A DNA stretch of 45,008 nt from Candidatus Methanophagales archaeon (GTDB lineage: Archaea > Halobacteriota > Syntropharchaeia > Alkanophagales > Methanospirareceae). This document shows positions 1-45,008 of the stretch, piece after piece. Numbering within the stretch: position 1 is the stretch's first letter; each line of letters opens with the position of its first letter. Under the pieces are notes generated by a model, which saw only the letters and a list, made by a program, of their open reading frames with translations, ran no database searches and was not told where the DNA came from. Made by a program: the position numbers and the translations under genes. The stretch spans positions 1 to 45,008 of the forward strand of contig JAPVWK010000001.1 of assembly GCA_028572065.1 (NCBI GenBank), given 5' to 3'.

Positions 1-144
1 ATCCTATCGAAGAGATTTGGTTATGAACTCTTGTAGATTTTTATAACTACGGACGCTCAACATTCAACATGCCCCTCATATAATCTGCTTCGGCGGATAG
101 TAGGGTTATTGAGTTACCCATACAAAACAGCGAAGAGCCAATAT

Positions 145-164
145 AAATCCGTGTAATCGTGTGG
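145..164 (+). repeat. Partial copy of the dispersed AATCYGYGTR-unit repeat family
   Basis: aaatccgtgtaatcgtgtgg resembles the tandem 10-nt units of the copies at 30274, 32945 and 39237. Only two units are present and there is no conserved 3' core. Confidence 0.3.
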
Positions 165-182
165 TTTGTCAAACAATCACAT

Positions 183-695
183 TTATACGTGTTTTACCGG
201 AATACATATCTCCACGATATGGAGCCCTTGTGGATGTTCCTTCGGATCATTCAGATAGAGCTCATAACAAGCGCTATCTGTGGGTTGGTAGCCACTTTCC
301 GGTAGCCACTCGCCAAACACTTTATTCCAAGCGTTCTCGTATTCTTCACTGCCTGCTAATTCAAATCGCGCTACTGCGTATTTACCGCCCGGAAGAGTCA
401 TCTTGCCAACTTCGCCTTCCACTTGCGTTTCTTTGGGTACGGTAATGCAGACGTCCACGCACATCTTCTTCTCATCAGTAATTTCCGGGTTGTCATAATA
501 CACAGACAACATCTTGGTCTCTGGGAACTGCAATAGTCCCTTTGGACCCGCCCAGCCCATAAGCTGCTCAAAGAGCCGTCCAAAAAGCGCGCTGTCACCT
601 TTGTACGGTCCAATGTGGCGAACATAAGCCACATGAAGTTCCGGCATATCTTTTACTTCTGCTTCCATATCTATTTCATCTCCTACTTTTTTCAT
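183..695 (-). CDS. GyrI-like / AraC-effector-binding-fold small-molecule-binding protein
   Basis: 170-aa ORF with the pattern VAYVRHIGPY...YYDNPE...CVDVCITV...YELYLNDP, typical of the GyrI-like (SbmC/Rob C-terminal) fold. The overlapping ORFs 161..445, 398..634 and 615..806 are treated as spurious. Confidence 0.65.
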   Translation of the reverse strand: MKKVGDEIDMEAEVKDMPELHVAYVRHIGPYKGDSALFGRLFEQLMGWAGPKGLLQFPETKMLSVYYDNPEITDEKKMCVDVCITVPKETQVEGEVGKMTLPGGKYAVARFELAGSEEYENAWNKVFGEWLPESGYQPTDSACYELYLNDPKEHPQGLHIVEICIPVKHV

Positions 696-842
696 TGTAT
701 ATTGATATGGTATAGCTTCTACATATTTAATTTATTATGGGCCTTTTTAAGTCCACTAGAGAGCTATAAATCGCTACAGAAATCACAACAAACGCCATCT
801 TACTAAGCAGAAAGAGATTATAAAAGCGATAAAAATGGGTAA

Positions 843-1055
843 AATAAAAAAGGGGTCTGGCTTATCTTCGATGCTGGTTTAAAATCGAGCGAACTCATGA
901 AAGAAGCAAGGAAAGCGGGTGTAAAAGTGGTAACTCGATTAAACTCAAATTTCGTTGTCGCCCGATTCGGCGCCAAATTCAGAAAAGAAGACATAATGGA
1001 TGATATTAAACCAATTCAACGGGGGATAGCTGGTAAAAGTTATATTAATTTATAA
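843..1055 (+). pseudogene. DDE transposase fragment (IS4/ISH-like first-D region), with no start codon and no remainder of the gene
   Basis: The open frame between stops reads VWLIFDAGLKSSELMKEARKAGVKVVTRLNSNFVVARFG. This matches the hhhhDaGf.s.el...a...gv.vv.Rl..n pattern around the first catalytic Asp of IS4-type transposases. Only about 70 codons are present, bounded by TAA at 840 and TAA at 1056. Confidence 0.45.
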
Positions 1056-1293
1056 CCTATTGCAATATCTAAGGTTGTATTTTGATGGAATGAGCTTTAA
1101 AGATGTTTTAGAACAGTTATCCTTCTACCTCCTGTGGAAAAGTCCGCCAAAATCTGTATACTCTCTTGCTGAACCGTTAAATCGAGTGCTTGAAAATATT
1201 GGATCTGGCAGGCTAAATAAAATAAACGTTGGGTTATTGGGGCCTATGAATGTGTCAGAGAGTGTAAGAGCTTAATAGGGTGGAAATGGGTAA

Positions 1294-1697
1294 TGTGTAG
1301 ATCAGATTATTAAAAAATACTGGCATACCGATGGCTCTCGGAACGGGGTATTCTCCACGGAAAGGAACAGGCTGAAACTCTTTTCAGACACGAAGATAGT
1401 CAGACATATCCGCCTAAAACTGGCTAAAAATCCATATCTCGATTCCGAGTACTTCAAGCAGCGGAAACTCAGACAGAAGACTCTAAAACTGACTGGCCGG
1501 TGCAAGATGAGAGGGGATAAGCTAAAGGATAGATTATGCGCACGAATACTGAACTCGAAAGACTAAATGCCACACATGGAACCAAACTGCTGCCCGATAC
1601 AGAAAGGGTTATAAAATGCTTGAGCGGTATGAAGGGAAACTTTCACGTACCGTTCTGAGATGAGAATGGGCGAGCAATCGCCCTATTCTTAATCTGC
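1294..1697 (+). mobile_element. 5'-truncated group II intron: C-terminal remnant of the intron-encoded protein (1294-1566) plus ribozyme domains V and VI
   Basis: The open frame 1294-1566 has no start codon and reads KKYWHTDGSRNGVF...IVRHIRLKLAKNPYLDSEYFKQRK, which resembles the C-terminal tail of group II intron RT/maturases. Domain V lies 55 nt downstream at 1622-1655. A domain VI-like hairpin (gagaatgggcga-GCAA-tcgccc[t]attct) lies at 1662-1689. No intact RT ORF and no 5' GUGYG end is visible upstream. Confidence 0.75.
1622..1655 (+). ncRNA. Group II intron ribozyme domain V
   Basis: GAGCGGTATGAAGGGAAACTTTCACGTACCGTTC is 34 nt and folds by hand into the canonical domain V. The AGC triad pairs with GTT through a G-U wobble. 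There is a 9-bp lower helix, a 2-nt AC bulge on the 3' strand, a 5-bp upper helix and a GAAA (GNRA) tetraloop. Confidence 0.85.
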
Positions 1698-1875
1698 CGA
1701 TTAATAATTTTTATTCTTTCTATTTTTTCTTGTGCTTAGCCCGGCAATTACGATAACAAACAGTTCTATGCAAAAAAAACATATGCTTTTATATAGATGG
1801 TCGGCTATGTTGAATGTGGTGCAGAAATGACCGAAAACAGTATAGAAGGTTAAATAGCAAAAAGAACGTTAGGAG

Positions 1876-2352
1876 GTGATAAATATGGAAAAACGAAAAA
1901 CTATTATTCTTGCGGCTATTGTAGTAGCAATCTTTGTGACGTCCTTGTCTATGGGCTGCGTGGATGAACAGAAGAAGGAAGAAACAAAAGAGGAACTCGG
2001 TGAGGCTAAAGAAAAAATCGGTGCGGCTGTTGAGAACGTAACAGAGACTAAGGAAGCTCAGAAACTAAAAGAAGAACTCGAAGAAGCTAAAGAAGAAATT
2101 GGAAAAGAAGTCGAAGAGGCTAAAAAGGAAGTCGGAAAGGCTGTTGAGGCTGTAAAAGAGACTGAAGAGAGTAAGGAATTAGCAGAGGTACTCAATGAGA
2201 CCAAAGAAGGAATAAAAGAGACTGTCAATGAAACTAAAGAAGGAATAAAAGAGACTGTCAATGAAACTAAAGAAGGACTAAAAGAGAAAGTCAATGCGAC
2301 CAAAGAAGCAATTAACACTACTGGCAATGAAACTACGGAAACAACACAATAA
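1876..2352 (+). CDS. K/E-rich coiled-coil lipoprotein (lipobox LSMGC), paralog of 3223..3705
   Basis: AGGAGGTGA lies 5-13 nt upstream of the start. The N-terminus MEKRKTIILAAIVVAIFVTSLSMGC is a signal peptide plus lipobox Cys. The rest is low-complexity K/E/T with the NETKEGIKETV repeat. Confidence 0.7.
   Translation: MINMEKRKTIILAAIVVAIFVTSLSMGCVDEQKKEETKEELGEAKEKIGAAVENVTETKEAQKLKEELEEAKEEIGKEVEEAKKEVGKAVEAVKETEESKELAEVLNETKEGIKETVNETKEGIKETVNETKEGLKEKVNATKEAINTTGNETTETTQ
2194..2315 (+). repeat. 33-nt tandem repeat, about 3.5 units, inside the lipoprotein gene
   Basis: aatgaRacYaaagaaggaMtaaaagagaMWgtc repeats head to tail at 2194, 2227 and 2260, with a partial unit at 2293. It encodes NETKEGIKETV three times. 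Confidence 0.9.
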
Positions 2353-2386
2353 GTCGAACTATAAAGGATATAAGGAAGTAAAAGTG

Positions 2387-2436
2387 GGAGAAACTTTTTC
2401 TCCTACTCTTACGTCCTGACGTTTAAGTTTTTTTTT
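2387..2436 (+). terminator. Hairpin plus T-run downstream of the lipoprotein gene
   Basis: Perfect 7-bp stem ggagaaa/tttctcc at 2387-2403, followed by a T9 run at 2428-2436. Oligo-T is the archaeal termination signal. Confidence 0.4.
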
Positions 2437-2535
2437 AAAAAAAATGATATTGCGTATCTTTCCCCCTTTATCCCCTTCTTCTACGTTGACTTTTAGATAC
2501 AGAAAACGGGGCAAACTACAAAAATACAGAATAAG

Positions 2536-2546
2536 TTTTTATACTC
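2536..2546 (+). promoter_or_regulatory. TATA box (TTTTTATACTC) of membrane-protein paralog 1
   Basis: The same 11-mer occurs at 3894-3904 and 5320-5330, each centred about 25-28 nt upstream of the paralog ATG. This implies a leaderless or very short-leader mRNA. Confidence 0.6.
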
Positions 2547-2568
2547 CTAAGCTTTAGCGATGTACATT

Positions 2569-3189
2569 ATGAAAGTAGGCATCGTTATTTCGTATATTCT
2601 GAAGGCACTTATGGTGGTATTGATACTTATAGCAGCCACGAGGGGGCAGTGGTCACTGGCCATTTCCGGTGTTCTTGCTTTACTTATTTGTATGCTACCC
2701 GCAATTGTAAATCGAAGGTACGATGTAGCCTTGCCTCTGGCTCTTGATTGTTTACTTACACTTGCGTTATTGATACATATAGGTGGCCAAGTTACCAGGG
2801 CATATTTTATACTGCCGCATTATGATACGATTGCGCATTTTACTTCTGGTGCTCTTATTGCCTTTATGGCATTTATCGTTATTTATGTCCTGGATAAGTA
2901 CTGGTATGGGCTCACGATGGACACATATGTGATGGCTTTTTTCGTTGTCATAACTGCGATGGCTATAGGCGTAGTCTGGGAATTCATGGAGTGGACAGCC
3001 GATCTATACCTCGGAGCTTGGTCACAAAGGGGTAATCAAGACACCATGGGCGACCTGCTTGTGGATACGTTAGCTGCAATAGTAGTAGCTGTTGTTGGTG
3101 TACTGTTAGTAAAAAGAGGCAAGATGGGCAAGATGACTGATGGCCTGGGTAAATTTGTTGATCCAAAGGCACGAAAGAAGAAACTGTGA
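2569..3189 (+). CDS. Polytopic membrane protein, paralog 1 of 4 (conserved YDT-AHF, WE..EW..D, DTM.DL..D..G motifs); possibly DUF2238/YjdF-like (unverified)
   Basis: The ORF track gives 2560..3189. I prefer the ATG at 2569 because the tacattatgaaa context is shared with paralog 2. The protein is about 206 aa with 5-6 hydrophobic segments and is collinear with the paralogs at 3926, 4649 and 5350. Confidence 0.75.
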   Translation: MKVGIVISYILKALMVVLILIAATRGQWSLAISGVLALLICMLPAIVNRRYDVALPLALDCLLTLALLIHIGGQVTRAYFILPHYDTIAHFTSGALIAFMAFIVIYVLDKYWYGLTMDTYVMAFFVVITAMAIGVVWEFMEWTADLYLGAWSQRGNQDTMGDLLVDTLAAIVVAVVGVLLVKRGKMGKMTDGLGKFVDPKARKKKL

Positions 3190-3222
3190 TTAAAGGCATA
3201 AAAAAATAGGGAGATAAATGTT

Positions 3223-3705
3223 ATGAAAAATAGAAAGACTTTTATTTACGCGGCTGTTGCAATAGCGATCTTAGTAGCGACTATGTCTATGGGGTGCGTA
3301 GAAAAAGAACCAAAATTGAGTTTCGACGAGACATTAGCGTATCTCGAAGCACAAAAAAACGAGCTGAATAAGGACTATGACGATTTAATAGCGCATCTCG
3401 AAACAGAAAAAAGCGAGATCAATAAGGAATATGACGGATTAATAGAGGAACTTGAGGAGACTAGAAAAGAGATCGAAGCCACAGGCGCGGATTTTGAGGA
3501 AGTAAGAAGTACTAAGCAAGCTAGTAACATAAGAAATGAATGGAACTTTGCAGCCGCGCAAATAGAGCGTAATTTGGAAGTTGCGATAGAAGAAATCGAA
3601 GCGGTAGCCACAGGGTGTAGAGGCGAAACCGAGAAGGTAGTCGAAGAGGCTAGAAAGCATATTGATAAGAATGTGGAGAAGCTAAAAGCGGATTATAGCA
3701 TCTGA
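3223..3705 (+). CDS. Coiled-coil lipoprotein (lipobox MSMGC), paralog of 1876..2352
   Basis: The N-terminus MKNRKTFIYAAVAIAILVATMSMGC aligns with the N-terminus of ORF 1876. There is an internal repeat YLEAQKNELNKDYDDLIAHLETEKSEINKEYDGLIEEL. Confidence 0.7.
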   Translation: MKNRKTFIYAAVAIAILVATMSMGCVEKEPKLSFDETLAYLEAQKNELNKDYDDLIAHLETEKSEINKEYDGLIEELEETRKEIEATGADFEEVRSTKQASNIRNEWNFAAAQIERNLEVAIEEIEAVATGCRGETEKVVEEARKHIDKNVEKLKADYSI

Positions 3706-3733
3706 GACAAATACGGGTCTCGTTTCTTTTTTT
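3704..3733 (+). terminator. Hairpin plus T-tract after lipoprotein 2
   Basis: gagac-aaatacgg-gtctc overlaps the stop codon and is followed by gtttcttttttt. Confidence 0.5.
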
Positions 3734-3743
3734 ATGTCTAATA

Positions 3744-3816
3744 GTATAACTTCTATCTATTTAGGACGCAGATTCACACTGATTTACACGAATTTGAGTT
3801 CTTCTGCGTTAATCTG
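3744..3816 (-). repeat. Dispersed repeat family, copy A (inverted orientation)
   Basis: The reverse complement reads cagattaacgcagaagaactcaaattcgtgtaaatcagtgtgaatctgcgtcctaaatagatagaagttatac. It is nearly collinear with copies C (32926-32996) and E (39215-39288). Confidence 0.85.
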
Positions 3817-3893
3817 CAATAAATAAGTTTAGTTGAATACTGTGCGTTCTTGTTACCGGTTGTCTGGCGAAGCACGTAAAAACCGGAATACCT

Positions 3894-3904
3894 TTTTATA
3901 CTCT
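3894..3904 (+). promoter_or_regulatory. TATA box (TTTTTATACTC) of membrane-protein paralog 2
   Basis: Identical 11-mer to 2536-2546. It lies about 27 nt upstream of the ATG at 3926. Confidence 0.6.
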
Positions 3905-3925
3905 AAACAAAATGTAGGTTACATT

Positions 3926-4561
3926 ATGAAATCTGGTATCGCATTATCATATACCTTAAAGGGGATTATGGGGCTGCTCTTTTTTATCGGCCTCTGGAAA
4001 CAGGATTGGGGTGCAGCTTTTGGATGTCTTGTAGGCTTAGTGATTGTGATGATACCAACTTTCGTCAAGCGTAGGTATGACATAGCCTTGCCCTGGGTGC
4101 TTGAACTTATGATTACACTTGCTCTGTTTATACATGTATCTGGTGGCGTTCTTGGCTTATATGATGCTTTCGTACGTTATGATACTATGGCACATTTTGT
4201 TTCTTCATGTCTTATCGCCTTACTGGCATTTACTTTTATTTATATCTTGCATATTTATTGGGACGGCCTGCACATGGATAAGTATGCCATGGCTTTTGTC
4301 GTTGTCATAACTACTATGGCTATGGGTGTAGTCTGGGAAGTGTATGAGTGGGTAGTAGATATGTTATTCGGAACGACATTACAATTGGGGCTTTGGGACA
4401 CAATGAAAGACTTAGTTATGGATACCGTAGGCGGAATATTTATAGCTATAATTGGTGTACAGTGGATAAAGACAGGGAAGATGGATGAGATGACAAATGA
4501 CCTGGGAAAAGCGGTTGACGAAAAGATAATTAATAGGGAGAAGAAGGAGAAGAAAAAGTAG
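3926..4561 (+). CDS. Polytopic membrane protein, paralog 2 of 4
   Basis: The track ORF starts at a TTG at 3833. The internal ATG at 3926 (MKSGIALSYTLKG) aligns with the N-termini of the other paralogs and lies downstream of the conserved TATA box. It carries the same YDTMAHF / WEVYEW / DTMKDLVMD motifs. Confidence 0.75.
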   Translation: MKSGIALSYTLKGIMGLLFFIGLWKQDWGAAFGCLVGLVIVMIPTFVKRRYDIALPWVLELMITLALFIHVSGGVLGLYDAFVRYDTMAHFVSSCLIALLAFTFIYILHIYWDGLHMDKYAMAFVVVITTMAMGVVWEVYEWVVDMLFGTTLQLGLWDTMKDLVMDTVGGIFIAIIGVQWIKTGKMDEMTNDLGKAVDEKIINREKKEKKK

Positions 4562-4648
4562 TAGTAGCCGTAAATGTATTGCCTATTTTTTTATTGCCTT
4601 TAGTTGATAGTTATACATATAAGGAGTTACAGACAAGTTAGTAGCATC

Positions 4649-5281
4649 ATGACGAAATCACTGTGTATCATAGTATCGCATATATTTAGACTTGCAATGG
4701 TTTTTTTGTTTGTAGTTGCAATTGCGATAGATAATTTATCCTGGACTCTCATATGCCTCTCGGGTATTATTGTAAGCGCGGCACCTATTTTCCTGAAACG
4801 TTATTTAAAGGTAGAAGTACCCGATGTTCTTGACCTCCTGATTACGCTTGCATTGTTTTTACATACCGGCGCCGTTGGTGTATTTGATAATATATACCAT
4901 ATCCTTCCGGAGTTTGACCTGGTCACTCATTTTGCGTCGTCTGTTGTTGTCGCGTTCATTGCATTAATCGCACTTTATCTATTAGATGAGTACTGGGATG
5001 GACTGCACATAAACATATATGCCATGGCGTTTGCTGTTGTCGTTATTACTATTGCTTGCGGTGTTGTCTGGGAGTTAGGGGAATGGGCGATAGGCAAGTT
5101 GTGGGGTATCTATTTCCAGGTGGATTTAGACGATACCATGATAGATTTACTTGTTGATACAATAGGCGCGACAGTTATGGCGGTGATCGGTATATATCTA
5201 ATAAAAAACGGTACACTAAAAGAGCTGACAAAGAGCCTTGGAAAATTAGCGGACACACATCTAAATAAGAATAAACAGTAA
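4649..5281 (+). CDS. Polytopic membrane protein, paralog 3 of 4 (most divergent)
   Basis: The start is set at the ATG at 4649 (MTKSLCIIVSHIF) by alignment with the paralogs; the track start is 4604. Motifs are FDLVTHF, WELGEW and DDTMIDLLVD. Confidence 0.7.
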   Translation: MTKSLCIIVSHIFRLAMVFLFVVAIAIDNLSWTLICLSGIIVSAAPIFLKRYLKVEVPDVLDLLITLALFLHTGAVGVFDNIYHILPEFDLVTHFASSVVVAFIALIALYLLDEYWDGLHINIYAMAFAVVVITIACGVVWELGEWAIGKLWGIYFQVDLDDTMIDLLVDTIGATVMAVIGIYLIKNGTLKELTKSLGKLADTHLNKNKQ

Positions 5282-5319
5282 TTATTGCAGCCGACATCCT
5301 AACGCTATACAACACTTTT

Positions 5320-5330
5320 TTTTTATACTC
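5320..5330 (+). promoter_or_regulatory. TATA box (TTTTTATACTC) of membrane-protein paralog 4
   Basis: Identical 11-mer, about 25 nt upstream of the ATG at 5350. Confidence 0.6.
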
Positions 5331-5349
5331 GTAAATTCAAGAAGTGCAT

Positions 5350-5976
5350 ATGAAACCAGGTACCGTTGTATCTTATATCCTAAAGGCGATTATCGTGACC
5401 TTCTTTATTAGTGCAATCTGGCGAAATAACTGGATAATAGCCTTTGGATGTTTTGCGGGTATAATGTTTACGATATTACTACCTATGGTTCTCAAGCTAA
5501 AATTTAACATAACCCTGCCCTGGATACTTGACCTTATGATTACAGTGGCATTTTTTATACATATTTGCGGCGATGTTCTCTACGCATATGATACGATCCC
5601 GCATTATGATAACATTACTCATTTTGTTTCTGCCTGTGTTGTCGCACTTGTGGTTCTTATCGCGGTTTATATCCTGAGTGAATACTGGGGCGGACTTCAG
5701 GCTGACAAGTATGGTACCGCTTTTGTCGTTATCATAACTACCGTGGCAATGGGTGTAATCTGGGAATTCCGTGAGTGGTCCGCCGATGCGCTTTTTGGGA
5801 TGCAGACGCAATTGAGTCTCGAAGACACTATGACCGACCTACTTGTTAATGCCTTAGGAGGCGTATTTATAGCTATCGTTGGCATAAGACTATTAAAAAA
5901 CGGTGCACTAAAAGAGATGACAAAAGATCTGGGAGAACGAGTGGACACACACATAATTAACAAGAGAAAGCCGTAG
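5350..5976 (+). CDS. Polytopic membrane protein, paralog 4 of 4
   Basis: MKPGTVVSYILKA aligns with paralogs 1 and 2. Motifs are YDNITHF, WEFREW and EDTMTDLLVN. Confidence 0.75.
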   Translation: MKPGTVVSYILKAIIVTFFISAIWRNNWIIAFGCFAGIMFTILLPMVLKLKFNITLPWILDLMITVAFFIHICGDVLYAYDTIPHYDNITHFVSACVVALVVLIAVYILSEYWGGLQADKYGTAFVVIITTVAMGVIWEFREWSADALFGMQTQLSLEDTMTDLLVNALGGVFIAIVGIRLLKNGALKEMTKDLGERVDTHIINKRKP

Positions 5977-6180
5977 CGATAAAAACAAGAATCCTTTATA
6001 TATAGCGCGAATATAGGAGTAATAGAATGAGGCGCGAAGCTATATGCTGAATACGGGATAAACTACCCGTAGTAGTTCCTGTTACTCGGATTAAGCCATG
6101 AATGAACTGATGATGATAAAGCAACAAGAGCAGGAAGTGGTGTACGAAGCCGCAATAATGTTTGTAGGAGGTGCGAATAG

Positions 6181-6426
6181 ATGTTAGCAGGACTGCTTAT
6201 TCTTTTTGCTATGATTGTACTAATCTACTTGTTGTACCGTGTGTTAAAGAGCGTTATATATCTGATCATAAACTCAGTCCTGGGGTTGATTATTCTTTTT
6301 GTTGCAAACCTCGTTCTTGGATTGGACATCGCGTACTCCTGGCTTGTCATTCTGATATGTGCGATTGGTGGCATAATCGGTGCTGTCATCGTGATTATTC
6401 TACAGTTGTTGACCGGTCTGTTTTGA
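6181..6426 (+). CDS. Small three-TM membrane protein, BofA-like (pro-sigmaK processing inhibitor family name; unverified)
   Basis: 81-aa very hydrophobic ORF preceded by GTAGGAGGTG. Size and the N..LG....N...G pattern recall the BofA family. The overlapping 145-aa ORF 6171..6608 is treated as spurious. Confidence 0.4.
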   Translation: MLAGLLILFAMIVLIYLLYRVLKSVIYLIINSVLGLIILFVANLVLGLDIAYSWLVILICAIGGIIGAVIVIILQLLTGLF

Positions 6427-6564
6427 TAGCGTCAAGCGTTCACTCTTGCGGAATTCATAAGGACATACAACCAAATTCAAGTTCTGCTATTTCGCTGTTG
6501 TCCCACGCCTTTTCGGTCTGCAATGTCAACAACGTATATCACATCCGTACTGCATCACCTGGAA

Positions 6565-6756
6565 CTACTTGCATTCTTCCAGTATTATCGTATGCTTCAT
6601 CAGATTAATCTCTTTTAGCCGACCCTTTGCATGCATTGTCTCACCTAATATCCCCCTGAATGTTATCGTCTCGCCATCAATTTCTACGTAAACCACATCC
6701 TCCATCAGTAATTCTCTACCCCCTTCTTTTTCTATTAGCACACTTGATTCGCACAT
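6565..6756 (-). CDS. CooT-family small protein (putative nickel-binding)
   Basis: Starting at the internal Met gives MCESSVLIEKEGGRELLMEDVVYVEIDGETITFRGILGETMHAKGRLKEINLMKHTIILEE, 63 aa. The N-terminal Met-Cys, the LMEDV motif and the length fit CooT as I recall it. Confidence 0.5.
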   Translation of the reverse strand: MCESSVLIEKEGGRELLMEDVVYVEIDGETITFRGILGETMHAKGRLKEINLMKHTIILEECK

Positions 6757-6854
6757 AAATTTAGCTACCTCCTTTCTCGTAAAACATTCTTTTACGTCCT
6801 TCACTCCTCACAAAACAAGTCCGTCTAACCATTTTATACCGACTCCTTAGTTCT

Positions 6855-7859
6855 TTACACACTGCGTTCCAGCGACTTTGCCACCGCATAAGCTGGAAAA
6901 GCAGCCGAAATCGTACGTCCATAACGTGCAGAAAGCGATATGAACTGTATATTCAACGATTCCGCCGCTTCTCTCGCGATGAATTCGCCTACTCCCGTGG
7001 ATACCGCTATCTGTAACCCATATCTAGCCTTCATCTCTGCCATCGCAGCCGACAACTCCTCTACCTGTGCTCTTTTCACTTGCTCCGCAATACGAACAGT
7101 ACCCTCTTCCCCCAGCTCTTCAAGGTCACTGCACACCACTCTCGCCAGCCTTCGCATCGCACTTAGTCTGCTCTTTTCTGTCGTATCGCGATTTGCAAAG
7201 GCATAGCTGTCCGGGCTTTCACAACTGTAATCCTCCGCAGTTAGGCACCCGAGCACGAGGTAAGCATCAGCAGTTAATGCGAAAAGTTCAGAAGAAGTCC
7301 AGTATTCGTCTCCGCCGATCTTGACTTTGTTCAGCAATGTGGCAACATTGGTTCTTACAACTCCAGAATAGATTAGTTCGTGCGATTTAAGCCTTTCAAG
7401 GTCTCTTCTATTCGCTTTTAGCTCTCCCGCCACTATTGGTATCACATCCGTCGTGGTACTGCCGATGTCAATGAATATTGCATCGCCATATTGGTCCGAG
7501 ACGAGCTTCGCGGAAGCGAGCCAGTTCGTGGATGCAAAGGCAAGAGGGTCCTTATCTACAGCAGAACCGTCCCTAAACATGCAATTGCGATTAAGGAATT
7601 TGGGATCATCAAATGAGGATGCTAAGGCATTTTTGATCTGCAATACCCCTTCTCTTTTTGATACAAAGCAGTCACATAGTTCACCAGTCATAACAACGCC
7701 TACTGCTTCTATCTCCGGCTCAAACTTCTGTTTCGCTTTGGCTAGCACGTCATGTAGAACCGCTTTATTTCGCCATAAAGGCGCGTAAACCGACTCCACG
7801 AACCCCTCGGAAGTGGCTATTTTCGTATTCGCGCCCCCAACATCTATACCCACAAACAT
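6855..7859 (-). CDS. Hydantoinase-A/ASKHA-fold protein of the H4MPT-linked C1 transfer pathway family
   Basis: MFVGIDVGGANTKIA is an ASKHA phosphate-1 motif, and DIGSTTTD is also present. The size is about 334 aa. An AGGAG sequence lies 6 nt upstream of the ATG at 7859. The family name is from recall (TIGR03123-type). Confidence 0.55.
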   Translation of the reverse strand: MFVGIDVGGANTKIATSEGFVESVYAPLWRNKAVLHDVLAKAKQKFEPEIEAVGVVMTGELCDCFVSKREGVLQIKNALASSFDDPKFLNRNCMFRDGSAVDKDPLAFASTNWLASAKLVSDQYGDAIFIDIGSTTTDVIPIVAGELKANRRDLERLKSHELIYSGVVRTNVATLLNKVKIGGDEYWTSSELFALTADAYLVLGCLTAEDYSCESPDSYAFANRDTTEKSRLSAMRRLARVVCSDLEELGEEGTVRIAEQVKRAQVEELSAAMAEMKARYGLQIAVSTGVGEFIAREAAESLNIQFISLSARYGRTISAAFPAYAVAKSLERSV

Positions 7860-7932
7860 AGCTTCTCCTTTTACTATGAGAAAGAACCTCAATTAAGAAA
7901 AGTTATTTCTTTTGCATTTCTTTCTAAAGGTT

Positions 7933-8697
7933 ATGAGCAAAGATAACAAAAACGGTAATGATAGAACAAATGCGTTCAGGGAAAGGCTACAGCAATTGCA
8001 AAGCGGAGTCAAAGGCGGTATTGAATCGGTAGAGTCTGAGTTAGACAAGCTGATTGGTATAAGAGGCGAATTACGCGGTATTACAAATGCACTGGAGCGA
8101 ACAACCACGAGTTTGGACGGTAAAGAAGAGGGCGTGGAACCGGATGAGATCGGGGACGCTATTGAGATTCTGGAAGATGAATTTGCTGCAAAGAAACGTG
8201 ATTTAACGTTTCTGTATCAGGATGAGGAATCAAAGAAAGCAGATGAAAAAACTGCGGAATTACAATATTTACAGGCGGAATTCGAGAACTATAAGCGTAG
8301 AGCGGAGAAGGACAAACGCGATTTTGGTGATTATGTCCTCAAAGGCTTTGTAGCGGAGTTGTTACCGATAAAGGACTATTTAGAGCTTGCAATTGCGCAT
8401 GCTAGTGATAATAATGAGTCAGAAGGTCTGCTAAAAGGTGTGGAAATGACCGTGAAGCAATTCAAGGAGCTTCTGGAAAGAGAGGGGCTCGAGGAGATAA
8501 AAGCAGAAGGTGAGAAGTTCGATCCATTCAGGCACGAGGTGGTAGCAAGAGAAGTAAACGAGACACACCCGGAGAATACGATTATTGCAGTAACAAGAAA
8601 GGGTTATGTACTTCATGATAAAGTCATAAGACCTGCAATGGTGAAGATAGCGATACGCGAAAATAGCGATGAGACGGATTCTAAAGTGCTGGAATGA
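7933..8697 (+). CDS. grpE: Nucleotide exchange factor GrpE
   Basis: LQAEFENYKRRAEKDK and the C-terminal FDPFRHEVV...V.RKGY..HDKVIRPAMVKI are GrpE hallmarks. There is a long N-terminal coiled-coil extension. The start is chosen at the ATG at 7933 after AAAGG. Confidence 0.85.
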   Translation: MSKDNKNGNDRTNAFRERLQQLQSGVKGGIESVESELDKLIGIRGELRGITNALERTTTSLDGKEEGVEPDEIGDAIEILEDEFAAKKRDLTFLYQDEESKKADEKTAELQYLQAEFENYKRRAEKDKRDFGDYVLKGFVAELLPIKDYLELAIAHASDNNESEGLLKGVEMTVKQFKELLEREGLEEIKAEGEKFDPFRHEVVAREVNETHPENTIIAVTRKGYVLHDKVIRPAMVKIAIRENSDETDSKVLE

Positions 8698-8737
8698 GTT
8701 ATTTACGCCGGATTATGCTTCAACGCAGGTATTACTA

Positions 8738-10486
8738 TCATTTTAGTAGTTGTGACACGCCTCGTCCTGTTAAATACCCGCCGATCCCAACCATACACAT
8801 GAAGTATATCAATACTATTATGAGAGTATTCTGATCCATGAATTTGCTGCTAACAAACACACTTGCGGTTATAAACGAATATAAAAGCATCACAGCCCCT
8901 ATGGGTGTAAGTATAATCCCTGTAACCATAGGGCGATCCATTAGCGCCACACCCTTGCTCGTCAGATAACCGCCAATTGCTATCATACATATAAGGAATG
9001 CAATCTTCGCGATAAACAGCTCTGTGAAGAAGGTGAATTCTCTATTCACAAACGTATTTGCAACCATGAACGAAAAGCAAAGCAGGGTCAATCCAATGGG
9101 TATTAATATTATACCAGTATTCATAGAATGTTCGGGTAATGTAGCACCCTTTTCCGTTAGATAGACACCGATTCCAATCATACAGCTAAGGAAGATGACC
9201 CTCATTACAAAGGACTCATCCAACGTAAATTCGCCAATACAGAAATTATATGCCGTTATGAATGAATACAGAAGCAAGATCAAACCAACAGCAGTAATTA
9301 TCAGACCTGTAATAGCTCTGTTTGTACTGCCTCGGGCATTTAGTCCCATTCCTCTTTCCGCTTCACTCGTTACTCCTTCCATTTTTGTGGGCCGTTTAAG
9401 GCTCTCGCTACCCATTACGTAGATTAAAGCACCAAATATTATCGCGAATACCACGGCTACAATCCCTCCAAGTGTGGAATAAACCATGATAGGTGCTTTT
9501 CGTCGCGAATTCCAAGACACATATAAAGAATCATATATTATGTCCGTCTCGTCACTCGTGACGTTCACAACAGAGGATAACCCGGAACTTTGCTCTGATA
9601 TTGAACCTGAAATTGGCGAAAGATTCACTAATATCGCGTTCACTTGTGCATTCAAATCACCAACAGAATCTGCAAATGTAGCTATTTCTTCGTGGACTAT
9701 TGACCCCGCAGTCGTTGTTTCCGAAGTTGTGTTCGTAGTGGAGTTCAGTGCGCGTTCAGCATCGGTAAGGGTGCTACTTACATTAGATAGGTAACTACCA
9801 ATATTCTCCGATTCTGTTTTTAGCGCCTCAAGAGCGGGCAGTGTCTCTTGAATATTCTGCCGTAATTCGGGTTCCTGTTCTGTACCGGCCCACGAATCTT
9901 CAAAACCACGGATAATCTCAGTAAGATTAGTTGTTACACTTGTAGAAGCGGCACCCCACACAGTTAAAGACCCATTTAACACGTTTAATTCGCTTTCAAG
10001 CGTGGTTATGTCCGGATATGCACTTTTCATGACGTCCCATGCACCTTCACCAAAAAGATATAAGCTTTTTAACTCGGTCATTTTAACTATCATAGCACTT
10101 GCAGCAGCGTCAATTGGGGCTATGGCATCATAAACCACCTGTATCGTTTTATTAATGTCTTGCAAAGCCGCAATATCGTATTGCTTGAATTGTATGGCGG
10201 CCTTTTTCCATGCAGATTGTGTGAAAACCGATTGCGCGATTGCCGGGTCAGTGACCTGCGAACCCTCGGCTGTGATGATCTCAATACCGTCTGCATATGG
10301 AAAAACATTATAGTATTTTATGATGTGATATGTGGAGCCATTGTAATTAACGGTATCAATGACTTTTGAATAGGTATCGAGTATTTTTTTATGTTGATCG
10401 GCTATGTCCGAAGCCGATTGTGCGGATGCTGGCATCAGTAATAAAAGCAAAAGCAAGACAAAAACAACGGCCACTTTTTGTATCAT
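8738..10486 (-). CDS. Large membrane protein: signal peptide, about 330-aa extracytoplasmic helical domain and a C-terminal two-TM module repeated three times
   Basis: The N-terminus MIQKVAVVFVLLLLLLLMPASA is a signal peptide. Three collinear units of about 60-65 aa are present: GLIITAVGLILLLYSFITAYNF...GIGVYLTEKGA, TGIILIPIGLTLLCFSFMVANTF...IGGYLTSKGV and TGIILTPIGAVMLLYSFITASVF...GIGGYLTGRGV. No family was recognised. Confidence 0.7.
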   Translation of the reverse strand: MIQKVAVVFVLLLLLLLMPASAQSASDIADQHKKILDTYSKVIDTVNYNGSTYHIIKYYNVFPYADGIEIITAEGSQVTDPAIAQSVFTQSAWKKAAIQFKQYDIAALQDINKTIQVVYDAIAPIDAAASAMIVKMTELKSLYLFGEGAWDVMKSAYPDITTLESELNVLNGSLTVWGAASTSVTTNLTEIIRGFEDSWAGTEQEPELRQNIQETLPALEALKTESENIGSYLSNVSSTLTDAERALNSTTNTTSETTTAGSIVHEEIATFADSVGDLNAQVNAILVNLSPISGSISEQSSGLSSVVNVTSDETDIIYDSLYVSWNSRRKAPIMVYSTLGGIVAVVFAIIFGALIYVMGSESLKRPTKMEGVTSEAERGMGLNARGSTNRAITGLIITAVGLILLLYSFITAYNFCIGEFTLDESFVMRVIFLSCMIGIGVYLTEKGATLPEHSMNTGIILIPIGLTLLCFSFMVANTFVNREFTFFTELFIAKIAFLICMIAIGGYLTSKGVALMDRPMVTGIILTPIGAVMLLYSFITASVFVSSKFMDQNTLIIVLIYFMCMVGIGGYLTGRGVSQLLK

Positions 10487-10645
10487 ATCTTTAGTTCTAA
10501 CATAGTCTAATATAATATTATTATTTCTGTTTGATTATGTTTGACGAATAGACACTATATTCATGCACATATCAGAAAAAAACTACTACCTTTTTAAGCT
10601 CATACTAATCTATCGTTTTTTGAAGAACCAAATAGGAGGTGTATT

Positions 10646-12121
10646 ATGAAAACAAAAGTGATTTTAGTTGGTTTAGCTACAGTATCGTTAGTTATGTCGC
10701 TATTTTTAATCGGCAGTGCCGTAGGAGCAGAAAAAGAAGTGAAAATCGGTATTATGCAAGCATTGACTGGAGACCTGGGCACTTATGGAGGACCCATGAC
10801 GGACGCGGCCAAACTTGCGGTGAAAGAGGTAAACGAAAACGGAGGTGTACTCGGTGCAGATATTACGGTTATAGTAGAAGATACACAGACGTCAGAAAAT
10901 TCAGCCGTGGACGCAGCAAGTAAGCTCGTTAAAGTAAATAAAGTCCCCGCAATAATCGGAACAACGAGTAGTGGACCCAGCATGGCGATCATAGACATCA
11001 CAACGGGTAACGGTGTTATCCAGATTTCGTCATCCAATACTGCGCCTGATTTCTCTACATACGAGGACAATGACCTATATTTCAGGACATGCCCATCCGA
11101 TACGTTGCAGGGAAAAGCAATGGCAAGGCTCGCAATCAACGAAGGATACACAACTGCAAGTACGCTTGTGCTGAACAATCCGTATGGCGTGGGATTTGAA
11201 AAGGTATTCAAGGACGAGTTTGAATCTCTTGGCGGAACGGTTTTGGAATCGGTGAAATACGATCCTGCGGGAACTATTTTCGACTCCGAAGTTATGAAAG
11301 CCTGTAAACCTGAGCCGGAGGTCGTTATGCTATGCTCGTATCCCGAGACAGGTAGTGTGGTACTGAAAGCAGCTTACGAAAAAGGGTATATGGATGACAT
11401 GGAGTGGCTGCTTTCCGAAGGACTCAGGGATGAGACACTGGCAGAACTGGTAGGCAAAGACGAAGCGGGGAACTACATCGTAACGGGTTTAAACGGTACA
11501 ACGCCGGATCCAAGAGTGGCAGGACCGGCATACGAAAGTTTCAAAGTGAAATACGAAGCCGAGTACGATAAGGAAGTTACCACTTACTGCTCTAACAGCT
11601 ATGACGCAGCGGTATTGGTAGCACTTGCGATAGAAAAAGCGGAAAAAGCTACGGGAACAGCGATCAAAGCCGCAATACGGGAAGTTGCGAATCCACCGGG
11701 CAAAGAGGTAACTACCGTCCGCGAAGCGCTGATACTCATCCGAGAGGGGCAAGAAATAAACTATCAGGGTGCTTCTGGTGAAATCACCTTCGATGAGAAC
11801 GGAGATGTATCCGGTGCATATTGCAGGTGGTATATTGCAGAAAACGGCAGTATCGTGCTCGCGGAACCGATATATCTTGATGGACCGGAAGTGACACCTA
11901 CACCCGTGGAGAAAGTAACTCCGACACCAAAAGCAACAACTCCAGCTCCTGCAGAAGTGACACCTACACCCGTGAAAGCAACTCCGGCTCCTGCGAAAGC
12001 AACTCCGGCACAGACACCTGTACCAAAAGCAACACCAAAACCACCCGGCTTCGAGGCAATCTTCGCCGTTACAGGTATCCTCGCAGTTGCATATCTGCGA
12101 ATGTGGCGAAAAGCGAAATAA
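10646..12121 (+). CDS. Branched-chain amino acid (Liv-type, PBP type 1) ABC substrate-binding protein with PT-rich linker and PGF-CTERM anchor
   Basis: AGGAGGTG lies upstream. GIMQALTGDLGTYGGPMTDAAKLAVKEVNENGGVLG is the LivJ/K-type N-terminal signature. The C-terminus is a TPTP/APA linker followed by PPGFEAIFAVTGILAVAYLRMWRKAK, i.e. PGF, a TM segment and a basic tail. Confidence 0.8.
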   Translation: MKTKVILVGLATVSLVMSLFLIGSAVGAEKEVKIGIMQALTGDLGTYGGPMTDAAKLAVKEVNENGGVLGADITVIVEDTQTSENSAVDAASKLVKVNKVPAIIGTTSSGPSMAIIDITTGNGVIQISSSNTAPDFSTYEDNDLYFRTCPSDTLQGKAMARLAINEGYTTASTLVLNNPYGVGFEKVFKDEFESLGGTVLESVKYDPAGTIFDSEVMKACKPEPEVVMLCSYPETGSVVLKAAYEKGYMDDMEWLLSEGLRDETLAELVGKDEAGNYIVTGLNGTTPDPRVAGPAYESFKVKYEAEYDKEVTTYCSNSYDAAVLVALAIEKAEKATGTAIKAAIREVANPPGKEVTTVREALILIREGQEINYQGASGEITFDENGDVSGAYCRWYIAENGSIVLAEPIYLDGPEVTPTPVEKVTPTPKATTPAPAEVTPTPVKATPAPAKATPAQTPVPKATPKPPGFEAIFAVTGILAVAYLRMWRKAK

Positions 12122-12162
12122 ATAGCGTGGAAACAGAGGGGAACGTTTTTTTATATCTTCCC

Positions 12163-13734
12163 CTATTTCATTTTTTCTTTGACCTTTCCGTATCCCCCGC
12201 CACCGGGCGTTTCAATTACCACTAGATCGCCCGTCTCAAGGCAGATAGTTACCTTTGAAGGCAGATATATTCTCTTATTGTCTCGAATCAAATAGTTCTT
12301 ACCCGCTCTTCCGTCTTCGCCACCACATAGACCCTTTGGCTGGTATTTCCGGCGCTCGGATTGTATAGATAGCGTAGCATCGTCTGTCAAAACTTTAATG
12401 GCTCTTCTTATGCCACACCCGCCTCGGAACTTACCGTTACCGCCGGAATCGTGAATTAGTTCATAACGTTCCACACGTAGCGGGTACGAGAGCTCTAAAG
12501 CTTCTATCGGTGTATTTGCCGTGTTCGTCATGTGCGTGTGAATACCATCGGCACCATTTTTATCGGGTAAAGCGCCCTGACCGCCAGCAATTGTTTCATA
12601 GTAGGTGAACCCTACTCCGTTGACTGTACCGCCTATTACTACATTGTTCATTGTGCCTTGCGACTGTGCGGGTATTTTGTGTGGTATAGCTTTATGCAGG
12701 GCAAGCAGCAGGACGTCCACTATTCTCTGTGACGTCTCTACATTACCGCTTGATACAGCAGCAGGCGGATTTGGATTCGAAACCGTGCCTTCGGGCACAG
12801 TAATGCTTACAGGCAGGTAACAGCCATGATTGGGCGGTATTTCAGGGTCTGTCACACATCTCAGGACATAGTAGACGGCAGAGAGCGTAACTGCATAGGG
12901 CGCATTGATATTGCCTCTTCTTTGCCTGTCGGTGCCTTCAAAGCTTATAGTTATGGTACTGCCCGCTATTTTTAGTGTCACTGCTATTTTCACCGGCTGG
13001 TCGGTAACGCCATCATCGTCCATAAAGTCCTCGGCGGTATAAGTACCATCGGGTATTTTTGTGATTGCATGTCGCATCCGCTTCTCACTGTAGGTTATGA
13101 TACTTGCTGCAAACTCTGTGTAAGCATTTACGCCATATTTTTGGATGTGTTCGGTCATTCTCATTGCACCCAAGTTGTTAGCCGCGATCTGAGCCCGTAT
13201 ATCGCCTGCTCGCTCCACGGGTGTGCGAGTATTGGCTTTTATGATGCCGAGTATGTCTGTGTTCTCCTAGCCGCGGGTTAAAAGCTTGCAGGGTGGGATA
13301 ATAAGACCTTCCTGGAAGATTTCGGTGCTGTTGCCCGGCATTGAGCCCGGTGTCATGCCGCCGACGTCCGCATGATGGGCTCTGTTTACGGCGTAACCTA
13401 CTAACTCAGCGTCATAGAAAATCGGTCTTATTAGGGTGATGTCAGGTAGGTGTGAGCCGCCGTGATAAGGGTCGTTTACTATTATTTGGTCGCCTTCTTG
13501 TAAGTCATCGAACTGCCGCAAGGCGAATTCTACGGTGAGCGGCATTGCGCCCAGATGCACGGGGATATGTTCTGCCTGTGCCAGCATCCGGCCTTTGGCG
13601 TCAAAGATGGCACATGATGCGTCCATCCGCTCCTTTATATTCGGCGAGTATGCTGCTCGTTTCAGTGCCGCGCCCATCTCTTCGGGTATTGCGGTAAATG
13701 CGTTCTTCAAGATTTGCAGGGTTATGGGGTTCAT
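12163..13734 (-). pseudogene. Hydantoinase B/oxoprolinase (HyuB) family gene interrupted by a single in-frame TAG at 13267-13269
   Basis: ORFs 13267..13767 and 12163..13218 are in the same frame (13266-13218 = 48 nt). Translation runs ...IPPCKLLTRG-TAG-ENTDILGIIKANTRTPVERAGDIRAQIAANN..., a continuous HyuB-like sequence. The real N-terminus is probably MNPITLQILKNAF at 13734. Confidence 0.8.
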
Positions 13735-13767
13735 GGTGTTGGGTTTATAATTATACAAAAAGAGCAA

Positions 13768-15135
13768 TCACAGTTCTCTCACCTCATCGAGAAATGCAGG
13801 TCGCTTTTTAAATTCTGTTTTCAAATCGGAAAACTGCTTTTTCCAGCTTGATTCGTCTTTTAACAGATTAACGTAAATGTGTTTGACCTTAGCCAAATAT
13901 CCTGCTACAATACGATACGTTTTTCTATCTCCTCTCGGGATGTTCCTATAAGCGTTTTGCCAGTAATACTCTATTATCTTTTCAGGAAAATCCTCTTCCA
14001 GCTTAGCTGCGAATTTATCAAACTTATTTTTCATTCCCCATTGATACTCAGGCGGATTTAAAATTGTGTGCAGGACTGCCTCTTTCATGTTTTTGTCCAT
14101 GCAGATTCGTAGATAGTCACAGATGTCTTTTTCTTTAATCTCGTTGAATATTTTGGGCTCAACCTCTTTCCAGTCTGCATCCCTCATAAACGCCTTCATT
14201 TTATTGTATTCTGCATAGTAGTTTCCATATCGCATGATTTCATATGCTTTTAGCTGAGCCTCTTTTGCCTTTTCGTAATTACCTTCTGTTTTATAATACT
14301 CAAATAGTTGGTCCAGCAGGTCCTTCTCTTCGCTCTCCCGGGTCAACGCAACCTGGACAATTCGTTCTATATTGGCGGTGTCCCTTTCTTCAGCAAAATG
14401 CTCAAACAAGAATTGAAAAAGCTCTGTAAGCCTACCTTCGCCTTTTAATATCCCCTGTTCTGCGGTTTCCAAACCCTTTTGCAAATCGCCCTTATTAACG
14501 TAGAACACTACTAAATCCCAGTAATCCAGACCGTAATGGAGATTCTTCATACGCATTTCTAAATATGCTGTTTCATTGCAAAGATAGTTCTTCTGGATAC
14601 GCATAATCAACTTTCTCCGCCAATCAGAAGGACGTTTTGCCAGTTTTGCCACTAAATATTCCCATTCTTCTTTCGTCTCGCACATTGCGAAAAAAATATC
14701 CATCAAAGCATCATCAAAACCGGAATTCTCCTTATCATACTCCACAAAGGCGCAATCAAAAAATCCGAGTTTTGCATCCGTGGATATGTTACCTGCTTCA
14801 ATCAATTCGGAAATTTCATTTAGCCACTCATAAGCTTCCGCCTCTTCATCTTCCGGTCCGCCGCCATATTCATTGAATTCCGAGATTATAATTTCTGCTT
14901 TTTCCCAGTATTCCATCAATAACTCGTCATTTAGTGTCACTACTTCTTCTACAACGCTTGAAGCCTCTGCTTTCTCTTTAAACCATTCCAAAACCAATCT
15001 ATGGACTTCCGGGGTTTTTCTTATTAGATTTTGCACTAACTTGTATAAGTCCTCGCCATCAAGAGATTTCAATTCTTCATCTAAACTAAAACCCCTACTA
15101 TTCTCTTCTCCTTGTTTGCTATGCGATGACATCAT
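13768..15135 (-). CDS. Acidic all-helical protein of unknown function (about 455 aa)
   Basis: Long uninterrupted ORF. The start is set at the first ATG (MMSSHSK, 15135); the track uses a TTG at 15174. No catalytic motif was recognised. Its stop abuts the hyuB-like ORF. Confidence 0.6.
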   Translation of the reverse strand: MMSSHSKQGEENSRGFSLDEELKSLDGEDLYKLVQNLIRKTPEVHRLVLEWFKEKAEASSVVEEVVTLNDELLMEYWEKAEIIISEFNEYGGGPEDEEAEAYEWLNEISELIEAGNISTDAKLGFFDCAFVEYDKENSGFDDALMDIFFAMCETKEEWEYLVAKLAKRPSDWRRKLIMRIQKNYLCNETAYLEMRMKNLHYGLDYWDLVVFYVNKGDLQKGLETAEQGILKGEGRLTELFQFLFEHFAEERDTANIERIVQVALTRESEEKDLLDQLFEYYKTEGNYEKAKEAQLKAYEIMRYGNYYAEYNKMKAFMRDADWKEVEPKIFNEIKEKDICDYLRICMDKNMKEAVLHTILNPPEYQWGMKNKFDKFAAKLEEDFPEKIIEYYWQNAYRNIPRGDRKTYRIVAGYLAKVKHIYVNLLKDESSWKKQFSDLKTEFKKRPAFLDEVREL

Positions 15136-15492
15136 GCCACATCCATCAATTTCTTCTGAACCATTTTGCAACACCCTTATCTTTTTTCTTCACCGGAAAC
15201 TGACATTCACTGACCAGCTCTTCTTCTAGTGCCGTAGGTGAGTCGTTATGGCATACTGTTACATGAGGACCCACAATCTAATAACCGTTCTCTTCGATGC
15301 TTTTTAGCTCTTTTCTCATTGAACGTTTAAGCGTTTGTTTCATCATATAGATACAGCCATATAAGGACAACTCATATTGGTTGTAATTGAAAAAACAACC
15401 ATAACTTGATGACCCCTCTTTCAAAAATACGAACTAATACCGCTGATTCTACGATAGTAAATGCAGGTCGAAGCCACACACCTATCCTAAGA

Positions 15493-16032
15493 TTACGCTT
15501 TCTTTTTCATACAGCATCGCTTATACTTCTTACCGCTGCCACAGGGACAAGGGTCATTCCGCCCTATTTTTACCCTACTGTCGGATCTCATTGATGTCAC
15601 ATCCTTATTTTCTTCTTCGATCAAATCCTTGAACATCCGGTAATGCCTCTTTATTCGTTCAACGTAATTCCTATCCTTCAGAACGTACTTAATTTCATTC
15701 AGTAATATAGGTGCAAGTTCGGATTGATAGCTAGCTAAATTTAATATCGGACCTTGTAATTCCGCTATGATCCGTGGGTCATTACGACCAAACCAATCAG
15801 CGTAAAATTTGCGATTCTCCCAGCCATATGCAATTATCGCTACAACTTCGTTTCTTTCTTCGGAATATACATTGAAAAAAACTCGCCGGCAATCACAACC
15901 TACCTCGTCACAATAGGCTTCAACCAGGCCATAGTTCCCCGCAGGTAATTCGGGATCATTAATTGCGATTAGAGCTCGAGTTTCTGTTTCTGCTATCTCC
16001 GGGAACTTTTCATGAAAAGGCACGTATGGCAT
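15493..16032 (-). CDS. SEC-C motif domain protein
   Basis: The C-terminal GRNDPCPCGSGKKYKRCC is the SecA-type metal-binding SEC-C motif. The ORF is 179 aa. Confidence 0.8.
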   Translation of the reverse strand: MPYVPFHEKFPEIAETETRALIAINDPELPAGNYGLVEAYCDEVGCDCRRVFFNVYSEERNEVVAIIAYGWENRKFYADWFGRNDPRIIAELQGPILNLASYQSELAPILLNEIKYVLKDRNYVERIKRHYRMFKDLIEEENKDVTSMRSDSRVKIGRNDPCPCGSGKKYKRCCMKKKA

Positions 16033-16201
16033 ATTGCTGACTCCTTTATTGGAAGAGATGGCACTCCCGCTTTAAAAACCTTTCATAAACTACCACGTCA
16101 CACAGAAAAAAAACAGTTATGCTGTGATTAATAGAATAGACGCGATAGCGAATCAAACACAACTTAATAAATTGTAGCCTCTATAAAGCTATACAAACAC
16201 T

Positions 16202-17095
16202 ATGATAGAATACCTAATCACAGTAGTGCTGATAGCGGCGATTTACGCCATCTTCTCCTTAGGGCTGAATTTAGAATGGGGTTTCACGGGACTTATCAAT
16301 TTCGGGCACGTTGCTTTTATGGCTATCGGTGCCTATACAACAGTATTGCTGAATTTGAACGGAGTCGCACCGTTTCCGTCTGTAATAGCCGGAATGGCAC
16401 TTGCAGGGCTTTGTGGCGGTTTACTGGGAATACCCGCGTTAAAGCTGAGGGCAGATTATCTTGCTATCGTGACCTTAGGATTCGCGGAAATAGTACGATT
16501 CATCCTGTTAAATGAGGAATGGCTCACTCGTGGTCCGATGGGGCTGCATGGTTACTCAAGACCATTCGAGGACTTTATATCGGGCGATTACAACTTCTTC
16601 CTGCTGCTGCTCGTGCTGATAGTTCTCGTGGCGTGCTATTTAATGCTTGAACAGCTCATAAAATCGCCCTGGGGACGTGTGCTCAAATCCATAAGGGAAG
16701 ATGAAGACGTCCCGACTTCGCTCGGCAAGAACGTTTTATCGTATAAAATTCAAGCGCTTATGTTGGGCTCCGCCATCGCGGGATTAGCGGGCGCATTTCT
16801 TGCGTTTTATCTGCAATATATAAATCCGCGTAATTTTATGCCGATGGAGACTTTTTATGCTTGGATTGCGGTTGTAGTTGGAGGCAGCGGTAATAACAAA
16901 GGCACGATATTGGGCGCATTTATCCTCTGGGGTTTCTTCAGCGGGACACGATTTGCTCAGGGCTATCTCCCGCTCAGCCCAACACAGATAGGCGCACTAA
17001 GAATAATGTTTATAGGATTATTACTAATACTAATCATGATGTTCAAACCCGAAGGACTTTTGGGGAAGAAAGAGGAGTTAACGTTAATTGGGTGA
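16202..17095 (+). CDS. livM: Branched-chain amino acid ABC transporter permease (LivM-type)
   Basis: GLNLEWGFTGLINFGHVAFMAIGAYT plus about 8 hydrophobic segments. It ends with KPEGLLGKKE. Confidence 0.8.
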   Translation: MIEYLITVVLIAAIYAIFSLGLNLEWGFTGLINFGHVAFMAIGAYTTVLLNLNGVAPFPSVIAGMALAGLCGGLLGIPALKLRADYLAIVTLGFAEIVRFILLNEEWLTRGPMGLHGYSRPFEDFISGDYNFFLLLLVLIVLVACYLMLEQLIKSPWGRVLKSIREDEDVPTSLGKNVLSYKIQALMLGSAIAGLAGAFLAFYLQYINPRNFMPMETFYAWIAVVVGGSGNNKGTILGAFILWGFFSGTRFAQGYLPLSPTQIGALRIMFIGLLLILIMMFKPEGLLGKKEELTLIG

Positions 17096-17850
17096 TGCGA
17101 AATATGCTATCAGTTCAAGGACTCAAGAAGAGCTTTGGTGGCATAAAAGCAGTAGATACGTCTTCCCTGGACGTGGCGGGTGGTGGGACGGTAGGCGTCA
17201 TAGGACCGAATGGTGCAGGAAAAACTACTTTGTTCAATCTGATTAGCGGTTTTGATAAGCCGGATAATGGCGCAATTATATTTGACGGTGAGAATATCGC
17301 AGGTAAACCGAGTGCCGAGATTGCTAGAATGGGTCTCATTCGTACTTTTCAGTTGTCAAAGGCACTGACAAGATTAACGGTAGTGGAGAATATGATGCTA
17401 GCTCCGCAAGTTCAATATGGTGAGCGGATATGGAATGTATGGTTACGTCCTCGTGAAGTCAAGCAGCAGGAGGAAGCGAATCGTGAGAAAGCTATTTCAT
17501 TGCTTGAGTTCTTTGGGCTGCTATCAAAGAAGGACGATTATGCGGGTGCTCTTTCGGGAGGTCAAAAACGACTCCTGGAGATAGCGAGGGCACTTATGGC
17601 GGAACCAAAGATGTTGCTCCTGGATGAACCGTTTTCGGGCGTGAATCCCACGCTGACGAAGAAAATAGTGGAATATCTAAAGACGTTGCGAGAAGAGGGT
17701 ATGACCTTCCTCGTCATCGAACACGATATGCACATAATTATGCAGTTGAGCGATTTCTTGTACGTACTCAATAAGGGTAAGGTGATAGCTTCGGGCGTAC
17801 CGGAAGAAGTGCGGCACAACGAACGAGTTCTGGATGCGTATCTCGGGTGA
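17095..17850 (+). CDS. livG: Branched-chain amino acid ABC transporter ATP-binding protein (LivG-type)
   Basis: Walker A is GPNGAGKTT, the ABC signature is LSGGQKRLLEIARAL, and Walker B is LLLDEP. The C-terminal VLDAYLG is typical of LivG. The start overlaps the livM stop. Confidence 0.85.
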   Translation: MRNMLSVQGLKKSFGGIKAVDTSSLDVAGGGTVGVIGPNGAGKTTLFNLISGFDKPDNGAIIFDGENIAGKPSAEIARMGLIRTFQLSKALTRLTVVENMMLAPQVQYGERIWNVWLRPREVKQQEEANREKAISLLEFFGLLSKKDDYAGALSGGQKRLLEIARALMAEPKMLLLDEPFSGVNPTLTKKIVEYLKTLREEGMTFLVIEHDMHIIMQLSDFLYVLNKGKVIASGVPEEVRHNERVLDAYLG

Positions 17851-18073
17851 AAACGCATATACCTACTACCGCTTGAAGATGTAAACGGCTGATTGCAGGA
17901 ACGGTATTTGCAGTGCAGGGGTTATTAAACAGCGATATTTTACGTGAGTTCTATGCAAATCTGCGTGTTCTTGTAGCTACCGAAACTAAATATACATAAT
18001 GTGCAAAACTACAACGACAGAAGAATACCGAAAACTTTAAATGTTTATGAATACGAAGTAAGAGTGGATAAAA

Positions 18074-18451
18074 ATGGGGACAAAAGTGAATTTGATAAGT
18101 GGAAGAACGACTGTACAAGGTCGTAATTTAGACAGTAAGATGTCTGAGGAGTACTTTGAAGAAGTGGCACGATGTGATCTGAACAAAGCGGATATGGAGA
18201 AGCTGGGTGTGGCTGCTGACGAATCGGTGAAGGTGAGAACGAGCTATGGCGAAGTAGTAGTGAAAGCGAAAGAAGTTGCGGGAACTCCGGAAGGGTTGGT
18301 CTTTATACCTATGGGACCCTGGGCAAATGCACTCGTCAGTGGAGATACACATGGTGCGGGTATGCCCTCGTATAAGGGCATAGATGCGGAGATAGAGAAG
18401 ACGGGCGATAAAGTTCTGCATGTAAAAGAACTGATGCAGACGTATATGTGA
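18074..18451 (+). CDS. fwdD: Formylmethanofuran dehydrogenase subunit D
   Basis: 125 aa. LISGRT..QG......K.SEEY, the molybdopterin-dinucleotide-binding-domain pattern and its position ahead of fwdB support the call. Confidence 0.85.
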   Translation: MGTKVNLISGRTTVQGRNLDSKMSEEYFEEVARCDLNKADMEKLGVAADESVKVRTSYGEVVVKAKEVAGTPEGLVFIPMGPWANALVSGDTHGAGMPSYKGIDAEIEKTGDKVLHVKELMQTYM

Positions 18452-18470
18452 TAGGAGGAAAAGAGTAAAA

Positions 18471-19775
18471 ATGGTAGAAATTACGGATGTTGTATGCTCC
18501 TTGTGTGGCTGTGTATGTGACGACATCACAGTAGAAGTAGAAGATAACAAAGTGACGAAGGTGAAGAGGGGAGCATGTTCTGTAGGGAAGAGCAAGTTAA
18601 TGGGGCACAACCGGATAAAGAGCCCGGCGATAAGAGTAAATGGCGAGCTTAAGGATTGCTCTTACGATGAGGCGATAAAGAAGGCGGCGGAGATATTGGC
18701 GGCATCGCGAAGACCGCTCTTATATGGCTGGAGTTCCACGGTTTGTGAGGCGGATAAAGTGGGAGTCGAGCTTTCGGAGGAGCTAGGTGCAGTTATAGAT
18801 AATACTGCTTCGGTCTGTCACGGCCCTTCCGTGCTGGCGATTCAAGATGTTGGTCTGCCTTCGTGTACGCTTGGAGAGGTGAAGAACCGTGCAGACGTCA
18901 TTATATACTGGGGTGCGAACCCTGCAGAGGCGCATGCCAATCACATGAAGCGATACTCGTACGTCTCAAAGGGGTTCTGGACCGAAGAGGGCAAAAAGGC
19001 GAAGAAACTTGTCGTTGTTGATGTAAGGGCGACAAAGACGTCGAAGATGGCGGACGTGTTCTTGCAATTAGAGCAAGGTAAAGATTATCTAGTGTTCTCT
19101 GCGTTAAGGGCTATTCTATATGGACATGAAGAGGTAGTACCGGACGAGGTAGGCGGCGTGTCGAAGAAGGACTTATTAGAGACCGCGGAGATGATGAAAG
19201 GCGCGAAGTTCGGGGCAACTTTCTTCGGGATGGGTGTGACGCACACAGGAGCAAGGCAGAACAACATCGTGAATGCGATTCAGATGACGCGAGCAGCGCA
19301 TACGCACACCAAGTTCACGATAACGCCAATGCGAGGGCATTACAACGTAGCAGGGATTAATCAGGTCTGCACGTGGGAGACAGGATTCCCATTTGCCGTT
19401 GACCTATCTAGAGGTTACGCATGGTACAATCCGGGTGAACTATCGGCTACGGACCTTTTAATCAGGCAAGAGTGTGATGCGGCATTGATAATCGCCTCGG
19501 ATCCAGGAGCGCATTTCCCAGGTGAGTCAATAAAACACCTCGCTAAGATTCCGGTCATTCAAATAGACCCATTCCCAAATCCGACAACCGAATTTGCAGA
19601 TGTCGTCTTTCCGGCTGCAGTAAGTGGCGTGGAAGCAGCGGGAAACGTCTACCGGATGGATAATATACCAATACGGCTGCGTAAGTTAATAGATTCAGAA
19701 TATCCAGAAGATGAGGCGATATTGAAGCGAATACTGGACGAAGTACGTGCAATAAAAGAGAAGGAGGACAAGTAA
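18471..19775 (+). CDS. fwdB: Formylmethanofuran dehydrogenase subunit B (Cys form)
   Basis: The N-terminal CSLCGCVCDD is an FeS motif. NTASVCHGPS carries the metal-ligand Cys at codon 116 (TGT, 18816-18818). The ORF is 434 aa. Confidence 0.9.
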   Translation: MVEITDVVCSLCGCVCDDITVEVEDNKVTKVKRGACSVGKSKLMGHNRIKSPAIRVNGELKDCSYDEAIKKAAEILAASRRPLLYGWSSTVCEADKVGVELSEELGAVIDNTASVCHGPSVLAIQDVGLPSCTLGEVKNRADVIIYWGANPAEAHANHMKRYSYVSKGFWTEEGKKAKKLVVVDVRATKTSKMADVFLQLEQGKDYLVFSALRAILYGHEEVVPDEVGGVSKKDLLETAEMMKGAKFGATFFGMGVTHTGARQNNIVNAIQMTRAAHTHTKFTITPMRGHYNVAGINQVCTWETGFPFAVDLSRGYAWYNPGELSATDLLIRQECDAALIIASDPGAHFPGESIKHLAKIPVIQIDPFPNPTTEFADVVFPAAVSGVEAAGNVYRMDNIPIRLRKLIDSEYPEDEAILKRILDEVRAIKEKEDK

Positions 19776-19776
19776 A

Positions 19777-21465
19777 ATGGCAGAAGTTTTGATAAAGAAC
19801 GGAGTGGTTTACGACCCTCTAAATGGCGTGAAGGGCGAGAAGAAGGACATTTGCATTCGTGACGGTAAAGTAGTTGAATCAGTAAAGAATCCGAAGGTGA
19901 TAGACGCCGAGGGGCGAGTGGTAATGCCCGGAGGTGTGGACATACATTCGCACATTGCAGGCGGTAAAGTGAATTCGGGCAGGCTGTTCCGACCAGAAGA
20001 TGGCCGGAAAGGGTTAGAAGCGAAGACGAAAGTTTGCCGGATGCAATCTGGCTATTCTGTGCCGAATACGTTCGCAGTCGGCTATCGGTATGCGAAGATG
20101 GGCTATACGTTCGTGATGGAAGCGGCAATGCCACCTCTGGCTGCAAGACATACGCATGAAGAGCTGGTAGATATTCCGATATTGGATAATGCGGCATTAC
20201 CGCTCCTTGACAACAACTGGATGACAATGGAATATGTAAATGGTGGGGACATAGACCTGCTTGCTGCGTACGTTGCATGGATAATGAAAGCAACAAAGGG
20301 CTTCGGCGTGAAAATCGTGAATCCAGGCGGAACAGAGATGTGGGGCTGGGGAAAGAACTGCAGTTTGAATGATAACGTGCCTACGTTCGATGTTACACCG
20401 GCAGAGATAATAAAAGGTTTAGCAGAAGCGAATGAGAAGTTAGAGATGCCGCATTCTATTCACGTGCATACGAACATGCTCGGTCATCCGGGGAACTTCG
20501 AGATAACAAAGGAGACTTATGACCTCGTGAAAGGCGTAAACACAGTTAAAGACCGGCAGGTTATGCACACTACACATACGCAGTTCCATTCTTACGGCGG
20601 TACGAACTGGGGCGATTTCGAGTCGAAGGCGGATGCAATTGCAGGTTATATAAACCAAAACGACCATGCAACTATTGACATCGGCTCTATAATCCTTGGA
20701 GATACAACGACAATGACCGCAGATGGCCCGATGGAATACAATTTGTATCAGATAACGGGCAGGAAATGGACGAATCACGATGTCGAGCTTGAGACGGGTT
20801 CGGGAATAACACCGTTCTTGTATTCCGGTAAATCACCCGTAAATACTATCCAGTGGGCAATAGGTATGGAATTAGCATTGCTGGTTGAAGACCCGTGGAA
20901 GATTGCGCTCACGACCGACCATCCAAATGCAGGACCGTTCATCGGCTATCCAATCCTTATTTCGATGCTGATGAGCCAGAAGAGGCGTGAAGAGTCGTCG
21001 GCTGATATGCACAAGGTAATATACGATAAGGCGCTGCTGCCTTCTATAGATCGTGAATACAGCCTATATGAGATAGCGATAATAACGAGGGGTATGACTG
21101 CGAAGGCGTTGGGATTGCATGAGCACGGTAAAGGACATCTTGGCGTTGGTGCGGACGGTGACGTGGCGATTTATGATATGTCACCGGAAGAAAGGGATGC
21201 GGGTAAGATACAGAAAGCGTTCTTGAACACGAAATACACGATAAAAGGCGGACAAATAGTAGTAAAGGACGGCGAAGTGGTTGCGACACCGGATGGCAAG
21301 ACGTATTTCGTGACGCCGGAATGTGACGATACGTTGACGGATGAGATGCTGGTCAAGTTGAAGGATAAGTTCGATCATTACTACTCGGTGACCTTCAATA
21401 ATTATCCGGTGCAGGACGATTACGTACCGAATCCATATGAGATAAAAACGCAAATGCGTGGCTAA
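19777..21465 (+). CDS. fwdA: Formylmethanofuran dehydrogenase subunit A (amidohydrolase)
   Basis: 562 aa. IKNGVVYDP...GGVDIHSHI is an amidohydrolase metal motif. The ORF starts 1 nt after the fwdB stop. Confidence 0.9.
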   Translation: MAEVLIKNGVVYDPLNGVKGEKKDICIRDGKVVESVKNPKVIDAEGRVVMPGGVDIHSHIAGGKVNSGRLFRPEDGRKGLEAKTKVCRMQSGYSVPNTFAVGYRYAKMGYTFVMEAAMPPLAARHTHEELVDIPILDNAALPLLDNNWMTMEYVNGGDIDLLAAYVAWIMKATKGFGVKIVNPGGTEMWGWGKNCSLNDNVPTFDVTPAEIIKGLAEANEKLEMPHSIHVHTNMLGHPGNFEITKETYDLVKGVNTVKDRQVMHTTHTQFHSYGGTNWGDFESKADAIAGYINQNDHATIDIGSIILGDTTTMTADGPMEYNLYQITGRKWTNHDVELETGSGITPFLYSGKSPVNTIQWAIGMELALLVEDPWKIALTTDHPNAGPFIGYPILISMLMSQKRREESSADMHKVIYDKALLPSIDREYSLYEIAIITRGMTAKALGLHEHGKGHLGVGADGDVAIYDMSPEERDAGKIQKAFLNTKYTIKGGQIVVKDGEVVATPDGKTYFVTPECDDTLTDEMLVKLKDKFDHYYSVTFNNYPVQDDYVPNPYEIKTQMRG

Positions 21466-21485
21466 AGAAGGAGGAAAGAAAAAAA

Positions 21486-22271
21486 ATGCAGACGATAAAA
21501 TTGAAAATAAAGGATAATGTTACGAGCGGAGTTGCGAAGATACCCGTTGAGGTGGAGTCCTTGACCCCGGATAAACTTGTCGGAAAGAGTGAAGCCGAGG
21601 TAAAGGCTGTTAAGGTCTGGTGGGGCAACAAGGAAGAGAATACGGGCGATCTGTTCGATGTGAGCGTAGAGGGAACTGCCGGTAGTGCGGACGAGGTGAA
21701 GATCGTGCTGGATGGTGATTTGTCGCGAGTGAAGCGGATAGGCGATGGTATGACCGCAGGCGAGATAGAGGCTAACAGTAACGTGGATATGCACTGCGGT
21801 GCGATGATGAGCGGCGGTAAAATCACGGTGAAGGGTAATGCCGATTGCTGGGCTGGTCGTGAAATGCACGGTGGAGAGCTGGTTATAGATGGAGATGCTG
21901 CAGCTAACCTCTGTGCGATGTACCGGGGTGAAGATAAGGGCATGACCGGCGGGAAAGTTACGGTTGGCGGCAATGCCGATGAGTGTGTCGGGCAGTACAT
22001 GGCTGGTGGCGAGATAGAGATAAAAGGGAATGCGAGAATGCTTGCCGGATTGAACCTGAGCGGTGGTAAGATAGTTATCGGGGGCGATGCCGTTATGCCG
22101 GGTGCGGATATGACGAATGGTGAGATAACTGTGAAGGGTACGGTGCAGGATATGATGCCTTCGTTTAAGTTGGAGGGTACGGAGTCAATAGACGGTGCGG
22201 AATACAAGAAATATAGCGGCGATCTCGCAATGACGGCGAGGAAGGCTAAAGGTACATTGTATGTGAAGTGA
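21486..22271 (+). CDS. fwdC: Formylmethanofuran dehydrogenase subunit C
   Basis: 261 aa with repeated G-x-G beta-helix units (GGKITVKGNA, GGELVIDGDA, GGKVTVGGNA, GGEIEIKGNA, GGKIVIGGDA, NGEITVKGT), as in the GltB C-terminal / FwdC fold. Confidence 0.9.
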   Translation: MQTIKLKIKDNVTSGVAKIPVEVESLTPDKLVGKSEAEVKAVKVWWGNKEENTGDLFDVSVEGTAGSADEVKIVLDGDLSRVKRIGDGMTAGEIEANSNVDMHCGAMMSGGKITVKGNADCWAGREMHGGELVIDGDAAANLCAMYRGEDKGMTGGKVTVGGNADECVGQYMAGGEIEIKGNARMLAGLNLSGGKIVIGGDAVMPGADMTNGEITVKGTVQDMMPSFKLEGTESIDGAEYKKYSGDLAMTARKAKGTLYVK

Positions 22272-22272
22272 G

Positions 22273-22304
22273 TGAGGGGGGGATACCCCTTCTTTTTGTT
22301 TTTT
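22273..22304 (+). terminator. Hairpin plus T-tracts after fwdC
   Basis: aggggg-ggata-cccct is followed by tctttttgtttttt. Confidence 0.5.
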
Positions 22305-22337
22305 ACCACGAGATTACATGGATTTTCACGAGATTAT
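22305..22337 (+). repeat. CACRAGATT-type module related to the 5' part of the dispersed repeat family
   Basis: accacgagattacatggattttcacgagattat. Compare gacacagatttcacagatttacacagg at 32821-32847 and tgacacagattaacgctgattaacgcag at 39201-39228. It lies at the left edge of the AT-rich island. Confidence 0.4.
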
Positions 22338-22615
22338 ATAATAATATTGTTGGTCTATTATTAATAGGGTTAGTACAAATTAAGACATTAAAAGCGAGAG
22401 GTGCTAAAAGGGCTTTAGTGGAGATGATGTTGGAGAATGATGAGTGAATTGATTTGAAAAGATGGGATTTAGTCCAGAGTGTATATGCGAAATATTGCGG
22501 AATACTACGCTGTCCGAGATTAGTGATAAGGCATGAGGATTAAAGCGAATGTGAGACCGAGTATCAAAAAAGTAAGAATAGTTCAGTGTATATCTAATAA
22601 AAGAGGTAAAAAGTT

Positions 22616-23710
22616 ATGACAAAATCCCCCCATCTTGGCATTGACCTCTTTGCAGGTAGTGGTGGTATCTCTTACGGTCTTTTACATGCAGGATTTGACA
22701 TGAGATTAGGAATTGATATTGATCCTAATTTCGCCTTTACTCTGAAAGAGAATAACAAAGATATGAAAGTAGTAGTATCAGACATAAGAGTGTTAGAGCC
22801 CACAGAAGTTGTAAAATCTGCTGGGCTGCGGAAAAAAGATATAGCCCTTATTGTCGGCGGCCCCCCATGCAGGGGCTTTTCTCAATCTAACCGCAGATCC
22901 AGAAATTTGGACAATCCTTTAAACAATCTCTATAAAGAATTCTTTAGATTTATAAGAGTACTTCAACCACAAATCTTTCTTTTAGAGAATGTGGCAGGGC
23001 TTAAAACTCTGCACAAAGGAGCAGTGCTCCAAGATATTTTAAAAATAGGAGAAAAACTTGGATATTATGTTCAGTGGAATATAGTCAACGCAGAAGATTT
23101 CGGAGTGCCTCAGCGGAGGAAGAGGATAATTTTTATAGGGACAAAACAGAAGACCGATAATCTTTTTTATGTGAAAAAAAATAAACCTTTAACTGTTAGA
23201 AGTGCATTGGACGACATGCCTGTTTTAGAGAACGGAAATGTAGTTGATGAATTAAAGTATTCTCGGGACAGTAAACTATCAAAATATCAAAAAATGATGA
23301 GAAAGAATAATGGAAACATCGTTTCAAACAATTTAGTTACAAAAAACGGTAGATTAGTTATGGAACGGTACAACTATATTCCACCCGGCGGAAATTGGCG
23401 AAGCATCCCCACTCAGTTGATGTTTAATTATAAAAACCCAAACAACTGCCACGGCTGGATATATTACCGGCTCAAATGGGATGACCCATCAGTGGTAATA
23501 AGCAATTTCAGAAAAAACATGCTGATACACCCTGAGCAGCACAGGGGTCTTTCTGTCAGAGAGGCGGCGAGATTGCAGTCTTTTCCAGACCACTACGTTT
23601 TTCATGGTCCACTTACATCTCAGCAGCAGCAGGTTGCAAATGCTGTCCCCCCTCTGTTAGCAGAAAAAATTGGGAATAATATAATCAAATATTTGATGGA
23701 GGTGCAGTGA
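22616..23710 (+). CDS. dcm: DNA (cytosine-5)-methyltransferase
   Basis: Motif I is DLFAGSGG, motif IV GGPPCRGFS, motif VI LLENVAGL, motif VIII QRRKRIIFIG, motif IX RLQSFPDHYVF and motif X ANAVPPLLA. GAGGT lies upstream of the ATG. Confidence 0.9.
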   Translation: MTKSPHLGIDLFAGSGGISYGLLHAGFDMRLGIDIDPNFAFTLKENNKDMKVVVSDIRVLEPTEVVKSAGLRKKDIALIVGGPPCRGFSQSNRRSRNLDNPLNNLYKEFFRFIRVLQPQIFLLENVAGLKTLHKGAVLQDILKIGEKLGYYVQWNIVNAEDFGVPQRRKRIIFIGTKQKTDNLFYVKKNKPLTVRSALDDMPVLENGNVVDELKYSRDSKLSKYQKMMRKNNGNIVSNNLVTKNGRLVMERYNYIPPGGNWRSIPTQLMFNYKNPNNCHGWIYYRLKWDDPSVVISNFRKNMLIHPEQHRGLSVREAARLQSFPDHYVFHGPLTSQQQQVANAVPPLLAEKIGNNIIKYLMEVQ

Positions 23711-24633
23711 TGGAATATATAAAGAAAATAATCCAAGCTAATCCTAAAATGAATAAAATTTTCACTATGATAATGGAAAAGGATCAGTATTATTGGAAAA
23801 GATTTACTGGACGACCAGATGAAATTTTTAAATGGCTCCACAATTTTTCTAATGAAGATGAGATTTATCTCGCATTAGTGTTGGCAAACAACACTTTATA
23901 TTATAATCTGGACGAAGTTAGAAGTTTATGGAGAAGAATTTTAATGAACAGGGTAAAATTGTTTTTATTGGATGAAATATTCCGAAATACGGAACTTCCA
24001 GATATTGAAAAATGGTTTCCAGAATATCTTAGAGAAAAATGCATTTTTATAGGATATGGAAAAGCCGGCAAAAGTGGGCAGTCTATGGTTTATTTTTTCA
24101 AACAATCACACAATGTAAAGGGTTTAAAATACATGGAGCTTTTTGAATTTTTGCACAGCACTGAAGATTTCAGCACTAAAGAAACGGTTTTCCTCTTAGA
24201 TGATTTTGTAGGCAGTGGAAATCAGGCAATAACAACCTGGTATAATAATAAAACCAATGACAAAAGTTTTAATGACGTATCTGAGGAAAATCCTCATCTT
24301 AAATTTATTTATCTCGCTCTGATCTGCTTTAAAGAGGGAAAGAAAGTAATTGAAGAGAATACGCCAATGAAGGTTATTTTAGGTGAAGAACTGGATGAAA
24401 GATTTAAGTGTTTTTCTGATGTTTCAGTGATTTACGAAAATCCAAATGAACGGATTGAAGCAAAAAGAGTTATGGAAGAAAAAGGAAGAATGCTATACGA
24501 ATATCCTTTGGGCTATGATAATATGGAGTTGGCGGTAGCCTTTTATCACAATACGCCGAACAACAGTTTGCCAGTAATTTGGAAAAGGAGAGATGATGAA
24601 AGTTGGTATCCTTTATTTGAGCGATTTGAATAG
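23710..24633 (+). CDS. Phosphoribosyltransferase-like (PRPP-loop) protein of unknown function
   Basis: VFLLDDFVGSGNQA (24187-24228) fits the type I PRTase PRPP-binding loop: four hydrophobic residues, an acidic pair, two residues, then S-G-x-x. The N-terminal roughly 110 aa are helical. The start ATG overlaps the dcm TGA (TGATG). Confidence 0.5.
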   Translation: MEYIKKIIQANPKMNKIFTMIMEKDQYYWKRFTGRPDEIFKWLHNFSNEDEIYLALVLANNTLYYNLDEVRSLWRRILMNRVKLFLLDEIFRNTELPDIEKWFPEYLREKCIFIGYGKAGKSGQSMVYFFKQSHNVKGLKYMELFEFLHSTEDFSTKETVFLLDDFVGSGNQAITTWYNNKTNDKSFNDVSEENPHLKFIYLALICFKEGKKVIEENTPMKVILGEELDERFKCFSDVSVIYENPNERIEAKRVMEEKGRMLYEYPLGYDNMELAVAFYHNTPNNSLPVIWKRRDDESWYPLFERFE

Positions 24634-24644
24634 GAGGAAATAAA

Positions 24645-26711
24645 ATGGAGAAACATATAAAAAACAGATTCGATGAAAAAAGACCTTTTGATGTTCTGAG
24701 GGCAGAAGATTTTGGCGGGGACCTTTACGAATTTTATGAGCCGCTTGAAGAATTAATAAGGAAAGTTTCTGGGGTGGATATCACCGGCAGCAGACCCGTA
24801 TTCTTAATCGGAGGGAGAGGCACAGGCAAAACTATGGTGCTGAAATTTTTAAGTTTAGAAATGCAGTTGAAATATTCCATAAAAAATACAGCAAATCAAA
24901 ATAAATCCATAGAAGAATTAAGTGCAGAAGAGATGAAAGCATTTTTAGACAGCACAAAATTTATAGGAATCTTTTTGCATTTTAGAACAACAGAATATGA
25001 TTCTATAAAAGGGGAGGTTGCCCCGTTTTTTAAGCCGTATCTATCTATGAAAGTAGCAGAGCAGATATTCAAATTTCTAATGATTTTTAAATCTTCTGGA
25101 CTGGTGTCCAGCGAGCAGGAAATAAAAATTACGGAATACTTTATCGAGCAGATTAAAGAGCCTACGCCAAGAGCGAAAAATAGTTTTGATGATGCTCTAA
25201 AATTAATTAGGAAAGATATTCTTCCGCAATTTGAAACGATTTTTGAAAAGAGTTCTTATTATTCTATTGATGAAATTAAAAGAGATTTTGGCATTCCGGT
25301 GCTGATTTTCAAAAACATCATTTTTGGTTTACCGGACTTTATATTTAATGAGCTGGATTTTTTGAGAGGAAAGAATATTTTTATCCTTTTAGATGAGTTG
25401 GAATATTTAAATAATTCCCAGAAGCGGTGCATCGGACAGTTGATAAAAGACAGTGATGAAACATCCGTCATATTTAAAGTGGGCTCTCGATATATGCCTG
25501 AAATTCTCCCAGTGGGAGAAAGTAGCGAAGTGCTCCAAGAACCTCATGACTTCAGAAAAATCGATATTACAGATGCACTGAATGCCGCACACAGCGGAAG
25601 AAAAAAAGACTACAACGGACTTATAAGAAAAATATTAAACAAACGCCTATCGAAAAGCAATTTCTTTAAGAGTAGAGGTATAACAAACATAGAACAGTTA
25701 TTTCCGGACCTATCCACCGAAGATGAGGCTGTAGCATTGGTTAACGATCGAGAAAAGCAGTGGGGAAAATTCAAAACCTTCTTAAAAAAATCAAACTCCA
25801 AAGAAGAGATTAAAGATATTATAGACTGCCTTAAGCATCCAAGTAATCCCATTATTGAAAAGCTGAACATGCTTTTATACTACAGGGGGAAATCTCCACA
25901 AGAGATTAAAAAGATGTGTGAAGAGTATCTAAGGGGAGAAAATGAGCAGTATGCTCAACTTTACCAAAAAAATGCCCTCAATCTTTTATTTCAACTATAC
26001 AGTGACTACCGAAGCGAAAAAAAGTATGTCGGAATTGATGTTTTTATCCATTTATCGTCCGGAATAATTCGTAATGCTGTCGAACTCTGCAATCACGCAC
26101 TCAATACAGCATATAATTATGGATATGAACCAGAATCAGGAAAGCCTGTTGAGCCTCTTTGCCAAGATATGGGAGCAAAAAATTACGCTGAACTTGAATA
26201 TGGGGATATAACACGAATTCCTGGCAGCTTGGATTTAGATGATATAACACGAATTCCATTGGGTTTGAAGGTTCAGGATTTTATAAATGAAATCGGCACA
26301 ATTTTTAGGAATCTTCATTTGAATAAGTATTTAGTCGAGCCTGAGCCCACTCATTTTGAAACAACTTACTCAGAAATAACAGGCCAAGCAAAAAAAGTTT
26401 TTGATGCAACTTTAAATTATTCCTACTTGCAGAAAAAACCTCCAATGGACCCTAAAAGCCGCTATGAAACAAAGAAAGGCGACTTTCTTACCAACAGAGT
26501 CTTTGCACCGTACTTTGAAATTTCTTACAGAGTAAGAGGCAGAACCTATATATCCGCTTCTCAAATCTACAATCTTATCATGGGAAATAATGAAGAAAAA
26601 GAGAAGACGCGAAGAAAAATAATCAGAGAAAACACAAAGAAAGAAAAACTTGGAGATGGTATCCAAAAAACCTTAAATCTATATGGGGCGGAAAAAAATG
26701 AGATTGATTGA
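24645..26711 (+). CDS. Large P-loop NTPase (ORC/Cdc6- or STAND-like AAA) with about 430-aa C-terminal extension
   Basis: Walker A is GGRGTGKT (24810-24833) and Walker B is IFILLDE (25377-25397). A strong GGAGG lies 5-9 nt upstream of the ATG. No nuclease motif was recognised. Confidence 0.7.
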   Translation: MEKHIKNRFDEKRPFDVLRAEDFGGDLYEFYEPLEELIRKVSGVDITGSRPVFLIGGRGTGKTMVLKFLSLEMQLKYSIKNTANQNKSIEELSAEEMKAFLDSTKFIGIFLHFRTTEYDSIKGEVAPFFKPYLSMKVAEQIFKFLMIFKSSGLVSSEQEIKITEYFIEQIKEPTPRAKNSFDDALKLIRKDILPQFETIFEKSSYYSIDEIKRDFGIPVLIFKNIIFGLPDFIFNELDFLRGKNIFILLDELEYLNNSQKRCIGQLIKDSDETSVIFKVGSRYMPEILPVGESSEVLQEPHDFRKIDITDALNAAHSGRKKDYNGLIRKILNKRLSKSNFFKSRGITNIEQLFPDLSTEDEAVALVNDREKQWGKFKTFLKKSNSKEEIKDIIDCLKHPSNPIIEKLNMLLYYRGKSPQEIKKMCEEYLRGENEQYAQLYQKNALNLLFQLYSDYRSEKKYVGIDVFIHLSSGIIRNAVELCNHALNTAYNYGYEPESGKPVEPLCQDMGAKNYAELEYGDITRIPGSLDLDDITRIPLGLKVQDFINEIGTIFRNLHLNKYLVEPEPTHFETTYSEITGQAKKVFDATLNYSYLQKKPPMDPKSRYETKKGDFLTNRVFAPYFEISYRVRGRTYISASQIYNLIMGNNEEKEKTRRKIIRENTKKEKLGDGIQKTLNLYGAEKNEID

Positions 26712-27720
26712 AAATTTATCTGTTCTTTCCCTAGAAAAGTTTTTAAGTCCGCCGCGAAAGTGGGATATTTTTATATCCTGTGGGAGCTTTGAAGAGAGAT
26801 GCACGAGAAGCAGTGATATTTTCCCAGATAAAAAAGTGGAAATTGGAACTTCTATAATATTTAATTATAAAGAAACTGACCCAAAAAATAAGAAAGAAGA
26901 ATACATCCAGAGAATAAAATGTAATCTGCAACAGATTTGCAAGTACGTTCATATTTTTGATACAGAGAGCGTCTCTTTACCTTCTGATGGGATAAAAAAG
27001 TTTTTGGTATATCTCAAAGAAAAAGACATTGATTTGAGGGATAAAGAAATAGTTGTTGACATAACTGTATTCACTAAGCCGTATTTTTTTCTCCTTTTTA
27101 AAGTGTTGCAAGAGAAATTTAACCTTCATCAATTTCATATTATTTATACTGAGCCACAGAAATACAAAAGTAGAAACTCTAACAAGAATGAGATTATTTT
27201 GACAGAAGGACTTGATCGTGTCGAATCTAGTCCTGGTTTTGTAGGTTCTTCTATAAATTCCAAAGATGCCTTAATTGTACTTCTTGGATTTGAAGGAAAG
27301 AGAGCAACAGAAGTATTTGATAATATTAACCCGGAATTAACTTTTGCCATCAATGGATTTCCATCATATCAACCTGGATGGCATAAAATAAGCTTGGAAG
27401 CAAACCTGCGCTTTTTAGGAGAATCGGGAGCATCTGATTATTTATTTTTCGCTCCTGCTGTCGATCCGTTTGAAACTAAAAAAGTAGTGTCTCAGATAGT
27501 TAAAGAAATTGAAGAAGACAATCAAGATTTGAATATTGTCATAGCGCCTCTCGGCACTAAGATGCAAGCTTTTGGCGTTTTATTGTATGCTTTTCAAAAT
27601 AACACAACAAAAGTGATTTACCCATTCCCTTCCGTTTATAAAGCGGATTATTCATACAAATATGGACCCACTTGGGTTATTAAGGTTGATTTGAACAAGT
27701 TAAACAGTGAAACAAAATGA
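26698..27720 (+). CDS. Rossmann-like protein of unknown function (CARF/SLOG-like motifs; speculative)
   Basis: 340 aa from the ATG at 26698, with an alternative ATG at 26683. It overlaps the upstream ORF by 14 nt. The pattern is IFISCGSFEER, then VVDITVFTKPYF (D at 27058), then LLGFEGKRA, then IAPLGTKMQAFG, i.e. alternating beta-strand and Gly/Thr-Lys loops. Confidence 0.6.
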   Translation: MRLIENLSVLSLEKFLSPPRKWDIFISCGSFEERCTRSSDIFPDKKVEIGTSIIFNYKETDPKNKKEEYIQRIKCNLQQICKYVHIFDTESVSLPSDGIKKFLVYLKEKDIDLRDKEIVVDITVFTKPYFFLLFKVLQEKFNLHQFHIIYTEPQKYKSRNSNKNEIILTEGLDRVESSPGFVGSSINSKDALIVLLGFEGKRATEVFDNINPELTFAINGFPSYQPGWHKISLEANLRFLGESGASDYLFFAPAVDPFETKKVVSQIVKEIEEDNQDLNIVIAPLGTKMQAFGVLLYAFQNNTTKVIYPFPSVYKADYSYKYGPTWVIKVDLNKLNSETK

Positions 27721-28535
27721 AATTCGTTAAATTCTCAAACAGGTTGTTGATTTGGCATTTTCATATTAAGAAAAAATTTGGATGGCGAGAAACCAAAGAC
27801 CCTTATAAAATCCTCATCTCCGAAATTCTTCTCCACAAGACGGATTCAAAAAAAGTTGAAAAAGTTTATCCAAAATTCATTGACAAATTTCCAACAATAT
27901 ATCATCTCTATCAGGCTGAGCCTGAAGAAATTGATGATCTAATCAAAGATATCGACTTGTTTTACAGGGGACAAAGATTGAAAAAAAATGCAGAACAAAT
28001 TGTTAATCAGTTCAAAGGAAATATTCCTACGCGTAAAGAAGATCTTATGTCCCTTTATGGTGTTGGGGAATATATATCAAATGCAGTTCTGTGCTTTGCA
28101 TTTAAAAAAAGAGTCCCAATTGTTGATACCAATGTAATCAGAGTTTATGGGCGGGTGTTTAATGTTAAATCCCAAAAATCGCGTCCTCATACCGATAAAA
28201 AGATGTGGGATTTTGCAGAAAAAATGCTTCCTAAGGAAAATTACGTGGACTATAATTATGCTCTCCTTGACTTTGCTTCAGATATTTGCAGAGCAAAGAA
28301 TCCTTTATGTGAAATTTGTCCGCTAAAAAGTATATGCGTGTATCGGAAAGAAGGGGGGTATGAGAGCCCAGTGGGAAATAAGGCAGATAGTGTGGATGAT
28401 ATTGCGAGAGGCAAAAAAGTAGCACTATCATCTTTGAAAATGCATGACCTCCGGGTGATAACTGTCGCGAGCATGATTTTCTATGCGAAATGTGAAATGA
28501 AGGGCAAAATTCAGATAAAAGCAGTAAAGAGGTGA
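27717..28535 (+). CDS. HhH-GPD [4Fe-4S] DNA glycosylase of the MutY/Mig/EndoIII family (probable T/U:G mismatch glycosylase partner of the Dcm)
   Basis: DPYKILISEILLHKT resembles the MutY SE..LQQT motif. LMSLYGVGEYISNAV is the HhH motif. VDTNVIRV carries the catalytic Asp. CRAKNPLCEICPLKSIC is a Cys-x7-Cys-x2-Cys-x5-Cys cluster loop. The start overlaps the upstream stop as ATGA. Confidence 0.8.
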   Translation: MKFVKFSNRLLIWHFHIKKKFGWRETKDPYKILISEILLHKTDSKKVEKVYPKFIDKFPTIYHLYQAEPEEIDDLIKDIDLFYRGQRLKKNAEQIVNQFKGNIPTRKEDLMSLYGVGEYISNAVLCFAFKKRVPIVDTNVIRVYGRVFNVKSQKSRPHTDKKMWDFAEKMLPKENYVDYNYALLDFASDICRAKNPLCEICPLKSICVYRKEGGYESPVGNKADSVDDIARGKKVALSSLKMHDLRVITVASMIFYAKCEMKGKIQIKAVKR

Positions 28536-28729
28536 GATAATAAGGCACTGATTTTCCTTCGTCCCGACTTTTCGCTTCGCTCAGACCCTTACGAGTTCGG
28601 ACTACAGAGCGTATCTTGCTCCACCACTTCGTGGTTTCGCGCAAATTTGCTCTACCTACTATCTCTCGCAAACTTCATATATCCGCAGGATGTTATATGA
28701 AATAGAAAGTGTGAAAAGAACTTAAGAAC

Positions 28730-29068
28730 ATGAAACTAAAAAAAATCTCAAAGCAGAAAGAATTAACAGGCAATAACCTCCAACAGACGTTATTCACGGA
28801 AGAACTAACAACGACAAACCATCTTTATCCCTCTAACACAACCCGCCAAGAAATAGAGCACAAATTCAAAAATCAGATACACGAAGAGTTGAAATTAGGC
28901 TCCGTGGTCTCATACATAAGAAACAAAATTGTTGTCATCTGTCCCTCCTTATGTCATTACGAAGAATTTAGTGCAATTGAATACGCAATCTTACGAAAAC
29001 TAATAGAGATTAAAGGATTTGAAGTGGACTTTGTTGAGCATGGCTCGACTCTAAAAAGGAATGAATGA
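28730..29068 (+). CDS. Hypothetical protein, possibly a gene fragment
   Basis: 112-aa ORF with no recognisable motif, surrounded by short broken frames. Confidence 0.25.
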   Translation: MKLKKISKQKELTGNNLQQTLFTEELTTTNHLYPSNTTRQEIEHKFKNQIHEELKLGSVVSYIRNKIVVICPSLCHYEEFSAIEYAILRKLIEIKGFEVDFVEHGSTLKRNE

Positions 29069-29341
29069 GTTTTAAAACTATAAAAGGGTTAAAAATGAAA
29101 CCAGCAGAACTATTACATCTAGAACAAAGACGCACAAGCAAAGCCTACTTAGTCCGTGAACTTCACAAGGGCATTCTCCTGGCGAGAACAGGGCTATCCT
29201 CACACAACAGATACCACCCGCCGTTTATTGCAGTTCTGGTTTGAAGGAGACCTTTTCGGTCACAATGCGCCTTTTCAATTCTGGTTATTTCTCAATCCCA
29301 TACACCAAGGTGGACAAAAATAGGAACTATGGTGCATAGAA

Positions 29342-29797
29342 ATGAGAATTGATGTTTTAACTTCTTTGGCGAAAAAAGATAAAACTTTCACCTTCGGAGA
29401 AGCTTTAGAGATAAGTGGTTTACCAAGAGGCCGTCTGAAAAAAGTAATCTACAGATTAGAACAGAGAGGTGCTATTGAACGCATAGAAAAAGGGAAATAT
29501 ATGATCATCCCGCTGGGTGCAGAAAAGGGAAAATACACGTTAAATGAATTCATTATTGGCTCTTTGCTGGTAAATCCTTATTGCATTGCTTACTGGAGCG
29601 CACTAAATTTTTATGGTTTGACCGAGCAGATACCAAATACTGTTTTCTTACAGACAACTGCAAGAAAGAAAAAGCAGGCAACTGAGATCTTTGGTGTCCG
29701 ATACAGGATTGTTAGAATAAAAGAAGAGAAGTTTTTTGGAATCCGAAAGGAATGGATTGAAGACACGCAAGTAAACATCACAGATAAATCTGGATGA
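29342..29797 (+). pseudogene. AbiEi-family antitoxin, C-terminally truncated
   Basis: The N-terminal wHTH (FTFGEALEISGLPRGRLKKVIYRLEQRGAIERIEKGKY) and YWSALNFYGLTEQIPN are AbiEi hallmarks. The ORF stops right after NITDK, where full-length members continue (TD.EKT..D). Confidence 0.65.
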
Positions 29798-29818
29798 CAA
29801 ACTAATGGGTGATTTGGA

Positions 29819-30139
29819 ATGATACCTTCAAGAGAGATAAGAGAGAAAGCGAGGGAGTGTGGTGTTCCCGAAACAACGGTTGAAAGGGACTATGCTCAGA
29901 ATTGGCTGTTAAAATACATCCCAACTAAAACTATAATTCTAAAAGGTGGCACAGGGATAAGAAAACACTATATTGCAAATTACAGATTCTCTGATGACCT
30001 GGACTTCACATTGCTGGAAGATTTAGAGGAAAAGGATTTAGAAGATGAGATCAGTAACGCAGTAAAAGTCGCTAAAGAAGAAAGCGGAATAAAATTTGAT
30101 AATCGGACGCAGAAGAACGCAGATATTCAGGATTTTTAA
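29819..30139 (+). pseudogene. AbiEii/AbiGii nucleotidyltransferase toxin, truncated after about 100 codons
   Basis: VERDYAQNWLL...LKGGTGIRKHYIANYRFSDDLDFT is the DUF1814/AbiEii N-terminal motif. The last 12 codons (NRTQKNADIQDF) are encoded by the left arm of repeat copy B. Confidence 0.7.
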
Positions 30140-30333
30140 TATACGGAATTGACGTAGGAGAGTATTAGAATCTTCTATTGAGTTTATAATAAACTGGGTT
30201 ATAGTGTTCTGGAAAAGGTTTATGAGATTGCAATGACGATATAAACAGGAAGTTAAACGTAAGGCATTTGATTTTCTGCGTAAATCTGCGTAAATCTGCG
30301 TAAATCTGCGTCCTAAATAGTTAGAACTTGTAC
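30099..30333 (+). repeat. Dispersed repeat family, composite copy B (left arm, GxxExxY-gene remnant, right arm with 10-nt units x4)
   Basis: The left arm ataatcggacgcagaagaacgcagat (30099-30124) matches 32903-32925. An internal frame 30182-30244 reads VYNKLGYSVLEKVYEIAMTI*. The right arm tctgcgtaaa x3 + tctgcgtcctaaatagttagaacttgtac lies at 30274-30333. Confidence 0.85.
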
Positions 30334-30363
30334 TTTATAAACAAAAAATCCACCTAAAAGACG

Positions 30364-32685
30364 TCATAGAATGTTCCCCCGCCACGCGCCCCTTAATTCA
30401 CCCAACGAAAGATCCACCAACGCCCTGTTACCATCACAAACGTCAACCCTCTTCGCATCCAGAACCTCACCGATTTTAATTACCGGCTGTCCCGCCATAA
30501 CAGCCTCAAATTTTGATGCTTCCTCTTGCCACACCTCAACAACCCACCTCGTGTTAGATTCCGAAAACAACTTGTAGTCACTTCTTAGCTTCGTATTTAC
30601 ACCCGCAATATCTATAGTAGCACCGAGGTCACCGCCTATTAACATCTCGCAGACGGCAACTGCAAGCCCACCTTCCGAAACGTCATGGCAGCTCGCTATC
30701 AGACCTTCTTGCATACTACCCAGTAAAGCACCCATTCGCTTCTTCAACACGTCCGGGTTCGTTTCTGGTACAACAACACCGTCCAGACCGCTCAACCTGA
30801 AATACTCGCTACCACCCAGTTCCTTATTCGTATCGCCGATCACATACAACAAATTCCCGGACTCTTTCACGTCCACACTAACGCAGTCTCTTACGTCTTC
30901 GCACAGCCCGATACCCAGAATAGTAGGAGTCGGCGGAATAGCTTCACCCATAGCTGCGGATTCGTTATACAAGCTCACATTACCACTCACAAACGGTATC
31001 CCCAACGCAGAAGCCATATACCCGAGCCCGCGACAGCTTTCATAGAACTCACCCATCCGGTCGGGCTTCTCAGGATTACCGAAATTCAAACAATCCGCAA
31101 ACGAATGAGCCACGGCACCCACAGCCGTCAAATTACGGCAGACTTCGTCCACCGCACTTGCCGCACCCCAAAACGGATTGATATTGCAATACGAAGGGTT
31201 TACATCCGCGGTAATCGCAAGTCCTTTATATGATTCTTCCACAGGCTTTATCACCGTGGCATCGCCATGCGTCTCTTTACCTTTTAGCCCTTGCAGTGGC
31301 TTTATTACCGTGGAAGCACGTACTTCATGGTCGTATTGTCTTATAACAGCTTCGCGTGAGCTGATATTTAACGCTGCGAGCAGCTTTTTCACTGTTTCGT
31401 TGTAGTCCACCGGCTCTGCTACGGAAAGCTCTTCGGTCTGCTCTGTCTTTAGTACCGTCTTCGGACGTTCATAAAGAGAACAGGCCACGAGGAAATCGGT
31501 ATCCAGCTCGAATATCAACTCATCCTGTAAATAAATCCTTACCTGCGAAGCTTGCGTACCGTTTTTGCTCGAACGGTTCTTAACAGTTTTGCCTATGGCC
31601 ACGGCATCTACGTCCCATTTGTCGAATATTTCATGCAATGCCGCCTCTTTCTCCGGCTGCACTGCCATTAGAAACCGTTCCTGCGATTCCGAAATCCAGA
31701 TCTCCCAGGCGTTAAGACCCGGTTCTTTTAATTCCACCGTCTCCAACTGTATTTCCGCACCGCATCCCCCGGCATGACACATCTCATTCACAGCACACGA
31801 CAAGCCGCCGCCACCGAGGTCTTTCATGCCGCTTATTAGACCTTTGTCGTTACATTCGAGTATAGCGTGCATTAGCGGTTCTTTCGTTATCGGGTCACCA
31901 ACCTGAACGGCACTTCGGGACTCTTCTTCACCTGTTAACTCGACAGACGCAAAAGTAACGCCGTGTATGCCATCCCGCCCGGTTTTTCCGCCGACCAGAA
32001 CAAGCACCTCACCCGGCTTCGCACGGCTTCTACTCAGGTCGGATTTCCGCATTATTCCCACGCAGCCCACGTTCACCACGCAATTGCCCACGTACCCGTC
32101 ATGGAAATAGACCATACCTGCACACGTTGGGATGCCTATACGGTTCCCGTAATCGCCTATACCTGATACAACACCGTCAAACAAGAATCTTGGATGTTTT
32201 ACGCCTTCCGGCACTTTTTCATCCGGATAATCTAACGGACCAAAGAACAGGGGGTCAATTAATGCGACTGGCTGTGCGCCCATACATATCACGTCCCGGA
32301 CAATGCCGCCTATCCCGGTTGCCGCACCACCATAAGGTTCTACCGCGGAAGGATGGTTATGGCTCTCGAACGCCAGGACATAAGCGTGTTCCTTGTCGAA
32401 TTCCACGACTCCCGCATCTTCTTTTATCACTAACATATTTTGTGGCGCTGTTATGCCAAAGATAAACTCTTTCAATATATTCTTCGAGCTTTTATAGCCG
32501 CAATGTTCCGACCACGATTGCGCTATGCACTGGACCTCTACATCAGTCGGTTCCCGCCCTTTTGCTACGAAATAGTGTTTTAGCCGTTGCATCTCATCTA
32601 AATTTAGCGAAAGTCCCATACTGTCACTTATTAGTTTCAATTCGGCATCTTCGGCATCCCGTAATCTTACTTCAACCCTTTTCAT
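30364..32685 (-). CDS. purL: Phosphoribosylformylglycinamidine synthase subunit PurL
   Basis: 773 aa. EPTDVE.....QSWSEHCGYK, HNHPSAVEPYGGAATGIGG and the duplicated AIR-synthase-like halves are all present. Confidence 0.9.
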   Translation of the reverse strand: MKRVEVRLRDAEDAELKLISDSMGLSLNLDEMQRLKHYFVAKGREPTDVEVQCIAQSWSEHCGYKSSKNILKEFIFGITAPQNMLVIKEDAGVVEFDKEHAYVLAFESHNHPSAVEPYGGAATGIGGIVRDVICMGAQPVALIDPLFFGPLDYPDEKVPEGVKHPRFLFDGVVSGIGDYGNRIGIPTCAGMVYFHDGYVGNCVVNVGCVGIMRKSDLSRSRAKPGEVLVLVGGKTGRDGIHGVTFASVELTGEEESRSAVQVGDPITKEPLMHAILECNDKGLISGMKDLGGGGLSCAVNEMCHAGGCGAEIQLETVELKEPGLNAWEIWISESQERFLMAVQPEKEAALHEIFDKWDVDAVAIGKTVKNRSSKNGTQASQVRIYLQDELIFELDTDFLVACSLYERPKTVLKTEQTEELSVAEPVDYNETVKKLLAALNISSREAVIRQYDHEVRASTVIKPLQGLKGKETHGDATVIKPVEESYKGLAITADVNPSYCNINPFWGAASAVDEVCRNLTAVGAVAHSFADCLNFGNPEKPDRMGEFYESCRGLGYMASALGIPFVSGNVSLYNESAAMGEAIPPTPTILGIGLCEDVRDCVSVDVKESGNLLYVIGDTNKELGGSEYFRLSGLDGVVVPETNPDVLKKRMGALLGSMQEGLIASCHDVSEGGLAVAVCEMLIGGDLGATIDIAGVNTKLRSDYKLFSESNTRWVVEVWQEEASKFEAVMAGQPVIKIGEVLDAKRVDVCDGNRALVDLSLGELRGAWRGNIL

Positions 32686-32817
32686 TGTTTCGTCCTTTTA
32701 TAATCGGTTACACAGATATTCTACACGGAAACATATAGTTTTTATGGAATTATGTTTTTTCGCTAACCACAGATTAGGGAACTCCTAGTAAATAGTTTAC
32801 CCATTTTGATAAATATC

Positions 32818-32996
32818 GTTGACACAGATTTCACAGATTTACACAGGCGGTACAGTCCTGATGATTAAGTTTTTACGGGTTGAATCAAAACAAGAAAAAA
32901 TAATAATCGGACGCAGATGACCGCAAATTAACGCAGAAGAACTCAAATCTGCGTAAATCCGTATGAATCTGCGTCCTAAATAGTTAGAAGTTGTAC
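32818..32996 (+). repeat. Dispersed repeat family, long copy C
   Basis: gttgacacagatttcacagatttacacagg ... ttacgggttgaatcaaaac ... ataatcggacgcagatgaccgcaaattaacgcagaagaactcaaatctgcgtaaatccgtatgaatctgcgtcctaaatagttagaagttgtac. The 9-nt inverted repeat is ggacgcaga (32909-32917) and tctgcgtcc (32968-32976). Confidence 0.85.
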
Positions 32997-33037
32997 TGTA
33001 TATACAATAAAAATACAAAAGATGAATAAAACGGCAT

Positions 33038-34903
33038 TTACCTTTTCCGCCTTATTCCATACACCGCAGCAACAGCCAACAATCCCGCAAGCGCTAATAT
33101 CCCCGCGGGCGTTAGTACCGGTACTTCTGCTGTTTCCTGTATTTGCGCCACGTCCCAGGTCCAGGTCTGCATATCAGTTCCATTCGCATTCGCAGCCACC
33201 GCCGAAACGTTATGCTTACCTGCTACTTCTGCTTGCAACCGGTAACTCGCATCCGTTACGCTTTCGTTTGTGCCCGGCAGTAGTGTACCCTCTAAATACC
33301 AGCTCACGCTTACTGTTTGATTCACGCTAACGCTGAACATCGTCCAGTTGCCGACCGTAGCACTAACCTGCGATGGCGGCATGAAAGACGTGATTTCCGG
33401 TGCTGCTGCTTGCTCCTTCGCTTGCAGTCTGGCACGGAGACATGCGTTAGAATCATAGTATTCTAAGTCCGTCCAGGAATCGCTTGCATTGAACCTTATA
33501 AAGCTCACATTCGACTGTATAGGTGGCTCCACCAGCCCTGTGATTTCATATTCAACTGGTACAGGGTAATCAAATCCAGGAGTGGTCATCTTAACACCAA
33601 CTGTGAATTGTTGACCTGCATCCATTGAAATCGGTGCGCTCAGAGGTATAGAGTAATAACCAAACTCCTGACAGTTGCCGGTTTGATGCGCAAGCTCAGT
33701 TCCAAAGAAATTATCCCAGACATAGAACTCATACTGCGCATTGTTGCTCGTGGTCCAGAAGTCAACATGGGTTAAATCCCCTGATTGTGCGGCGGTAAAG
33801 ACACTTGCCATCCAGGCGCTGTTGTCAAGGTAGCCCACAGCCCTTACAAAACCAGCCTCATCCCAGTAAAGCAGTTCTTCATCCGGTACATGGTCTTTAT
33901 ACTCAAGATAGGCCATTTCATGGACACAACTTGAGTTGTATGCAAGATAGAAATAGCCTTCATTTCCCCAATCTGTGCCCCAACTGTTCTTGGCGATCCA
34001 TGCTCCTGTTCCGTCATGGGCTGGGTTGGGATGCGGGACTGAATCGTTCCAGCCTATGATTGATACTAAGTGCCAACCTGCTCCAATGAGTGGTGGGCAT
34101 GGATAATAGTCATAAATAGTTCCCCAAGGTTCAACAGTATAGAACGCACTCCCATTGACAAAAAAACTCATTGTAACCGGTCCATGATTACATACCGCAT
34201 CTTTTATCACATCTATTTGTGAGCCGTCATTCGTTGCAAGGCGGTATCCGTCAACTTTCTTGACATGTGTACAATCATCACAGACACACGACCCATCACA
34301 GTTCAAAGCCGTGGTGTTGTAAGGATTGCATGATTCCAGAACCGAACCTTTCTTGAGGAATACCTCGGCGGCCTGCCAACTCCAGCCACCTGCGTCACCA
34401 GGGTCGTCAGCGTCGTCATACATATAGGTCCATGAACGGTCAACGCATAGGGCTACGCTCTGCTCTGAAAAATCATATGCACTTTCGCCCATTATTAGAA
34501 CTGCCGATTCCAGCACCGATGTAGTCCCAAAAATCCAGCAGGTGCCACAAGGTCTCTGGTCTTTGACCGTAGTCACCTTACCATAATCGCGCCAGTCGAA
34601 GCTGCTGGAGAACTCCTGAGCCTGCAGCGGTTTAACCTGAAGCGAATCCAGGTGGCTCAAGTCCATAGGTGGTGGAATATAACCGTAAAAAGGCTCGGGC
34701 GGATTCTCACAAAACTCAACAAAATCAGGATTTAGTTCAGCCAACTGTAGTACTTCCGTTCCCACTTCTCCCTGCAGGTCACCATCCGTAGCGGCACAAA
34801 TACTAATTCCAACAGGCATGGGCAGTGCACTTGTAACTAAGACAAATGCCATTAATGCCACAATTAATGATACTATCGGTTTTTTTATCTTTCCTTTTCC
34901 CAT
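33038..34903 (-). CDS. Secreted papain-family (C1) cysteine protease with Ig/PKD-like domain and C-terminal TP-x-G sorting signal
   Basis: Signal peptide at the N-terminus. QRPCGTCWIFGTTS carries the catalytic Cys, GWHLVSIIGW the His and KNSWGTDWGNEGY the Asn-Ser-Trp motif. The C-terminus is VLTPAGILALAGLLAVAAVYGIRRKR. Confidence 0.85.
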   Translation of the reverse strand: MGKGKIKKPIVSLIVALMAFVLVTSALPMPVGISICAATDGDLQGEVGTEVLQLAELNPDFVEFCENPPEPFYGYIPPPMDLSHLDSLQVKPLQAQEFSSSFDWRDYGKVTTVKDQRPCGTCWIFGTTSVLESAVLIMGESAYDFSEQSVALCVDRSWTYMYDDADDPGDAGGWSWQAAEVFLKKGSVLESCNPYNTTALNCDGSCVCDDCTHVKKVDGYRLATNDGSQIDVIKDAVCNHGPVTMSFFVNGSAFYTVEPWGTIYDYYPCPPLIGAGWHLVSIIGWNDSVPHPNPAHDGTGAWIAKNSWGTDWGNEGYFYLAYNSSCVHEMAYLEYKDHVPDEELLYWDEAGFVRAVGYLDNSAWMASVFTAAQSGDLTHVDFWTTSNNAQYEFYVWDNFFGTELAHQTGNCQEFGYYSIPLSAPISMDAGQQFTVGVKMTTPGFDYPVPVEYEITGLVEPPIQSNVSFIRFNASDSWTDLEYYDSNACLRARLQAKEQAAAPEITSFMPPSQVSATVGNWTMFSVSVNQTVSVSWYLEGTLLPGTNESVTDASYRLQAEVAGKHNVSAVAANANGTDMQTWTWDVAQIQETAEVPVLTPAGILALAGLLAVAAVYGIRRKR

Positions 34904-34953
34904 TTTTGATTTTACACTCCTGTGATACTGTTACAGCAAACATTATATAAAAG

Positions 34954-34972
34954 CATATGTTGAAAACACATG
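34954..34972. promoter_or_regulatory. 8-3-8 palindromic operator candidate CATATGTT-gaa-AACACATG, abutting the TATA box of the protease gene
   Basis: 16 of 19 positions are identical to 44188-44206. On the minus strand it is immediately followed by cTTTTATATAat (plus 34942-34953), 40-50 nt upstream of the ATG at 34903. Confidence 0.55.
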
Positions 34973-35133
34973 TTTTTAGCAGATGTTTAAATCATGTTTA
35001 TATAGCATCTGTTTCGTGTTGAGAGAAGTGCAAAAAAGCGTGTGGGCATATGAAGGGAAAGAAGGGGAAATACATAAAAGTTTGTTTTGTACCGGTACCG
35101 CAAAGAATCCCGGGATACGCATCAACTAAATTC

Positions 35134-35931
35134 TCAACCGAACTGTGACACCGAAGCGAGAATAAACCCAATCCCGGCAACTAAAACAATTGTAGCACCA
35201 GACGGTAGATTGAACGTATAAGACAGAAATAACCCGCTGATAGTTACGAACGCAGAAATGAATACCGAAAGAAGCATCATGCTACTCAACCGGTGCGAGA
35301 ACAGTCTGCTCATCGCTGCAGGTATGGTCAAGAGCGCAATGATCAGGATAACGCCTACTACCTGTATCAATACGACCACGGTCAATGCAATAAGACATAA
35401 AAGAATGAGGTATAATCGCTCTGCCGGAAGACCAATTACCGTTGCATACTCTTCGTCAAAAGAAATCGCCTGGAATTCGCGGTGTAATGCAAACACCACT
35501 ACGAGTATAACTGCGTTCAAACACAGCATCAGGATGATGTCCGAAGTAGGCACGGTTAAAATACTGCCGAATAGATAGCCAAACAGGTCCGGTGCATAAC
35601 CCGGTGTCAATCCTATGAGAATAATACCAATCGCCATACCCATAGCCCATAAAATGCCTATTGCTGTATCTTCCGGTATTTTTGTACGCTTCCCAACAAT
35701 GCCCATGCACAGTGCCGATGCGATGCTAAACGGGATAACGCCCAGAATAGGGTCCACACCCAGGAAATAGCCCAGACCAATACCACCAAAGGCGGCATGT
35801 GCTATTCCACCACTTATGAATACAATTCGCTTCACGACTACATAGACGCCGATAATTCCGCATGCGATGCTGGCTAACAACGCCGCTATAAGCGCGTTTC
35901 TCATGAAGTCATACTGCAATAGCTCTATCAT
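35134..35931 (-). CDS. Metal (Zn/Mn) ABC transporter permease, ABC-3/ZnuB family
   Basis: 265 aa with 8-9 TM segments. [41 protein letters not shown] is the ZnuB/TroCD signature. No cognate ATPase or binding protein lies adjacent. Confidence 0.8.
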
Positions 35932-35971
35932 TTACTTATAGTTGTACCCATTTGCATATGTTTATGCCAAC

Positions 35972-36048
35972 GTTTTTATGGGTTGAATCAAAGTTAAAAA
36001 ACTACACTACTTTAAATCTGCGTTAATCGGCGTGAATCCGTGTCTTAA
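35972..36048 (+). repeat. Dispersed repeat family, degenerate copy D
   Basis: tttttatgggttgaatcaaag matches 32872-32893 of copy C. Then follows aaatctgcgttaatcggcgtgaatccgtgtcttaaaaatc, i.e. three 10-nt units with a decayed core. Confidence 0.6.
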
Positions 36049-36099
36049 AAATCTTTGGAAAATGATGCCGTTCGGGTAAATTATTATTTGTGAGTTACC

Positions 36100-37017
36100 C
36101 TATGTCGCTTTCAGCCGCTCTATTATCTCACAAGCCTTGCATATTCCAGATGCCGACGCTTCTCCACACAATTCGCACCGTAAAAGCGGCTTATCTGAGT
36201 GCACCTCCGGCAATAGCCGCAAAAACCGCTCATTACCGCGCATTAGCGCATATTTTGTCCCCGGATGTCTCATTTCAAATTCATTCAGCATCCTCTTCAC
36301 CGTGAAACGGAATGAAAGTTCGGCATAAGGACAATGAACCGTGCTTAGCGGTATTCCCGCGGTCAGAGCATACAACGCGACTTCCTTTTCCAGTACTGTT
36401 CTTAGCGGTTTAATCCGTGGAATAAACTCTTTCCTGCGACCGCCTACTCTTTTCAATCTACCTATATCGCCTCTTACATAGTTAATCATGATAGACTGAA
36501 CCTCATCGTCCAGATTATGAGCAGTAGCAACTTTCGTAGCACCCAATTCCCGCGCTTTTTTGTCTATCAGTTTCCGTCTCAAGACGCCACAGAACGTACA
36601 AGGCGCCTGCTCGAAGCCTTTTGATGCTATTTCGTCCTGTGTAAATCCAAATTCATCAGCGAAAGAGCAAATACACAGCTCTATTTCTAATTCTTTCGCA
36701 ATCTTCTTGGCGTTATTCAGTGTTAACGCACGAAAGCCACTTATGCCTTCATCCACTGCGAGTGCAAACATTTGCAGGTCATTGCGGTTGTGAAAAATCT
36801 TTTTTAGCATATACAAAAGTGCAGAGCTGTCTTTTCCACCGCTTAGTGCTACTGCTATCTTATCGCCTCGCTCTATCATGGACTGTTTCCTCATCTCTTT
36901 CTTCGCTTTCCCTTCTACGGTATCAACGAAATGATGTTCGCATAAATGCAGTCCCGCGTATTTCTGATGTATTATTGCAGTATTCTGGCATCCGCCTTTA
37001 TTGCATCTCACGGTCAT
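36100..37017 (-). CDS. PP-loop ATPase of the TtuA/NcsA (Ncs6/Ctu1-like) tRNA 2-thiolation family
   Basis: SGGKDS is the PP-loop. The N-terminal Zn finger is C-x4-C...C-x-H-H and the C-terminal one is CELCG...CKAC. The start is set at MTVRCNKGGC (37017); the track start is 37068. Confidence 0.75.
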   Translation of the reverse strand: MTVRCNKGGCQNTAIIHQKYAGLHLCEHHFVDTVEGKAKKEMRKQSMIERGDKIAVALSGGKDSSALLYMLKKIFHNRNDLQMFALAVDEGISGFRALTLNNAKKIAKELEIELCICSFADEFGFTQDEIASKGFEQAPCTFCGVLRRKLIDKKARELGATKVATAHNLDDEVQSIMINYVRGDIGRLKRVGGRRKEFIPRIKPLRTVLEKEVALYALTAGIPLSTVHCPYAELSFRFTVKRMLNEFEMRHPGTKYALMRGNERFLRLLPEVHSDKPLLRCELCGEASASGICKACEIIERLKAT

Positions 37018-37099
37018 TGTCTCTGTTTTTGCGCGACAAAAAGTTTTGGGTGCTATATTCTTGTGCACTTATCTTTTATTTACTGTTAGGCATAAAGGC

Positions 37100-39109
37100 A
37101 TGAGATGGGACGATAATGAATACGTGAGGTATTTCAGCGAACTCGTGGAGTTAGAACGCGAAGAACAGATGCGTTTGCATGAAGAGGAGATGCGGCGATT
37201 GAGCGGCCGCGAGAGGGAAGAGAAGGGGCGTGCATTTCTGAAGCTGAAAGGCAAATCGCAGGGTTTGGGATTGGGTGGCAAATACTTAGTAAAGTTCAAA
37301 AAAGTAGCAGAGGCACTGCCAGATAGCGAAATAGAAGTTGGAGACCTAGTTTTAGTGAGTAAACCAGGTACTGCACCATGGGATGATGATAATCCGATGG
37401 GAACGGTAGCAGAAAAGAGTTTGTACACAATCACGGTTGCGTTTGATGACACGCCGCCGGGTTTTGTATTCCGTAAAGACCTCCGGATAGACCTTTTTGT
37501 GAATGACATCACGTTTCAACGGATGCTTGAAGCATTAAAGAAGTTTAAAAGACTACCGAGCTGGCGAAAGGATAAACTACTCGGTAAAACAGCACCGGAG
37601 TTCGGTAAGATAGACGAGCTAGACTTTATTAATCCGGCATTGAACAAGAGGCAGCAGGATGCAGTACTGAGAAGTATGGCAGCGCGTGATTTCTTTCTCA
37701 TTCATGGACCGCCGGGGACGGGAAAGACAATCACCTGCATAGAGCTGATAGCGCAATTAGTACATCGCGGTCACCGAGGTTTAGCTGCTGCGGACTCTAA
37801 CGTGGCAGTGGATAATCTGGTCGAGCGGTTAGATAAGATTGGTCTGAAAGTAGTGCGGATAGGACATCCTGCACGTGTGATTCCGGCTTTAAGGTGCAGG
37901 AGCCTGGATTATCTGGTTCAGGACGAAGCCGAATATATAGCTGCACAGAATCTAAGAGAAAGAGCGTATAGGCTAAAAGAAGGTATGGACGGGTCTACGC
38001 GACCTGAAATGCGCTGGAGACGTGGGTTGAGTGACGAAGCGATAGCGGAACTTGCAACGGCAGGAAAAACCACACGCGGGATACCGCAGAAGAAGATAGA
38101 GGGCATGAAACGCTGGATTGGTTTGAAGCAAAAGATAGATAAGTTATTCGGCGAGGCACGGCAACTGGAGGAGCGAGCGGTAAGGCGGATTATAGACAAT
38201 GCGGAAGTGATTTGTGCAACGAACAGCACTGTGGGTTCTGAGATATTGAAAACCAAGAAGTTCGACTTCGCGGTTATAGACGAAGCCACGCAGTCAACAG
38301 AACCTTCGTCGTTGATTTCCGTGCTCAAGACGAAGAGGTTCATTATGGCGGGTGATCACAAGCAGTTGCCACCTACGGTTTTGAACAAAGAGGCGGCGAG
38401 ATGTGGCTTGAGCACGAGCTTATTTGAACGACTTCTGGAAATTCATGGCAATAAAATACGGGTGATGCTTGAAGTTCAGTACAGAATGAGCGAGGAGATA
38501 GCGGAATTCCCGAGTAACGAGTTTTATGACGGTAAGCTAAAGGCCGGAGAAAACGTAAAGCGCCAAACCCTGGATGATTTACTGCAACCAATGCCAAAAA
38601 ACGATGAACAAGAGGGTGTTTTAGATTTTGTGCTACAGGAATACCCATTTGTGTTTATTGATACCGTGGACGGCGGAGTTGAATTCAAGGATAAGACCCG
38701 GAAAGGCGCTACGTCTAAGGAGAACGAAGGCGAAGCGCAGTTGGTTACTGATATTGTAGAACTGTTATTGAACAGGGGTATAAAGCCCGAAGATATAGCG
38801 GTTATATCGCCGTATGATGCGCAGGTAGGACTTATTAGAAAGATGCTCCGAGTGGATGACCTGGAGATAAAGACGGTGGATGGTTTTCAGGGCAGAGAGA
38901 AAGAGGTGGTTATTGTGTCTTTTGTTCGGAGTAATAACTATGGCGAGATTGGGTTCCTAAAGGATTTGAGACGGCTTAATGTGTCCATAACGAGAGCAAA
39001 AAGGAAGTTGGTTTTGATTGGTGATTCTAAAACGCTTGCGACTGAAGGCTGTTATGAACGGCTTGTTGCAGTGGCAAAGGCGAGAGGCGGGTATGAACGT
39101 GTGGTTTAG
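37100..39109 (+). CDS. Superfamily 1B helicase, Upf1/IGHMBP2 (DNA2/NAM7)-like
   Basis: GPPGTGKT (motif I), AADSNVAVDNL, VIDEATQ (motif II), AGDHKQLPPTV (motif III), LEVQYRM, VDGFQGREKEVV and VSITRAKRKL (motif VI). The start is chosen at the ATG at 37100 to avoid overlap with the divergent gene. Confidence 0.85.
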   Translation: MRWDDNEYVRYFSELVELEREEQMRLHEEEMRRLSGREREEKGRAFLKLKGKSQGLGLGGKYLVKFKKVAEALPDSEIEVGDLVLVSKPGTAPWDDDNPMGTVAEKSLYTITVAFDDTPPGFVFRKDLRIDLFVNDITFQRMLEALKKFKRLPSWRKDKLLGKTAPEFGKIDELDFINPALNKRQQDAVLRSMAARDFFLIHGPPGTGKTITCIELIAQLVHRGHRGLAAADSNVAVDNLVERLDKIGLKVVRIGHPARVIPALRCRSLDYLVQDEAEYIAAQNLRERAYRLKEGMDGSTRPEMRWRRGLSDEAIAELATAGKTTRGIPQKKIEGMKRWIGLKQKIDKLFGEARQLEERAVRRIIDNAEVICATNSTVGSEILKTKKFDFAVIDEATQSTEPSSLISVLKTKRFIMAGDHKQLPPTVLNKEAARCGLSTSLFERLLEIHGNKIRVMLEVQYRMSEEIAEFPSNEFYDGKLKAGENVKRQTLDDLLQPMPKNDEQEGVLDFVLQEYPFVFIDTVDGGVEFKDKTRKGATSKENEGEAQLVTDIVELLLNRGIKPEDIAVISPYDAQVGLIRKMLRVDDLEIKTVDGFQGREKEVVIVSFVRSNNYGEIGFLKDLRRLNVSITRAKRKLVLIGDSKTLATEGCYERLVAVAKARGGYERVV

Positions 39110-39198
39110 GTTCTTGTGTGTTCGGTTAATATAACCCACCAAAAGTAAAGACCTAAAAAAGTATTTTCAAAAAGCATAAAATTCAACTAAAAATAATT

Positions 39199-39288
39199 GT
39201 TGACACAGATTAACGCTGATTAACGCAGAAGGAACTAAATCCGTGTGAATCCGTGTGAATCTGCGTCCTAAATAGTTAGAAGTTATAC
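39199..39288 (+). repeat. Dispersed repeat family, copy E
   Basis: gttgacacagattaacgctgattaacgcagaaggaactaaatccgtgtgaatccgtgtgaatctgcgtcctaaatagttagaagttatac. Confidence 0.85.
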
Positions 39289-39392
39289 GGTAATATACAA
39301 GAACAAAGTTAGGATACCCTTAGCCATTTGCTGCGTTCGATTTGACAATATTGAAAAAGTTTTATTTTAGATACACCAATTTGTATTTCATA

Positions 39393-40478
39393 ATGGAAAA
39401 GACAATTTGTTTCGACCTTGAAGGACCGTTATCGCCGCAAGATAATGCTTATGAAGTGATGAAGCTAATCGGACAAGAGGGTGCTGCTATATTTGAGGTT
39501 ATTAGCAGGTATGATGATATAATAACTCTTGAGGGCCGAGCGGGCTACGAGCCTGGAGATACACTTGCGTTGGTCATCCCATTCCTTCTGCTGCATGGTA
39601 TAACAGAAGAAGATATAAGAACGGTATCAGAAAGCGCGAAACTAGTAGAAGGGGCGGACTACCTGTCGGAATACTTACGGGCTGAAAATTGGGACATTTA
39701 CATCATCTCCACGAGTTACGAACATCACGCTTACAATATAGGTCGTAAGCTTGGAATTGCGCCCCGAAAAATTATCTGCACGGAGTTGGACCTAGAAAAG
39801 AAGAAGCGGGATATACGAGTACAGGATAAAGACGCTTTCTTTTCTTTGATAAAACAAGCCGAAGAAGAGGTACTCGAGCTTTATTCACGCATGGACGAGC
39901 CGCAATTGATAGCGAATCGTCTGGATGAGTTCTTTTTCCGTCAACTGCATTCTTATGGCTTTGACGTATTCGGGACAAGGGTAATAGGCGGAGAACGGAA
40001 AGCGGAGGCAGTGCGGGCAATAGCGAAAGAGAAGGGCGAGGCACTGAGCGATGTGATCGTGGTTGGCGATAGCATTACCGATTATAAGATGCTGAATGAG
40101 GTTGCAACACACGACGGGGTAGCGGTCGTTTTCAATGGTAACGAATATGCAGTGCCTTATGCCAATGTAGGGCTCGCATCTGTTGATATGAGGTTTCTTC
40201 AGATTTTATGCGCTGCTTTTGACCGTGGCAGTAAAGAAGAGGTGATGGAAGTGGTAACAGAATGGGAAGATAACCGTGATTATTTTGAAACGAATCCAGA
40301 GGATATACCGGATAACTGCATTACTGATGACTTAAGAGACTTAATCCAGAAACAGCAGCTTTCTATGCCCTATTTCCATAATGTCGAGCGTGCCGACGAA
40401 AGAGGGCGAGACGAGATAATAAAGATACATAAGCGTGTAAGAACGCAAGTGAGAGAAGATGCAGGTAAGTTGGGATAA
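39393..40478 (+). CDS. HAD-superfamily hydrolase-like protein (family annotated EhaR-like in methanogens, by recall only)
   Basis: CFDLEGPL is HAD motif I (DxE variant) and VVGDSITDYKM is motif IV. About 361 aa from MEKTICFDLEGP. Confidence 0.5.
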   Translation: MEKTICFDLEGPLSPQDNAYEVMKLIGQEGAAIFEVISRYDDIITLEGRAGYEPGDTLALVIPFLLLHGITEEDIRTVSESAKLVEGADYLSEYLRAENWDIYIISTSYEHHAYNIGRKLGIAPRKIICTELDLEKKKRDIRVQDKDAFFSLIKQAEEEVLELYSRMDEPQLIANRLDEFFFRQLHSYGFDVFGTRVIGGERKAEAVRAIAKEKGEALSDVIVVGDSITDYKMLNEVATHDGVAVVFNGNEYAVPYANVGLASVDMRFLQILCAAFDRGSKEEVMEVVTEWEDNRDYFETNPEDIPDNCITDDLRDLIQKQQLSMPYFHNVERADERGRDEIIKIHKRVRTQVREDAGKLG

Positions 40479-40536
40479 TACCAAGCGGTAACATGTTATT
40501 AGCATCAACGCTTTCTTTGCGATGTGAGGGGAAATC

Positions 40537-40872
40537 ATGGGAAATAAAGAGACAATAGATATAGCCGAGTTTACAAAACTCGACCTGCGAATGGGAAAGA
40601 TAGAGAATGCCGAATTGATAGAGGGCAGCAAAAAGCTGATCAAGCTCGATGTGAATTTCGAGACCGAAACGAGACAGGTGGTTGCCGGCATTGCGGAAGA
40701 GTATAATCCAGAGGATTTGATTGGCGCACTCGTCCCAGTTCTTTTGAATCTGAAACCGGCAAAGCTGATGGGTGTAGAAAGTCAGGGCATGATTTTAGCT
40801 GTAGAAGTAAATGGTAAACCGATTTTATTGCACCCCGATAAAGAAGTGCCTGCCGGCAGCCGAATCTGCTAA
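40537..40872 (+). CDS. tRNA-binding domain protein (Trbp111/CsaA/MetRS C-terminal-like)
   Basis: F.KLDLRMGKI..AE.IEGS.KL.KL.V......RQVVAGIA..Y.PE.L.G..V.V..NLKP.KLMGV.SQGMILA is the classic OB-fold tRNA-binding signature. Confidence 0.85.
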   Translation: MGNKETIDIAEFTKLDLRMGKIENAELIEGSKKLIKLDVNFETETRQVVAGIAEEYNPEDLIGALVPVLLNLKPAKLMGVESQGMILAVEVNGKPILLHPDKEVPAGSRIC

Positions 40873-41041
40873 GCAAAAGATGATCCCACATGGAAGAAAC
40901 GAGCTTGAATTGTACGGGCATCGTATGTCCGACTGGCAGCAGGTACGACCTTCAGCGCGGTTGCTGGTCTATTTCGACCAGGTGACTGAAATAACGTACT
41001 CACATGCAGAGGGTCAAAGATTTATGAAGATACCGTGAAGA

Positions 41042-43009
41042 CTAACTCAGAAACTCGATTTTGTCCACCCAGCCGCAATCTGACCCGAAGCTAGTACTGC
41101 CATCTTTTACGTATCGCCACTTCAGCCTATGTGACCCCGAACTTATTTGATAGCTCCTTTGCTGCCAATCCATGTTACCGCTGATTCTATCCTGACCTAT
41201 ACCATCAATATAGAACTCCAGAAAGTCGAAATACTCCTCGGATGAAGTATTCCAGTAGAAGCTTACGGTGCCGGGCCCCGAAACTGTTGTTTGTAGCCAT
41301 GAGTTTTGGTCGTGAGATATAACACCACTCTGTGCGGCGCTATTGTTATAATAAGCTGTTGATGCGTCTCCAAGCCAGTTTGCAACTCCGCCTGTTATCC
41401 ACGAAAGTGCAGCGTTATCCAAGGCATCTTCTAAACTAAACGGTATTGGGACCGGTGCTGGTGGGGACGTTACGATTGGTTCCGGCGTTGACTCCGGTGT
41501 TGGTTCCGGTGTTGGTTCCGGCGTTGGTTCCGGCGTTGGTTCCGGCGTTGGTTCCGGTGTTGGTTCCGGCGTTGGTTCCGGCGTTGGTTCCGGCGTTGGT
41601 TCCGGCGTTGGTTCCGGTGTTGGTTCCGGTGTTGGTTCCGGTGTTGGTTCCGGTGTTGGTTCCGGCGTTGGTTCCGGTGTTGGCTCCGGTGTTGGTTCCG
41701 GTGTTGGTTCCGGTGTTGGTTCCGGTGTTGGTTCCGGCGTTGGTTCCGGTGTTGGTTCCGGTGTTGGTTCCGGCGTTGATTCCGGCGTTGGTTCCGGTGT
41801 TGGTTCCGGTGTTGGTGTTGGCGCTATACCTGAACTGAACTCCACTTTGTCCACCCAGCCGCAATCTAACCCGAAGCTAGTACTGCCATCTTTTACATAT
41901 TGCCACTTCAACCTATGCGATCCCGAACTTATTTGATAGCTCCTTTGCTGCCAATCCGCGTTACCGCTGATTCTATCATGACCTATACCATCAATATAGA
42001 ACTCCAGAAAGTCGAAATGCTCCTCGGATGAAACATTCCAATAGAAGCTTACGGTGCCGGGTCCCGAAACTGTTGTTTGTAGCCATGTGTTTTGGTCATG
42101 AGATATAATCCCGCTCTGTGCTGCGCTATTGTTATAATAAGAAGTTGTTGTCTCTCCAAGCCAGTTCGCCGTTCCGCCTGTTGACCACGAAAGTGCAGCG
42201 TTATCCACTGCCACGCTTAAGCTAACTATTTTTGGCGCAGGTGTTGGTGTTGGCGTTGGTGTTGGTGTCGGTGTTGGTGTCGGTGTTGGTGTCGGTGTTG
42301 GCGTCGGTATTGGCGTCGGTGTTGGCGTCGGTGTTGGCGTCGGTGTTGGCGTTGGTGTTGGCGTTGGCGTTGGCGTTGGCACCAAAGATACTATCTGAAC
42401 ACTCTTCCCTATACTCCCGGAAGTAATCAAAAATTCACCCGGCGGTACTCCTTCAGAACTCAGATCAAGCTCGAAATCACCGTTTGAATCGGCCTGGACT
42501 TTTAGAGCCATGTCCGTGGTCAGATTCAGAGAAGTTACGCTAGCGGCGGCATTGCCGAATACAGAAACATCTTTTTCGCCGTTGATGTCAACGGTTATGC
42601 CATACCACGTCACAGGAAAGGACATGGAAATCGTGGCAGTGCCACCAGTTGCTGTTTTAGGTCCCTCTAAGGGGTACACTACCGTCTGCCAGAATACAGG
42701 ATGTACCGATATTCGGATGTCCTCTACGTTTTCTGTGGTTACCGCGAAGTTTTTATCACCCTCGGGAAAGTGTAACCCGCTGAAATTATGATAATATTTT
42801 CCTTCTGACACCGGTATCGAGAGCACAAACGAGGTCTCTACCCAGACCTCCTCGTTTGGCGATGCCTTCCCTGATAGAGATACCGTTTCCCCCTCTACAA
42901 CCACATCCGGAGTTATGTTCAAGCCCGTTACAGCCGCGCTTGTGATGGTGATGGATACGAGTATTGTCAGAATTAGTGCACTAACCAATGCAAAGATTCT
43001 TGGATTCAT
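41042..43009 (-). CDS. Secreted repeat protein: signal peptide, N-terminal Ig-like region, (TP)n linker, beta-sandwich module, (EPTP)n linker, second copy of the module
   Basis: 655 aa. The module of about 125 aa (AALSW.TGG.ANWLG....[92 protein letters not shown]) occurs twice. There is no C-terminal anchor. Confidence 0.8.
41060..41420 (-). repeat. 361-nt intragenic direct repeat, copy 1 (partner at 41846-42206)
   Basis: My hand alignment of the two 361-nt segments needs no indels and shows roughly 30 mismatches. Confidence 0.85.
41476..41822 (-). repeat. 12-nt tandem repeat (ggttccggYgtt), about 29 units, encoding (EPTP)n
   Basis: Read directly from the sequence. The units differ almost only at one C/T position. 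It generates the spurious alternative-frame ORFs 41436..41864 and 41446..41838. Confidence 0.95.
41846..42206 (-). repeat. 361-nt intragenic direct repeat, copy 2
   Basis: See 41060-41420. Confidence 0.85.
42237..42380 (-). repeat. 6-nt periodic repeat (ggYgtY), encoding (TP)n
   Basis: gcaggtgttggtgttggcgttggtgttggtgtcggt... runs to ...ggcgttggcgttggc. It generates the spurious ORF 42232..42426. Confidence 0.9.
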
Positions 43010-43055
43010 ACTGTTTCTAAAAGCTAAAAATAAAAAGGTGGAGGATGTGGATTTA

Positions 43056-43868
43056 TTACTTCTTCCTCCTCACTGTTGCACCTACAAGAACGACACTCAA
43101 TAGGCCGACCAATGCAATCAATCCAATTGGCGTTAGTGCTGGTAGCGGCGCTGGGCCTCTGATATGAATTGTTGCTGTACCGCTCTCGAGATTCCCACCT
43201 CCACATGGTGTTGCACTCGCGGTGAAGAGATAAAGCCCTTCCTCTGTTGGGTTCTGCACAAATTTACCGAAAACAATCTTAACACCATCTATTTTTATGT
43301 CTGTACCCGTAGGTGGTTCTATTGTGGCATTCAGATAACCATTCCTCGTCTCCGTTGGTAATGTCACATGCCCTGAAATATTCATGCCTCGGACATTAGC
43401 AGGACCTACATATGTTTCCCCACCGGGATTGTAATCCACGGATATTATGAAATTTGCAGGAGCCCCTCCATCAGAAATTGATACGTTCATTTTCGTTGTG
43501 GGGTTGTTTTTATTTGCAGTAAATTTGACCGTTGCTAACAACGGGTCACCTAGACTAGCAGGATTGACGCCATAGAGGTAAGCTGTCGCTATTAATGGTG
43601 AGTCGCCCCACTGACCACCAAAATCACCAGTGGTAGGTGCTATCGCACCGAATCCCGGAGGCATGGTTACATTTACGATTACACAGTCATATTCTCCTGT
43701 AGCCACATCCACCATGTATGCCGCTCTTTCCCCGGCTATACCGGTATCCGGCGTTATGTCGAGATTAACCGTCGCCGTCACTGCGGGCACGAGTGCTGCT
43801 GCGATCACTACTACCATCGCTGCCAGAACAACACTCGCCTTCATTCCCTTTCGCTTCTCGGTCACCAT
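43056..43868 (-). CDS. Cell-surface protein with signal peptide and C-terminal TP-x-G sorting signal
   Basis: 270 aa. The N-terminus is [24 protein letters not shown]. The C-terminus [30 protein letters not shown] parallels the C-terminus of the protease. Confidence 0.7.
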
Positions 43869-43870
43869 CT

Positions 43871-44110
43871 TTATAGTGCCCCCACCACTTCAATTACAAC
43901 GATAGCTAGGAATGCAAATAGTAGCGGATTGATTGCCGCAGATGCAATCCTACCTAAAAACGCTGCTTTTTTGTTCTCGCTCGCACTCAGTAACTCCTTT
44001 GCTATAAGAAGTGCGATTAATGCAACTACACCAATAGCACCAAAAACTGCCGCTTGGCCCATTGCCGTCACCACAGTAGTTGTAGTTGTTGTGGTTACTG
44101 ATGTAAGCAT
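43871..44110 (-). CDS. Small two-TM membrane protein with N-terminal Thr7 run
   Basis: 79-aa ORF ending 2 nt before the start of the 270-aa gene. An AAAGGAGGAAAAC sequence occurs in the upstream leader on the minus strand. Confidence 0.5.
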   Translation of the reverse strand: MLTSVTTTTTTTVVTAMGQAAVFGAIGVVALIALLIAKELLSASENKKAAFLGRIASAAINPLLFAFLAIVVIEVVGAL

Positions 44111-44187
44111 CGCTTTACCCTCCTTTTTTCTTCTCTTTTATATTCCTTTGTTGGCATTGTTTTCCTCCTTTACTGTTCATGCTGTTA

Positions 44188-44206
44188 CATATGTTTGTAA
44201 CACATG
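44188..44206. promoter_or_regulatory. 8-3-8 palindromic operator candidate CATATGTT-tgt-AACACATG
   Basis: 16 of 19 positions are identical to 34954-34972. It lies between the tandem TATA boxes and the 79-aa ORF start. Confidence 0.55.
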
Positions 44207-44230
44207 CTTATAAACATACGCATCAGCAGG

Positions 44231-44290
44231 TATATAAAGCTTTTGCTCTATATATAAACCTTCCGGTGCATATATAAACCTTTCGGTTCA
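44231..44290 (-). promoter_or_regulatory. Three tandem ~20-nt units (first one 19-20 nt), each carrying a BRE-like + TATA box (minus strand: cgAAAGG-TTTATATA)
   Basis: The units are tatataaagcttttgctc(ta), tatataaaccttccggtgca and tatataaacctttcggttca. On the minus strand each reads purine-rich BRE-like sequence followed by TTTATATA. Confidence 0.55.
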
Positions 44291-44676
44291 CCCGCCCCAT
44301 ACCCGCTCGCAAGTAGTATTCGTTAACTGTTAGAGGTGACTGAAACCAAGGACTGAATAGAGGACTGAAATTGTCCAGCGTTCATTTCTAAAACGCCAGC
44401 CTTAGTCTCTGTTTTCACGCACAAAACCGTTTTATCAAATTCTAGCGTGTTAAAGGTAAATAAATTTAGGGGTGGCTTAAGTCTGATAAAAGATTCGTTC
44501 GCAGTATGTTTATAAATCCCTTTTCGCCTTCCCGCCTTTCGTCCCTTTTAATCTTACGATCCGGAAAATGTTCAAGCATTGCCAGCAAGCAATTAGTCCG
44601 GTTCTGTGATTGTATCGCCTTGTGCCATAACGTACTTATTACGAATACGAAAGGATTTGTATTATTTAGTGCAAGC

Positions 44677-44838
44677 CTACTTCTTACCAAGCTTCTCTAC
44701 CATAATACTTTTCCCGCAATTGCTACATTTTACGCGGTAAAGCCGCTTTTTGAAGACCACGCTTGATTCCTGTTCCTCGCTGCAATAGGGACACTTAAGC
44801 TTGTAATTAAATTCTTCCTCGCCTTTTCTACGCCACAT
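44677..44838 (-). CDS. Small zinc-ribbon protein (CPYC-x17-CSNC), 53 aa
   Basis: It is not in the ORF track because it is under 60 aa. The sequence is MWRRKGEEEFNYKLKCPYCSEEQESSVVFKKRLYRVKCSNCGKSIMVEKLGKK. It competes with the track ORF 44730..44936 in another frame. Confidence 0.4.
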   Translation of the reverse strand: MWRRKGEEEFNYKLKCPYCSEEQESSVVFKKRLYRVKCSNCGKSIMVEKLGKK

Positions 44839-44910
44839 AAAGACAGCGCCACTCTTTTCATCATCTCGTTCTGCAGTTTCCTGCTCGTGATGTACGCGAA
44901 ATCCGTTATA

Positions 44911-45008
44911 TCACTCATCTCGATAGGAGGTTTCATATTTCATCACTTTTCCTATTACGAATTGCCGAGCCATATAAATCCCGTCTGTGACTTCCTGATA
45001 CACGGAGA
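44911..45008 (-). CDS. 3' end of a gene running off the window (unknown product)
   Basis: An open frame from the window edge reads ...SVYQEVTDGIYMARQFVIGKVMKYETSYRDE and ends at a TGA at 44911-44913. It is in the same frame as the zinc-ribbon ORF. Confidence 0.3.
   Translation of the reverse strand, partial: SVYQEVTDGIYMARQFVIGKVMKYETSYRDE

Follow-up and report, generated by a model that had tools for sequence, protein, structure and literature searches.

A methyltransferase-linked PRTase-CE, ORC-CDC6-like ATPase and tandem-CARF gene cassette in an ANME-1 archaeon: probable member of a restriction-modification-like immune system

Background

The GGCC system with Mig.MthI, carried by the Methanothermobacter plasmid pFV1, is an example of a classical Type II M-R-V cassette. 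The cassette described here, found on a contig of an uncultured archaeon of the ANME-1 group (Methanophagales), resembles such systems in that a C5-cytosine DNA methyltransferase (MTase) and a Mig-type T:G glycosylase frame a central slot within one coupled operon, and in that M and V are conserved around an exchangeable central segment. Unlike in those systems, the slot holds no PD-(D/E)XK, HNH, GIY-YIG or PLD nuclease; it is occupied by a phosphoribosyltransferase-like protein (PRTase), an AAA+ ATPase and a CARF sensor, and in most relatives of these three genes (hereafter the triad) the MTase is of the N6-adenine (N6A) type and a V gene is missing.

Further likenesses are found in other defence systems. 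As in BREX, DISARM and MADS, the MTase is the obligatory partner of a multi-gene NTPase module, no simple restriction nuclease is present and the mechanism of foreign-DNA exclusion is not obvious from the sequence. However, the cassette has no PglZ, BrxC, BrxL, DrmA or DrmB matches, its MADS matches are weak (the P-loop protein to 'mad8', E 0.0025; the N6A MTase of relatives to 'mad2'), and its CARF sensor and PRTase/TIR effector are foreign to those systems. The CARF and SAVED sensors of type III CRISPR-Cas and CBASS share the tandem CARF fold and conserved ligand loops, but the cassette has no linked cyclase or Cas10, its CARF protein carries no fused effector domain, and the conserved partners are the ATPase and the DNA MTase. 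Large P-loop ATPases with exchangeable effectors (here TIR, PRTase or another domain) are also known from STAND/Avs and RADAR RdrA, conflict systems whose swappable effectors are N-terminal; RdrA is among the structural matches of the cassette ATPase, with a lower probability than the ORC matches. The cassette ATPase differs from both in being of the ORC/Cdc6 type, in having no C-terminal repeat sensor and in being coupled to a separate CARF protein and a DNA MTase.

PRTase effectors have been validated in ShosTA, where ShosT disrupts purine metabolism (PMC11961720), in DprA-PRTase (PMC9122126), in DS-32 (bioRxiv 10.1101/2025.01.08.631726) and in Ophion (bioRxiv 10.1101/2025.09.30.679545). The cassette shares with these systems, and with PsyrTA and type III-A3 retrons, a PRTase-like, presumably toxic or effector, enzyme with an intact PRPP loop. 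It differs from them in its PRTase family (PF24390; the match to DS32_1 is weak and C-terminal, E 1e-4, 21.6 bits against a cut-off of 250) and in its partners, which are an MTase, an ATPase and a CARF protein and not DprA, NADAR, a reverse transcriptase or a radical-SAM protein.

Organisation of the locus

The window, i.e. the whole stretch of DNA analysed, comprises 45,008 nucleotides. The five same-strand, coupled open reading frames reported in the preliminary description are all present in it and form a genuine operon (Table 1).

Table 1. Features of the cassette in the window.
Feature	Position	Strand	Remarks
Putative leader/promoter	22512..22615	+	Travels with the cassette; shares nucleotide identity with L005
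C5-cytosine DNA methyltransferase	22616..23710	+	PF00145; proposed self-marking component
PRTase-CE phosphoribosyltransferase-like protein	23710..24633	+	PF24390; proposed effector
ORC-CDC6-like AAA+ ATPase	24645..26711	+	PF24389; proposed DNA-binding sensor/switch
Tandem-CARF (SAVED-like) ligand-sensor protein 'CARF6'	26698..27720	+	PADLOC PDLC01922, AF2/Foldseek fold
Mig-type T:G mismatch glycosylase	27717..28535	+	HhH-GPD + EndIII FeS; accessory to C5 methylation

The gene junctions described earlier were all verified on the sequence. Indeed, (i) the MTase stop overlaps the PRTase ATG at 23710 (TGATG, 23708-23712), a GTG at 23707 being an alternative PRTase start picked by the ORF lister, (ii) an 11-nt gap separates the PRTase stop at 24633 from the ATPase start at 24645, upstream of which lies TAGGAGGAAATAAAATG, containing GGAGG, (iii) the CARF6 ATG at 26698 lies 14 nt inside the ATPase ORF, a start that is the same in all homologs, and (iv) CARF6 and mig overlap in ATGA at 27717-27720. 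The claim of an AT-rich block also holds: the spot counts are exact (G+C 18/60 at 25261-25320, 32/60 at 20101-20160), and the cassette has a GC content of 35.4% versus 43.8% upstream and 46.3% downstream. GC3 is 29-38% in the five cassette genes versus 54-58% in fwdA and purL. The cassette lies in a low-GC island, which adjoins AbiE remnants. Leader and MTase gene (22512-23727) share 86% nucleotide identity with positions 1852-3052 of a related locus (L005); this similarity ends at 22512, with none further upstream.

Protein families and folds

Gene 1 encodes, as had been proposed, a complete C5-MTase (PF00145, E 3e-67; TIGR00675 dcm, E 5e-57; PADLOC MTase_II, E 1e-107), with the DNMT1 catalytic domain and M.HaeIII as relatives of solved structure. 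In gene 5 the predicted HhH-GPD domain and FeS motif were found; among solved structures Mig.MthI is its best match (1kea, E 5e-41), PADLOC matches it to 'Type II nicking endonuclease' (E 7e-43), and it has a C-terminal extension of about 59 aa compared with its relatives of 213-216 aa.

The three middle proteins are not orphans and belong to catalogued, though uncharacterised, families: PRTase-CE and ORC-CDC6-like in Pfam, 'CARF6' and 'PRTase_III-A' in PADLOC. The PRTase (PF24390, E 2.5e-51; PADLOC PRTase_III-A, E 5e-46) does possess the PRPP-binding loop attributed to it, DDFxGSGxQ being invariant across 37 homologs, and this one motif suggests a putative catalytic activity; a PDB search revealed no sequence relative of the family. 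The ATPase matches PF24389 (E 3e-74), with 873 representative clusters in the family at E<=1e-30, and the Walker motifs noted before are GGRGTGKT (A) and DELE (B), both invariant in the family. Its AF2 model (pLDDT 88) has as top Foldseek matches archaeal Orc1/Cdc6 on DNA (2qby) and ORC subunits, RADAR RdrA standing lower in the list, and no nuclease was matched in this search.

The fourth protein (PADLOC CARF6 PDLC01922, E 6e-61) had been called a Rossmann-like unknown. Two Rossmann halves are indeed present, with the conserved loops SxExR/DxTxxxK and GFEGxR/PLGTK, but the protein is not an unknown: its AF2 model (pLDDT 92.9, pTM 0.92) matches with Foldseek probability 1.0 the CARF domains of Cam1, Csm6, Can2 and Card1, and with 0.90-0.99 Cap4/Cap5 SAVED, which identifies it as a tandem CARF sensor. 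The DxTxxTK pattern conforms to [DN]x[ST]xxx[RK], the canonical signature of CARF proteins. No effector domain was found in this protein.

The absence of a nuclease signature was upheld: Pfam, PADLOC, NCBIfam and fold searches all failed to reveal any nuclease domain. The statement that no named system matches stands for the triad as a whole, which has no match in the PADLOC 2.0 system models, NCBIfam (June 2026) or PHROGs and no description in the literature searched.

Conservation and linkage across relatives

Homologs of the middle genes are linked to each other and to MTases. The order and strand of PRTase-CE, ORC-CDC6-like and CARF6 are constant in 90+ related loci that span about 18 phyla, and are kept in 80/80 genome loci wherever the contig allows, the PRTase always being the first gene. 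The suspected tie to DNA methylation was likewise supported: of 72 complete loci, 71 have a DNA MTase no more than 2.5 kb away from the triad, the enzymes falling into three classes (60 gamma-class N6A, 10 C5 and 1 N6_N4). The gamma-class enzymes are immediately adjacent to the triad in 59/60 cases, nearly all directly 3' of CARF6, to which the N6A gene is coupled in most loci. NPPF/Y and motif I are kept in 66/66 N6A partners. Cytosine-MTase-linked triads form a single clade nested within the N6A-linked triads; the MTase class has been displaced. MTase identity does not track triad identity among the relatives compared; therefore, a 'restriction' side that reads the sites of the MTase is hard to explain, unlike in classical R-M.

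Within the clade of the window, a C5-MTase is present in 16/16 informative loci, upstream, downstream or on the opposite strand of the triad. The T:G repair gene (HhH-GPD or Vsr) may be separate, fused to the MTase or absent, and Mig is missing from the majority N6A form. Mig is an accessory of C5 methylation that repairs 5mC deamination, and a Mig or Vsr gene would be carried because the MTase of this clade presumably makes 5mC, which is subject to deamination damage. The proposal of a five-gene unit was too broad, the conserved unit being MTase, ATPase, CARF and effector. In L005 and a second locus (L006), the MTase and mig genes share 86-91% nucleotide identity with those of the window, whereas the triads, homologous and with the same order and coupling, share 30-37% protein identity; the triad thus sits in an exchangeable slot.

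The effector is also swapped. Two loci have no PRTase and consist of [TIR-ORC]-CARF6-MTase (L094) or [N-terminal domain-ORC]-CARF6-MTase (L095): a TIR or other domain fused to the ATPase N-terminus replaces the PRTase, while ATPase, CARF and methylase stay. PRPP chemistry, earlier seen as the basis of the module, is therefore not essential to it. In the other loci the flanking genes vary and include integrases, resolvases, AbiEii, AriA, Borvo and Type I S genes, and some variants also contain a coupled ThyX-like gene. Triad genes are split in L003, L034, L047 and L080; in some loci, among them L086 with its IS insertion, the triad is decayed beside an intact MTase.

Interpretation and alternative explanations

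The gene families, folds and linkage, together with the MTase displacement, the effector swapping, the genomic context and the precedent of validated PRTase effectors, make it rather probable that the cassette is a member of a conserved, horizontally mobile, methyltransferase-linked, restriction-modification-like immune system. Counting against this reading, besides the discordance of MTase and triad identities and the lack of a PDB relative for the PRTase family, no adjacent MTase is present in one of the complete loci (L030), no hypervariable target-recognition segment was found in the ATPase, no enzyme known to make a CARF ligand is encoded among the genes of the operon, and searches of viral contigs and PHROGs turned up no relatives.

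The apparent absence of phage-borne copies would also fit a selfish addiction or epigenetic module without antiviral role, in which MTase and triad ensure post-segregational killing or maintenance of mobile islands, or regulate replication in a methylation-linked manner through the ORC-like protein. The cassette is mobile and found in variable islands, it includes an ORC/Cdc6-like DNA-binding ATPase, and triads lacking an MTase are almost never seen, as a toxin/antidote pair would predict. We nevertheless regard this as unlikely: TIR effector swapping and a CARF sensor are immune-system hallmarks, known defence genes are among the neighbours, and the ATPase scores far under the cut-off of TIGR02928, the model of real Orc1/Cdc6 initiators. 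Since classical R-M systems combine addiction with defence, the two readings are compatible. The linkage statistics contradict a chance juxtaposition, i.e. an orphan Dcm-Mig repair pair with an unrelated three-gene insertion. The conservation of M and V with L005 and L006 around a differing middle could suggest it, but that middle is the homologous triad, the C5-MTase is constant in the clade and sister clades carry other MTases, which leaves this explanation extremely improbable.

Dpd and Dnd modification modules contain ATPase and transferase pairs, and the PRTase, ATPase, CARF protein and MTase could likewise install a complex base modification (e.g. phosphoribosyl-derived), with any restriction partner encoded elsewhere. 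PRTases form N-glycosidic bonds with PRPP, the coupled ThyX-like genes would suit such hypermodification, and the pairing of the DS-32 PRTase with a NADAR glycohydrolase hints at a nucleic-acid adduct (bioRxiv 10.1101/2025.01.08.631726). It is, however, quite unlikely, because the m6A, m5C and N6/N4 MTase classes are interchangeable, which points to a generic self-mark and not to a step in a single chemical pathway; moreover, TIR can replace the PRTase, and the CARF sensor has no obvious biosynthetic role. Very unlikely, too, is an ancillary of type III CRISPR-Cas or CBASS in which CARF senses cyclic oligoadenylates from a Cas10 or CD-NTase encoded elsewhere and switches on the PRTase, the methylase being incidental. 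The matching PADLOC models bear the names of CRISPR accessory proteins (PRTase_III-A; CARF6, which derives from the CARF census) and the fold matches cOA-binding CARF and SAVED proteins, but no CRISPR array was found in the window, the commonest families of 130 flanking ORFs include no Cas family, and the only conserved neighbour, the DNA MTase, is left unexplained.

Proposed mechanism

For the immune-system reading, we infer a methylation-gated defence built on a constant core, which would comprise the DNA MTase, the ORC/Cdc6-like AAA+ ATPase and the tandem-CARF protein, and on a variable effector at or before the ATPase N-terminus (a separate PRTase-CE here, a fused TIR or other domain elsewhere). 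The MTase would mark host DNA, as 5mC in the clade of the window, with Mig or Vsr alongside; the DNA-binding ORC-like ATPase could then sense unmodified incoming DNA and be switched on in an ATP-dependent manner; the tandem-CARF protein may bind a small nucleotide-type ligand and set the activation threshold; and the PRTase, with its intact PRPP/ribose-5-phosphate site, would execute the response through nucleotide/PRPP chemistry. One option is metabolite depletion or poisoning, which is what has been shown for the ShosT PRTase; the other is phosphoribosylation of a nucleic-acid target. The response would proceed without DNA cleavage.

In summary, the triad is apparently a widespread, uncharacterised gene set nearly always paired with a DNA methylase, and because of this pairing it probably discriminates self from foreign DNA in the manner of a restriction system.

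Gene content and genomic context of the window cassette

The five same-strand genes of the cassette (22616-28535) were found exactly as the preliminary description had reported them, together with the junctions that couple them: a TGATG overlap (23708-23712), a GGAGG motif and an 11-nt gap ahead of the ATG at 24645, an ATG at 26698 located 14 nt inside the preceding gene, which is a start common to all homologs, and an ATGA overlap (27717-27720). The first gene, in which the full C5-MTase motif set had been noted there, indeed encodes a complete C5-cytosine DNA methyltransferase (MTase; PF00145, E 3e-67) and lies directly upstream of the three middle genes. The fifth gene belongs, as claimed, to the HhH-GPD/[4Fe-4S] glycosylases, its best relative of solved structure being Mig.MthI (1kea, E 5e-41), a T:G mismatch glycosylase that ranks before MutY. 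This mig ORF is 272 aa long in the window versus 213-216 aa in close relatives, and similarity to the related locus L005 stops at 28354; the C-terminal ~59 aa (28355-28535) may be a read-through or recombination scar.

The three middle genes, hereafter the triad, encode (i) a PRTase-CE protein (PF24390, E 2.5e-51, 175 bits for a cut-off of 27; PADLOC 'PRTase_III-A'), in which the PRPP-type loop DDFxGSGxQ is invariant across 37 homologs, and whose family profile gave nothing significant against PDB sequences, (ii) an ORC-CDC6-like AAA+ ATPase (PF24389, E 3e-74, 251 bits for a cut-off of 27) with invariant Walker A and B motifs, and (iii) a tandem-CARF protein (PADLOC 'CARF6--CARF_CARF_CARF', PDLC01922, E 6e-61), for which no Pfam family scored above threshold. 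The AlphaFold2 model of the ATPase (pLDDT 88) matches archaeal Orc1/Cdc6 on origin DNA and eukaryotic ORC subunits, with the RADAR ATPase RdrA further down the list at a weaker probability. Conservation is spread over the whole length of this protein, and a hypervariable target-recognition segment was not found; the direct repeat inside its gene is an in-frame 12-aa duplication (DITRIP...DITRIP) absent from most homologs. The model of the CARF protein (pLDDT 92.9, pTM 0.92) matches the CARF domains of Cam1, Csm6, Can2 and Card1 and the SAVED domains of Cap4 and Cap5. Both of its halves are Rossmann-like and have a conserved pair of ligand loops, SxExR with DxTxxxK in the first half and GFEGxR with PLGTK in the second; the protein is thus a pseudo-dimeric sensor that lacks an effector domain. 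The DxTxxTK pattern previously noted in this gene is the classical CARF signature.

The block had also been described as AT-rich, and its GC content is 35.4% versus 43.8% and 46.3% in the flanking regions; at third codon positions, it is 29-38% versus 54-58% in fwdA and purL. The low-GC stretch runs on to ~30.2 kb and includes further features (see the table). Judging by the protein clusters of the flanking housekeeping genes, the contig belongs to ANME-1 / Methanophagales. Neither a tRNA nor convincing flanking direct repeats were found at the island boundaries. Three metagenomic contigs of 5.4-6.8 kb (L087-L089) carry an identical ATPase, and their ends lie at most a few hundred bases from the edges of the cassette, which suggests that strain-level presence/absence or repeats interrupt assembly at the island boundaries. 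Elsewhere in the window, 12-nt tandem arrays within a minus-strand ORF imply a tetrapeptide-repeat protein.

Coordinates of features in the window and in related loci or contigs compared with its cassette (handles beginning with L)
Sequence	Position	Feature	Remark
Window	26205-26221 / 26241-26257	exact 17-nt direct repeat, 36 nt apart	inside ATPase gene
Window	28730-29068	112-aa ORF	no family match; kept downstream of mig in near-identical metagenomic contigs (L089), partly in L006
Window	29342-30139	truncated AbiEi (151 aa) and AbiEii (106 aa) genes	type IV toxin-antitoxin remnants, same low-GC island as cassette
Window	30275-30311	perfect 10-nt tandem repeat TCTGCGTAAA x3.7	right edge of low-GC island, just before purL 3' end
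Window	41476-41816 and 42246-42376	12-nt tandem arrays, 28 and 11 copies, 94% matches	inside minus-strand ORF 41042-43009
L081	431-2260	Mig-type glycosylase fused to C5-MTase	
L082	156-1949	Mig-type glycosylase fused to C5-MTase	
L086	6058-10678	truncated triad with rve-family transposase	
L094	144-4659	[TIR-ATPase]-CARF6-N6_N4 MTase	no PRTase
L095	345-5003	[~190-aa hydrophobic/helical domain-ATPase]-CARF6-N6_N4 MTase	no PRTase
L083	1-5930	distantly related C5-type cassette beside PLDc_2 nuclease gene	
L091	11326-14049	distantly related C5-type cassette beside PLDc_2 nuclease gene	
L001	14508-15132	ThyX-type gene	~1.4 kb beyond CARF gene
L008	12971-13594	ThyX-type gene	
L081	6254-6877	ThyX-type gene	
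L082	5954-6577	ThyX-type gene	
L085	11036-11662	ThyX-type gene	
L086	11146-11823	ThyX-type gene	

A conserved triad linked to a DNA methyltransferase

Scanning a single genome per species with the ATPase alignment yielded 80 loci, whose ORFs were searched with iteratively built HMMs, and the triad unit was defined from 90+ loci. Essentially all 80 loci keep PRTase, ATPase and CARF in this order and on one strand; the triad is complete in 68 of them, the remainder being cut by contig ends or having split genes. The window cassette shows the three family matches above threshold, the same order, strand and coupling, and an adjacent MTase. Clustering of the flanking ORFs revealed one more conserved gene (340-415 aa), located directly after the CARF gene with stop and start codons usually overlapping. 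It encodes a gamma-class N6-adenine (N6A) DNA MTase (N6_Mtase/Eco57I; full-length match to PADLOC MTase_II), in which NPPF/NPPY and motif I are kept in 66 of 66 copies. An MTase lies at most 2.5 kb from the triad in 71 (60 N6A, 10 C5 and 1 N6_N4) of the 72 loci whose sequence extends far enough to either side; one complete locus has none within this distance. The linkage of the middle genes to one another and to methyltransferases, on which the preliminary proposal of a methylation-associated defence system depended, is therefore conserved.

No conserved neighbour other than the MTase was detected, the flanks being heterogeneous and composed of housekeeping genes along with integrases, resolvases, AbiEii, AriA, Borvo, SoFic and Type I S subunits. 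The triad family is rare but broad: the ATPase forms 873 clusters at E<=1e-30 among 1.84 billion representative proteins searched by profile, and the family occurs in ~18 bacterial and archaeal phyla. A metagenome scan with the single ATPase gave two loci only, no relative was present among the 600 pattern matches listed in a scan of viral contigs, and the triad had no match in PHROGs. Furthermore, some loci are decaying. In L086, a transposase separates the PRTase and ATPase genes, and two C5-MTases and a Vsr gene are intact beside the truncated triad; split triad genes were found in L003, L034, L047 and L080. These patterns fit a costly or toxic module, comparable to the restriction part of a restriction-modification (R-M) system, that is protected by the MTase.

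Exchange of partners and effectors

When the ATPase sequences are placed in a neighbour-joining tree, the triads linked to a cytosine MTase all fall into a single clade that lies among the N6A-linked ones. Throughout this clade the triad is kept, but its partners move. The MTase gene is upstream of the triad in the window, L001, L003-L005, L083, L085 and L092, downstream in L091 and L093, and on the opposite strand in L002 and L090. The T:G repair gene is of HhH-GPD type in the window, L001, L005, L006, L083, L091 and L093, of Vsr type in L002, L004, L085, L086 and L092, and absent from L090; in L081 and L082, the glycosylase and the MTase are encoded by a single ~600-aa ORF directly upstream of the triad. 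Because the repair gene varies in this way, Mig most plausibly accompanies C5 methylation, repairing deaminated 5mC, rather than being a sensing or effector component.

The MTase gene and mig of the window (22512-23727 and 27768-28354) are 86-91% identical in nucleotide sequence to those of L005 (1852-3052 and 7032-7618) and of L006. Over the ~4 kb between them, the triads of L005 and L006 share 30-37% protein identity with that of the window and no nucleotide similarity, the breakpoints lying ~17 nt into the PRTase gene and ~50 nt into mig. Conversely, the closest triads (ATPase 72-77% identical) adjoin MTases that are only ~50% identical. The MTase and repair genes being conserved and the triad divergent, the triad occupies an exchangeable slot in a frame formed by these two genes, in agreement with the earlier idea that the middle genes take the place of the endonuclease in such cassettes. 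Whereas co-divergence is expected of restriction and modification genes of one specificity, MTase identity does not track triad identity in the C5 clade, and a co-phylogeny of the two was rejected.

Some loci have a gene for a thymidylate synthase of ThyX type (Pfam Thy1, E 1e-54) next to the triad, in most of them directly after the CARF gene; it was found only with cytosine-MTase variants, and neither with the N6A form nor in the window. The distantly related cassettes of L083 and L091 each stand beside a PLDc_2 nuclease gene together with an unknown gene of ~610 aa, with a 1140-aa DEAD helicase gene in addition in L083; this may be another defence module recurring beside the cassette.

The position of the proposed effector is exchangeable too. 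A few of the 873 ATPase clusters carry N-terminal extensions. Among the best 150 representatives no CARF-ATPase or PRTase-ATPase fusion was found; the extensions seen there were TIR or unknown ones at the N- or C-terminus. In L094 and L095, the ATPase is fused to a TIR and to a hydrophobic/helical domain, respectively, and the PRTase gene is missing. ATPase, CARF protein and MTase thus make up the constant core, with the PRTase in a variable effector position. Validated PRTase-like effectors from further defence systems are ShosT, which disrupts purine metabolism (PMC11961720), and those of DprA-PRTase (PMC9122126), DS-32 (bioRxiv 10.1101/2025.01.08.631726) and Ophion (bioRxiv 10.1101/2025.09.30.679545).

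Comparison with known systems

The window cassette shares with Type II M-R-V systems its layout and the combination of a C5-MTase with a Mig.MthI-like glycosylase for VSP-type repair. It differs from them in its middle genes, in which the preliminary description had seen no nuclease signature: none was detected by Pfam, PADLOC or NCBIfam for the three proteins, nor by Foldseek for the ATPase and CARF models, and a classical Type II R-M system was rejected on this ground. Gene 3 could be thought to encode an Orc1/Cdc6 replication initiator, and the resemblance of its predicted fold to Orc1/Cdc6 is real; the initiator model TIGR02928 gave 12.9 bits for a cut-off of 181, and the gene belongs to a low-GC mobile cassette, not to an origin-proximal housekeeping region. 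The CARF domain and its ligand-binding loops are common to gene 4 and to type III CRISPR-Cas, of which the cassette might be an ancillary effector, and the sensor is also like that of CBASS signalling. The cassette differs from both in having neither cas linkage nor a cyclase: the window contains no CRISPR array, the top families of 130 flanking ORFs in related loci include no Cas family, and the models of PADLOC and Pfam detect no CD-NTase among the five proteins.

BREX, DISARM and MADS are likewise based on an MTase and an ATPase, but the signatures of PglZ, BrxC, BrxL, DrmA, DrmB and mad1-8 are missing from the cassette apart from a weak P-loop match to mad8 (PADLOC, E 0.0025). Assignment to ShosTA, PsyrTA, DprA-PRTase or DS-32, suggested by the PRTase, was rejected as the operon has no DprA-like, RecQ-like or NADAR partner and DS32_1 reached 21.6 bits for a cut-off of 250. 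Pfam and PADLOC placed the middle proteins in catalogued families (PRTase-CE, ORC-CDC6-like and CARF6) and matched no model of a described system; the earlier claim that the composition corresponds to no named system stood, and the proteins themselves were not new to the databases. PADLOC 2.0 holds the triad families as accessory-type models only and not as a system, and NCBIfam (June 2026) gave no significant match for the three families. A description of the triad or of its link to MTases was not found in full-text searches of the literature. The label CARF6 presumably derives from a CARF census (Makarova et al. 2020), and that census may already mention the PRTase/ATPase neighbourhood. The cassette can be regarded as a variant of methylation-linked immunity and may well prove to be more.

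Proposed functioning and significance

The cassette is probably an R-M-like defence system. Since its obligatory MTase is exchangeable across classes, methylation would act as a generic self-mark. The ORC-like ATPase would be the likely DNA-contacting switch, the tandem CARF protein a gate responding to a small ligand, and the PRTase (or TIR) the executor, whose target would be the pools of PRPP, nucleotides or NAD, or a nucleic-acid acceptor, with no involvement of a nuclease. This scheme has weak points: the operon encodes no enzyme that would make the CARF ligand, and the reshuffling of MTase and triad relative to each other leaves a shared specificity unaccounted for. The lack of a hypervariable recognition region in the ATPase and the one locus with no MTase count against it as well.

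More tentatively, the family could represent an uncharacterised and widespread class of epigenetic immunity, a 'restriction without cutting', in which methylation would supply the self/non-self logic known from R-M systems, and an ORC-like ATPase with a tandem-CARF nucleotide sensor would link it to interchangeable metabolic effectors (PRTase for PRPP/nucleotides, TIR for NAD) instead of a nuclease. In a hypothetical variant of this reading, the CARF protein would monitor a product of methyltransferase or effector activity, which would explain how MTases of three unrelated classes serve the same core. Should the proposed function hold, the cassette would be a new architecture among methylation-based immune systems and would join epigenetic self-marking (R-M, BREX) with signalling of the CARF/TIR/PRTase type and its metabolite-depleting effectors (type III CRISPR, CBASS, Thoeris, ShosTA), which have so far been studied separately. 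The mechanistic question would then be how methylation status is conveyed to a non-nuclease effector, given three interchangeable MTase classes, and it is directly testable because triad hosts include cultivable Paenibacillus, Ralstonia, Massilia, Sphingomonas and Stenotrophomonas. For ANME-1 archaea, the analysis documents a mobile, recombining cassette, probably of defence, common to DPANN archaea and anaerobic bacteria.

Follow-up and report, generated by a model that had tools for sequence, protein, structure and literature searches.

MITEs have been described among the archaea in Sulfolobus and in the haloarchaea. REP and BIME repeats, together with a RAYT (TnpA-REP) gene, form the systems known as 'REPtrons'. 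The BOX elements of pneumococci and the Correia elements of Neisseria are modular intergenic repeats of bacteria, and I-Ssp6803I is a homing enzyme of the PD-(D/E)XK type. The GxxExxY protein family is listed as having an unknown function, and transfers of its members between bacteria and archaea have been noted (PMC3424549).

Here, we analyse a dispersed repeat family in a contig of Candidatus Methanophagales (ANME-1), a group of methane-oxidising archaea. The stretch of DNA under study, hereafter the window, is 45,008 nucleotides long and has a G+C content of 43%. The repeats in the window are the ends of a GxxExxY gene cassette and the deletion derivatives of that cassette (Table 1). This cassette occurs widely, selection acts on its protein product, and its copies are quick to decay and turn over. 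We consider it likely that the window repeats are non-autonomous, MITE-like remnants of a small selfish GxxExxY gene cassette, whose movement may be driven by the nuclease that it encodes.

That the family is real, as originally predicted, is evident from its statistics. The 24-mer CTGCGTCCTAAATAGTTAGAAGTT has four matches in the window at no more than one mismatch, compared with none in 100 shuffles, and the unit core AATCYGYGT occurs 17 times against an expectation of 1.48. A repeat search of the window recovers the family as both direct (D5, D6, D19) and inverted (I1-I4, I17) repeats. The copies follow a common plan, in which a left array of ACRCNGATNN units leads to a short loop or a longer insert, then to a right array and finally to a conserved tail. 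The right array is built of the reverse-complement unit, AATCYGYGTR, and terminates in GCGTCC; the 10-nt repeat unit can also be written ACGCAGATNN. Genes around the copies encode PurL, a C1 peptidase, an ABC-3 (ZnuB-like) permease, a TtuA-like protein, an SF1 helicase and a HAD hydrolase.

Table 1. Repeat copies, their parts and related features in the window.
Feature	Position	Strand	Description
Copy A	3735-3853	-	ORF-less hairpin derivative
Copy A, left module	3817-3853	-	
Copy A, arms and loop	3764-3816	-	
Copy A, tail	3735-3763	-	
Copy B	30075-30344	+	'mini-GxxExxY' derivative with dead ORF stub
Copy B, left module	30075-30104	+	
Copy B, left TIR	30105-30124	+	
Copy B, stub	30125-30271	+	
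Copy B, right arm	30272-30313	+	four 10-nt units
Copy B, tail	30314-30344	+	
T3, 5' half	32776-32890	+	5' half of second hairpin element: left arm GACACAGATTTCACAGATTTACACAGG and part of loop
Copy C proper	32891-33007	+	ORF-less hairpin
Copy C, left module	32891-32908	+	
Copy C, arms	32909-32976	+	
Copy C, tail	32977-33007	+	
Copy D	35973-36079	+	3' part of T3: loop remnant, right arm AATCTGCGTTAATCGGCGTGAATCCGTGTC, T3-specific tail
Copy E	39168-39300	+	ORF-less hairpin
Copy E, left module	39168-39201	+	
Copy E, arms	39202-39268	+	3 left and 3 right units
Copy E, tail	39269-39300	+	
Isolated unit remnant	145-164	+	AATCCGTGTAATCGTGTGG; single exact unit, weak significance
Related-unit-family remnant	22305-22337	+	CCACGAGATTACATGGATTTTCACGAGATT; CCACGAGATT units, also in L004 and L011
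Match to CTGCGTCCTAAATAGTTAGAAGTT	3748-3771	-	
Match to CTGCGTCCTAAATAGTTAGAAGTT	30306-30329	+	
Match to CTGCGTCCTAAATAGTTAGAAGTT	32969-32992	+	
Match to CTGCGTCCTAAATAGTTAGAAGTT	39261-39284	+	

The original prediction recognised five copies, and all five are present at or near the positions it gave, although two of them have had to be redrawn. What had been called copy C is a composite, in which the 5' half of a second hairpin element, T3, is joined to a GGACGCAGA-type hairpin, and copy D is a part of T3 that lacks the family tail. The units are also longer than had been claimed: copies A, B, C and E each have a left module (ACAAGAAAGnATAAAATT...) and a tail that extends to ...GTTATACTGTATATACAA. 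The 9-nt inverted repeat GGACGCAGA/TCTGCGTCC reported in copies B and C is genuine, and represents the terminal inverted repeat of the parent cassette. The copies were said to be intergenic throughout, which needs correcting for copy B, as this copy is entered by the frame of a truncated AbiEii gene (29819-30139). The two partial modules that had been noted elsewhere in the window do exist, but are members of related, yet different, 10-nt unit families; such families (e.g., CCACGAGATT) are found at further loci of ANME-1 as well.

Copies A, C proper and E belong to what we term the T1 form, which consists of a hairpin only and spans ~72-101 nt from left module to tail. Copy C has the strongest hairpin (DNA -17.3 kcal/mol, z -6.1; RNA -29.2, z -6.5), with arms GGACGCAGATGACC...TCTGCGTCC in which the ATG is kept. 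The hairpin of copy E is intermediate (DNA -9.9 kcal/mol, z -2.5; RNA -23.7, z -4.8) and that of copy A is weak (DNA -6.4 kcal/mol, z -1.4). The TATA-like end of the copy A tail is degenerate, and the copy is 77-82% identical to T1 copies at loci L004, L011 and L015, and 74% identical to that at L008. T3 is a separate element with its own loop and tail, and is intact in L008 and L016. In the window, its 5' half is interrupted at ...GAATCAAAA; this half shares 81-88% identity with the left half of the T3 copies at L008, L016 and L024. Copy D, which has no left arm and forms no hairpin when folded, is 82-86% identical to L008 (2937-3067) and L016.

The parent of these derivatives survives elsewhere in ANME-1. 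Complete elements at three loci (L166, L167 and L168) have the organisation cacaagaaagaataatttttataatc / GGACGCAG-ATG...131 aa...TAG-TTTTCTGCGTAAATCTGCGTAAATCTGCGTCC / TAAATAGGATAGGTAGAAGTTATACAGTATATACAA, and share their left module, arms and tail with the window copies; a fourth locus, L033, has an identical organisation apart from a shortened tail. The left arm of the cassette is GGACGCAG-ATG-AACGCAGAT and the right arm is TTTTCTGCGTAAATCTGCGTAAATCTGCGTCC. The ORF is thus flanked by imperfect inverted arrays of 10-nt units (left ...GGACGCAGATGAACGCAGAT..., right ...ATCTGCGTAAATCTGCGTCC), and in the terminal inverted repeats GGACGCAGAT..ACGCAGAT pairs with ATCTGCGT..ATCTGCGTCC. The ANME-1 ORF begins ATG AAC GCA GAT AAT CAG. 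Its start and first four codons (M-N-A-D) lie within the left arm, and its stop codon abuts the right arm. Outside the arms are flanks specific to ANME-1, namely a BRE/TATA-like left module (ACAAGAAAGnATAAAATT) and a right tail containing TTTATATA. The whole cassette measures ~0.45 kb between the terminal inverted repeats, or ~0.55 kb with the ANME-1 flanks.

The cassette ORF encodes a 131-aa member of the GxxExxY / PDDEXK_3 family (PF13366), which belongs to the PD-(D/E)XK nuclease superfamily. The full-length protein matches TIGR04256 ('GxxExxY protein') at 137.5 bits and has the motif G31..E34..Y37, with D73, E83 and K85 invariant in 66 sequences. The family is very large, comprising 18,528 clusters at 50% identity in a profile search (E<=0.001). 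The reconstructed 131-aa parent has at least 7,997 protein matches at E<=1e-10. The best 120 of these are 131-149 aa in length (mostly 131) and 83-92% identical, and their source names include Deltaproteobacteria, Desulfobacteraceae, Syntrophobacter sp. DG_60, Elusimicrobiota, Thermodesulfobacteriota and Methanophagales. Full-length genes exhibit dN/dS values of 0.06-0.26, indicating purifying selection. A search of the PDB by sequence found no relative, and PADLOC returned a weak Cas4b match alone (E 0.006). An AlphaFold2 model, built from the 66-sequence alignment of low diversity, has a pLDDT of 54 and is too poor for enzymology or a fold search.

Internal deletions remove the ORF from this cassette stepwise, from the full gene to a stub of 63-66 aa, then to a micro form and finally to a bare hairpin, with the ends kept throughout. 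The series can be followed in an alignment of the full element, the T2 stub, window copy B, the 'micro' form (L024) and window copy C. The T2 form, which spans ~215-265 nt from left module to tail, originated by an in-frame 201-nt deletion between two TTAA microhomologies, with loss of the D73-K85 catalytic core. Its stub reads ...DLTEEIIRIFYRVYNKLGYGFLEKVYENAMMIEL / NFGTKPEVKRKAFD..., and an identical junction is found at the unrelated loci L005, L008, L014, L022, L028, L029, L030 and L051. Copy B is the window's representative of this form, and its internal deletion is visible in alignment to the complete cassette of L166. Relative to T2, it has lost a further 17 nt, the ATG in its left terminal inverted repeat has mutated to AAG, and its stub, in which the catalytic core is deleted, has acquired three in-frame stops. 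The decayed frame reads ...ELT(stop)ESIRIFY(stop)VYNKLGYSVLEKVYEIAMTI(stop) and, with stops written as X, matches Pfam PF13366 at 24.4 bits (E 3.9e-5; cut-off 22). Over ~270 nt, copy B is 78-88% identical to the clearest T2 copies (L003, L005, L008, L014, L022, L028 and L030), and it is 68% identical to the T2 copy in L029. In the T1 hairpins, only the arms and a loop of 8-10 nt remain.

A stub query of the protein collection gives 227 matches. The best 120 are 41-98 aa long, carry PF13366 and come in many cases from Methanophagaceae, and among them a single parent has been internally deleted in many different ways. Against TIGR04256 (cut-off 35), an intact stub (P0001) reaches 39.4 bits. The stubs have dN/dS values of 1.4-8.5, and so exhibit no purifying selection. 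The window itself contains deletion derivatives only: the stub of copy B, the hairpins of copies A, C and E, and the T3 halves represented by copy D and the left half of the composite copy C. In metagenomes, a right end lies within 700 nt downstream of 28 of the 61 usable left ends, compared with three upstream. The distance between left and right ends is 37-152 nt in 22 cases, 261-268 nt in three and 398-453 nt in a further three. As these distances are mostly 37-152 nt, decay to ORF-less hairpins is the rule in bacteria too.

Searches beyond the window found many further copies, so the outcome that would have refuted the original prediction, a genome-wide search without additional copies, did not come about. 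An exact scan of 185,579 species-representative genomes with the arm-plus-tail 23-mer ATCTGCGTCCTAAATAGWTAGAA identified 30 stretches in nine assemblies, all of them from ANME-1/Methanophagales, and an nhmmer profile of the tail found 40 copies at E<1e-5 in 229 kb (the window plus ANME-1 loci). An alignment of loci defines the ANME-1 left module as ACAAGAAAG(C/A)ATAAAATT, followed by either TGATAATC or CAACTAAAATTAATTATTG, and the tail as CCTAAATAGTTAGAAGTTATACTGTATATACAA. All 21 left modules have a tail 72-359 nt downstream. Among ANME-1 loci, no lone left modules or tails were found, as might have represented a pre-existing target site. Two 2.5-kb Logan contigs carry the window's purL protein, and align to 30272-32816 and 30310-32816. 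These source-read assemblies break off within copy B and at the border of copy C, which is expected of a multi-copy repeat.

The derivatives occupy many unrelated intergenic sites, are nested, differ between close genomes, and change their unit number in situ. T1 and T2 copies that are more than 80% identical lie in unrelated flanks, both within and between genomes. Locus L025 is syntenic with window positions 32568-40862 at 91-96% identity, and has copy E but neither C nor D. In place of 32745-33007, the block that contains copy C, L025 has 66 unrelated nucleotides, with a degenerate trace of CCACGAGATT units where copy C would lie; copy D is replaced there by ~23 nt. At L018, which is 95% identical over purL, the right arm of copy B is kept while the interior is deleted further, and the remnant adjoins a 4.5-kb segment absent from the window. 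Nesting is seen in the complete element of L166, which lies inside an outer hairpin of another unit type, and in T3, where different hairpins have inserted at one position of the loop, one in the window and one in L024. Further, at an orthologous locus shared by L006, L010, L013, L017 and L021, the arms differ in unit number. By eye, no target-site duplication is apparent over ~30 copies (T1 and T2) and two filled/empty pairs. No transposase lies beside the copies or at the examined loci, and the only ORF is the PF13366/TIGR04256 gene. In the filled/empty pairs, the repeat is replaced by unrelated short sequence and there is no clean insertion, so that these pairs do not amount to transposition in the strict sense.

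The cassette is not confined to ANME-1. Contigs named as bacterial (L034-L039) have the same bracket, GGACGCAG / ATG...TAG / TTTTCTGCG...ATCTGCGTCC, and the genes within their arms are 84-88% identical, with the assignment of contigs as bacterial or archaeal resting on the names given to MAGs. In the closest pair, the ANME-1 ORF of L166 and that of L038 (named Syntrophobacter sp. DG_60) share 90.9% nucleotide identity, with a dS of 0.25. The flanks outside the bacterial brackets differ from those of ANME-1, with ...TAGGAATTTCCATTTT on the left (L038/L039) and TAATTAATTT on the right, and a close variant of this left flank, ...TATAGGAAATCCCATTTT, is present at several ORF-less metagenome copies. 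The ANME-1 left module has a purine-rich stretch and ATAAAAT ~20-25 nt upstream of the ATG. This module and the bacterial-type flank may be promoters, each fitted to the domain of its host. In a divergent subfamily rich in GC (L140, MDADERRYKEITHQIIGAGFDV...), the inverted repeat comprises three units and matches at 29/30 positions, AGCCGCAGAT GGACGCAGAT GAACGCAGAT versus ATCTGCGTTT ATCTGCGTCC ATCTGCGGCT, again with the ATG in the arm. Among viral contigs, six stretches contain the left-arm pattern and none has the tail. Neither the cassette nor the hairpin was matched in reference plasmid and phage collections.

One viral contig bears on whether the arms belong to the GxxExxY gene at all. In L044, which is GC-rich, the same arms enclose an unrelated 189-aa ORF; it is not a GxxExxY gene, and it starts, with MDADERR, inside the arm. 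The arms are therefore not exclusive to GxxExxY cargo, and could be generic cassette boundaries served by some other trans-acting enzyme (a recombinase or nuclease), with GxxExxY as the commonest cargo and the hairpins as empty cassettes. Several unit families (CCACGAGATT, CCACAGAG and CGCAGAG) make similar hairpins in ANME-1, and ORF-less hairpins far outnumber those that bear an ORF, both of which fit such an arrangement. However, GxxExxY is found in four of the five distinct long (>=380 nt) arm-bracketed intervals, and divergent GxxExxY subfamilies retain the same arms with the embedded start codon. Indeed, many of the representatives of the 50%-identity clusters start with MNAD or MDAD, which corresponds to ATGAACGCAGAT. 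Moreover, a candidate recombinase is linked to none of the loci examined. We regard generic boundaries as the main alternative, but an unlikely one.

It is considerably less probable still that the hairpins are small RNA genes, as the original prediction suggested among its options, or that they are, or have turned into, cis-regulatory RNA or DNA elements such as terminators, promoters or antisense RNAs, transcribed from the BRE/TATA-like left module or from the tail TTTATATA. Every ANME-1 copy does have a conserved TATA-like motif at each of its ends, copies C and E form stable folds as RNA (z -4.8 to -6.5), and among the 14 tails that are co-directional with the next gene, 10 end less than 100 nt before its start. 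Nevertheless, other results point the other way. At gathering thresholds, Rfam recognises a group II intron elsewhere in the window and nothing at the repeats, and relaxing the search to E<=1 over 29900-39500 also gives no match at the repeats. Among 11 hairpins with three units on each side, compensatory changes occur in none of the 29 pairs; 78.5% of cells are paired, versus 78.4% in shuffles, and 14 of the 29 pairs depart by broken cells only. Folding of both strands, as RNA and as DNA, reveals no strand asymmetry. The numbers of left and right units vary independently, differing within copies and varying at one orthologous locus. The copies are also dispensable between close genomes, and copy E is more diverged from its L025 orthologue, with several substitutions and small indels, than the syntenic block around it, which is 95.9% identical. 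The idea of a mobile promoter was likewise rejected, as the gene that the tail faces is convergent in 18 cases and co-directional in 14, with no bias.

The original prediction also allowed for protein-binding landmarks. That the host retains the arrays as chromosomal landmarks, with phased sites (10 bp being one helical turn) bound by a protein of chromatin, replication or segregation, is scarcely credible: their 10-nt periodicity and tandem units would suit such a role, but copies are lost or replaced between close genomes, the units decay unconstrained, these units also flank a mobile gene in bacteria that are unrelated, and no positional regularity is seen along the window.

We return to the selfish GxxExxY cassette as the preferred reading, and speculate on how it might work. 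A full-length nuclease would be made from intact copies elsewhere in the genome. It would recognise the 10-bp-phased units, would cause the cassette that encodes it to be copied or moved, and would do the same in trans for hairpins that lack the ORF. Granting the selfish cassette itself, we see about even chances that the nuclease recognises the phased units and promotes the copying or movement of the cassette and its ORF-less relatives in this manner. Possible routes include homing or gene conversion into related hairpins, or excision followed by insertion. The five window copies would then be inert remnants, whose main present effect might be to mark intergenic DNA that is hypervariable and prone to rearrangement.

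A broader proposal can be made more tentatively, as a possibility that we would currently lean away from. An unrecognised class of minimal autonomous mobile elements may have as its enzyme GxxExxY/PDDEXK_3, a family with ~18,500 clusters at 50% identity. Such an element would be a cassette of ~0.5 kb, with a 131-aa nuclease as its sole protein, acting on phased inverted arrays in which the start codon of the nuclease is embedded. Hairpin 'MITEs' without an ORF would arise from it, and it would pass freely from bacteria to archaea or the reverse, in this case between ANME-1 and bacteria of similar sediments.

These observations matter in several respects. They allow a concrete role to be proposed for a very large protein family without an assigned function, namely that of a nuclease associated with the inverted repeat arrays on either side of its gene. 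They account for odd intergenic repeats and spurious peptides (...NADLRRFTQI..., ...ICVNLRKSA...) in ANME-1 and in many bacterial metagenome assemblies. The repeats also break short-read assemblies, and the source-read purL contigs end exactly at them. That a copy from ANME-1 and one on a bacterial contig are 91% identical in nucleotides provides a marker of recent cross-domain gene flow. If the nuclease does act on the arms, these cassettes would be among the smallest self-contained mobile units known.

Of the known systems, MITEs offer the most direct comparison. Like them, the derivatives are short (~70-270 nt), non-coding, multi-copy and intergenic, with terminal inverted repeats. They arise by internal deletion of an ORF-bearing parent with which they share both ends, lie at unrelated loci, and exhibit presence/absence polymorphism between genomes that are 91-96% identical, which bears out the original suggestion of a MITE-like element. 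Unlike MITEs, the cassette shows no target-site duplication, and its inverted repeats are arrays of 10-nt units in variable copy number. Its parent has no DDE, HUH, serine or tyrosine transposase, encoding the 131-aa PD-(D/E)XK protein only.

REPtrons resemble the cassette in having dispersed, short, palindromic intergenic repeats, and a cognate nuclease gene flanked by these repeats in inverted orientation. It had been suggested that the window repeats are REP-like with a TnpA(REP)/IS200 partner. The evidence does not bear this out, as the gene that goes with the repeats encodes a PF13366/TIGR04256 protein of the PD-(D/E)XK type and not an HUH Y1 transposase. Further, RAYT is a domesticated single-copy gene, whereas the cassette is multi-copy, decays rapidly and is horizontally transferred.

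With free-standing homing endonuclease genes, the cassette shares a tiny selfish nuclease ORF, a patchy cross-domain distribution, intact copies under purifying selection, and a cycle that can be seen to lead from invasion through degeneration to loss. It differs from them in lying outside any intron or intein, in being bracketed by inverted repeats, and in occupying many non-homologous intergenic sites, where it leaves hairpin remnants. BOX and Correia elements are similarly modular, with variable internal unit number, hairpin potential and promoter-like ends. In contrast to the cassette derivatives, they have no cognate ORF-bearing parent with the same ends, and no sequence relationship to them was seen.

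The cassette ORF and its stubs are members of the GxxExxY family (TIGR04256; PF13366). Searches of the literature on GxxExxY, PDDEXK_3, TIGR04256, ANME-1 MITEs and repeats, and IVS proteins turned up no account of the arms with their inverted 10-nt units, of the start codon embedded in them or of hairpin derivatives that lack the ORF, in agreement with the initial view that this is not a described archaeal element. The closest concepts, namely MITEs, REPtrons and free-standing homing endonuclease genes, each fail on at least one defining feature. The protein family is already known; its arms, its embedded start codon and its hairpin derivatives appear to be new.

The elements discussed here are built from inverted arms of 10-nt units, which in the full-length cassette bracket a GxxExxY nuclease ORF and in some of its derivatives form an ORF-less hairpin. 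They also occur in tandem. On one bacterial metagenome contig (L046 4859-5531), cassettes are arranged in tandem: an ORF-less hairpin comes first, a full-length cassette adjoins it, and a duplicated copy of the gene's 3′ end comes last. At the protein level, tandem fusions of two GxxExxY domains (250-277 aa) are found among family members, including P0241-P0245, P0267 and P0302. A further arrangement is seen on a 6.3-kb ANME-1 contig (L006, QENJ01000277.1), where one hairpin element lies at both ends in inverted orientation (469-513 and 5806-5850), each copy accompanied by an identical flank of more than 100 nt. A large inverted duplication or an artefact of assembly may explain the pair.

Features of the window and of compared loci (L-numbers)
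Feature	Location	Strand	Identifier or score
Group II intron domain V/VI	window 1620-1697	+	Rfam RF00029, 59.4 bits
Five paralogous small genes in tandem, 158-242 aa	window 1876-5976	+	
AbiEi antitoxin-like gene, then truncated AbiEii toxin gene	window 29342-30139	+	
655-aa ORF	window 41042-43009	-	
Other 10-nt unit families	window 22305-22337; L004; L011; L025 7759-7825; L024; L031; L051; L059; L106; L166		
Arms of GxxExxY cassette type	L044 2930-4090		IMG/VR contig IMGVR_UViG_3300042991_000921

On the GC-rich viral contig L044, cassette-type arms form an ORF-less hairpin and also bracket a 189-aa ORF, whose start, MDADERR, lies inside an arm. This ORF has no Pfam match, and CxxC pairs are visible in its sequence. 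In intergenic regions of ANME-1, other 10-nt unit families (CCACGAGATT; CCACAGAGAC / CGCAGAGNAC) build comparable inverted arrays, some of which form an outer hairpin around a GGACGCAGA-type element.

Within the window, no ORF of at least 200 aa, and hence no candidate reverse-transcriptase gene, lies upstream of the group II intron domain; the intron thus lacks an ORF, has decayed or is truncated at the window boundary. Two kinds of internal repeat mark the 655-aa ORF: some 40 tandem units of 12 nt each (41392-41895), and a 300-nt duplication (41052-41351 versus 41838-42137, 93% identical). Repeat copy A, a decayed cassette derivative, lies between two of the five tandem paralogues, which have similar N-termini. 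What remains of the AbiEii gene encodes 106 aa and covers positions 13-72 of the 238-position profile; its reading frame enters copy B, another such derivative. In the syntenic ANME-1 locus L018, a different 4.5-kb segment occupies the AbiEi/AbiEii position.
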